Shown here: piece by piece, positions 1 through 32,000 of the stretch
Numbering within the stretch: position 1 is the first letter of the stretch
Layout of the letters: each line of letters opens with the position of its first letter
Assembly (NCBI GenBank): GCA_963692945.1
Contig: OY843585.1
Location: forward strand, 1,080,001-1,112,000
Direction: 5' to 3'
Origin: Bdellovibrionales bacterium
GTDB lineage: Bacteria > Bdellovibrionota > Bdellovibrionia > Bdellovibrionales > UBA1609
DNA: 32,000 nucleotides
Translations under genes and position numbers: made by a program
Notes under the pieces: generated by a model
What the model was told of the DNA's origin: nothing
Database searches by the model: none
The model's input: only the letters and a program-made list of their open reading frames with translations

Positions 1-993
1 TTCTTTAGATATAATATTGTATTCTTTAAAACCATCGTTTGAAAGATCAAGAAAATAAAATAAGGCTTCTTGATAATCCTTTTGATTTAAAATACTTTTT
101 TTAAGATCCTTCTTGTTTTGAGATTCATTAAAAACTTTATCTGCATCTTTATTGGACCAGTTAGAGTTTTGGACCATCTCTTGACCCTCTCCCTCATTCT
201 CTTCCGCTTTCAACATCTCTTGACCCTCTCCCTCATTCTCTTCCGCTTTCAACATCTCTTCATATCTGACTGATAGAGAACCCGTACTATAAAATATAAA
301 ACCATAAGGGCTTATAGATATATTTCTAGCACCTAAAAGCATATATCTAGCACAACCGTCACCACAAAAACCTAATATCTGTAAATCTACTTTTTTCTCT
401 TTAAAATATTCACCTAAAGCCATAGCTACTTCTACATCAATTCCACTAAAAATATTAAGACCAACTTCTTTAATATTATTTTTTTCTAAAGCTTTATCAA
501 GTGCTTTTATCACTTGAGCTGGGTTCTCTTCAGACTTAGAAATCTCTAAAGTCGTATAGTCTTTAGACCCATTTTTTAACATAAACTGTATAGATTCACT
601 TTGGTTATAGAGTAGGACGGTAGCCAGTTTTTCAGGCAAGTTTTCCAACTGGTTAAAAATATAATTTTCTAAAGATTTTATATAGTTGGTAGGCATTGAA
701 TACATTATAGTGAAAATAATTTGAGGATTTAAAGTTTGAAGAGATATATCTCTTATAAACTGATCAGACATAGGTGTATCGTTTTTAAACCATGAAGATT
801 TTAGTAAGGCCTTATCAACTAGATCTTCAACCATTTGATTGGTTTCCTCAAAACTCATTTGCTTTGCATCTTTTATAACTTGCTCGCTAGGATTTTGTTT
901 GGTTTTTTTGTAGGATTCTGGTTCAGAAAAAGCCATTCCAGAAATGAAGATAGTGGTTAAAAGAACAACACGAATGATAAAATTAAAAATCAC
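1..993 (-). CDS. Hypothetical secreted protein, C-terminus off-window; GTG start at 993
   Basis: Not in the supplied ORF track. My manual minus-strand translation is open from GTG (991-993) to position 1. N-terminus V/M-IFNFIIRVVLLTTIFISGMAFS looks like a signal peptide. No family recognised. Confidence 0.55.
   Translation of the reverse strand, partial: MIFNFIIRVVLLTTIFISGMAFSEPESYKKTKQNPSEQVIKDAKQMSFEETNQMVEDLVDKALLKSSWFKNDTPMSDQFIRDISLQTLNPQIIFTIMYSMPTNYIKSLENYIFNQLENLPEKLATVLLYNQSESIQFMLKNGSKDYTTLEISKSEENPAQVIKALDKALEKNNIKEVGLNIFSGIDVEVAMALGEYFKEKKVDLQILGFCGDGCARYMLLGARNISISPYGFIFYSTGSLSVRYEEMLKAEENEGEGQEMLKAEENEGEGQEMVQNSNWSNKDADKVFNESQNKKDLKKSILNQKDYQEALFYFLDLSNDGFKEYNIISKE
175..260. 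repeat. 39-bp perfect tandem duplication (2.2 copies), in frame inside the 1-993 CDS
   Basis: catctcttgaccctctccctcattctcttccgctttcaa occurs at 175-213 and 214-252, with a partial third copy. It encodes EMLKAEENEGEGQ twice. Confidence 0.9.
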
Positions 994-1200
994 ATAAACC
1001 CCAAGATGTTAAAATTAACTATCTCTTATATTATTACCTGTTGTATATTATTTACTTATTAAAAAAACAATACATTGTGTAAAAAACAGACTTAATTCTT
1101 GATAAATCAGACCTACCCCCCTCTCTTCCATTAGATTTGATTATATAAGAAATAAGATTGATCTGGATTTTAGAAAATGGAAAATAATTTTTAACTTCAT

Positions 1201-2547
1201 TCATCTACCAGAAATAGATAATTCAGGCACTAAGAAAGAGGGAACTTTAAAAGAGCCATTGTAATAAAGGCTATCTTTTGCAACCCTCAAAATATTAGAA
1301 AAGATATCTATCAAATTTCCAGAAACTGTAAACTGACAAATGGCTTGAGCTTCTCCTCTGTTCCATAAAAAACCTTCTGACTCAATAGAAAAATTTCCAG
1401 AAACAGGATTATAACCTGCCAAACCTTTTAAAAAATCAATCACGATAACTTGAGGGTATTCCTTTAAAAGATCATCAAAAGAGCTCGTCCCTTCTTTCAT
1501 AATTGTATTTGTAGGAGCTACGACAACCATTCCATCAGCAGATCTAGAAGCTTTAGCCGTGTGAAGTGTTTTTAAAAATCTCGCTGTAAAAGAATTGGTC
1601 AAATAATTTTTAATAACTCCCTCCTCTACAAGAGTTGTTTTTTGAGAAGAAAAACCTTCCTCATCAAAAGGGGTTGAATTGAATCCCCAAGAGACAAAAG
1701 GATCATCATATAAGCTAAAAGAAGAAGATAATTTTTTCTTATTTAAAGAATCTTTTAAAAGAGATAACTGTTCGTAAATTGTTTTTCCATTTAAATGGTT
1801 TAATAATAAAGAAACCAATGTCGCCGCAGCTTGACCCGATTGAAAAATAACAGGATAACAGTTTGTCTTTGGTATAGAAAAGTTAAGTTTTTTTAAAGAT
1901 TTAGAGGCTGATTCCTGACCTATTTTCTCAAAATCAACAGATTTATAATTTCTGGAAGTTCTATGAGACATGCCCTGAGATCTCTGATCTTTATCAATAG
2001 ATAAAGAGTAGCTCATAGCAAAAACACTATTGCTATGGTAAGAACCCTGTGTTTGTTTGTTATTTCCGAAAATACAAGAAGAGTTCTGATCTCTACAAAT
2101 ATTAATAATAGGGGTGATTTTATCTCCTAAAGATAAAGCCGCTTGATCCATACTTTTTACTTTTTCTATTTTTTCTGATAAATCTATAGAAGACATTTCA
2201 GAATCGTAAATCATTTTATCCATATCTATATATTTTTGATCAACACTTAACTCCCCTTTCTCTTCTCTATCTGATAATTTTAAACTGTTAAGAGCTTGGG
2301 CATAACACTCCTCCAGACTTTTTTTAGAAAAATCCTTAGAGTAAGAAACTCCAAATTTATTAGAAGCTAAAAGTCGTAGTGTTAAATTTCTATCTTTTGA
2401 ATTGGAGTAATTTTTTAATTTTTGTTTTTCAACAGAAATGGTATTGTATTTTTGTTCGCAAGCATAAAAATCAAAAGACACTCCATCTTTTTTAGAAAGA
2501 TAATGAAATTGGTCTAAAAAAAAATCTAACTCTTTTTGACCAATCAT
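1201..2547 (-). CDS. pmbA: PmbA/TldE, metalloprotease partner of TldD
   Basis: 448 aa with TldD/PmbA-family C-terminal region (GNFSIESEGF...). It lacks the HExxxH motif. Its start overlaps the TldD stop by 4 bp (ATGA), the classic tldD-pmbA pairing. Confidence 0.8.
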   Translation of the reverse strand: MIGQKELDFFLDQFHYLSKKDGVSFDFYACEQKYNTISVEKQKLKNYSNSKDRNLTLRLLASNKFGVSYSKDFSKKSLEECYAQALNSLKLSDREEKGELSVDQKYIDMDKMIYDSEMSSIDLSEKIEKVKSMDQAALSLGDKITPIINICRDQNSSCIFGNNKQTQGSYHSNSVFAMSYSLSIDKDQRSQGMSHRTSRNYKSVDFEKIGQESASKSLKKLNFSIPKTNCYPVIFQSGQAAATLVSLLLNHLNGKTIYEQLSLLKDSLNKKKLSSSFSLYDDPFVSWGFNSTPFDEEGFSSQKTTLVEEGVIKNYLTNSFTARFLKTLHTAKASRSADGMVVVAPTNTIMKEGTSSFDDLLKEYPQVIVIDFLKGLAGYNPVSGNFSIESEGFLWNRGEAQAICQFTVSGNLIDIFSNILRVAKDSLYYNGSFKVPSFLVPELSISGR

Positions 2548-3953
2548 TTGAAAGAACCCTCCTTAGAGTCCGATTGACCACCAACTGTAAGTTTTGAAAC
2601 TAAAATCGGAGGTTGACCTACGGTTACAGGCACCCATCCACTTATAGAGCCACAATGTCCAGGACTTAATTTTAAATCTTTTCCAACTTTTTTAATTTTA
2701 GACAAAGTATCCAATCCATTACCTATTAGGCTAGCTCCTTTAACCACTTTATCTAACTTTCCATTTTTAATGAGACGAGCTTCAGTGACAGCAAAATTGT
2801 AACTGCCTGTTCCAGGAGTTACAGAACCTCCACCTAGAGATTCAGCAAATAAACCAAAATCTATATCCTTAATCATATCTTCTAAACTCGATTCACCAGC
2901 GGCTATATAAGTGTTTCTCATTCTTGAAGTAGGAGGGTATTTATAATTTTGTCTTCTTGCACTTCCAGTTATTTTATAGCCCGTCTTTTGAGAACCTATT
3001 TTATCTACCATATAATTTTTTAAAACACCTTTTTCTATAAGAGTTGTTTTTTGAGAAGCATTCCCTTCATCATCTACATTTAAAAATCCATACTCCCCTT
3101 TAATAGTTCCGTCATCATAGGCAGACACACAAGAGTTAGAAATTTTTTCTCCCAATTTATCTGCAAAAACTGATTTTTTATCGGCTACAGAAGTTGTCTC
3201 TAAACCATGCCCACAAGCTTCATGAAAAATAACTCCCCCAAAACCATTATTAATAATAACAGGGAAAGCACCAGCAGGAGCTTTATCTGCTTTTAAATTT
3301 TTTACAGCTTGTTGTCCTGATTTAACCGTTAGCTCTCTCAAAGAATCTTCTGAAAAAGAAGTTTGAATTCCAGCAACTCCCTTAGAAATAAGACCTGTTT
3401 CTTTTTCTCCTTGATCTTCAGCAACAGACATGACTTTAAACAGTTGATAGGGACGAGAGTCAAAAGATAACAAACCTTCTGAGTTTGCAATTTGAACTCT
3501 TTTCTGATTACCAGTGAGACTCAAAATCACTTGAGAAATAAAAGAATTTGTAGATCGTAAATCTTTATCTAACTTTTGAAGAAGTTTTTTTCTATCTTCA
3601 AGACTTTTATCTTGAAATTTTTTTGGAAATTCATAAATAAAAGGATTTACAAAAGGCTCTTCATCAAGTAATGGTTTTTGAATTTTTCTTGTTTTAAGAG
3701 AGGAAAGATTTTTTACAAGTTGAATTAAATTGTTTTCATCAAGATCGTTTGCATAAGTGTAAAGTTCTTCGTTCCCGTAAAAAAGTCTTATACCTACACC
3801 AAAATCTTTTCCAGAAACATAAGTCGCTTTAGAATCTTTTAGCTCCATTTGATAGGCCAAAGTTTCTTCAGCATAGACTTCACAAAAGTCTGCACCAGCA
3901 GATAAACCTGTATTTATAATATTAGATATTAAACTCTTAGATAGCAACATCAT
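2544..3953 (-). CDS. tldD: TldD metalloprotease
   Basis: 469 aa. HEACGHGLE zinc-binding motif and GxGSYNF region typical of TldD. Confidence 0.88.
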   Translation of the reverse strand: MMLLSKSLISNIINTGLSAGADFCEVYAEETLAYQMELKDSKATYVSGKDFGVGIRLFYGNEELYTYANDLDENNLIQLVKNLSSLKTRKIQKPLLDEEPFVNPFIYEFPKKFQDKSLEDRKKLLQKLDKDLRSTNSFISQVILSLTGNQKRVQIANSEGLLSFDSRPYQLFKVMSVAEDQGEKETGLISKGVAGIQTSFSEDSLRELTVKSGQQAVKNLKADKAPAGAFPVIINNGFGGVIFHEACGHGLETTSVADKKSVFADKLGEKISNSCVSAYDDGTIKGEYGFLNVDDEGNASQKTTLIEKGVLKNYMVDKIGSQKTGYKITGSARRQNYKYPPTSRMRNTYIAAGESSLEDMIKDIDFGLFAESLGGGSVTPGTGSYNFAVTEARLIKNGKLDKVVKGASLIGNGLDTLSKIKKVGKDLKLSPGHCGSISGWVPVTVGQPPILVSKLTVGGQSDSKEGSFK

Positions 3954-3989
3954 TTCATTTAGCCATAATCTTTAAAAAAAGTAAAGTTT

Positions 3990-4733
3990 TTAAGTGGTCA
4001 CTCCACCCGTCACTTCTACAACAGCACCATTAATATAAGAAGACTCTTCAGAACATAAAAAAAGACAAGTGTTAGAAATATCTTTTACTGTTCCTAAACG
4101 AGCCAATGGAATTTTTTGTATTAAGGAGTCCATCACTTCAGAAGGTATATCTTTTAAAATGTCTGTCTGTATAAAGCCAGGAGCAATCGCATTCACCGTA
4201 AAACCTTTTCTCCCTAACTCTCTAGACCAAACTTTAGTAAACCCTATCACACCAGACTTAGCAGCCACATAGTTGGTTTGTCCAAAATTTCCATAAAGAG
4301 CAACAACACTAGATAAATTTACAATTCTTTTAAATGCACTTTTCTCATTAAAACTTGATAATAAACTTTTAGTGACATAAAAAACTCCATTCAGATTGGT
4401 TTGTATAACCTCTAGATACTCTTTCTCTGTTATTTTAGATAAACTTTTATCTCTTAATATCCCTGCGTTATTAACTAAAATATCAATTTTAGAATCTAAA
4501 CCTACAGCTCCTTCTTGGCATTCTTTAAAAGAAGAAACATCTCTTTTTTTTGTAACTAAAGAAGGATTGTTTAAATCTTTTTCTAATTGTTTTAATTTAT
4601 CTTCTGAATAATCCCATACAATAACAGTGGCTCCTGCTGAAAGAAAATCTTCCACAATTTGCCGACCTATCCCCTGTGCCCCACCGGTCACTAACACTTT
4701 TTTATCTGTAAAATTAAATTTGAGAGAGGCCAT
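3990..4733 (-). CDS. Short-chain dehydrogenase/reductase (FabG-like 3-oxoacyl reductase)
   Basis: TGGAQGIGR Rossmann motif, NNAG, and catalytic YVAAK (YxxxK). 247 aa. Confidence 0.85.
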   Translation of the reverse strand: MASLKFNFTDKKVLVTGGAQGIGRQIVEDFLSAGATVIVWDYSEDKLKQLEKDLNNPSLVTKKRDVSSFKECQEGAVGLDSKIDILVNNAGILRDKSLSKITEKEYLEVIQTNLNGVFYVTKSLLSSFNEKSAFKRIVNLSSVVALYGNFGQTNYVAAKSGVIGFTKVWSRELGRKGFTVNAIAPGFIQTDILKDIPSEVMDSLIQKIPLARLGTVKDISNTCLFLCSEESSYINGAVVEVTGGVTT

Positions 4734-5898
4734 TTAAATCCTTTGCTATATTTTTTTCTAAAGATTCTACGGTTCCTCCACCAATTTCAAGAAGCTTAGA
4801 GTCTCGCCAAAATCTTTCCACATTGTATTCTCCCACATAACCATAACCACCTAAAACTTGTATAGAACGATCAGCAACTGTTTTTGCCATTTGAGAAGCT
4901 ATAAGTTTAGTTGCATCCGTATCCAATCTTTGATTTTGAGATTTATTTTGCATTTTTCGGGCCACATCATAAACAAAAGTTCTCACTGACTTGTATTCAG
5001 CATAACTTTGAGCTAAGTGTTTTTGTATCTGACCAAATTGACGAATAGACTTTCCAAAAGATTTTCTCTCTGAAGCATAACGATTCATATCCTCTAAGCA
5101 ACGACGAGCAATTCCTAAAGACATGGCTGCTAAAGTCAATCGTTCCACCTCTAAGTTTTTCATCATATGTACAAGAGATTCACCTTCTTGACCAACAAGA
5201 TGAGTTTCAGGAACCACACAATTATCAAAAACTAGCTCTGCTGTATTGGAAGATCGCATTCCTAATTTGTCTTGAATTTTTTGACCAACAGAAAAACCTT
5301 TAAAAGATTTCTCAACAATAAAAGTAGAAACTTTCTCTCCTGTTTTAGCATAGACCAAACAGCAATCACAAGGCGTTTTGTTTTCATCCAAACTTCCGTT
5401 TGTGATCCACATTTTACGACCATTGAGTAGATAGTTGTTTCCTTTTTTTTCAGCCTTTGTCTTCATGGCCAAAACATCCGTTCCACAATCTGGTTCGGAC
5501 ATAGCCATAGCTCCTATTTTTTCACCCCTACAAAGAGCTGGAAGAAGTTGTTTTTTTTGCTCCTCATTTGCATTACGATAAATATTATGAACACACAAAA
5601 CACTATGAGCTAGATAGGCTAAACAAAAACCGGGATCAGAAGAACTTAACTCCTCATGAACTAAAACAGCTGCCGTGAGATCCATTCCTGAACCACCTAA
5701 CTCCGTTTCTTTCACTAATAAACCTAAAAGACCTATTTCCCCTAATTTACGAAAAATCTTAAGATTAAATTCTTCCTTTTTATCAAACTCAAGAGCTTGT
5801 CCTTCCAGCTCTTTTTTTACAAAGTCTGAAACCATTTCACGCAAAGCTTTATGCTCAAGGGTAGGTTCAAAAAGAGATAAATCATTCCAGCTAGACAT
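4714..5898 (-). CDS. Acyl-CoA dehydrogenase family protein (isovaleryl/short-branched-chain-like)
   Basis: 394 aa with typical ACAD layout: GAMAMSEPDCGTD, WITNG, and C-terminal LEIGGGT. Its 3' end overlaps the SDR gene start by 20 nt. Confidence 0.85.
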   Translation of the reverse strand: MSSWNDLSLFEPTLEHKALREMVSDFVKKELEGQALEFDKKEEFNLKIFRKLGEIGLLGLLVKETELGGSGMDLTAAVLVHEELSSSDPGFCLAYLAHSVLCVHNIYRNANEEQKKQLLPALCRGEKIGAMAMSEPDCGTDVLAMKTKAEKKGNNYLLNGRKMWITNGSLDENKTPCDCCLVYAKTGEKVSTFIVEKSFKGFSVGQKIQDKLGMRSSNTAELVFDNCVVPETHLVGQEGESLVHMMKNLEVERLTLAAMSLGIARRCLEDMNRYASERKSFGKSIRQFGQIQKHLAQSYAEYKSVRTFVYDVARKMQNKSQNQRLDTDATKLIASQMAKTVADRSIQVLGGYGYVGEYNVERFWRDSKLLEIGGGTVESLEKNIAKDLNGLSQI

Positions 5899-5944
5899 AT
5901 AAAATCATTCTAATTCAAAAACACTTCTATAAACAAGACTAGTA

Positions 5945-7843
5945 TTAAATAATTTTTTTGGAAAAAACTAGTTTATTCGGTAATAAATAAGATTTATTTA
6001 AAGTGTTTTCTGAAATAATTAAGACATCTTTTCCTTTGTTATGACAGGCTGCTAAGCGGAAATGACCTGAACGAAGCCCTCCTAAATACCACCTTGTATC
6101 CCCAACATAAACAATATCAGAAGTATTTGCTTTCATTTTATCAGCCATTTCTTTGGAGATAGAGATGTGATTTGGATCAATGCTATTATTAATTTCTATT
6201 TTTAAATTCTTTACTCTTTTCCCCCAGGCCAGATTAGGTTCTCCCTGTTTAAAAGCCTTCATAGCCTCGTCAATAGTCCCTATTGTGTAACCCAAAAACC
6301 GCTCCTTAAGAGCAGGTTCCGTAAATAAAGTCACAAGGATGCCTGAGAAAGCTGTGACAAGCATACCAAAAAGAGCTCTAAAATAAATAGGGTCTCCCTT
6401 AGGAGAACCATAAACAAAATCTCTTAAAGGATAAATCCATTCTGGAAAAAAGAGCGTTAAAAAGCTAAAAGATACTCCCGTCACTAAAGCAATATTAGCA
6501 GCCTTACTATTAAACCGATTCCATAAAATACCTAAAAGTAAAGTGACTACAATAGAAGGAATGATTATCATAATACCTTTATAGTGAATGGACATTAAGG
6601 TTCCTTTTTGTTGATAAAACCAAACCACTAAAAGCAATCCTAAACCAGTTGAAACAATAGAAGCATATCTAGCAACACGAAGATAATGTTTATCACTCGC
6701 TTTAGGTTTTATGAGAGGCTTATAAATATCGTAAATACCAATGGCAGAAGCGGCATTGATTAAAGTGTCAATGGTTGACATAAGAGCAGCAAGTAAAGCC
6801 GCTAAAATAAAACCTAAAACGATAGGGTTATCTTGAACTACATACCAAACCACAGTCACAAAAGTATGAAAACTATCTTCTATTTGTAAAAAACTTTGAT
6901 TGGCAAGAGCTTGATTGAGAGATTCTTGCTTAACCATAATGGACTTTCCTAACCAACCAATAGAGCCTACCACAATCGCTGATAAAGGCAGAGAAATGAG
7001 AACATTTGCGAAACCTGCAAAACGAGCTTCATTAACACTTCGGATACTTAAGTATCTCATTAAAAATCCTTGGTTTAAAAATACAAAAGCAATACTGCCT
7101 GCCACAGCATCTCCCCAAAACATACCTACAGAATTAAAATAAGGGTTTTCTCTAAAAGGAGCAAAAGGGATACGATGCTCTAACGGGAGGTAAGAAAAAA
7201 ACTCTCCAAACCCTCCAAGCACATAAAGACCATAACCAAAAGCTAAAAATCCAATAAAATAAAGAAGCAAGCCTTGAACAAGGTCTGTAAAAATAACAGC
7301 TGTTTGCCCACCTAAAGTGACATAAGTTCCTAAAAGTAAAGTGATAAAAGGTAAAGTGTAAAGTGGAGAAAAGCCAAAAATACCTTCAAAGGCTAAACCT
7401 ATAGTGAAAAGATTGTAACCTATATAATAAAAAATATAACATAGTAAAATAAAGACTGTGATGTAACGAGCTGATTTATTAAATCTTTTTTCAAAATATT
7501 CTGGAATGGATTTGATTCGTGAAAAATAAATGATAGGAAGCCAACCAAAAAAGAACAAAGGAACGATAAACCAGTCGTTCATATACCCCATTGCACTACT
7601 CATTCCTGTATTAAAGCCTTGTTGAGAGTACTTGAGGTAGCTGTAAGAACCTATACCTGTTGCCATCATACTAAAAAAAGGAAGCCACCACGCAAATCTT
7701 TGACCACTAAAAAAGAAATCATGAATACTAGAACTGAATTTAGAAAAATAGATACCAAAAAAAGTGATCATTAAAAAATAACAGGAAACTATTCCTAAAA
7801 TAATTAACAAAGTTGTGCTACTAAGATTTATACCAAAATTCAT
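5945..7843 (-). CDS. Sodium:solute symporter (SSS) family transporter with about 110 aa C-terminal soluble extension
   Basis: 632 aa, polytopic hydrophobic protein with SSS-like spacing of TM segments. The hydrophilic tail starts at about GYTIGTIDEAMKAF. Confidence 0.7.
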   Translation of the reverse strand: MNFGINLSSTTLLIILGIVSCYFLMITFFGIYFSKFSSSIHDFFFSGQRFAWWLPFFSMMATGIGSYSYLKYSQQGFNTGMSSAMGYMNDWFIVPLFFFGWLPIIYFSRIKSIPEYFEKRFNKSARYITVFILLCYIFYYIGYNLFTIGLAFEGIFGFSPLYTLPFITLLLGTYVTLGGQTAVIFTDLVQGLLLYFIGFLAFGYGLYVLGGFGEFFSYLPLEHRIPFAPFRENPYFNSVGMFWGDAVAGSIAFVFLNQGFLMRYLSIRSVNEARFAGFANVLISLPLSAIVVGSIGWLGKSIMVKQESLNQALANQSFLQIEDSFHTFVTVVWYVVQDNPIVLGFILAALLAALMSTIDTLINAASAIGIYDIYKPLIKPKASDKHYLRVARYASIVSTGLGLLLVVWFYQQKGTLMSIHYKGIMIIIPSIVVTLLLGILWNRFNSKAANIALVTGVSFSFLTLFFPEWIYPLRDFVYGSPKGDPIYFRALFGMLVTAFSGILVTLFTEPALKERFLGYTIGTIDEAMKAFKQGEPNLAWGKRVKNLKIEINNSIDPNHISISKEMADKMKANTSDIVYVGDTRWYLGGLRSGHFRLAACHNKGKDVLIISENTLNKSYLLPNKLVFSKKII

Positions 7844-7858
7844 ACTAACCTTTTTATT

Positions 7859-8353
7859 TTAAAATTTTGTTGGAAAAGATACAGATAATAAAATCCATAA
7901 ACCATGCATAGAAAAACTAAACATCAATCCACAAAATACAGCCACCACCCAAAACCATTCCTGTCGTTTTCTCAAAGAGAGTTTCTTTTTTGAAATTGAG
8001 AACACACTAAAAGTTGGTAAAAATAGAGATAATAAAATCCATAAACCATTTTTATAGAGTTGGACAAAGAATATTATTACAAGGAGGTATAGAAACAAAA
8101 GCAATACTTGCCGTGGTTTCATTACAAAAAAGTTTTTTCTGATGAGGTTTTTTGATTCTGGGAAAATAAATAACAAGCTAAAACTAAAAAAAAGTCCGCC
8201 CATGCCATAGGTGTATAAATAGCTCAACCAAGGGCTCTTCTCTCCAAGAATTTCAACTAAGTAACGAGGGTAGTAATAGACAAGTCCTATTACAAAAAAT
8301 AACAATAAAACAGCAAGGAAAAACAATTTATTTTGAATGTTTTTAGTTATCAT
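7859..8353 (-). CDS. Small integral membrane protein, possible symporter accessory subunit
   Basis: 164 aa with 4-5 hydrophobic segments. Internal repeat GLWILLS(L/V)(F/S)(L/F)PT(F/K). Lies 15 nt upstream of the symporter gene. Confidence 0.45.
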   Translation of the reverse strand: MITKNIQNKLFFLAVLLLFFVIGLVYYYPRYLVEILGEKSPWLSYLYTYGMGGLFFSFSLLFIFPESKNLIRKNFFVMKPRQVLLLFLYLLVIIFFVQLYKNGLWILLSLFLPTFSVFSISKKKLSLRKRQEWFWVVAVFCGLMFSFSMHGLWILLSVSFPTKF

Positions 8354-8453
8354 ATTTAACCTTTATCTAAATCATTTTTTTTAGTTTATTTGTAGTCTTT
8401 TTTAAGTCTTTTTAAAGACCTAACATCTCTTTTTTTCAAAAGCAATAGGATAT

Positions 8454-8747
8454 ACAAAACTCTAGTGTGTGAATTTTTATTTTCACGAGATTTGAAGAAC
8501 TTATCCATATGCGAAAAACCGTAGTTTTTCTCTAGGCATACCCTTTTTACTTTTTGAGGTTGAAGAGTGTCCCTCTTACGATGAAAACTCCTAAACTAAT
8601 TTGCGAAAACCAGTAGGTTTTCTCTAGTTCAAACATAAGCCTATTAAGCAACTCTTATTTTAACGAGATTTGAAGAGTGTCCCCTTTTACGATGAAAAGC
8701 TCGTTAAAATAAGAGTAGGAATTTACCTTAACTGAACGAGAGTTTTG
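8454..8747 (+). mobile_element. Mosaic palindromic repeat element (BIME/MITE-like) with imperfect 13-bp terminal inverted repeats
   Basis: Left end acaaaactctagtgtgtgaatttttattttcacgag (8454-8489) is identical to 21423-21458. Right end gaacgagagttttg (8734-8747) is its inverted copy with 1 mismatch. Core copies at 8560-8586 and 8668-8699. The second core is enclosed by a perfect 17-bp stem (8651-8667 / 8700-8716). Confidence 0.7.
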
Positions 8748-8748
8748 A

Positions 8749-9035
8749 TTTTACAGACTTAAGTACAAAGCACAAAGTTTAATAATTTATTAAACTTGAC
8801 TCTACCCCCCCCCATTTAAAACTAGTAATAATTAACCAAAGAAAGGAGAAAATTATGAAATATTTAATACTATTAAGTTTATTTTTTTGCATACAAGTTT
8901 TTGCAAAGAAACCAAATCTGTCGGACCTACCTGCTGTAGGTGTAGGTGGATATGGTGGTGCTGTGGTTACCAATAAGGGACTTCCAGGTGGTGGATATCC
9001 TGCAACTGGGAACGAGAGAGATATTAGAAAAGAAC
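8749..9035 (+). repeat. Direct repeat copy A: promoter, signal peptide and Gly-rich 5' cassette
   Basis: Near-identical to 13201-13465 outside the ~35-nt 5'UTR. One 21-bp in-frame indel (8967-8987). Confidence 0.9.
8796..8822 (+). promoter_or_regulatory. Candidate sigma70-type promoter with C9 tract in the spacer
   Basis: TTGACT (8796-8801), 15-nt spacer containing C9 (8805-8813), TAAAAC (8817-8822). RBS AAAGGAG lies 7 nt before the ATG at 8855. Confidence 0.5.
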
Positions 9036-9298
9036 AGTTACAAAGAAAGTATGATATTGATCAAGCCTATTTTCTAGGTCGCTTAGATACGGTAACAAAT
9101 AATTTGAAAAGTCTTAAAAAAGCAAATATAAAAAGATACCGTATGGGAAAAAATCTTTTTCAATATAGCATGAAGAACCCTTTTTCAAATAAGGAGATTG
9201 CTAAACGAGATTTCAAAATTCTTGAAAAAAGATACAGAAGTCTGAAGAAAAAGATAGGAACAATAGAAAAGATCTTAACACAAGGCCTGGTAAATTAA
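8855..9298 (+). CDS. Small secreted Gly-rich / Lys-rich helical protein, paralog A
   Basis: 147 aa. Signal peptide MKYLILLSLFFCIQVFA, GVGGYGGAV Gly-rich segment, basic C-terminal half. Paralog of 13307-13729. Confidence 0.75.
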   Translation: MKYLILLSLFFCIQVFAKKPNLSDLPAVGVGGYGGAVVTNKGLPGGGYPATGNERDIRKEQLQRKYDIDQAYFLGRLDTVTNNLKSLKKANIKRYRMGKNLFQYSMKNPFSNKEIAKRDFKILEKRYRSLKKKIGTIEKILTQGLVN

Positions 9299-9370
9299 AG
9301 AAATAAGCGTTAAGAAAAGAAGTAAACGTTAAGGTTGTAAAACTTTAACGGTTATTTTTACAAGACTTAA

Positions 9371-9580
9371 ACAAAACTCTAGTTCAGATCTAATACCCTT
9401 TTCTTTTTAGGAGATTTTCGTCGTAAGAGGGACACTCTTTTACAAAACTCTAGTGTTACCTTTCTTATTTTCTGACCTTTCATCGTAAGAGGGACACTCT
9501 TCAAGTTCAGAAAATAAGAAAGGGATTCATAGAGAAAACCTACTGGTTTTTTTTGCATGTGGTAATCTTTTCAAATCTCA
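9371..9580 (-). repeat. Mosaic palindromic repeat cluster, cores inverted relative to 8454-8747
   Basis: Reverse-complement cores at 9415-9441 (partial; lacks the TTGAA 5' end) and 9476-9506. The second is enclosed by a perfect 17-bp stem cctttcttattttctga / tcagaaaataagaaagg (9459-9475 / 9507-9523). acaaaactctagt motif at 9371-9383 and 9442-9454. Confidence 0.7.
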
Positions 9581-9614
9581 AAAAACAAAAAAGTCTTTCT
9601 AGGGAAAAATGGAG

Positions 9615-10187
9615 TTAACGAATTGGTTTTCTTGCTTTGGCTCCATGATCTTTAAGGATTTCAGCCACTTCTGTATGTTTTAAATTTTGTGCTTTTTCTA
9701 AAAGGAAAGGAATTCCGTTTTCATTTTTTTCGTTCACATCTGCTCCTGCTTCTATCAGAAGTTTTACGATTTTAGGAAAATTTTTAAAAACAGCCCAAAA
9801 AAGAGCTGAGTTTGGTCTTACTGATGATGATCCAAATGGATCACTTCTTGAATTAGGGTCATGACCTTTATCCAGAAGACATTTTACAGCTTCTGTGTCT
9901 CCAAATACGACAGATCTCGCAAGATCATCAGGTATTGTTAAAAGACGATCATTTTGTATCACCAACTCAACTGCTGGATCTATGGCAATAAATATACCAG
10001 ATTCAATAATGCGAGTTCGTTCTATCACCTTGCAACCTTTAACCATTTCATACTTTCTATTGGCTTCAAGATATTTTTTGGTTTCTTCTAGAGTCATGTT
10101 TTCATTTTTTTTCAGATTGTCATCTTCTTTACAAGAAAGTTGAAACAAGCTTCCAATAAGTATAAAAATAAATAAAATATATTTCAT
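9615..10187 (-). CDS. Ankyrin-repeat protein with signal peptide (possible lipoprotein), paralog 1
   Basis: 190 aa. N-terminus MKYILFIFILIGSLFQLSC. ANK-like segments (KIVKLLIEAGADVNEKNENG). Tandem paralog of 10341-10898. Confidence 0.8.
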   Translation of the reverse strand: MKYILFIFILIGSLFQLSCKEDDNLKKNENMTLEETKKYLEANRKYEMVKGCKVIERTRIIESGIFIAIDPAVELVIQNDRLLTIPDDLARSVVFGDTEAVKCLLDKGHDPNSRSDPFGSSSVRPNSALFWAVFKNFPKIVKLLIEAGADVNEKNENGIPFLLEKAQNLKHTEVAEILKDHGAKARKPIR

Positions 10188-10340
10188 AAGAATAACCTAT
10201 CAAATTTTGTAAAAGAAGTAAATTTGTTATCTGCTTTATGAAAAGGAATGTATTGCTCACTCTATACAAGTAGGAGTTTTTATCTATTTTGTATGAAGTT
10301 TTTTATTCAGTTGTAGATGTATTGTCATGAAAAAAATTAT

Positions 10341-10898
10341 TTAACGAATTGGTTTTTTTAGTGTAGCTCCATGAGCTTTAAGGATTTCTGCTATCTCTCC
10401 ATCAGAATGTATTAACAGAAAAGAATCTCCTTTATAATCTTTCTCATTTACGTTCGCTCCTGCTTCTGCCAGAAGCTTTACGATTTTAGGGTTATTGTTA
10501 GAAACAGCTAAATGAAGAGCGGAAGGTGGTACTCCTGCTGATCCAAATGGCTGACTTTTTACATTAGGGTCATGACCTTTATCCAGAAGACATTTTACAG
10601 CTTCTACATCTTCAAACGCAATAGACCTCACAAGGTCATCAGGTATTGTTAAGTCTTGTCTATTTTTTTCCAATAGCCTGCCTACTGAATCAAAGTCAAT
10701 AGATATACCAATCTGAATATTACGAGTTCGTTCTATCACCTTACAACCTTTAACCATTTCATATTTTCTTTCAGCTTCAAGAGTTCTTTTAGCTTCTTCT
10801 AGAGTCCTAAACCCTTCTATCCTTGGTATTTTATCTTCTTTACAAGAAAATTGAAATAAGCTTCCAATAAATATAAAAATAAATAAAATGTATTTCAT
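10341..10898 (-). CDS. Ankyrin-repeat protein with signal peptide (possible lipoprotein), paralog 2
   Basis: 185 aa. N-terminus MKYILFIFIFIGSLFQFSC. ANK motif KIVKLLAEAGANVNEKDYKG. Shares its C-terminal KPIR and long identical nucleotide runs with paralog 1. Confidence 0.8.
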   Translation of the reverse strand: MKYILFIFIFIGSLFQFSCKEDKIPRIEGFRTLEEAKRTLEAERKYEMVKGCKVIERTRNIQIGISIDFDSVGRLLEKNRQDLTIPDDLVRSIAFEDVEAVKCLLDKGHDPNVKSQPFGSAGVPPSALHLAVSNNNPKIVKLLAEAGANVNEKDYKGDSFLLIHSDGEIAEILKAHGATLKKPIR

Positions 10899-10964
10899 AA
10901 TGGTTTTAACCTATCAAAATTTGTAAAAGAAGTAAAAAATTTTTTCATAATCTATATCTTTTTT

Positions 10965-12839
10965 TTAAAAATACTTACATGCATTAGCTGTAGGTTCTTG
11001 ATGATTAGGGGTTTTTTTCTTTTCTTTTGTATTTAAGTTTTTAATTCTATTTTCAATGTATTTTTTCATATCCTTAAATCTATTTATTCCTTCAGCCTTA
11101 CTCATAAGTTCAATAGATTCTTTACTAGCTTGTAATAAAAAAGCTCTAGCTGAGACCATAATCTCTATAGATTTACTGTTTGTATATTTATTAATTGCTC
11201 CCAAAATAAGAAGTAAATTCTTACACTTACAAAATTTTTCTGGCTGAAGATTCGCTTTCTTTATAAATGGCTCAATTTGATCAGAGGAAATACATATAGA
11301 TTTTATCTGTCCTAATGGAATCTTTCTTTGTGATCCTTGAGTCACACAAGCCACTTCATTTTTATTAAATACACCACCACCACTATATCCAGGGACAATG
11401 TTAGTTTCCTTTAATTGACCATAGTCATTATTTAAGAAGATAACTTTTCCTGATTCAATAACACTTAAGTCACTTTTTAAATATTCCACAACACTTCCTT
11501 TTGGAACATTAGAGGTTAAAGGAATGTTTTTATTTAACTGAGCTTGAAACATTTTATTTATTTCTTCCTCTGTTACAAGACCTTTTTTTGCAAGTTGCTG
11601 AAGATATATTCTCTCTGAAGGTTCTAACAAATCTCCATTTGTTATAGGATTTCCTATAATTTCAAGAAGAGCTAAATCAAGATCACAATCATAATAGATA
11701 ATATTAGCTGATTTCTTTTTACCAGATGTTAATGTAATAGATACACTTTGACCTGTTTGAGCTTGTTTTTTAACACCTGTATTGTCACTTATTACATGAT
11801 AGTTTGTAATAATGTATTTTGATGAATACAAAAAGCCATTTCCAGTTCCTGCGATTGAATTGACCCTAACCCCTCTCAATATACTTGAAAAAGGAGATGT
11901 TTCAAGCAATTCTAAGAGCTCTTTTTTTAATTTTTCAACTTCTTCAGTTTCTCCTATGTCTTTCATAAAAATTATTTTTCGTTTAATTTCTTCTGCTCTG
12001 CTAAGCCAGATTTGTAAATTTGCTTTTGCAACATCACTTGGAGCTACTTGAGCAAAAAAGGCTTGTAGTTTTTTTGCCTTTGCTATTTGAATGTCTAAGT
12101 AAGGTTCAAATGTATTTTTAAATTCAATAAATTGTTCTTTAGTTATCTTAGGAGGGGGAATTAAGGAGGGATTTATACCATTTTCAGGGACACTTTGTGG
12201 GTTTCTCAGATCAGGTATAATTTGAGGTCTTGTCGGTGTTGTTGGAATTGGATCAGGAGAAGTCGGTGTTGTTGTAAGAGGAGGATCAGAAATAATTTGA
12301 GATGTAGGTGTCGTTATAGGAGGATCATAAGGATTAAGTCTATCTGATAAACCCTCTGTTGTTCTAAAAAAATCTGGTTGAATGCGATTTATTTCATCTT
12401 GATTTTCATTTATAATGCTAATGGCTTCGTCTTTATCTTTTGAACTTCCATATTTTAATACATCTTTATAGTATTTTAAACCCTCTCTTTTATCTTTTCT
12501 TACACCCTTAGCTCCATAAAAATACATATGAGCTATAAATGGAGCTGTTTCTTTTTTGTAACCCAAGTCATAGGACTCTTTAAAATCTTCTAAGGATTTC
12601 GCCATATTAGGTTTTATAAAAAGTTCATCTGTTCCTTGATGTTTCACTCCGTAGTAATGTATTTTTCCCATTTCAAAAAGATATTCTTTATCTTTTTTTG
12701 AGTAGGCTTTTTCTTTTATAAAATTATAGCTGTCAGGGAACATCACAAGATTTTCAGAAAAACTAAAAAAAGGGGAAAATAAAAGAAGAAGAAAAAGACT
12801 TTTAAAGGACATTAAAATAATATATCGGAAAATTATCAA
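10965..12839 (-). CDS. Secreted Sel1-like repeat, Pro/Thr linker, trypsin-like (S1) serine protease fusion
   Basis: Signal peptide, then Sel1-like repeats (IAHMYFYGAKGVRKDKREGLKYYKDV) and a PT-rich linker (PPITTPTSQ...TTPTRPQ). Catalytic triad context: TNYHV (His), DLDLALLEI (Asp), GYSGGGVF (Ser). The track start is TTG at 12839; ATG at 12812 (MSFKSLF...) is an alternative. Confidence 0.75.
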   Translation of the reverse strand: MIIFRYIILMSFKSLFLLLLFSPFFSFSENLVMFPDSYNFIKEKAYSKKDKEYLFEMGKIHYYGVKHQGTDELFIKPNMAKSLEDFKESYDLGYKKETAPFIAHMYFYGAKGVRKDKREGLKYYKDVLKYGSSKDKDEAISIINENQDEINRIQPDFFRTTEGLSDRLNPYDPPITTPTSQIISDPPLTTTPTSPDPIPTTPTRPQIIPDLRNPQSVPENGINPSLIPPPKITKEQFIEFKNTFEPYLDIQIAKAKKLQAFFAQVAPSDVAKANLQIWLSRAEEIKRKIIFMKDIGETEEVEKLKKELLELLETSPFSSILRGVRVNSIAGTGNGFLYSSKYIITNYHVISDNTGVKKQAQTGQSVSITLTSGKKKSANIIYYDCDLDLALLEIIGNPITNGDLLEPSERIYLQQLAKKGLVTEEEINKMFQAQLNKNIPLTSNVPKGSVVEYLKSDLSVIESGKVIFLNNDYGQLKETNIVPGYSGGGVFNKNEVACVTQGSQRKIPLGQIKSICISSDQIEPFIKKANLQPEKFCKCKNLLLILGAINKYTNSKSIEIMVSARAFLLQASKESIELMSKAEGINRFKDMKKYIENRIKNLNTKEKKKTPNHQEPTANACKYF

Positions 12840-12905
12840 AAAAACTTTAGTTGTTTATCTAGGAAAGTTTAAAAAAACTATCTTAGTGATTACTTTAGAT
12901 TTTAG

Positions 12906-12926
12906 ATCGTTCAGTTTTTGAACGAT
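12906..12926. promoter_or_regulatory. 8-bp perfect hairpin upstream of the protease gene
   Basis: atcgttca-gtttt-tgaacgat, 67 nt upstream of the 12839 start. Function unknown. Confidence 0.3.
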
Positions 12927-13200
12927 AATTTCATTTAAAAAATGAATAAAGTTCTAAAGAATATATAATTTCCTACAAAAACAAGTTCTAAAAAGGAGGA
13001 TGAAAATAAAAAAAGCCCTCTCAAAAAGAGGACTTTTTATTTATTAAGAAAGAGATGTGCTTACCTTATTTTTGGTCTGAATCTCTTGCCACTTCTTGCC
13101 AATGAGTGCTATTCTTTGCCTTTAAAAGTGTTGATTTACTTATGTTTTATTGAATTTACAACGCTCCAAATTTTTCCTACTCATTGAGGTTTTAAAAAAA

Positions 13201-13465
13201 TTTACAGACTTAAGTACAAAGCACAAAGCTTAATAATTTATTAAACTTGACTCTACCCCCCCCCATTTAAAATAAAATATAACATAATTAAACAAAGGAG
13301 GAAATTATGAAATATTTAATACTATTAAGTTTATTTTTTTGCATACAAGTTTTTGCAAAGAAACCAAGTTTGTCGGACCTACCTGCTGTAGGTGTAGGTG
13401 GATATGGTGGTGCTGTGGGTGGTGGATATCCTGGAACTGGGAACGAGAGAGATATTAGAGAAGAA
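13201..13465 (+). repeat. Direct repeat copy B: promoter, signal peptide and Gly-rich 5' cassette
   Basis: See 8749-9035. The two copies lie in direct orientation 4.45 kb apart. Confidence 0.9.
13247..13273 (+). promoter_or_regulatory. Candidate sigma70-type promoter with C9 tract in the spacer
   Basis: TTGACT (13247-13252), 15-nt spacer containing C9 (13256-13264), TAAAAT (13268-13273). RBS AAAGGAGG precedes the ATG at 13307. Confidence 0.5.
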
Positions 13466-13729
13466 ACTTTACAAAAATATTATTCTAGTCAAGTATTTGA
13501 TTGGGGGGGTCACGTAGAAACGGTAAGAAACAGTTTGAAAAATCTTAACAGAGCAAATGATAAAAAATACCGTCAGGGAAAAAAATTATTTGAATATAGA
13601 AAAGCGCAGAAATTTTCAAACCAGGCACTTGCTAGAAAAGATTTAAAAGATCTTAAAACAAGCCACTACAACGTGAAAAAAAATATAGCAAGAATAGAAG
13701 ATATGTTAAAACGACTAGATGCGCGTTAA
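13307..13729 (+). CDS. Small secreted Gly-rich / Lys-rich helical protein, paralog B
   Basis: 140 aa. The first ~38 aa are near-identical to paralog A, while the C-terminal half is diverged but alignable. Contains a G7 run at 13503-13509. Confidence 0.75.
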   Translation: MKYLILLSLFFCIQVFAKKPSLSDLPAVGVGGYGGAVGGGYPGTGNERDIREETLQKYYSSQVFDWGGHVETVRNSLKNLNRANDKKYRQGKKLFEYRKAQKFSNQALARKDLKDLKTSHYNVKKNIARIEDMLKRLDAR

Positions 13730-13770
13730 GTTTTTACAAGCTTAAGGTTTATTCTAACAAGATTCAGATA

Positions 13771-13798
13771 AGAGTTAAGGTTTTACAATCTTAACTCT
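13771..13798 (+). terminator. Candidate terminator hairpin of paralog B
   Basis: agagttaag-gttttacaat-cttaactct gives a 9-bp stem, but the downstream T tract is weak. Confidence 0.4.
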
Positions 13799-14090
13799 TA
13801 TTCTAACGAGATTTGAAGAGTGTCCCCTCTTACGATGAAAGCTCCTAAACTAATGTGCGAAAACCAGCAGGTTTTCTCTAGGAACACCCCTCCTTATTTT
13901 CTGAACTTGAAGAGTGTCCCTCTTACGATGAAAGCTCCTAAACTAATGTGCGAAAACCAGCAGGTTTTCTCTAGTTCAAACATAAGCCTATTAAGTAACT
14001 CTTATTTTAACGAGATTTGAAGAGCGTCCCTCTTGCGATGAAAAGCTCGTTAAAATAAGAGTAGGAAATATTTTTTTGAACGAGAGTTTC
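13798..14090 (+). repeat. Mosaic palindromic repeat array (three cores, one 95-bp direct duplication)
   Basis: Cores at 13811-13841, 13906-13934 and 14015-14045. The ~70-nt module 13811-13881 is repeated at 13906-13975. The third core is enclosed by a 17-bp stem (13998-14014 / 14046-14062). A right-end-like gaacgagagtttc motif lies at about 14078-14090. Confidence 0.75.
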
Positions 14091-14125
14091 AAAAAAAAAG
14101 CGACGAAGAAAACTCCGTCGCTTTT
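14091..14125 (-). terminator. Rho-independent terminator of the 23S-5S operon
   Basis: On the minus strand: GCGACG-gagttttctt-CGTCGC followed by T9. Confidence 0.75.
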
Positions 14126-14135
14126 TCAATATAAA

Positions 14136-14250
14136 GTTGGCATCTTGCTACTCTCCCTTAAGGCAAACTTAAAGTACCATCGCCGTTGGTGGGCTTAACT
14201 GCTGTGTTCGGAATGGGAACAGGTGTTACACCACCGCTATTGACACCAAC
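14136..14250 (-). rRNA. rrf: 5S ribosomal RNA
   Basis: The reverse complement contains CCGAACACAGCAGTTAAGC, GCGATGGTACT and GGGAGAGTAGCAAGATGCCAAC. Helix I ends pair (GTTGGTGTC / GATGCCAAC). About 115 nt. Confidence 0.9.
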
Positions 14251-14361
14251 AATCTGTCAATCTTAAATATTTTGCTCTATAATTTACAATATAATTATAG
14301 AAACAAACAAATGTATATCAATTCAAATCATTCTTAGCTTTTATCAATTGAGCATTTTCCA

Positions 14362-17328
<2,967 letters not shown>

Positions 17329-17500
17329 TTTCTAAATAACGTCTCTTGATAAAATTTTTATGCCAAGAATGATTTGAATTGATCAAACCATTTTTTTCCG
17401 CAAAAAATGATAACAAATTGTTATAATTGTTTGTTTCTTTTATATAATTTACACTATTCAATTTTCAAAGAGCAAAAATCTTATGAGATTTTGAAAGAGA

Positions 17501-17529
17501 AATCTACTGAAGGGCCTAGTCAAAGTCAA
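17501..17529 (-). promoter_or_regulatory. Candidate promoter of the 23S-5S operon
   Basis: On the minus strand: TTGACT (17529-17524), 17-nt spacer, TAGATT (17506-17501). This lies about 170 nt upstream of the mature 23S 5' end. Confidence 0.35.
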
Positions 17530-17584
17530 CGACTATTTTAAAGGCTTTCAAGCCTCAACATTGTGGATAACTTAAAAGGAGGCT

Positions 17585-17612
17585 TTGACTAGTAAATAAG
17601 GTATTCTACAAT
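17585..17612 (+). promoter_or_regulatory. Candidate promoter for the 17827-20085 gene pair
   Basis: TTGACT (17585-17590), 16-nt spacer, TACAAT (17607-17612). Implies a ~200-nt leader. Confidence 0.35.
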
Positions 17613-17826
17613 TCATTCGTTTTTTAGGGAGCAACTTTAAAATACCAATCCCTTTTTAAATTAAAAACCCTGTTCTTTGTCTTACAAAAGAGCTTCTTAT
17701 TCTTAACTCTTTTAGAAGTTCTTTCTATTGAGATGGGGAATAAATTCAAAATAAGGTCTAAATCTTAACAATTCACACTTTATACTTTAAAGCTTTAATT
17801 GTATAATTTTTTTATTAGGAGGCTTT

Positions 17827-18456
17827 ATGAGACCAGTAACTTTATCTCTTTTTTTGTTTATTTTATTCATTCCAGCGACAACCCTATCTGCTGAAAAAGT
17901 TAAAAAACAAGAATCTTTTTTACAAAAAGTGGAAAACTTTTTTGGATTATCTTCCACTAAAAAAACAAAGGATCCAAAAAAGATAAAAGAATCTGAGACA
18001 ACAGCTATTTCCTATACAGATAAAAAAGATGTTGTTGATTCCAACTACTATAGAAAAATCAGTTCTAAAGCTATCAAAACTAAACAGGATAATCTTATCA
18101 ATGCCATGTCTAACTCTTGTGATCCTAATGAAAGTCCCTTTGAAAGATTAAAAACTTTTAAATCCAATCTCATAAAATTAAGAAAATATTTAAAAGCCAT
18201 TAGCACTTCACCCAAAGTTGATCTTGATCAACAGATGCAATCTAAAGATATTTATTTACAAATCAATGAGGAAAATGTTCCTTTCTTAAACATTATAGAT
18301 GAAGAAGGTGCAACTATAAAAGACAAGGTGTTGGCTTTAGAAAAATTTTTCTTATCTTATCAAGGTTACTATATTAAAGATAAAGAAAGTGATTTAGATG
18401 ACTGGGCAAAAACAATCGTTAAGGGAATAACTTGTATTGATGGCCAATCTCTTTAA
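17827..18456 (+). CDS. Hypothetical secreted protein
   Basis: 209 aa. Strong RBS AGGAGG and signal peptide MRPVTLSLFLFILFIPATTLSA. No family recognised. Confidence 0.7.
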   Translation: MRPVTLSLFLFILFIPATTLSAEKVKKQESFLQKVENFFGLSSTKKTKDPKKIKESETTAISYTDKKDVVDSNYYRKISSKAIKTKQDNLINAMSNSCDPNESPFERLKTFKSNLIKLRKYLKAISTSPKVDLDQQMQSKDIYLQINEENVPFLNIIDEEGATIKDKVLALEKFFLSYQGYYIKDKESDLDDWAKTIVKGITCIDGQSL

Positions 18457-18474
18457 GACAATACAAGTGATTTT

Positions 18475-20085
18475 ATGAAAAAAATACAAAATACTTTATT
18501 ACTGCTTTTATTCTCTAACACCCTTGCTTATTCTGAAGTCAAAATTCCCTACGAACAATGCAATTGGACAAATAAAGACTATACGGAACACATCATAGAA
18601 AATTCTAAAAAAGTCTATTACACCGAAGAGGAGACTGAAGCTTGTATAGATTGTTTGTATCCATCTCCAAAAGAACAATCTCGCTTTGATAGTTTTATGA
18701 GATCCTTTGTCAATGCGGATAAATCAAACCAAATTCCAGAAATTTGTTTTTTCGCTAGTTCTATAAGATCTACGGAAAAAAAAGGAGGGAAGAGTTCTAG
18801 AAATTACTATTACTGTAAAGAACCTACAAGTAAACGCCCATCAAGATCCATGACTGTTTTTAACCCTGACAAAAAAAGAAACCAAAAAAAATGGGCAAGA
18901 AGAACTTGTCTTTCTAAAAATTATATGGATATGACAATCCAATCTTTCAATTACATGACAAATTGTTTTGGCATCTCAGATTTAAAAGAAAAAAAGGAAC
19001 TGTTTACAATTTTCAATCATGAATCTTCTTTTATTCTAAACAATAGAAGTGAAACAGATGCAAGATGCTATGGCCAGTTAACAGAAGATGCTATTGATCA
19101 AATGGATAAGATGATTTATAGTAAAGAGAAAAGCCATGAACAATATACCGTTTTCTATAAACAAGCTTTAAAAAACTGTCCTGATCTCAAAGAAAAATTA
19201 ATTATCCCTAAAATGATTATAGAAGAAACATCGGCAAAACCATCTACTACTAAACTTGGAAAGTTACAGGACAAAACAGACCCAACTTGTAGAGTGAGCC
19301 AACACCCTCACACCTGTTTTTTCTATTCTATATTTCACTTTGTATCAAATAAGGTTAGGTTTGAAAGAAATGTCAATTTTGTAGCCAACGAAATACCTTA
19401 TAAAGAGGATGAGAAAGTGGTTACTAACAGAGACGCCTTAATCAAAGATTTCAAACTACCTATTACATTGACAAAGATTCTTCGTGTAAAAGGAGTTTTT
19501 ACAAAAAAAAATGGCAAGAGAGTTAAAGCAGATTGGATATTTCAAGATGATCATGCACTGTATAAAAGTATAAAAAATCTAACTTATGATCCTCAACAAA
19601 TAAAAGTTCAAAAAATAGATCTCTATAGAGATAGAGATATGGATAAAATCAATACATTCACTACACATACGGCTCATAACGGAGGGGCTTCTGTTATAGT
19701 TAAGCATTTTGAAGAATTTATAAGAAAGCAAAAAGAACAAATTTCTGTTGCCTCTTTTTGCGATAGATTAAAATCTTCTAAACTTAAAATTTGTAAACAT
19801 AGAAAACAAATTATGAATTACCAACCTTTAAGTTTTAAAGATTTTTCAACCCCTTTTTCTGATCATCTAAAAGCAAATTACGGAAAAGCAGGCACCAGCT
19901 CAAAAAGAAGATTAGAAGTAGGGAATTTCTATAAACACTTACTAAAGAATAAAGATTATCTAAAAAATAAAGATAACTTCTTAGCCAGCCAACTCACAAG
20001 ATTACACAAAAACAATCCCAATGTTTCTCCTGAAGATATAGAAGCTTTTGTAAAAGAAAGCAAAAAACAATGTTCTGATTTTTAA
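18475..20085 (+). CDS. Secreted Cys-rich protein, possible divergent lytic transglycosylase (SLT-like) domain
   Basis: 536 aa with a signal peptide. IFNHESSFILNNRSETDARCYGQLTEDAI resembles SLT motifs ES..(about 15 aa)..GLMQ. AHNGG resembles AYNxG but lies about 200 aa further on, unusually far. Confidence 0.65.
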   Translation: MKKIQNTLLLLLFSNTLAYSEVKIPYEQCNWTNKDYTEHIIENSKKVYYTEEETEACIDCLYPSPKEQSRFDSFMRSFVNADKSNQIPEICFFASSIRSTEKKGGKSSRNYYYCKEPTSKRPSRSMTVFNPDKKRNQKKWARRTCLSKNYMDMTIQSFNYMTNCFGISDLKEKKELFTIFNHESSFILNNRSETDARCYGQLTEDAIDQMDKMIYSKEKSHEQYTVFYKQALKNCPDLKEKLIIPKMIIEETSAKPSTTKLGKLQDKTDPTCRVSQHPHTCFFYSIFHFVSNKVRFERNVNFVANEIPYKEDEKVVTNRDALIKDFKLPITLTKILRVKGVFTKKNGKRVKADWIFQDDHALYKSIKNLTYDPQQIKVQKIDLYRDRDMDKINTFTTHTAHNGGASVIVKHFEEFIRKQKEQISVASFCDRLKSSKLKICKHRKQIMNYQPLSFKDFSTPFSDHLKANYGKAGTSSKRRLEVGNFYKHLLKNKDYLKNKDNFLASQLTRLHKNNPNVSPEDIEAFVKESKKQCSDF

Positions 20086-20134
20086 ATTTTATTTTTGGAA
20101 AAAAGTTTTTATTTTTTCTCTTACTTTTTTATAG

Positions 20135-20851
20135 TTAGTTATCTTTCCAGCAACTTTTGGTTGATAAGCCTAACTTTCCTCTGATTCTTTGGCATTTCCC
20201 CTCAGATAACAAATTAGCAAGATTTTTATTAGAAACATAGTTAATGGCTTTTCTTCCATTTTCATCTTGAATGCCTACATCGGCTCCTGATTTTAGCAAC
20301 AGTTTAACAACCTCTATATGTCCTCCAATAGAAGCCCATATCAAAGCTGTTTTTTCCTGTTGACCTTGAATATCTACATCTGCTTCTTCTAAAAGTAACA
20401 GTTCAACAAGCTCTGGATGTCCTTGACTAGAAGCATGCATTAGAGCTGTATTCCCATAGGTGTTTTGACGATTTACATCTGCTTCTTCTAAAACCAACAG
20501 TTCAGCAATCTCTATATGCCCTTCATTAGAAGCATGCATCAGAGCTGTTTTTCCATTTTTATCTTGAATGTCTGCATCTGCTCCTTCTAAAAGTAACAGT
20601 TCAACAATCTCTATATGTCCTTTATGAGAAGCCCATGTCAGAGCTGTATCCCCAGATACATTTTGACGGTTCAGATCCTTTTCTTCTAACACCTTTAACT
20701 TTATCAGTTTTTTAACAATATCTACATCGCCTTTTTCAACAGCCAAAAAGAAGATTTCTATCTTTTCTTGAATGATCTCTGAAATATCTGCATAAGTTGA
20801 AGTGACTACAAAAGTAGTAAAAAAGGATAATACTAAAAATAATTTTTTCAT
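20135..20851 (-). CDS. Secreted ankyrin-repeat protein (about 5 regular 33-aa ANK repeats)
   Basis: GDTALTWASHKGHIEIVELLLLEGADADIQDKNGKTALMHASNEGHIEIAELL... . I prefer the ATG at 20851 (MKKLFLVLSFF...), which is preceded by AAGGAG, over the track start at 20884. Confidence 0.85.
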   Translation of the reverse strand: MKKLFLVLSFFTTFVVTSTYADISEIIQEKIEIFFLAVEKGDVDIVKKLIKLKVLEEKDLNRQNVSGDTALTWASHKGHIEIVELLLLEGADADIQDKNGKTALMHASNEGHIEIAELLVLEEADVNRQNTYGNTALMHASSQGHPELVELLLLEEADVDIQGQQEKTALIWASIGGHIEVVKLLLKSGADVGIQDENGRKAINYVSNKNLANLLSEGKCQRIRGKLGLSTKSCWKDN

Positions 20852-21056
20852 AAATACTCCTTTTAAGGATGTTGAACCATTCACATATTGAGGGATTTAA
20901 AAAATAAAATCAAGATAGAAACCAAAAAGTGCAAAAATTTCAAAAAGAGCTAAAAATTAAAACAGGATTCCTTCTTTTTTAAACTTAGGACAATGATTAT
21001 CGGTTTTTAGAAAATTTAAGACTAAATATCACTTTCCTAGCGGGTCATAAAATTTC

Positions 21057-21085
21057 TTGAAAAAACCAATAAATAGATATAAAAT
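21057..21085 (+). promoter_or_regulatory. Candidate erpA promoter placing the TSS at or next to the start codon
   Basis: TTGAAA (21057-21062), 17-nt spacer, TAAAAT (21080-21085). The ATG lies 8 nt downstream and there is no SD sequence. Confidence 0.4.
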
Positions 21086-21093
21086 AAGATATT

Positions 21094-21420
21094 ATGATAA
21101 GTGTATCTCCAGCAGCAGCAGAGCATATCGATTACCTCAAAGGTAGAGATAAAATAATAGATAATAAACCTCTTCGCATTTCTATAAAAGAAGGGGGTTG
21201 TTCTGGTTTTTCTTACAAATTAGATTTTGACAATAAAAAATTAGAAACGGATAAAGAATTTACTTCCAATGGTGTTCATTTGGTGATTGAAGCAAAAAGT
21301 CTCCTCTATCTTATGGGAATGGTTTTAGATTTTGATGGTGGACTCAATGGAAAAGGGTTTGTGTTTTCAAACCCCAATGCCAAAGACACTTGTGGTTGTG
21401 GCTTCTCCTTTGGAGTGTAA
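21094..21420 (+). CDS. erpA: Iron-sulfur cluster insertion protein (HesB/IscA/ErpA family)
   Basis: 108 aa. GGCSGFSY and C-terminal CGCGFSF cysteine motifs. Confidence 0.88.
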   Translation: MISVSPAAAEHIDYLKGRDKIIDNKPLRISIKEGGCSGFSYKLDFDNKKLETDKEFTSNGVHLVIEAKSLLYLMGMVLDFDGGLNGKGFVFSNPNAKDTCGCGFSFGV

Positions 21421-21612
21421 TTACAAAACTCTAGTGTGTGAATTTTTATTTTCACGAGCTTTTCATCGTAAAAGGGGACACTCTTCAAATCTCGTGAAAA
21501 ATAAAAGTTTTAACATAGAGAAAAACTTCTGTTTTTCGCATATGGGTAAGATCTTCAAATCTCGTTAAAATAAGAGTAGAAAAATATTTAAGTAATTGAA
21601 CTAGAGTTTTGT
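21421..21612. mobile_element. MITE-like member of the mosaic repeat family with perfect 13-bp TIRs
   Basis: TIRs acaaaactctagt (21423-21435) and actagagttttgt (21600-21612). Internal inverted core at 21459-21490 is enclosed by a stem (21443-21458 / 21491-21507). The element fills the whole gap between the erpA stop and the ferredoxin stop. Confidence 0.7.
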
Positions 21613-21613
21613 T

Positions 21614-22045
21614 TTAAGATTTATTCAAATTTTTTTTCATATCTTTAATATCTTCATCATCTTCAATAAGAATATCACTTTTAGATTGAGCTTCAGCAGC
21701 ATTTTTCTTTTGAGTTCGCTCTAAAAATTGTTGAGAAATCTTTCCTTGTTGAGCTCGCTCTTCTTGTTCTTTTAAATCAATAGTGACATTGCCAAAACAA
21801 TAAAGCTGGCAAGCCAATCGTCTTTGATCTACATAGTGTCCCTGACCAATCAATTTAAGTTCTTTAGTTGTTGGTGGAAAAACATTCATATCACCTTCTT
21901 TTAAAAATACGCGACAATCTCCACAAGTGCACATACCATTACAAGAAGATTGAATCTTTATTCCATTCTCCCTTGCCAATTCCAAAAGATTTTTATCTGA
22001 ATCAACTTCTAATTCTATATTTTGTGGTAAAAACTTAATCTTCAT
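21614..22045 (-). CDS. [2Fe-2S] ferredoxin (adrenodoxin/Fdx-type) with acidic/basic C-terminal tail
   Basis: Cys pattern C-x5-C-x2-C ... C (SSCNGMCTCGDC ... RLACQ). 143 aa. Confidence 0.8.
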   Translation of the reverse strand: MKIKFLPQNIELEVDSDKNLLELARENGIKIQSSCNGMCTCGDCRVFLKEGDMNVFPPTTKELKLIGQGHYVDQRRLACQLYCFGNVTIDLKEQEERAQQGKISQQFLERTQKKNAAEAQSKSDILIEDDEDIKDMKKNLNKS

Positions 22046-22049
22046 AACA

Positions 22050-23327
22050 TCACTTCACCTTTACTTTTACAAATTTTCTTTTCCCAGAACTGAGTAAAAA
22101 ACTATCTCCAACTTCTAAATTTATTTTTTGCTGAGCATCTTTTATTTTCTCTCTATCTTTTTTAATAGCCCCTTCTAAAACTTGACGACGAGCTTCGCTG
22201 GTAGATGAACTCAAACCCGTCTCTTTTATTAAATGACAAATCCAAACCTCTTTAGAAGCTTTCATTACTTTTTCTGGTATATTGTCTGGCAAACCTCTAT
22301 CTGAAAAAATACGAAGAAACTCTTCTTTAGCCTGTTTGGCTTGTTGATCTCCATACAAACTATAAACAACAGACCAAGCCAAAAGCTCTTTTTGTTCCTT
22401 AGGGTTAAGCGTCTTCTCCTTCATTTGTTGCTCAAATTGAGAGTCACAATATCCTCCTGTAAGAACCTTCCAATATCTCATCAGCAATTCATCAGAGATT
22501 TTCATCATTTTACCAAATACATCTTTTGGAGAATCATTAAAAGAAATGGCATTACCTAAACTTTTAGACATTTTTTGTATCCCATCTAAACCTTCTAATA
22601 AAGGCAGGGTTAAAACACATTGTGGAACTTGGTTAAAGTGACTTTGCAACTCTCGCCCTAAAAGCAAATTAAATAACTGATCGGTTCCTCCTAATTCAAC
22701 ATCCGCTTTTATCTCTAAAGAATCATAAGCTTGAAGAACAGGATAAAAAAACTCATGAAGCCCTATAGGTTTTTCAGATTTATATCGGTCTGAAAAATCA
22801 TTTCGCTCCAACTGACGAGCCACTGTCAGTTGAGATGCTATTTCTATAATAAATTTTCTAAGAGAAATTTTTTCTAACCATTTAGAATTGTATAAAATTT
22901 TTGTTTTTTTAGAATTGAGTCGTTTTAAATAGTTTAAAAGATTCTCCGTTTTTATATCTATATCTTTTGGATTTTCAAAGTTTTTTTGTGTCACCTGTTT
23001 GATATAAGTTTTAGCATTTTTCTTAGCCTCTTTTTGAGATAAAAGAGGTCTTGTTTTATTTTGCCCAGAAGGATCACCTATACAAGCCGTAAAATCTCCA
23101 ACAATAAAAATAACTTCATGACCTAATTCTTGAAATTGACGAAGTTTATTCACTAATACAGAATGACCTAAATGAATATCAGGACGAGAAGGATCAAACC
23201 CTGCCTTAATTTTTAAAGGACGATTCTCTTTTAATTTTTTTAACAACTCTTCTTGTTGAATAAAATCAACCACACCAGAAGAAATGATTTTGAGCTGTTC
23301 TTTTGGATCTAAAAATTTATAAGACAT
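22050..23327 (-). CDS. tyrS: Tyrosine--tRNA ligase
   Basis: HIGH-type motif (PDIHLGHS), KMSKS motif, and C-terminal S4-like domain. Confidence 0.9.
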   Translation of the reverse strand: MSYKFLDPKEQLKIISSGVVDFIQQEELLKKLKENRPLKIKAGFDPSRPDIHLGHSVLVNKLRQFQELGHEVIFIVGDFTACIGDPSGQNKTRPLLSQKEAKKNAKTYIKQVTQKNFENPKDIDIKTENLLNYLKRLNSKKTKILYNSKWLEKISLRKFIIEIASQLTVARQLERNDFSDRYKSEKPIGLHEFFYPVLQAYDSLEIKADVELGGTDQLFNLLLGRELQSHFNQVPQCVLTLPLLEGLDGIQKMSKSLGNAISFNDSPKDVFGKMMKISDELLMRYWKVLTGGYCDSQFEQQMKEKTLNPKEQKELLAWSVVYSLYGDQQAKQAKEEFLRIFSDRGLPDNIPEKVMKASKEVWICHLIKETGLSSSTSEARRQVLEGAIKKDREKIKDAQQKINLEVGDSFLLSSGKRKFVKVKVK

Positions 23328-23342
23328 TTTTTATCTCTGTTT

Positions 23343-24947
23343 TCAACGAGCATGCTCTACAATACGATATTCTCTCACAACACTCACCTTCACTTCTCCT
23401 GAAAGATTCATTTCTCGTTTGATTTTAGATGCAATATCTCGGCTTAACATAGACATTTGATGGTCACCAATAACTTTAGCTGTATCTACAAGAACTCGTA
23501 TTTCTTTTCCAGCTTGAATAGCAAAACTCCTTGCAACTCCATCAAAACTATTTGCAACGGATTCAAGGTCTTTTAATCGATTCACATAACTTTCTAGTAG
23601 AGATCTTTTCGCTCCAGAACGAGCACGAGATAAATTGTAAGTGCATTGTAAAATATGGTCTAAAATACTAACTGCTTTCATTTTTCCATCATGACAACGA
23701 ATGGCTTGAACAATTTTTTCTTTTTCTCCATGCTTTCTACAAAATTCAGCACCAACAACAGAGTAACTTCCTTCCACCATATGAGGCACTCCCAATCCAA
23801 TAGCATGAAGTAATCCAGCACGACGAGCCATCTTTTCATCGGAACCAATTTCAGAAGCTAAAAGAGCTGCAATATAGGCAATCTCTGTAGAGTATTTTAA
23901 AAGGTTTTGTCCTTCTATAAAACGATACTGTAAACCTCCTAATATATGAACAATCTCAGGATGAACATCATGGATTCCTAAATCAAAGCATGTTTTTTTC
24001 CCATCTTCTTTCATTTTAGAAAAAATTTCTCTTCTGATTTTTTCAACCACTTCCTCAATCAATGAAGGATGGACGCGTCCTTCTTCCATTAATTTTTCAA
24101 GAGTTTTTTTAGCAACCGCTCTACGAACAGGATCAAAACAGGAGATAGACACTATCTCTTGACCTTCTTCAATAATTAAATCGACTCCACAAGAAGCTTC
24201 CAAAGCTCTAATGTTTCGCCCTTCCCTACCAATAATCTTACCTTTTGTAGATGTTCCAATAATAGGTAAAGTTTCTACAGTTCTTTCTGCTGTCACTTCG
24301 GCAGAGTAACGAACCATAGATTGAGCAATAATGAGTCGCACCTTCTCTTCTGATTTTTTAACCATCTCTTCTTCTATTTGAGTCAGGCGACTATTTATTT
24401 CCTTTTTCACCTCTTCTTCAAAAGTTTTCTTTAAATTTTCTCTTGCTTCCGATTGAGTCATAGAAGCAACGGCTTCTAAAGATTTTCCTAATTGCTCATT
24501 GTATTTTTGTGTCTGCTCTTTAAGGTTGACAAGTTTTTTCTCAGATATTTCAAGTATTTCTTTTTCTTGCGACAAAAACTTCTCTAGTTTTTCCAATTCA
24601 CTTTCTTTCATTTTGAATTCCGTTTCCACCTGCTCTTCTTTTTGTTGCAATTTATACTCTTTATTTTCTAATTGCTTCCTAATATTTTTGATCTCTTTTT
24701 CTAATTCTCTTTTAGAGTTTTCTTCTAACTCCTTTGCTTTTTGTTTAGATTGTCTCTCCATTTTGCCCGCTTGAGACTTTGCACGATTTAAAATAAGATC
24801 CATTTCTTTTTGAAGAGTCTTATTTCTTTTTTGAGCCATTAACCGAGCGTAAAAAAGAAATAAAATACTCCCTATCACAACACCAGAAATAAAACTAATT
24901 AAGGTCTCTAAAAACATTCTATCCATATCAAGCCGTCCTTTTGTCAA
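23343..24947 (-). CDS. rny: Ribonuclease Y
   Basis: N-terminal TM helix, long Lys/Glu coiled coil, KH domain (GKIIGREGRNIRALE) and HD domain. A more likely start is the ATG at 24926 (MDRMF...), right after the upstream stop. Confidence 0.9.
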   Translation of the reverse strand: MTKGRLDMDRMFLETLISFISGVVIGSILFLFYARLMAQKRNKTLQKEMDLILNRAKSQAGKMERQSKQKAKELEENSKRELEKEIKNIRKQLENKEYKLQQKEEQVETEFKMKESELEKLEKFLSQEKEILEISEKKLVNLKEQTQKYNEQLGKSLEAVASMTQSEARENLKKTFEEEVKKEINSRLTQIEEEMVKKSEEKVRLIIAQSMVRYSAEVTAERTVETLPIIGTSTKGKIIGREGRNIRALEASCGVDLIIEEGQEIVSISCFDPVRRAVAKKTLEKLMEEGRVHPSLIEEVVEKIRREIFSKMKEDGKKTCFDLGIHDVHPEIVHILGGLQYRFIEGQNLLKYSTEIAYIAALLASEIGSDEKMARRAGLLHAIGLGVPHMVEGSYSVVGAEFCRKHGEKEKIVQAIRCHDGKMKAVSILDHILQCTYNLSRARSGAKRSLLESYVNRLKDLESVANSFDGVARSFAIQAGKEIRVLVDTAKVIGDHQMSMLSRDIASKIKREMNLSGEVKVSVVREYRIVEHAR

Positions 24948-25560
24948 AATGATTTAAATTTGTTTTTGTTGCTCTAGGTATTAGAATAAATGAACCTGTA
25001 ACAACTGCATCCATCAAAACATCATGCTCTTCTAAAGGAAAAGACTCTTCATAAATTTGTTCCTTAAAGGCAATGCCTATTTTAAGAGAGGATTCTTTAA
25101 TAGAAGATTTTGATAAAGTTTTATCATAGTAGGCTCGGCCACGACCAAGCCTTCCACCTTGTCTATCAAAAACCCTTCCCGGAATTAGAAAAACATCTAT
25201 GTCTTTTAAAGAAACTTTTTTACTTTTTTCAGGAATAGGCTCTAACAGAGAAAAGGAATTTCTTTGAAAAGAATCCTTTCCATCTGGAAAGTAAAACTCT
25301 AAGTGATTTTCACAAATAAGAGGAAAGACAAACCGACTTTTAAGATGAGATGCATGAAAGGCTTCTAAAGAAACTTCATCTGGCAAAGATTGATAGGAAG
25401 CAATGATGCATTGAGAGTCCCAAAAATTGAAAGAAGATAGTTTTTTGATTATCTGTTTTTCTTGATCTTTGAATTCAGTTGAACTTCTTTTTTGTTTTAA
25501 ATCTTTTAATTTTTTAACATAAAAAGATCGTAATTTATTTTTCTGTGTTAACACGGTCAA
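24928..25560 (-). CDS. ygfA: 5-formyltetrahydrofolate cyclo-ligase
   Basis: 210 aa with the GGRLGRGRAYYD family signature. Lies downstream of zapA, as in many bacteria. Confidence 0.8.
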   Translation of the reverse strand: MTVLTQKNKLRSFYVKKLKDLKQKRSSTEFKDQEKQIIKKLSSFNFWDSQCIIASYQSLPDEVSLEAFHASHLKSRFVFPLICENHLEFYFPDGKDSFQRNSFSLLEPIPEKSKKVSLKDIDVFLIPGRVFDRQGGRLGRGRAYYDKTLSKSSIKESSLKIGIAFKEQIYEESFPLEEHDVLMDAVVTGSFILIPRATKTNLNHFDKRTA

Positions 25561-25604
25561 AACCCCTTACAAATAAATTTAAACTTGAAAAGAAAAATAT
25601 CTTC

Positions 25605-25913
25605 TTAAAGACTTTTTTCATTTTCAAGATTTATACCTTGTGAGGAGGACTCTAAATCTTTTAAAACATTTCTTGCTTTGGATTCTAAGTGATCTAAATT
25701 TTGATTTATGGCTTTTTTCAAAAAATATCTATCTTCGGCAAAGCCAAGACATGTTAAAAATAAAGCTTTTTCAAGAGAAATAGAACGATGATTTTTCTTA
25801 ATTTTTTGAAATTTTTCCTCAACTTCACATTTAAAGGTTTCAAGGGTCTGTTTATTATGATCTGTTTTCAATTTTAAAGGATAACCACACAATTGAATTT
25901 CATAAATTTCCAT
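25605..25913 (-). CDS. zapA: Cell division protein ZapA
   Basis: ATG at 25913 is preceded by AAGGTGGA. The ~102 aa product begins MEIYEIQLCGYPLKLKTD, which is ZapA-like. The 152-aa track ORF is probably over-extended. Confidence 0.65.
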   Translation of the reverse strand: MEIYEIQLCGYPLKLKTDHNKQTLETFKCEVEEKFQKIKKNHRSISLEKALFLTCLGFAEDRYFLKKAINQNLDHLESKARNVLKDLESSSQGINLENEKSL

Positions 25914-26160
25914 AAAATTCCACCTTATTTCTCTGAGTTCTCCACAACTCTTAAATGGAATTATAAAGTAAGACTTCCTTTTCGTCAAACCTCCATTTGA
26001 TAGAATCACTATCACTGTGTAAGCCCTATTGATAAAAGGTTTTAAATCAAGGAGAAAAGTCAATTACACTTTGAGAGAGCAACCTATTGCATTAAAGGGT
26101 CTCTAATTGATACTCTTTATTGTTATACAGGCCATACTAAGGTAAAATTTTAAAGTTTTT

Positions 26161-29010
26161 ATGAAAGCAACACAAAAACCCAGTTTCACTAAAAGACACC
26201 TAGGACCAGACAAGGAAGAACAGTCTCAAATCCTAAAATCTTTAAAAGTCTCTTCTCTAGATGAACTCACTCAATCTGCTATTCCCTCTGAAATTTATGG
26301 AAAAGACACCTTTCAGCTAGGACCTCCTTTATCCGAACAAGCTTTGTTGAAAAAAGCCAAACTATTGGGAGAGAAAAACAAACTTTTCAAAAATTATATT
26401 GGAATGGGCTACAATCCTTCTATCACACCAGGAGTTATCACTCGCAACATTCTAGAAAACCCTGTGTGGTACACATCTTATACACCTTATCAATCCGAAC
26501 TGGCTCAAGGACGACTTGAAGCTCTTTTAAATTTTCAAACTGTCATCAAAGATTTAACAGGAATGGAAATAGCCAATGCCTCTCTACTGGATGAAGGAAC
26601 GGCTGCTGCAGAAGCTCTTGTTTTAACAAAAAATGTCAATGAACAAAAACCTAAAGCTCATAAATTTTTTGTAGATCAATATTGTTTTCCTCAAACTCTA
26701 GATGTTTTAAAAACAAGGTCTGAATCTCTTGGTTGGGAAATGGAAGTAGGAGATTTTAAAACTTTCAAAGGAGGTGAAGAGTATTTTTCTGTTATCATTC
26801 AATATCCAAATAGCCTTGGCTCTATTGAAGACATCCAAGCTTTTCTCAAAAAAATGGAAGAACAAAATATTCTTTCTATAGTTATTACAGATCCTCTAAG
26901 TTTAACACTGCTCACTCCACCAGGAGAGATGGGAGCTCATGTTGTTGTAGGCAGTTCTCAAAGATTAGGCTTGGCTCTTTTTTTTGGTGGCCCTCATGCA
27001 GCTTATTTTGCCACAAAAGAAAAATATGTTCATTCTATGCCCGGAAGAATTGTAGGTCTTTCAAAAGATCGCCACAACAATCCCGCTCTAAGACTTGCTC
27101 TTCAAGTTAGAGAACAACATATAAAAAGAGAAAGAGCGACAAGTAATATTTGCACAGCTCAAGTGCTTCTAGCCATTGCAGCCAGCTTCTATGCCGTCTA
27201 TCATGGACCTAAAGGTTTAAAAAAAATATCCAGTAAAATTAATGATTTAACAAAAAAACTTTATGAAATACTTTCATCATTTGAAGGAGAAATAAAAAAC
27301 TCCAGTTTCTTTGATACCATTTACTGGGAACTGGATTCCGAAGAAAAAGCACAAGAAATACAAAAACTTTTTTGGAAGGAAGAAATCAATATTGGAAGAC
27401 CTAGCTTAACAAGTCTTTCTTGGACACTCAACGAAACAACTGAAGAAGAAGATTTGCTAAAAATAAAAGAGATTTTAAAAAATCAGTCTGTTGTTCTTTC
27501 TAACAAAAAAACGAGAAAAGAAGCCATAGGAATACCGCAAAAATTACAAAGAATGAGTGATTACTTAAAGCACCCTACTTTTAACAACTACCACTCTGAA
27601 ACAAAAATTCTTAGGTATATACACAAACTTCAAAATAAAGAATTATCACTGACACACTCTATGATTCCCCTAGGTTCTTGCACTATGAAATTAAATTCTG
27701 TAACAGAAATGACAGCTCTTTCTTGGCCTTGTTTTTCAGATTTACATCCTTTTGCCCCTACAGATCAAAGCCAAGGTTATCGTGAGTTGATTAAAGAGTT
27801 GGAACAACAACTGTGTGAGTTGACAGGATTTCATAGTTTTTCTTTCCAACCCAATGCTGGATCTCAAGGAGAGTATGCTGGTCTTTTAGCTATTAAAACC
27901 TATCATCAAAAAAAGAATCAAAGTCATAGAAATATCTGTTTAATACCCTCTTCTGCTCATGGAACCAATCCCGCTAGTGCTATAATGGCAGGATTAAAAG
28001 TTGTCCCTGTCGCTTGCACAAAAGAAGGACCTATTGATCAAGAGGATTTACAAAACAAACTGAAAATTTATGGAGATAAATTATCTTGTATAATGATAAC
28101 CTACCCTTCAACTTATGGTGTTTTTGAAGAAGGCATAACAGAAATTTGTTCTAAAATTCATAACTCTGGAGGACTTGTCTATCTTGACGGAGCCAATATG
28201 AATGCTCTTCTTGGTCTTTGTAAATTAAGAAGTATTGGATTTGATGTTTGCCATTTAAATTTACATAAAACTTTTTGTATTCCTCACGGCGGAGGAGGTC
28301 CTGGAGTAGGCCCTGTAGGTGTTTGTGAAGAATTAAAAGATTTTTTACCAAACCATTGGACTTTTAAAAAAGATTCTGCACTTGGAGCCATTAGTTCTTC
28401 TCCTTATGGAAGTGCAGGTATTTTATCTATTTCTTGGGCTTATATTTCTTTAATGTCTCACGAAGGTTTAAAACAATCGGCTCAAGTGGCTATAGCCAAT
28501 GCAAATTACATTGCAGAACAATTACAACCTTTCTATCGCGTTCTCTTTAAAGGAAAAAACAATCGGGTGGCTCATGAATGCATTGTGGATTTTAGAAAAT
28601 TCAAAAATACAGCAGGTGTTACTATTGATGATATTTCCAAACGTTTAATAGATTATGGCTTTCATGCTCCTACAATGTCTTGGCCTGTTCCTGGAACTTT
28701 AATGATAGAACCTACAGAAAGTGAATCCAAAGAGGAGATGGATAAGTTTTGTTCTGCACTTATCTCTATTAAAAAAGAAATTGAAGAGACTGAAAAAAAT
28801 CTAAAGTTTTCTTTATTGAAAAATGCTCCTCATACTTTAGAAGATGCTCTTAAAGAAAAATGGCCTTTTTCTTACTCTAAAGAACAAGCGTTTTACCCTT
28901 TAAGCTGGATTAAGGAACGTAAGTTTTGGCCAGCCGTTTCTCGTATTGAAAATGCTTACGGAGATATTCATCTTGTTTGTTCATGTCCTTCTATGAAAGA
29001 TTTTGAATAA
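26161..29010 (+). CDS. gcvP: Glycine dehydrogenase (decarboxylating), single-chain P protein
   Basis: 949 aa. N-terminal FTKRHLGPD and PLP-lysine region HLNLHKTFCIPHGGGGPG. Confidence 0.93.
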   Translation: MKATQKPSFTKRHLGPDKEEQSQILKSLKVSSLDELTQSAIPSEIYGKDTFQLGPPLSEQALLKKAKLLGEKNKLFKNYIGMGYNPSITPGVITRNILENPVWYTSYTPYQSELAQGRLEALLNFQTVIKDLTGMEIANASLLDEGTAAAEALVLTKNVNEQKPKAHKFFVDQYCFPQTLDVLKTRSESLGWEMEVGDFKTFKGGEEYFSVIIQYPNSLGSIEDIQAFLKKMEEQNILSIVITDPLSLTLLTPPGEMGAHVVVGSSQRLGLALFFGGPHAAYFATKEKYVHSMPGRIVGLSKDRHNNPALRLALQVREQHIKRERATSNICTAQVLLAIAASFYAVYHGPKGLKKISSKINDLTKKLYEILSSFEGEIKNSSFFDTIYWELDSEEKAQEIQKLFWKEEINIGRPSLTSLSWTLNETTEEEDLLKIKEILKNQSVVLSNKKTRKEAIGIPQKLQRMSDYLKHPTFNNYHSETKILRYIHKLQNKELSLTHSMIPLGSCTMKLNSVTEMTALSWPCFSDLHPFAPTDQSQGYRELIKELEQQLCELTGFHSFSFQPNAGSQGEYAGLLAIKTYHQKKNQSHRNICLIPSSAHGTNPASAIMAGLKVVPVACTKEGPIDQEDLQNKLKIYGDKLSCIMITYPSTYGVFEEGITEICSKIHNSGGLVYLDGANMNALLGLCKLRSIGFDVCHLNLHKTFCIPHGGGGPGVGPVGVCEELKDFLPNHWTFKKDSALGAISSSPYGSAGILSISWAYISLMSHEGLKQSAQVAIANANYIAEQLQPFYRVLFKGKNNRVAHECIVDFRKFKNTAGVTIDDISKRLIDYGFHAPTMSWPVPGTLMIEPTESESKEEMDKFCSALISIKKEIEETEKNLKFSLLKNAPHTLEDALKEKWPFSYSKEQAFYPLSWIKERKFWPAVSRIENAYGDIHLVCSCPSMKDFE

Positions 29011-29250
29011 ACCGTATTTTATAAACACTTACTTTTTATTTTTTCTGAACAATATTTTTGAATACGGTAACTAGCGATTTGAAGATTTTGAATAAACCGT
29101 ATTTTATAAACACTTACTTTTTATTTTTTCTGAACAATATTTTTGAATACGGTAACTAGCGATTTGAAGATTTTGAATAAACCGTATTTATAAACACTTA
29201 CTTTTTATTTTTTCTGAACAATATTTTTGAATACGGTAACTAGCGATTTG
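28997..29250. repeat. 85-bp tandem repeat x3 spanning the 3' ends of both convergent genes
   Basis: Units at 28997-29081, 29082-29166 and 29167-29250 (84 bp). Each carries aagattttgaataa (gcvP end plus stop) and the reverse complement of the last 21 codons plus stop of the 29188-30582 gene. Confidence 0.92.
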
Positions 29251-30582
29251 AAAAATAGATTTTTCTTTTCCAAGATTATGATTCAAATATTTATTTAAGT
29301 TCAAAGGTTCTTTTGTATTTGATGCCACTGTTCTAGTGGAATCATCATCTCCTCCATAAGAATCATCAGAATCTGAATCTCTAAAACCACCACCACCAGA
29401 AGAACCAGTAAATCCTCCATTAGACCAGTATTCAGGTTCAGAGTAACCGCCATAATCTCCATCATTATCACCAAAATCGGGTCCACCACCTGGAGGACCT
29501 CCACCACCTCCACCACCTGGAGGAGCTCCACCTGAAGGAGTTTCCTCTCCACCGGCAAGGCTAGAAAAACCATTGTTTTTATATTTGCTATCCGAGTTAC
29601 CATCATTAGAAAAATCATCACCTATATCATTAAATGGTGGATTGGAACCAAATTTACTATCATCTGGAGTGTCTGGTGTGTTCCCAGCCAATAATGCATT
29701 ACCAGATGGTGCAGAAGGTAATGATGGCGACGAGGGTTGATTAGGAGGAGTGTATCCAGCGGCTGCTTGTTGGCAGGCTTGAAGCTGTAAATTTCTCATA
29801 GAAGCTTCTAATTGTTTTGGTTCTATACCATTTAAAATTTTATCACAAACTACAAAATCCTCTATACCTCTTCCCCTCGTAAATGTTGTTGATCTATTCT
29901 TGAGAGTTCCTTCTTTATATTTTTTATCAATTTCTTCAACTATTTTTTCAATTTTATCCTCATTGCCTTCTATTTTTTTACATTTATCTATAACATTTGT
30001 TGCTATTTCTCTTAAATCAACCAATGAAGAATCTAATAGTGCTGTTGCTTTTTCTTCTGGAAGATTTTGAATAAAATCTTCTATAAGTGTTATTAAAAAT
30101 TCTCTATAATGTGCTTCACAAGTTTTTGTACATTTATCCATACTGTCAGAACAGCTACTTGTTTGTATGGTTTTAAAGGCATCTGTTAAAGATCTAGGAA
30201 TTTGAGAAAGATTACTATATTTACAGGCCTCATAAGGATCTCCTGAAACAGAACCTCTCACTTGATAATAGGTTTCTAATAATGGAAGACCAACTTGAGC
30301 TAAACTATCTTTTACATTATCTCTAATCCTTTTAGAACATTTTCCCTGATTTATGCAACAATTATTGGTTTCTTCTTTAGCCTCATTACATACAACATTC
30401 AAACTACGACTATCTTTTTGATCTATATAGGAGTAAGATTTTAATTTAGCAACAAATGTAGTAACATTATCATTACCAGCAGTAAGATTAGTAGGAAAAG
30501 ATTTACATCCATAGTTATCTAAATTAATCCCTGCATTAGATAAAAAAGGAAACAAAAATATTAAAATATAAAATCTAAACAT
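29188..30582 (-). CDS. Secreted protein: Cys-rich N-terminal domain plus Gly/Pro/Asp/Ser low-complexity tail
   Basis: 464 aa with signal peptide MFRFYILIFLFPFLSNA. About 20 Cys lie in the first 270 aa. Tail includes PPGGGGGGGPPGGGPDFGDNDGDYGGY. No family recognised. Confidence 0.7.
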   Translation of the reverse strand: MFRFYILIFLFPFLSNAGINLDNYGCKSFPTNLTAGNDNVTTFVAKLKSYSYIDQKDSRSLNVVCNEAKEETNNCCINQGKCSKRIRDNVKDSLAQVGLPLLETYYQVRGSVSGDPYEACKYSNLSQIPRSLTDAFKTIQTSSCSDSMDKCTKTCEAHYREFLITLIEDFIQNLPEEKATALLDSSLVDLREIATNVIDKCKKIEGNEDKIEKIVEEIDKKYKEGTLKNRSTTFTRGRGIEDFVVCDKILNGIEPKQLEASMRNLQLQACQQAAAGYTPPNQPSSPSLPSAPSGNALLAGNTPDTPDDSKFGSNPPFNDIGDDFSNDGNSDSKYKNNGFSSLAGGEETPSGGAPPGGGGGGGPPGGGPDFGDNDGDYGGYSEPEYWSNGGFTGSSGGGGFRDSDSDDSYGGDDDSTRTVASNTKEPLNLNKYLNHNLGKEKSIFQIASYRIQKYCSEKIKSKCL

Positions 30583-30768
30583 AGAATAAACTCTCTTTCT
30601 AAACTATTTATCGTAAAAATAGATGAAAATCTTTAAAATAAAAACCAATTCTTTCCTTAAAGTATATCATAAATAAATCACTAAAAATCTCTTTATAAAT
30701 AGCTTTCTCTATTCAAGAAGAAAAAAACATCTTTTCTATCTATAATTATTAAAAAAACGCGGTAGGAT

Positions 30769-30785
30769 TGTCTCAATTTGAGACA
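30769..30785 (-). terminator. Possible fusA-side terminator hairpin
   Basis: tgtctca-att-tgagaca gives a 7-bp stem. On the minus strand a T7 run follows about 10 nt later, which is a weak arrangement. Confidence 0.25.
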
Positions 30786-30833
30786 CTTATTTGATAAAAT
30801 AAATTTTTGAAATATTAACTTAATAAAATCTTT

Positions 30834-31021
30834 TTTCTATTCCTAAGTGCAATAAGATATTTAAAGTAAAAACTTCTATTTTTCTGTTCCTAAGTGCAAT
30901 AAGATATTTAAAGTAAAAATTTCTGTTTTTCTGTTCCTAAATGCAGCAAAATATTTAAAGTAAAAATTTCTTTTTTTCTATTCCTAAGTTCAACGAGATA
31001 TTTAAAGTAAAAACTTCTGCT
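30834..31021. repeat. 47-bp tandem repeat x4; the last unit contains the fusA stop and final codons
   Basis: Units at 30834-30880, 30881-30927, 30928-30974 and 30975-31021, with cctaag at a 47-bp period. Units 1-3 are diverged copies of ttaaagtaaaaacttct..., the reverse complement of the fusA 3' end. Confidence 0.88.
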
Positions 31022-32000
31022 TTTCTTTTTCAGGGAGTAAGCCATAAGCCTCCATTTCCATAGAAAAACTAGCTCTACCCTGACTCAAAGATCTTAAATC
31101 CGTTGCATAACCAAACATATTCATTAAAGGCACTTGAGCAAAAATAAGAGTCCTATCTTTTTGTTTTTCCATACCAGCTATTTGCCCTCTACGAGTGTTT
31201 AAATCACTAATGATAGGACCTGTAAACTCTTCAGGACTGGAGATTTCTAATTTAAAAATAGGTTCTAAAAGATCACTCCCAACCTCCATCAACCCTTTAC
31301 GAAAGACTTGATAAGTTACCGATTGAAGAGCTAAAACACTTAACTCGTCTTCTTTATAATCTATTTTTTTTAAACAAACTTCTAAATCTCTTAAAGGATA
31401 TCCCATAAAAGGACCAGAAGACATTCCTTGTTCTAAACCTGTCTCAACTGCTTTTGTAAACTCTGGATTTAAATTTTTTAAAACACCACTATCCTTTTTA
31501 AAAAGATATCCCTTATTTTTTTCTAAAGGCTTTAAACTTAATGTCATTTTTGCATAGTGTTTAGCACCCTGTATTTCTTTAGAAAATTCAAAAGAACCTT
31601 CCCAAGAGGAAGACGGAGTCTCTCTAAAAGAAACTTGTGGTTTTCCAATACGAGCTTCAACTTTATAATCTTTTAAAAGTCTATCCACTAAAATTTCTAA
31701 ATGGAGTTCTCCCATTCCCATAAGTAAAGTTTGACCTGTTTCTAAATCTTTTTGAACCTGACAAGAAGGGTCTTCTCTTTGAATCTTTTGAAGTGCTTCT
31801 TCAATTTTACTTTGATCCACAGAGGTTTTTGCTTCAATAGCTACAGAAATAACAGGTTCAGGAAATTTCACTTTTTCTAAAATAACACTCTTATCTTTTG
31901 CACAAAGAGTGTCCCCAGTTTGAGTCCATTTCAAACCAGCAATAACTCCAATATCTCCTGAATAAATTTCTTTAACTTCTTTTCTAGAATTGGCATGCAC
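31002..32000 (-). CDS. fusA: Elongation factor G (canonical or paralog), C-terminal 332 aa; N-terminus off-window
   Basis: GLKWTQTGDTL (domain II), MGELHLEILVDRL, and domain IV/V sequence through to the stop. Confidence 0.88.
   Translation of the reverse strand: MHANSRKEVKEIYSGDIGVIAGLKWTQTGDTLCAKDKSVILEKVKFPEPVISVAIEAKTSVDQSKIEEALQKIQREDPSCQVQKDLETGQTLLMGMGELHLEILVDRLLKDYKVEARIGKPQVSFRETPSSSWEGSFEFSKEIQGAKHYAKMTLSLKPLEKNKGYLFKKDSGVLKNLNPEFTKAVETGLEQGMSSGPFMGYPLRDLEVCLKKIDYKEDELSVLALQSVTYQVFRKGLMEVGSDLLEPIFKLEISSPEEFTGPIISDLNTRRGQIAGMEKQKDRTLIFAQVPLMNMFGYATDLRSLSQGRASFSMEMEAYGLLPEKEKQKFLL

Follow-up and report, generated by a model that had tools for sequence, protein, structure and literature searches.

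A lineage-specific modular family of nested-palindrome repeats in the intergenic DNA of a Bdellovibrionota-like genome

Results

Four intergenic gaps carry composite elements with a common module order

The window, a stretch of 32,000 nucleotides analysed here at its full length, belongs to a small, ankyrin-rich, Bdellovibrionota-like genome (~1.56-Mb contig) of a poorly known lineage. Four of its intergenic gaps are occupied by composite elements of 190–330 bp that are built in one module order. Each starts with the end motif ACAAAACTCTAGT, followed by a T-rich arm, the junction GAGATTTGAAGA, a core or core-deleted module and a 7-bp hairpin; one to three arm/core units come next, the last closed by a complementary arm, and the inverted end motif completes the element. 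The number and combination of modules differ among elements, and the second hairpin (H2) is optional. The T-rich arm inside each end has the form (C)TTATTTT+NNNGAG, and the terminal inverted repeat that bounds the elements is ACAAAACTCTAGT...ACTAGAGTTTTGT. Seven occurrences of the end motif were found, always at an element boundary or junction, with degenerate forms at the right ends of elements A and C. All cores within one element point in the same direction; the elements themselves face either way with respect to the genes beside them. The elements are exclusively intergenic and make up 27% of the intergenic DNA of the window; their GC content is 28–37%, compared with 27% for the window's intergenic DNA and 33% for coding sequence. 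The only open reading frame inside any element is a repeat-generated frame of 66 codons.

Element A (8453–8749, forward strand; 297 bp) lies between the divergent genes 7859–8353 (−) and 8855–9298 (+). The initial annotation gave the interval 8454–8747, which delimits this cluster only, one of four. The element opens with an end motif of the alpha subtype, ACAAAACTCTAGTG (8454–8467, +), running on into arm S2, GTGTGAATTTTTATTTTCACGAG (8467–8489, +), and these are followed by a core-less module (GAGATTTGAAGA+ACTTATCCATATGC) with the hairpin H2' (GAAAAAC cgta GTTTTTC; together 8487–8530, +). The first core copy (8560–8586, +) has no enclosing stem; it is preceded by a degenerate arm S4 (8538–8559) and followed on the same strand by CTCCTAAACTAAT (8588–8600) and hairpin H2 (8605–8622). 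The enclosed unit U1 comes next, and a degenerate beta-type end motif, TCAAAACTCTCGTTCA (8733–8748, −), closes the element.

The second cluster consists of two adjoining parts on the reverse strand. Fragment B-left (9371–9441) comprises a beta end motif (9371–9384), arm S4b (9393–9413) and a 5'-truncated core (9416–9442). Element B-right (9442–9593) contains an alpha end motif (9442–9455), the enclosed unit U3, H2 (9534–9551), a core-less module (9555–9579) and a degenerate arm. The end motif abuts the truncated core directly at 9440–9442, a case of nesting and truncation. B-right is located between the convergent genes 8855–9298 (+) and 9615–10187 (−), past the terminator hairpin of the first (9327–9350).

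Element C (13766–14095, +; 330 bp) is found between an ORFan paralog (13307–13729, +) and the terminator of the 5S rRNA (14100–14121). It contains, on the forward strand, a hairpin (13772–13797) fused to arm S1v and then three cores, at 13811, 13907 and 14017, the first two each followed by H2 (13859–13876 and 13952–13969) and the third forming unit U4; a degenerate end motif lies at 14077–14090.

Element D (21421–21613, −; 193 bp) takes up the entire space from the stop codon of an IscA-like gene (21094–21420, +) to that of a ferredoxin gene (21614–22045, −), with sharp boundaries 1–2 nt from both. It possesses a perfect 13-bp terminal inverted repeat (21423–21435/21600–21612, ACAAAACTCTAGT/ACTAGAGTTTTGT), which closes the predicted fold end to end (z = -5.4). 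Besides the enclosed unit U2, its interior includes, on the reverse strand (21520–21577), H2' (21520–21537), a core-less module (21538–21563) and arm S1 (21561–21577).

The core is confined to the window among the sequences searched

A profile search with nhmmer, tolerating a 1-nt indel, detected exactly eight cores in the 32-kb window (E-values 6e-12 to 2e-9). Seven are full-length (8560, 8668, 13811, 13907, 14017, 9478rc and 21461rc), and the only 5'-truncated copy is at 9416rc. The eight positions listed in the initial annotation agree with the nhmmer coordinates within 1–2 nt, but its count of eight full copies plus one truncated was one too high. Five matches to the ~29-nt core TTGAAGAGTGTCCCTCTTACGATGAAA were obtained at up to three mismatches in the window, where none is expected (100 shuffles). 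All eight cores fall inside 13 kb, and the density of eight per 32 kb is unsafe to extrapolate to the genome. The AAGAG/CTYTT hairpin pairs in two core copies solely via G-U, on the core-forward strand. In a 3-bp inner stem predicted for the core, one G-U pair is conserved and another pair changes on both sides from U-A to C-G, the latter in the core of U4 through T>C (14025) together with A>G (14035).

Outside the window, the best core-profile match at other loci (1.24 Mb) had E=0.65, i.e. no copy. The exact 25-nt core had no match in 185,579 genomes and the JGI metagenomes, a degenerate, indel-tolerant pattern had none in metagenomes and viral contigs, and BLASTN of cluster A against plasmids and phages returned nothing. 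The repeat sequences themselves were not reported in the literature searched. With Rfam 15 at gathering score only the 23S and 5S rRNA were recognized, leaving the elements without a family, and at E up to 10 only generic long-hairpin miRNA models fell on them.

Other identities were considered and rejected. A CRISPR array is incompatible with "spacers" that are themselves repeated. The 66-codon frame does not qualify as a small protein gene, having no ribosome-binding site and arising from a 93-nt periodicity. The core has no match to the IHF site WATCAANNNNTTR, and its promoter-like TTGAAG..TACGAT has a spacing of 11 nt.

Outer stems are complementary despite sequence change

Of the seven full cores, four are enclosed in outer-stem hairpins (three with perfect 17-bp stems and one with a slipped stem) and three are not. 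The AACGAG class is represented twice: U1 (8651–8716, +; arms 8651–8667/8700–8716, ACTCTTATTTTAACGAG/CTCGTTAAAATAAGAGT; core 8668–8695) and U4 (13998–14062, +; arms 13998–14014/14046–14062), whose perfect 17-bp stem is identical to that of U1. The CTGA class is formed by U3 (arms 9459–9475/9507–9523, −; core 9478–9504), also with a perfect 17-bp stem. In the CACGAG class, U2 (21441–21508, −; core 21461–21488), the stem is perfect over 10 bp and then slips by one T. The claim that four cores sit in three stem classes was therefore correct, and the accompanying claim that each arm is paired with its exact complement holds for two of the three classes, AACGAG and CTGA, because the CACGAG stem slips.

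Across the outer helix, 11 of the 17 pairs are changed on both sides, no pair shows a one-sided change, and the paired fraction of cells is 95.6%; 0 of 500 shuffles attained this pattern. The initial description of a genuine mosaic of nested palindromes, with stems that stay complementary while their sequence changes, was borne out. All outer-stem pairs are Watson-Crick, without G-U, and therefore pair equally on both strands. Compared with shuffles, the enclosed units have fold z-scores of -3.4 to -7.6 on both strands, as RNA and as DNA. Independent compensatory events are few: the stem classes account for about three, and the second hairpin and the core interior for one pair each.

The 7-bp second hairpin, with two to three G-C pairs, occurs as GAAAACC/GGTTTTC (four copies) and as GAAAAAC/GTTTTTC (two copies), which differ by one covarying pair. 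Both variants that the initial annotation had described are present, but the GAAAAAC form is restricted to core-less modules and never stands downstream of a full core. The covariation amounts to one pair and one event, was equalled by 38 of 500 shuffles and is not significant alone. The related core-less module was confirmed in three copies (8487–8512, 21538–21563rc and 9555–9579rc); it reads as an internal-deletion derivative of the core and the segment before H2.

Module swaps coincide with a shared 14-mer

The junction 14-mer ACGAGATTTGAAGA (8485–8498, +; also at 8663, 13806, 14010, 21482rc and 21552rc) is present at all six transitions from an S1 or S2 arm into a core or core-less module. 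In element A the alpha end with arm S2 is placed on the core-less side, in element D on the side of the core; the beta end and its arm S1 show the opposite placement in both, and the swap of ends between A and D falls exactly at this 14-mer, which we propose as the switch point for module shuffling.

Near-identical segments connect distant loci. Over the 41 nt that start at 8453, identity to 21422–21462 is 98%, 55 nt are shared at 96% identity between the 8.5-kb and 21.4-kb loci, and the parts of element D are 85–98% identical to parts of element A, arranged differently. Elements A and C have a 143-nt segment in common (92% identity). Three of the four clusters are located in a 5.8-kb island (8354–14134) with other duplications, including two ORFan paralogs with near-identical upstream modules and tandem ankyrin paralogs. 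Given the segment common to A and C and the 13-kb span that contains every copy, some of the copies are attributable to plain segmental duplication. Two ankyrin paralogs are encoded elsewhere on the 1.56-Mb contig.

The elements are absent from the nearest sequenced relatives

Two relatives (L001 and L002; 84–85% TyrRS identity) have the same gene order and lack the elements. Profile, BLAST and repeat searches of both detected no core, end motif or analogous palindromic family, and their orthologous intergenic DNA is unalignable and without a copy. The IscA/ferredoxin gap measures 193 bp here, all of it element, and 127 and 80 bp in the relatives; their spacers at this site, between housekeeping genes, are shorter and unrelated in sequence. 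The 5.8-kb island is missing from L002. These relatives occur in a large multi-contig assembly and in metagenomes. When genome contigs were scanned for close relatives with a TyrRS profile, the best match, from a Pseudobdellovibrionaceae MAG, had 49% identity, and no relevant described endosymbiotic Bdellovibrionota genome was found in the literature.

Discussion

The elements are, on balance, probably a lineage-specific, non-autonomous, modular repeat with MITE-like architecture, closest to BOX-type mosaics and shuffled at shared junctions. The single layout of the four clusters in either orientation and the near-identical copies at distant loci support this interpretation, as do the empty orthologous sites in the relatives, the restriction to intergenic DNA, the nesting at 9440–9442 and the swapping of modules between A and D. 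The family is new and lineage-specific; small selfish or regulatory repeats as such are already known from many bacteria.

As described in the literature, MITE and BOX elements are small, heavily base-paired and variable in size, with terminal inverted repeats and a modular A-B(n)-C build (PMC3049150), and the present elements fit on all of these points. They are small, non-coding and non-autonomous (no transposase is encoded within them), terminal inverted repeats are present (13 bp and perfect in D), and fixed terminal modules flank a variable number of internal ones in all four clusters. The BOX elements of Streptococcus pneumoniae and S. suis are boxA-boxB(n)-boxC mosaics of 67–637 bp, with alternative end modules, boxA/C versus boxE/F, in S. 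suis (PMC3049150). Like them, our elements are composite intergenic repeats of few modules in fixed order whose terminal modules pair mutually, whose internal copy number and hence size varies (here 193–330 bp) and whose ends come in alternative forms (here alpha and beta); in both, tandem units yield spurious open reading frames (here 13820–14020) and no transposase of their own is present. Unlike BOX, the internal unit itself forms a long hairpin, conserved in its 29-nt loop and variable in its stems, and target-site duplications, reported for BOX (PMC3049150), are not visible here. The two appear dissimilar in sequence, and homology with BOX is unlikely because the host belongs to an unrelated, Bdellovibrionota-like lineage. 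With Correia/NEMIS, RUP, ERIC and other MITEs (PMC3184786, PMC10969869) the elements share a length below 350 bp, a non-coding intergenic character, terminal inverted repeats, much predicted structure and a copy complement that varies among related genomes. They differ from this group in their terminal repeats of only 13 bp (26 bp in Correia elements; PMC3184786, PMC10969869), in the lack of a detectable duplication, in a strongly modular interior and in having no known cognate IS element.

Several observations argue against this preferred reading. The elements are not AT-richer than the surrounding intergenic DNA, whereas AT-richness relative to the genome is on the list of MITE features (PMC3049150). 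Inspection revealed no consistent direct repeat flanking the seven end motifs at their presumed limits. The window encodes no transposase of any type, so mobility is something that we infer. A conserved loop, the core, on variable stems is unusual for a MITE and more typical of a hairpin site read by a protein. Finally, the crowding of all copies into 13 kb, with three of the four clusters in the duplicated island, ascribes some of the copy number to segmental duplication.

If the elements are a modular repeat of this kind, they would have entered intergenic gaps after the split from the nearest sequenced relatives. Copies would then have been amplified, partly through local segmental duplication, and may have been reshuffled by recombination or template switching at the shared junctions ACGAGATTTGAAGA and TCTAG. 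The stem arms would be inverted copies of each other, made or corrected as a DNA palindrome. When an element is part of a transcribed 3' trailer, its long hairpins probably form passive barriers to read-through or exonucleases as a by-product; element D, with no other DNA between the two convergent stop codons that flank it, is the clearest such case.

The stems deserve particular attention, as their covariation had been taken in the initial annotation to argue for function at the RNA or single-stranded DNA level. This does not follow: the pairs are all Watson-Crick, the elements lie in both orientations, three of the seven full cores are stemless and the stem classes are swapped from one element end to the other at the shared 14-nt junction. 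Complementarity that is Watson-Crick throughout, in elements of either orientation, can be explained at the DNA level and is not evidence of selection on RNA. The pattern is that expected from DNA-level palindromes, such as foldback or terminal inverted repeats, inverted duplication or arm-to-arm correction, without selection on a transcript.

A high copy number, over 100 per genome, is a criterion for REP/BIME sequences. The possibility that the present elements are REP/BIME-, REPIN- or PATE-like, acted on as single-stranded DNA by a Y1 (HUH) transposase of the IS200/IS605 type (for example a RAYT) that is encoded elsewhere and recognises the core displayed on a stem, appears unlikely to us. 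A conserved loop on variable yet complementary stems would suit such a substrate, as would units in both orientations, and the absence of a visible target-site duplication would fit Y1 transposition. As in REP, BIME and REPIN families (PMC2817692, PMC3116915), which are species- or lineage-specific, extragenic palindromes are arranged here in clustered mosaics with conserved linkers, like BIMEs (PMC2817692), and palindromy is kept by complementary changes, as is known for REP stems (PMC2817692). However, REPs are imperfect palindromes of 20–40 nt with a G+C-rich consensus (PMC2817692, PMC3184786), and the stems found here are 17 bp long and AT-rich, with a large loop of ~30 nt. The conserved 5' GT(A/G)G head is lacking beside every palindrome; GTAG itself is limited to the 3' edge of the S1' arm and to a subset of H2 loops, others having AGCA or AGAA. 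Units run in the same direction within an element instead of alternating regularly, the elements are composite with conventional terminal inverted repeats, and no Y1/RAYT protein (PF01797) is encoded in the 32-kb window. The suggestion of a REP/RAYT-type substrate thus found no support in the features examined.

About equally unlikely is a selected cis-acting RNA, with hairpins kept for termination or insulation, for 3'-end stabilisation or as a small RNA. Convergent genes flank three of the four clusters, two convergent transcripts would have no sequence other than element D in which to end, and the folds are strong. The predicted inner stem of the core, with its conserved G-U pair and its U-A to C-G double change, and the hairpin AAGAG/CTYTT, which in two copies depends on G-U pairing on the core-forward strand, would also agree with an RNA. 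Against this, no U-tract follows any stem and a consensus scan detected no canonical intrinsic terminator within any element. The terminator role proposed initially is not supported: true terminators are outside the elements, at 9327–9350 and 14100–14121, and serve as canonical terminators of the genes next to cluster B or C and of the 5S rRNA. Element A lies between divergent genes and upstream of both, and orientation is inconsistent, B being antisense and C sense to their paralogous upstream genes. Stemless full cores (three of seven) and the lack of an Rfam match also speak against an RNA. Moreover, the elements are missing at the same sites in the relatives, and the neighbouring genes therefore do not need them.

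Less likely still is the view that the elements are purely local duplication debris, left by successive segmental duplications and rearrangements in one unstable island, with neither mobility nor function. It draws on the absence of the 5.8-kb island (8354–14134) from L002, on the ORFan paralogs, tandem ankyrin paralogs and three of four clusters which that island holds, and on the 143 nt common to A and C at 92% identity. It does not accommodate element D, 7.3 kb off the island in a conserved housekeeping context, with perfect terminal repeats and sharp boundaries, whose parts are 85–98% identical to those of A in a different arrangement, nor the ordered, bounded architecture of all copies. 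The initial statement that the family is not simply a decayed duplication stands on that copy, some 7 kb from the island between conserved housekeeping genes.

There is, in our estimate, only a slim chance that the 29-nt core, held in the loop of freely varying stems, is recognised or cleaved by a hairpin-specific single-stranded DNA recombinase (HUH/Y1 or integron-integrase type) encoded elsewhere and that the units are active recombination sites. If this were true, the units would invert, duplicate and shuffle the ORFan secreted-protein paralogs, ankyrin genes and protease of the island, and the split of the S4 arm between 8560 and 9416rc would be an inversion scar across the ORFan gene.

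Integron attC sites carry the core sites R''/R' (RYYYAAC ... GTTRRRY) in uniform orientation next to an intI gene. Like attC sites such as the Vibrio cholerae repeats, the units are structured imperfect palindromes of variable sequence and preserved fold, near small genes of unknown function. Least probable of all is that they are site-specific recombination sites of attC-like, shufflon-like or invertase type that move or invert small host-interaction genes: hairpins with variable stems and conserved unpaired bases do recall attC, the inverted cores 8560 and 9416rc flank an ORFan secreted-protein gene and its promoter region, and related S4 arms are split between these cores as inversion would give, but no stem class matches the R''/R' consensus (the S1 arms, TTTTAAC/GTTAAAA, have one mismatch each, and S2 and S3 deviate from it), orientation varies among the units, several of which follow one another in tandem without an intervening gene or cassette, the window encodes neither an integrase nor an invertase, and homologous recombination between 25-nt inverted repeats explains the S4 split equally well.

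Returning to the lineage-specific modular repeat, a word of caution applies to similar cases: perfect "compensatory" variation of stems is expected of DNA palindromes and alone is no proof of a functional RNA. A new mechanistic question would arise only if the core turned out to be a site for a recombinase. For a poorly known lineage, the finding contributes a well-delimited family of modular repeats, and it indicates that a reduced genome still harbors recently active repeat DNA, amounting to 27% of the window's intergenic DNA. The repeats flag a variable 5.8-kb island of secreted and ankyrin proteins, and they provide markers for strain typing and for the detection of rearrangements.

Core copies and element anatomy

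A profile built from copies of the core, a conserved repeat of ~27–29 nt with a small inner hairpin, found exactly eight cores in the window: seven full-length copies, located on the plus strand at 8560, 8668, 13811, 13907, and 14017 and on the minus strand at 9478rc and 21461rc, and one 5'-truncated copy on the minus strand at 9416rc. By this search, the core positions in the initial annotation were correct, and its total of eight full-length copies plus a truncated one was one too high. Five matches to the 27-nt core were found at ≤3 mismatches versus none in 100 shuffles, and the best match of the profile in 1.24 Mb of unrelated loci had E = 0.65. Three copies are identical over 27 nt and the remaining ones differ at few positions only.

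The cores are parts of composite repeats in four intergenic gaps: element A (8453–8749, plus strand, 297 bp), the fragment B-left (9371–9441, minus strand, 71 bp) and B-right (9442–9593, minus strand, 152 bp), element C (13766–14095, plus strand, 330 bp), and element D (21421–21613, minus strand, 193 bp). Together, the elements make up 1,048 nt (27%) of the window's intergenic DNA. Read core-forward, the four clusters display a single common module order: the end motif ACAAAACTCTAGT; a short spacer and a T-rich arm ending in ACGAG; the junction GAGATTTGAAGA, followed either by the rest of the core and CTCCTAAACTAAT or by the shorter WCTTAYCCATATGC; a 7-bp second hairpin (H2) with TCTAG; one or two more arm-core units; and a closing arm, spacer, and inverted end motif. 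The shorter form, or core-less module, reads as an internal deletion of ~29 nt. Both previously described variants of the second hairpin are present, GAAAACC/GGTTTTC (n = 4) and GAAAAAC/GTTTTTC (n = 2), the latter confined to core-less modules. A perfect 13-bp terminal inverted repeat closes the whole of element D in its predicted fold (z = −5.4); the boundaries of this element lie 2 nt past the stop codon of an IscA-like gene and 1 nt short of that of ferredoxin. In cluster B, the end motif immediately adjoins a core without its first bases, which shows nesting or truncation.

Mosaicism and module exchange

The elements carry two end subtypes: alpha, CTCTAGTGTGTGAA, joined to arm class S2 (CACGAG), and beta, CTCTAGTTCA, joined to arm class S1 (AACGAG). 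Element A has its alpha/S2 end beside the core-less module and its core unit closed by the beta/S1 end; element D has the reverse placement. The exchange point is the 14-mer ACGAGATTTGAAGA, found at six of six such junctions, and the swapping of ends at a sequence common to all of them shows that modules are recombined where they share sequence. Arm class S4, the fourth, occurs once before a forward core (8538–8559) and once before a reverse core (9393–9413), a split that would result from exchange between the inverted cores flanking the gene at 8855–9298.

Stem structure and covariation

Outer stems enclose four cores. In the AACGAG class (two stems) and the CTGA class (one stem), all 17 bp pair perfectly; in the CACGAG-class unit, pairing is perfect for 10 bp before a slip of one T. 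The exact complementarity originally reported thus holds for the first two classes and breaks down in the third. Whichever strand is folded, as RNA or as DNA, the enclosed units have z-scores between −3.4 and −7.6. Across an alignment of the four units, six of the 17 outer-helix pairs are invariant, 11 are changed on both sides, and none is changed on one side only. Pairing is kept in 95.6% of cells, a level reached by none of 500 shuffles, and falls to 44–55% when the 3' partner is slid.

These values bear out the structure-preserving variation proposed in the initial annotation. Its further step, to function at the RNA or ssDNA level, does not follow: the outer-stem pairs are all Watson-Crick, with no G-U, so that either strand, or a cruciform derived from the duplex, can form the stems equally well. 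In addition, the elements occur in both directions relative to flanking genes, a closing arm is missing from three of the seven full cores, and the independent compensatory events are few (~3 stem classes, one H2 pair, and one core pair). For these four reasons, stem covariation cannot tell an RNA-level cause from a DNA-level one. The H2 covariation involves one pair, with 38 of 500 shuffles reaching the same level, and that of the core is a single pair, changed from U-A to C-G, in a predicted inner stem of 3 bp. From what is established on palindrome mutagenesis, arms made or corrected as inverted copies, through terminal repeats, foldback duplication, or quasi-palindrome correction, would yield such a pattern without selection on a transcript.

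Source genome and related loci

The window (GC ~31%) contains housekeeping genes and several ankyrin-repeat genes, the latter suggesting a host-associated lifestyle. Its tyrosyl-tRNA synthetase (TyrRS) is 100% identical to a protein of a 1,561,448-bp contig, the next best matches being 85% and 84%; named matches, at ≤65% identity, come from MAGs of Bdellovibrionales, Oligoflexia, and Pseudobdellovibrionaceae. These matches point to a small-genome, Bdellovibrionota-like source. Two relatives' loci, L001 (GCA_029782575.1) and L002 (ERZ26695812), are both collinear with the window; TyrRS is 84–85% identical between them and the window, and a neighbouring protein only 49%. L001, the closest relative obtained, lies on contig JARPSI010007112.1, number 7112 in a large multi-contig assembly, and may represent a symbiont or contaminant within a eukaryote genome project.

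Neither a 16S nor a tRNA gene adjoins the 23S-5S rRNA pair (14135–17335, minus strand), and the rRNA operon in the window is therefore unlinked. L002 likewise has 23S and 5S without 16S, its 23S being flanked by a 22-nt inverted repeat that is probably a processing stem; L001 includes the 23S start up to the contig end.

Age of the elements and the 5.8-kb island

Copies 13 kb apart are 96–98% identical over 41–55 nt. The orthologous spacers of L001 and L002 are shorter than those of the window and unrelated to them: the IscA/ferredoxin gap measures 193 bp in the window versus 127 bp in one relative and 80 bp in the other, and the gap from 5S to the next gene is 5.8 kb versus ~230 bp in L002 (18270–18498). 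Searches of both loci for the core, the end motif, or an analogous family found none, and the elements are absent from these relatives.

Three of the four clusters lie in a 5.8-kb island (8354–14134) bounded on one side by the 5S rRNA and on the other by the ortholog of a 108-aa membrane protein of L002. The island also holds two ORFan secreted-protein paralogs (8855–9298 and 13307–13729), with no homolog elsewhere among 5.8 billion proteins, tandem ankyrin paralogs (9615–10187 and 10341–10898), and a trypsin-like protease (10965–12839). Elements A and C have 143 nt in common at 92% identity, so some of the copies arose by segmental duplication. The setting of element D, 7 kb from the island among conserved housekeeping genes, shows true dispersal.

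Outside the clusters, similarity to the family in the window is limited to the terminator hairpins of two small paralogous genes. The ORFan paralogs have terminator hairpins (GTTAAGnTTTTACAAnCTTAAC; 9327–9350, 13723–13747, and 13772–13797) that run into a T-rich tail, TTATTYTAACRAGATT; this tail and the 5' arm S1 of the repeat units are homologous. Terminator tails may therefore have given rise to the arms, or arms to the terminators. Upstream of both paralogs is a 72-nt module (8750–8821 and 13201–13272; 99% identical) with a C9 homopolymer (8805–8813 and 13256–13264) just downstream of a TTGACT hexamer. Slipped-strand phase variation would be possible at this tract, which lies in a putative promoter spacer.

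Other repeats in the window

The glycine dehydrogenase gene (26161–29010) and a 464-aa Gly-rich ORF (29188–30582) are convergent, and an 85-nt tandem repeat (28997–29250) spans the 3' ends of both; of its three copies, two match the reference copy at 100% and one at 85%. A different tandem repeat, of two 77-nt copies, is found in L002 (4173–4314) at the 3' end of that ORF's homolog. Five copies of a 47-nt tandem repeat (30785–31066) occupy the gap adjoining the 3' end of the EF-G gene, and each unit junction forms AAAAACTTCTRTTTTTC, whose likeness to the H2' hairpin of element D (E ~0.07) may be due to chance. The small membrane protein at 7859–8353 has a ~56-aa internal insertion relative to its L002 ortholog (18498–18824), which looks like an internal duplication since it repeats the GLWILLS motif.

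Identity of the repeat family

In architecture, the closest known family is that of BOX elements, a likeness of layout with no sequence relationship claimed: BOX elements have fixed terminal modules able to pair with each other, vary over a wide range in size and in the number of internal modules, come with alternative end modules, and create spurious ORFs (PMC3049150). The elements resemble generic MITEs in size, terminal repeats, and structure but not in AT-enrichment. As to target-site duplication, the seven end motifs show no consistent direct repeat at their flanks. No Rfam family matches them.

The terminator role suggested in the initial annotation is not supported: none of the elements contains a canonical terminator. 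The flanking gene of B and the 5S rRNA neighbouring C have their own terminators outside the elements, and element A sits between divergent genes. An effect on transcripts is plausible for the hairpins of element D, because it is the only DNA between two convergent genes; such effects would be a by-product of the hairpins. The loop, that is the core, is more conserved than the stems, which would fit a site read on a hairpin. We regard it as very improbable that the core is a hairpin-displayed recombinase site shuffling the island genes. The window encodes no transposase, integrase, or RAYT. REP/BIME stems are short with a G+C-rich consensus (PMC2817692, PMC3184786); the elements have no GT(A/G)G head and their stems are long and AT-rich, which on these features argues against the REP/RAYT-type reading in the initial annotation. 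Membership among attC sites is rejected on core-site consensus, orientation, and the absence of an integrase from the window.

Small modular palindromic repeats in intergenic DNA are a known class, of which this family is a new, lineage-specific member. Its anatomy, the exchange of its modules, and its absence from the relatives are demonstrated by the data above. Our preferred reading is a non-autonomous, modular, MITE/BOX-like repeat that spreads, by an inferred mode of mobilisation, and is reshuffled at the DNA level.

Follow-up and report, generated by a model that had tools for sequence, protein, structure and literature searches.

The Island and Its Genomic Context

The window discussed here is the whole 32,000-nucleotide stretch of DNA that was analysed, which has a G+C content of about 32% outside the rRNA genes. 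The 23S and 5S rRNA genes lie on the minus strand of the window, and a lineage-specific island is found between the 5S rRNA gene and a gene for a 164-aa membrane protein (mem164). The island is bracketed by two paralogous genes, termed gene A and gene B, and the space between them is taken up by two tandem ankyrin lipoprotein genes and the gene for a trypsin-like/Sel1 protein.

8354..14075: lineage-specific island, 5.7 kb, between mem164 and the 5S rRNA gene
8855..9298, plus strand: gene A, 147 aa, with a signal peptide (MKYLILLSLFFCIQVFA/KK), a Gly/Tyr-rich disordered linker and a C-terminal helical hairpin
9615-10187 and 10341-10898: ankyrin lipoprotein paralogs
10965-12839: 624-aa trypsin-like/Sel1 protein with a proline-rich linker
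13307..13729, plus strand: gene B, 140 aa, paralog of A, near-identical in codons 1-59 and diverged in the rest

The island is absent from the syntenic locus of the nearest syntenic relative (L019), where the 5S gene abuts the homologue of the mem164 gene with a spacer of 56 nt. The trypsin-like protein of the island has a single homologue among 5.8 billion proteins, and this is a paralog encoded in the same genome. Probing with the adjacent sodium:solute symporter showed the nearest relatives to be uncultured Bdellovibrionales MAGs whose chromosomes measure 1.3–2.3 Mb, and the closest symporters share 54–78% amino-acid identity. The island genes are of the host-interaction type, and the lineage is apparently host-associated, with a reduced genome of about 1.5 Mb. 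A further ankyrin protein, encoded at 20135-20884, is likewise missing from L019.

The region also contains a dispersed element that resembles a MITE, with inverted termini ACAAAACTCTAGTGT and AACTAGAGTTTTGT and internal hairpins (units TTGAAGAGTGTCCC..TACGATGAAA and GCGAAAACCAGTAGGTTTTCTCTAG). Its copies are located as follows.

8454-8748: MITE-like copy
9371-9600: MITE-like copy, inverted
about 13790-14092: MITE-like copy
21423-21612: MITE-like copy

The compact copy, of about 190 bp, lies between convergent genes at 21.4 kb. The longer or rearranged copies are inverted around gene A and form direct repeats at the bounds of the island, and one of them stops 1 nt before the promoter block of gene A. 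The element was found neither in related loci, including the 56-nt spacer of L019, nor in the metagenome collection.

Predicted Promoter Anatomy at Genes A and B

Upstream of both genes, a run of nine C lies between two predicted promoter hexamers and sets the length of the spacer, the hexamers being recognised from the sequence only.

8750..8821, plus strand: conserved promoter block upstream of gene A; its copy at 13201-13272 is 71/72 identical
8775..8797: 23-bp perfect AT-rich palindrome, AAGTTTAATAA-T-TTATTAAACTT, abutting the gene A -35
8796..8801, plus strand: predicted -35 of gene A, TTGACT, 5/6 against consensus
8805..8813, plus strand: C9 tract of gene A, inside the 15-nt spacer 8802-8816
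8817..8822, plus strand: predicted -10 of gene A, TAAAAC
8818-8823, plus strand: alternative -10 of gene A, AAAACT, which gives a 16-nt spacer and retains A-11 and T-7
8845..8848, plus strand: Shine-Dalgarno GGAG, 6 nt 5' of the gene A ATG (8855)
13201..13272, plus strand: promoter block of gene B
13247..13252, plus strand: predicted -35 of gene B, TTGACT
13256..13264, plus strand: C9 tract of gene B, inside a 15-nt spacer
13268..13273, plus strand: predicted -10 of gene B, TAAAAT, 5/6 against consensus, including A at position 2 and T at position 6

Read directly from the sequence, the order at gene A is TTGACT, CTA, C9, ATT and TAAAAC. In the first-pass annotation, the C9 tract (8805-8813) separates TTGACT from TAAAAC in a spacer of 15 nt, and its coordinates match exactly; the same tract that it reported at the paralogous promoter (13256-13264) is indeed present as an identical C9. 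The layout at gene B, whose ATG is at 13307, is the same as at gene A, and its -10, TAAAAT, is closer to the consensus than TAAAAC of gene A, in which the final T is absent. The TTGACT/TAAAAY pair agrees with the consensus at 9–10 of 12 positions. A consensus promoter scanner that takes spacers of 16–18 nt only was silent on both promoters, because a 15-nt spacer falls outside this range.

Only a handful of TTGAC boxes occur outside annotated genes in the window. Among them are TTGACT-16-TACAAT, in front of the gene at 17827, and TTGACT-17-TAGATT, in front of the 23S rRNA. Since these other convincing intergenic TTGACT promoters have spacers of 16–17 nt, the 15 nt at A and B is atypical and looks suboptimal. 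Canonical sigma-70 spacing appears to be in use by the organism, judging from these predicted sites. A tract of C10 would give a spacer of 16 nt, C11 one of 17 nt and C12 one of 18 nt, and this count agrees with the earlier proposal that lengthening to C10–C12 approaches the 17-nt optimum. If AAAACT with its 16-nt spacer is the -10 of gene A, C9 may already be a working state. A promoter on the minus strand that would use the tract as G9 was considered and set aside, its hexamers being poor by eye (TACTAG-17-TAGAGT). Near the start of the window (181-260), a direct repeat in tandem, TTGACCCTCTCCCTCATTCTCTTCCGCTTTCAACATCTC, with a period of 39 nt came to light solely through duplicated TTGAC matches.

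The palindrome that abuts the -35 of gene A is the only perfect one in the window with arms of at least 9 bp, and for arms of at least 11 bp the expectation is 0.1. The copy at gene B (13226-13248) has one arm mismatch. The palindrome is possibly an UP element or the operator of a dimeric regulator, as far as its sequence indicates. Upstream of promoter B, between it and the trypsin-like gene, a strong Shine-Dalgarno, AAGGAGG, is followed by a 15-codon mini-ORF, MKIKKALSKRGLFIY (12990-13040), the sequence of which forms a bidirectional terminator-like hairpin (13010-13038). The window holds no tRNA or tmRNA genes.

Excess of Long G/C Runs

Two G/C runs of at least nine were observed in the window, where 0.03 are expected under a first-order Markov model, and none of 300 simulations gave as many. 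This bears out the earlier remark that a C9 is unexpected in DNA this AT-rich, and the tract is longer than the base composition predicts. Under the same model, runs of at least five are depleted (8 observed against 14.8 expected). Matches to C7 numbered 7, against 0.81 expected by shuffling, and G/C runs of at least seven are restricted, over the 32 kb, to the two C9 tracts and one G7 within gene B. In general, the window avoids G/C homopolymers, and the long ones are concentrated on the A/B gene pair. As paralogous copies, the two C9 tracts represent one event rather than two independent ones. An artefact of poly-G/poly-C sequencing is unlikely: the tracts are located mid-contig with unique, well-formed flanks, and the run is present twice. 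Their absolute length could be off by one, as an assembly of long reads may err by one base in either direction.

13503..13509, plus strand: G7 run in gene B (TGG GGG GGT)

The gain or loss of one G in the G7 run would end the protein of gene B ahead of its helical hairpin, after 80 or 69 aa, and the run is possibly a second, translational switch. With one run of seven per window against about 0.7 by chance, it is near expectation, and the aligned position of gene A lacks a tract.

A Secreted, Genome-Specific Protein Family

The proteins of genes A and B are 59% identical in amino-acid sequence over the alignment (56% in the local alignment of BLASTP). They match no Pfam family, and they were the sole members found in an indexed search of 5.8 billion protein clusters. 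When 1.84 billion representatives were searched exhaustively with an HMM, one further protein was found, a third paralog, P0003 (133 aa, E = 6e-4), which is encoded outside the window on the same 1.56-Mb contig as A and B. All three have a signal peptide with FA at its end and K next, then a linker rich in Gly and a C-terminal region rich in lysine. No homologues beyond these three were found, and all of them lie on one contig; when A, B and P0003 were compared with 80 related loci by tblastn, all matches were at chance level. The first-pass annotation had described the product of gene A as an orphan with a signal peptide and no recognisable family, a description that the blank Pfam result and the restriction of its paralogs to the same contig uphold. 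By their sequence features, A, B and P0003 form a real, secreted, genome-specific protein family. The predicted promoters are thus those of genes with a surface or secreted product, the signal peptide being visible and the island also encoding ankyrin lipoproteins and the trypsin/Sel1 protein.

AlphaFold (AF2) predicts the C-terminal region as an antiparallel helical hairpin, with a pLDDT above 90 at residues 80-140. A Foldseek search of the PDB returned nothing at E <= 0.001. Identity with a FadA-like adhesin was considered and rejected, as FadA chains were matched at E of about 2 with TM scores of 0.4–0.5 and there was no Pfam match. The A and B products resemble FadA in being secreted helical hairpins some 110 residues long, and in nothing more.

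Mosaic Conservation Between the Two Copies

The similarity of the two copies changes abruptly along the aligned region, given here in gene A coordinates.

8750-8821: promoter block, A and B 71/72 identical
8817-8845: from the last -10 bases up to the Shine-Dalgarno, 20/30 identical
8846-8965: 117/120 identical
8966-8995: 21-nt indel between A and B
8996-9025: 29/30 identical
beyond 9025: 47–83% identical
codons 1-59: dS 0.028, dN 0.026
codons 60-147: dS 0.315, dN 0.50

The 16 nt directly 3' of the 72-nt promoter block (8822-8837) have diverged between A and B. The tenfold lower synonymous divergence in the 5' part points to gene conversion of a cassette that comprises the promoter and the signal peptide. 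In the 3' half, dN/dS is about 1.6, which is not significantly above 1; the 3' halves of A and B have undergone at least relaxed, possibly diversifying evolution. A conserved module for expression and secretion joined to a variable body is typical of variable families of surface or secreted proteins.

The first-pass annotation had also taken the conservation of C9 between the paralogs as support for its proposal. This part of the argument fails, since the 71/72 identity of the block most likely arose by gene conversion and the equal length of the tracts therefore says little about function; equal length does not speak for instability. That both tracts are C9 despite about 2–3% divergence of the surrounding modules argues, if mildly, against hypermutability and for a selected or stable length, and the equality carries no information if conversion was recent. 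In known phase-variable systems, the tracts of paralogous genes are usually unequal in length. The promoter anatomy of the earlier reading stands, and it gains support from the UP-like palindrome before the near-consensus -35, the conservation of TAAAAY in both paralogs and the sensible distances to the Shine-Dalgarno and the ATG.

A Parallel Arrangement in a Related Genome

Further copies of the locus were sought in other sequence collections. An exact-pattern scan of GTDB species genomes gave no matches, the source genome itself not being among those representatives, and neither the promoter flank nor the adjacent repeat unit had a match in the JGI metagenomes. No second strain, metagenome contig or read set with the locus was found in the collections searched, so that one genome copy is visible.

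A similar layout is encountered in L018 (OZ241325.1), a more distant Bdellovibrionales MAG. The 21.9 kb at its positions 1-21878 contain 11 G/C runs of at least seven, and five runs of at least nine, where about 0.4 of the latter are expected. Three of the tracts lie in promoter-like modules.

TTGACA-AAAAAT-G10-TAAAGT: 16-nt spacer, upstream of a signal-peptide LRR protein
TTGACA-AAAAAT-G7AG3-TAAATT: 17-nt spacer, upstream of a truncated copy of the LRR 5' end
TTGACA-AAAAAT-G11-ATTTAT: upstream of a small lipoprotein
5082-5109, reverse complement of 3215-3221, and reverse complement of 1672-1682: positions of these spacer tracts
7339-7348: G10 after a -10-like TATAA/TTTAAT motif, upstream of a glutaredoxin gene
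15-24: G10 after a -10-like TATAA/TTTAAT motif

The three modules are homologous to each other, and G10 and G7AG3 differ by one base. That paralogous tracts are one base apart, with one of them interrupted, shows that the length of such tracts shifts in the course of evolution. Conserved genes of L018 also have internal runs (C8 in a PilT-like ATPase, G8 in a purK-like gene and G9 in an SSF transporter), which cautions against reading too much into the parallel, as long runs are then not necessarily hazardous in the clade, and poly-G may be a genome-wide habit of L018. Judging from the predicted hexamers, the order of -35, homopolymer and -10 in front of secreted-protein genes exists elsewhere in the Bdellovibrionales, independently of the A/B pair.

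Tract Length as a Possible Switch and Alternative Explanations

The arrangement at A and B is compatible with regulation by tract length. The C9 would be located in a sigma-70-type core promoter made up of the UP-like palindrome, TTGACT, the 15-nt spacer and TAAAAY, and the two promoters would drive the genes of two small secreted helical-hairpin proteins. Nine of the 15 bases in the spacer belong to the tract, so that its length should govern how strong the promoter is. In the C9 state (15 nt) the promoter would have low activity or be off, while C11 (17 nt) would be the optimum, and slipped-strand mispairing at replication would lead to stochastic, reversible switching or tuning of A and B. 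What we infer in this model is where transcription starts, which sigma factor is used, how spacer length acts and, above all, that the tract varies in length. The chances that the A/B tract is part of a genuine tract-length-dependent, slippage-prone promoter seem to be about even. The locus is a plausible member of the class of phase-variable promoters with a homopolymer in the spacer, in which the switching itself is the inferred part.

Three other explanations have to be weighed against tract-length switching. The tract might be a fixed promoter element, i.e., a stable, selected GC-rich spacer of a deliberately weak or activator-dependent promoter, for example one served by a dimeric regulator at the 23-bp palindrome, with A and B controlled conventionally in parallel. 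This is rather unlikely, and several observations are nevertheless in its favour: the C9 lengths are identical in a block that is more conserved than the adjoining initial transcribed region, the centre of the palindrome is about 43 nt upstream of the predicted start, which is a class-II-activator-like position, long G/C runs are tolerated inside housekeeping genes of L018, and one of the paralogous tracts in that genome is interrupted (G7AG3) and so stabilised. However, the palindrome is not perfect at gene B and could simply be an AT-rich UP element, and recent gene conversion explains the identity of the block equally well (dS 0.03 in the 5' part versus 0.32 in the 3' part). In addition, we know of no type of regulator that needs a C9 spacer, and 9-nt G/C homopolymers are, to our knowledge, mutable wherever they have been measured. 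In T. pallidum, poly-G tracts of 7–11 vary within isolates (PMC7864442).

It is improbable that the true promoter lies further upstream, for example at TTAAGT(8759)-16-AATAAT(8781), with the palindrome as its operator. This would place the C9 in the 5' UTR, with an RNA-level role, if any, and changes in its length would have little effect on transcription. The -10 of this candidate matches the consensus at 5/6 positions and sits mid-palindrome, inside the conserved block, and the consensus scanner made no call for the TTGACT/TAAAAC promoter. Yet the -35 of the upstream candidate matches at just 3/6 positions, and the candidate is itself under the threshold of the scanner, while TTGACT/TAAAAY matches at 9–10/12 and TTGACT also serves as the -35 at the other promoter-like sites of the window. 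The putative leader folds no better than shuffled sequence (z = +1.65 and +0.16), there is no stable RNA fold involving the C tract, which is left unpaired, and no Rfam family matches at the gathering score. The repetition of the -35/tract/-10 layout in L018 likewise argues against an upstream promoter. Quite improbable, finally, is a functionless passenger in a recently duplicated or converted cassette, within a repeat-rich island decorated with MITE-like elements, the excess of long runs being a single copied event. The tracts are indeed not independent, their block being 71/72 identical, and the island abounds in dispersed repeats and in MITE-like copies that have been rearranged. But one C9 by itself already has an expectation of only about 0.03 in 32 kb, this one lies exactly between two good hexamers in a block that is better conserved than the next 16 nt, and an unrelated genome has evolved the same arrangement with poly-G.

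Implications for the Lineage

It is tempting to speculate that the segment from the palindrome to the signal peptide is a portable 'switch-and-secrete' cassette, which is kept identical by gene conversion, is fused to fast-diversifying effector domains and brackets a new host-interaction island. Together with L018, this would make contingency promoters recurrent in symbiont-like descendants of predatory bacteria. Such an extension is unlikely.

A full-text search of the literature turned up no paper that connects Bdellovibrio with phase variation through homopolymers. Should the tracts indeed slip, Bdellovibrionota would gain its first reported case of phase variation of the contingency-locus type. 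The lineage is uncultured and has a small genome, and its accessory ankyrin, Sel1 and LRR proteins and its secreted orphans suggest that it is associated with a eukaryotic host. In the event of slippage, stochastic on/off control of secreted proteins, which is best known from mucosal pathogens, would extend to environmental, symbiont-like bacteria, and the members of the A/B/P0003 family would probably be factors that face the host or the prey. Without slippage, the promoter is an ordinary one, if unusual.

Comparison with Known Systems

The vlp genes of Mycoplasma hyorhinis form a paralogous family with a poly-A tract in the spacer between -35 and -10, for which switching has been demonstrated. 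Like genes A and B, they combine a conserved promoter and signal-peptide 5' module with divergent 3' regions. The vlp system differs in that the tract is poly-A and the products are lipoproteins with size-variable tandem repeats.

In the porA gene of Neisseria meningitidis, as at A and B, a G/C homopolymer is located wholly in a sigma-70 spacer and the product is exported. A G9 tract with a 15-nt spacer is reportedly the off state of porA, as van der Ende et al. are said to have found in 1995, and this state would correspond to the C9 state at A and B. A 17-nt spacer is optimal for porA, and expression drops as the spacer shortens (PMC7864442). The differences are that for porA both the length variation and its effect on expression are experimental, in a human pathogen and for a porin, whereas A and B are known from their sequence, with two paralogous promoters and an orphan helical-hairpin product in an uncultured member of the Bdellovibrionales.

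In Treponema pallidum, tp0126 has a poly-G tract between -35 and -10; transcription is optimal at 17 nt, and shorter spacers abolish it (PMC7864442). In the promoters of tprE, tprG and tprJ, a regulator site (CRP) acts with the tract (PMC7864442). The tp0126 and tpr tracts, of about 7–11 nt, and the signal-peptide proteins in paralogous families resemble the A/B arrangement. The proteins are unrelated, and length heterogeneity in T. pallidum was detected by fragment-length analysis, with effects seen in GFP reporters, in contrast to A and B, which are known from sequence.

The C-stretch in the promoters of fim2, fim3 and fimX in Bordetella is a further case in which tract length tunes transcription (PMC1891110). 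The fim genes of B. pertussis share with A and B a poly-C tract in the promoters of paralogous secreted or surface genes, as a common element beside an activator-dependent region. The Bordetella tracts range from C7 to C19, are unequal between paralogs and strains, and belong to BvgA-dependent promoters without a good -35, whereas the A and B promoters both have C9 and a near-consensus -35.

Follow-up and report, generated by a model that had tools for sequence, protein, structure and literature searches.

The question raised by this locus is whether a run of nine cytosines, set between two promoter-like hexamers upstream of a small exported-protein gene (paralog B), makes its promoter switchable by changes in tract length, and whether a copy of the same arrangement upstream of a diverged paralog (A) provides a second, independent switch. 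Such a pair had been proposed in the initial annotation of the 32,000-nt stretch of DNA analysed here (the window), together with four A/B expression states, which are by plain arithmetic the product of two on/off promoters.

The candidate C9-spacer promoters and their shared block

The candidate promoter upstream of paralog B was read directly from the window and comprises, with the gene that follows it, these elements:

13247–13273, plus strand: candidate promoter B, TTGACT-CTACCCCCCCCCATT-TAAAAT, 10 of 12 consensus bases
13247–13252, plus strand: -35-like hexamer TTGACT (5/6), shared with the candidate 23S-5S rRNA promoter
13256–13264, plus strand: C9 tract, CCCCCCCCC, within the 15-nt spacer CTA-C9-ATT
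13268–13273, plus strand: -10-like hexamer TAAAAT (5/6), spacer 15 nt
13273–13278, plus strand: overlapping second TAAAAT, spacer 20 nt at C9 and 17 nt at C6
13295–13301, plus strand: ribosome-binding site (RBS) AAGGAGG, 5 nt before the ATG
13307–13729, plus strand: paralog B, 140 aa

The initial annotation, which had given TTGACT, a 15-nt spacer with C9 at 13256–13264 and TAAAAT, was exact to the base at this locus. The candidate promoter ends 33 nt before the ATG of paralog B (13307). Hexamer matches of 10/12 occur five to seven times per spacer class in the AT-rich window, which is the chance level, and it is position and conservation that carry the promoter call. No other promoter-like site was found on the plus strand near gene A or B, and a scanner limited to 16–18-nt spacers called neither the A nor the B site. 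Other promoter types were considered: within or upstream of the conserved block described below, no alternative had at least 4/6 matches in both hexamers at 14–20 nt; the consensus sequences of sigma-28 and sigma-54 promoters did not fit the block by eye; and an ECF-type promoter with AAACTT as the -35 is conceivable but came without a convincing -10.

The second copy of the arrangement occupies 8796–8822, 4.45 kb upstream of the B copy, and precedes paralog A:

8796–8801, plus strand: -35-like hexamer TTGACT
8805–8813, plus strand: C9 tract of A
8817–8822, plus strand: -10-like hexamer TAAAAC, without the conserved final T
8855–9298, plus strand: paralog A, 147 aa, with the B-type architecture and a 7-aa linker insertion

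The architecture had been described as the same at both genes, and this holds for the shared TTGACT and C9, whereas the second hexamer is TAAAAC at A and TAAAAT at B. Because of the TAAAAC hexamer at A, the two switches need not act alike: A may be weaker in every tract state, or may lean more on a factor that binds the palindrome next to the -35. Tract length is identical at the two loci, C9 at A and C9 at B, for two copies in one genome.

These tracts depart strongly from what base composition predicts. The GC content of the window is 33%, and the two C9 tracts are the only C or G runs of at least 8 in its 32 kb, the longest remaining C run being 6. Composition would give 0.007 C9 runs per window, and the four overlapping C8 matches observed compare with 0.17 on average in shuffled sequence, a count of four being reached in none of 100 shuffles. 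Both tracts have the length (about 8 nt or more) and the excess over composition that mark the homopolymers of contingency promoters. They are to be counted as non-independent events, since both sit in one duplicated 72-nt block, which carries a palindrome immediately upstream of the -35:

13201–13272, plus strand: conserved promoter block of B, 71/72 identical to 8750–8821
8750–8821, plus strand: conserved promoter block of A, 71/72 identical to 13201–13272
13226–13248, no strand assigned: 23-nt AT-rich palindrome of B, AAGCTTAATAATTTATTAAACTT, one mismatch
8775–8797: 23-nt AT-rich palindrome of A, perfect

Taken segment by segment, the nucleotide identity between A and B forms a mosaic:

Upstream flank: 49%
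72-nt block: 99%
22-nt leader from the -10 to the RBS (8822–8843 vs 13273–13295): 59%
RBS to ATG: 91%
First ~175 nt of the coding sequence: 97%
Remaining coding sequence: 67%
Downstream: 50%

Against a background identity of 70–80%, a 71/72 match has P ≤ 2e-6. Upstream, A and B share nothing but the block, and it is there, between the -35- and -10-like hexamers, that the tract of B lies, as had been claimed. Comparison of the block with Rfam families, plasmids and the other window sequence gave no match, and Rfam at a permissive threshold returned just sub-threshold hairpin look-alikes away from it. Identity stops inside the -10 hexamer, and for this reason the conserved feature may be an upstream regulatory site and not the core promoter. 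The palindrome, with the layout AAGTTTAATAA-T-TTATTAAACTT, shares two bases with the -35 and occurs within the window at the A and B loci only; no cognate regulator or regulon motif for it was found elsewhere in the window. Judged from its sequence and its position abutting the -35, it is a candidate regulator site or UP-like element. The diverged 22-nt leader between the 99% and 97% segments is explained neither by one conversion tract nor by simple purifying selection.

Each promoter block together with the first ~175 nt of its coding sequence makes up a module (8750–9030 and 13201–13460), and the two modules are direct repeats, 97–99% identical and 4.45 kb apart, which bracket two ankyrin genes and a protease gene. 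They lend themselves to gene conversion, and to deletions or duplications that would yield an A/B chimera.

The paralog cassettes, their products and the surrounding island

Beyond the promoter block, each gene is delimited by the following features, which include a second homopolymer in B:

13010–13038: bidirectional terminator-like hairpin upstream of B
13724–13747, plus strand: terminator-like hairpin of B, straight after the stop codon, with a second, longer hairpin at about 13764–13808
9318–9359, plus strand: terminator hairpin of A, -16 kcal/mol, z -4.3, followed by a T-run
13503–13509, plus strand: G7 run in the coding sequence of B, codons W-G-G, absent from A

The upstream neighbours of A and of B are both on the opposite strand, and B is in addition shielded by a terminator, so that each gene needs its own promoter. 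With a divergent neighbour, its own RBS and its own terminator hairpin, each paralog is a monocistronic cassette. The layout of A and B, with a shared 5' block, divergent C-termini and monocistronic units, is that of the vlp genes discussed below.

The paralogs had been called diverged, and with an A/B amino-acid identity of 57–59% they are. Divergence is unevenly distributed: dS is 0.03 over the first 51 aligned codons, and over the remaining 89 aligned codons dS is 0.31 and dN 0.50, the synonymous contrast between the 5' and 3' parts of the coding sequence being significant (p=0.003). The dN/dS of about 1.6 in the 3' part is not significantly above 1 (Fisher p=0.14). On these figures the 5' module is homogenised, through conversion and/or selection, and the helical domain evolves under little or no purifying constraint. 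A conserved 5' block followed by a divergent C-terminus is typical of variable exported-protein families. The G7 run is the sole G run of at least 6 in the 32-kb window, and slippage by +/-1 at this site would truncate B to 80 or 69 aa; B may therefore carry a second, translational switch.

As to the products, the N-termini of A and B, MKYLILLSLFFCIQVFA|KKP, have the form of a signal peptide with a VFA cleavage-type site; in B the signal peptide spans residues 1–17 (VFA|KK). The earlier suggestion of a secreted product thus agrees with what both proteins appear to carry, namely a cleavable-type signal peptide. For the antigen role also suggested there, no support was found. No lipobox was found in A or B: LFFC does not constitute one, and its Cys is absent from the relative P0004 introduced below, which keeps the cleavage-type site as AFA|KN. 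AlphaFold, run with a two-sequence alignment (mean pLDDT 73), predicted a signal helix, a disordered Gly/Tyr-rich linker (residues 15–44) and a two-helix hairpin, which in B covers residues 46–100 and 106–139 at a pLDDT of about 90. The mature proteins are of about 14 kDa and basic, with a pI of about 10. The linker (8918–9010 vs 13370–13440) is of low complexity, GVGGYGGAV...GGGYP, and the insertion in A reads VTNKGLP.

Neither Pfam nor NCBIfam families matched A or B, and a PDB fold search with the AlphaFold model retrieved generic helical hairpins only (best E 0.39). A Spy/CpxP-like chaperone was considered for the product and dropped, having neither a Pfam nor a fold match. In a word-indexed search of 5.8 billion proteins, A and B matched each other only, and an exhaustive HMMER profile search of 1.84 billion representatives added one further relative, P0004 (E 6e-4). 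This third, distant paralog has 133 aa, is about 31% identical and shows the layout of signal peptide, Gly-rich stretch and NLKNLK ... IEQLLK helices; a three-sequence profile search placed its gene on the same 1.56-Mb contig as A and B, outside the window. As far as known, A, B and P0004 constitute an orphan family of three confined to one genome. Searched as a DNA pattern, the promoter with a variable C-tract gave no matches in species-representative genomes and none in metagenome contigs. The shared N-terminal coding 20-mer gave four matches in metagenomes, all of them chance matches with no extended homology.

The housekeeping genes of the window include those for TldD/PmbA, acyl-CoA dehydrogenase, TyrRS, RNase Y, GcvP and Fe-S proteins. 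GcvP has its best match, in a set of 185,579 species representatives, in a marine Bdellovibrionales bacterium MAG (78% identical), all further matches being 54% or less. Cassettes A and B sit in an island (8.4–14.1 kb) between housekeeping genes and the 5S gene, in which a trypsin-like protease gene and a tandem pair of ankyrin-repeat paralogs are found as well. The ankyrin paralogs (9615–10187 and 10341–10898, minus strand) repeat with a 711-bp period and share 121 identical residues of about 190; their N-termini, MKYILFIF...LSCKED, resemble a signal peptide with a Cys, and the proteins are possibly lipoproteins. A third ankyrin protein gene lies at 20135–20884. Signal-peptide-like starts are also seen in the protease (10965–12839), orf209, orf536 and orf464. 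Most other non-housekeeping ORFs of the window begin in the same way, and the region appears, to judge from its reading frames, to be rich in exported proteins. A host-associated lifestyle is suggested by the small genome (1.56 Mb) together with the many exported ankyrin proteins.

Within the window, REP/MITE-like hairpin repeats, with five copies of the core GAAGAGTGTCCCTCTTACGATGAAA and 48–143-nt repeat families, are found in the island only:

8470–8720: REP/MITE-like repeats
9398–9600: REP/MITE-like repeats, inverted
13790–14070: REP/MITE-like repeats

Cassette A has such repeats on either side, and cassette B on its downstream side. The folding energy of one unit is -25 kcal/mol (z -6.2), and no Rfam family reached threshold for these repeats. 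The 23S-5S rRNA pair (14135–17335, minus strand) has no 16S or tRNA gene adjacent to it. Elsewhere in the window, intergenic tandem repeats occur at 28997–29252 (85 bp x 3.0, 99% identical, between the convergent ends of gcvP and orf464), at 30832–31026 (47 bp x 4.1, 88%, upstream of orf464) and at 175–260 (39 bp x 2.2, 100%).

Proposed spacer-length switching and competing readings

By analogy, it seems on balance probable that the A and B promoters are slipped-strand, spacer-length contingency promoters of the porA, tp0126 or vlp kind. Each paralog would then be a self-contained unit of a sigma-70-type promoter, a small exported-protein gene and a terminator. Through slipped-strand mispairing in replication, the tract would gain or lose cytosines, and the distance from the -35 to the -10 would change with it. 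At C9 the spacer is 15 nt and the promoter is predicted to be weak or off, and at C10, C11 and C12, with spacers of 16, 17 and 18 nt, it is predicted to be on; the second TAAAAT of B would open a further on window at C5–C7, again with spacers of 16–18 nt. The outcome would be heritable, reversible and stochastic expression, on/off or graded, set independently at each locus. Gene conversion and/or selection would preserve the uniformity of the promoter and signal-peptide module, and the C-terminal helical domains are left to diverge. We infer, in other words, that the hexamers form a real promoter and that tract length varies and sets expression.

The best candidate promoter of the 23S-5S pair, TTGACT-N17-TAGATT (17529–17501, minus strand, about 165 nt upstream of the 23S gene), bears on the spacing that this organism prefers: it combines the same TTGACT as in A and B with the canonical 17 nt, which suggests that promoters here follow the usual spacing rule, with 15 nt below the optimum. 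The other intergenic regions held too few promoters for a spacer preference to be derived, and the rRNA candidate is the only suggestive case. Both A and B promoters are predicted to be low or off in the assembly, one or two slippage steps away from on.

Three other readings compete with spacer-length switching. A static promoter, in which C9 is fixed and was copied in the duplication while a conventional regulator acting at the palindrome, or an alternative or ECF-type sigma factor reading AAACTT, switches the genes, is unlikely, though it deserves serious consideration. Equal tract lengths lend it mild support. The palindrome stands at a class-II-activator-like position, abutting the -35, and is conserved in both copies; conservation ends inside the -10, which is TAAAAC at A; and a 15-nt spacer is poor for unaided sigma-70, which makes an accessory factor plausible. 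Yet a nine-base G/C homopolymer is an intrinsic slippage hotspot, promoter tracts of such length vary in most systems examined (PMC7864442), and, with no other such run in the window, runs of this kind are no general trait of the genome. An activator site, moreover, can coexist with phase variation, as in the tpr promoters. Another view dispenses with the promoter altogether: the block and the ~175 nt of coding sequence would stem from recent gene conversion or recombination, or would mark where a repeat or mobile unit ends, with C9 as a passenger or part of a 5' UTR whose transcription starts further upstream. Homogenised synonymous sites in the 5' coding sequence (dS 0.03 vs 0.31, p=0.003) do speak for conversion and not for selection, REP/MITE-like hairpin repeats surround the cassettes, and no hexamer match exceeds chance by itself; but the 59% leader between two homogenised segments is something that one conversion tract does not explain, nothing better was found upstream, where B is preceded by a bidirectional terminator and a divergent gene, and the block resembled nothing in Rfam, plasmids or the rest of the window. 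We consider this view improbable.

The tract lengths themselves might also be miscalled, C9 being a product of consensus building or basecalling. True tracts that were longer (e.g. C10–C11) or heterogeneous could give normal 16–17-nt spacers and promoters that are constitutively on. Homopolymers of this length are the classic error mode of long-read assemblies, and the 1.56-Mb contig suggests a long-read or hybrid assembly; identical lengths at the two loci would fit a systematic ceiling. The assembly nevertheless appears well polished, since no frames are broken at the many A/T runs of 7–9 in the window, and the presence of the tracts is certain, their exact length alone being at issue. A mixed read population would, for its part, favour phase variation. 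There is, in our estimate, little chance that such an artefact accounts for the observed lengths.

Spacer-length switching could also be part of something larger. It is conceivable, but at present doubtful, that this is the first contingency-locus system in a Bdellovibrionales-related, small-genome and apparently host-associated bacterium, with a secreted basic helical-hairpin family of at least three members under layered hypermutable switches. The layers would be the promoter C-tract at two loci, the intragenic G7 in one of them and the near-identical direct 5' modules of ~250 bp, which could exchange, or could delete the 4.45-kb ankyrin and protease block with its effector-like genes.

Significance and comparison with known systems

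Literature searches on this lineage and on homopolymer-tract phase variation in Bdellovibrio found nothing relevant. If the tracts vary, slipped-strand phase variation would extend to a phylum, best known for predators of bacteria, for which the latter search gave no report of it, and the orphan secreted family, located in an island rich in genes for exported ankyrin-repeat proteins and a protease, would be marked as probably taking part in host or prey interaction under diversifying pressure. For this organism, the C9 tracts would also provide an inexpensive read-level marker of population heterogeneity. With fixed tracts, the locus would be just a duplicated promoter with an odd spacer, of local interest.

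The closest mechanistic counterparts are porA of Neisseria meningitidis and tp0126 of Treponema pallidum, in which transcription is best at a 17-nt spacer and is lost on shortening (PMC7864442). A G/C homopolymer of about 9–11 nt lies between the -35 and the -10, as it would in the candidate promoters of A and B, and a gene for an exported or surface protein follows. Of the T. pallidum poly-G tracts of at least 8, 76% were variable, and 9 is a typical modal length, which places C9 within the range of lengths that vary in proven systems (PMC7864442). Unlike porA and tp0126, A and B belong to a Bdellovibrionales-related lineage of 33% GC, and their product is a small, soluble-looking helical hairpin in place of a beta-barrel porin or OmpW.

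The closest counterpart in layout is vlp of Mycoplasma hyorhinis. In vlp, as in maa2 of M. arthritidis and vmm of M. mycoides, indels in the -35/-10 spacer switch transcription (PMC2268961), and the vlp paralogs are expressed combinatorially (PMC11868660). The vlp system resembles A and B in having several paralogs, each a transcription unit of its own with a homopolymer in its -35/-10 spacer, a candidate spacer in the case of A and B. As Yogev et al. 1991 and Citti & Wise 1995 reportedly showed, the vlp genes have a highly conserved promoter and signal-peptide block and divergent C-termini, and such a mosaic of conserved 5' block and divergent C-termini is the one seen in A and B. At the same time, the vlp tracts are poly-A and encoded downstream are lipoproteins whose C-termini consist of tandem repeats, whereas A and B have poly-C, no lipobox and a helical-hairpin C-terminus. 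Homology of A or B to Vlp lipoproteins was sought in Pfam, NCBIfam and protein databases, and none was found; A and B are an analogue of vlp and not a member of that family.

Regulated promoters with homopolymers provide a further comparison. The tpr promoters of T. pallidum combine CRP sites with poly-G (PMC7864442). In tprE/G/J and tprL, as in A and B, each paralog has its own promoter-associated G/C homopolymer of about 8–11 nt; the tpr tract, however, lies upstream of or overlaps the -10 and has no role in -35/-10 spacing, whereas the tract of A and B is squarely in the candidate spacer. In fim2 and fim3 of Bordetella pertussis, a promoter poly-C adjoins or overlaps a regulator-dependent -35 region. 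The opc gene of N. meningitidis likewise has a promoter poly-C beside or overlapping a regulator-dependent -35 region (PMC3960869, PMC7864442). The tracts of fim2/fim3 and opc, of about 11–15, replace or overlap the -35, whereas that of A and B is downstream of a good TTGACT; the palindrome abutting the -35 of A and B could fill the role that an activator site has in those promoters. Taken together, by these analogies, A and B look like a combination of the porA/tp0126 spacer mechanism with the vlp layout, although they belong to none of these protein families, showing no homology to them, no lipobox and another fold class. The mechanism is well known; the novelty lies in the lineage and in the orphan protein family.
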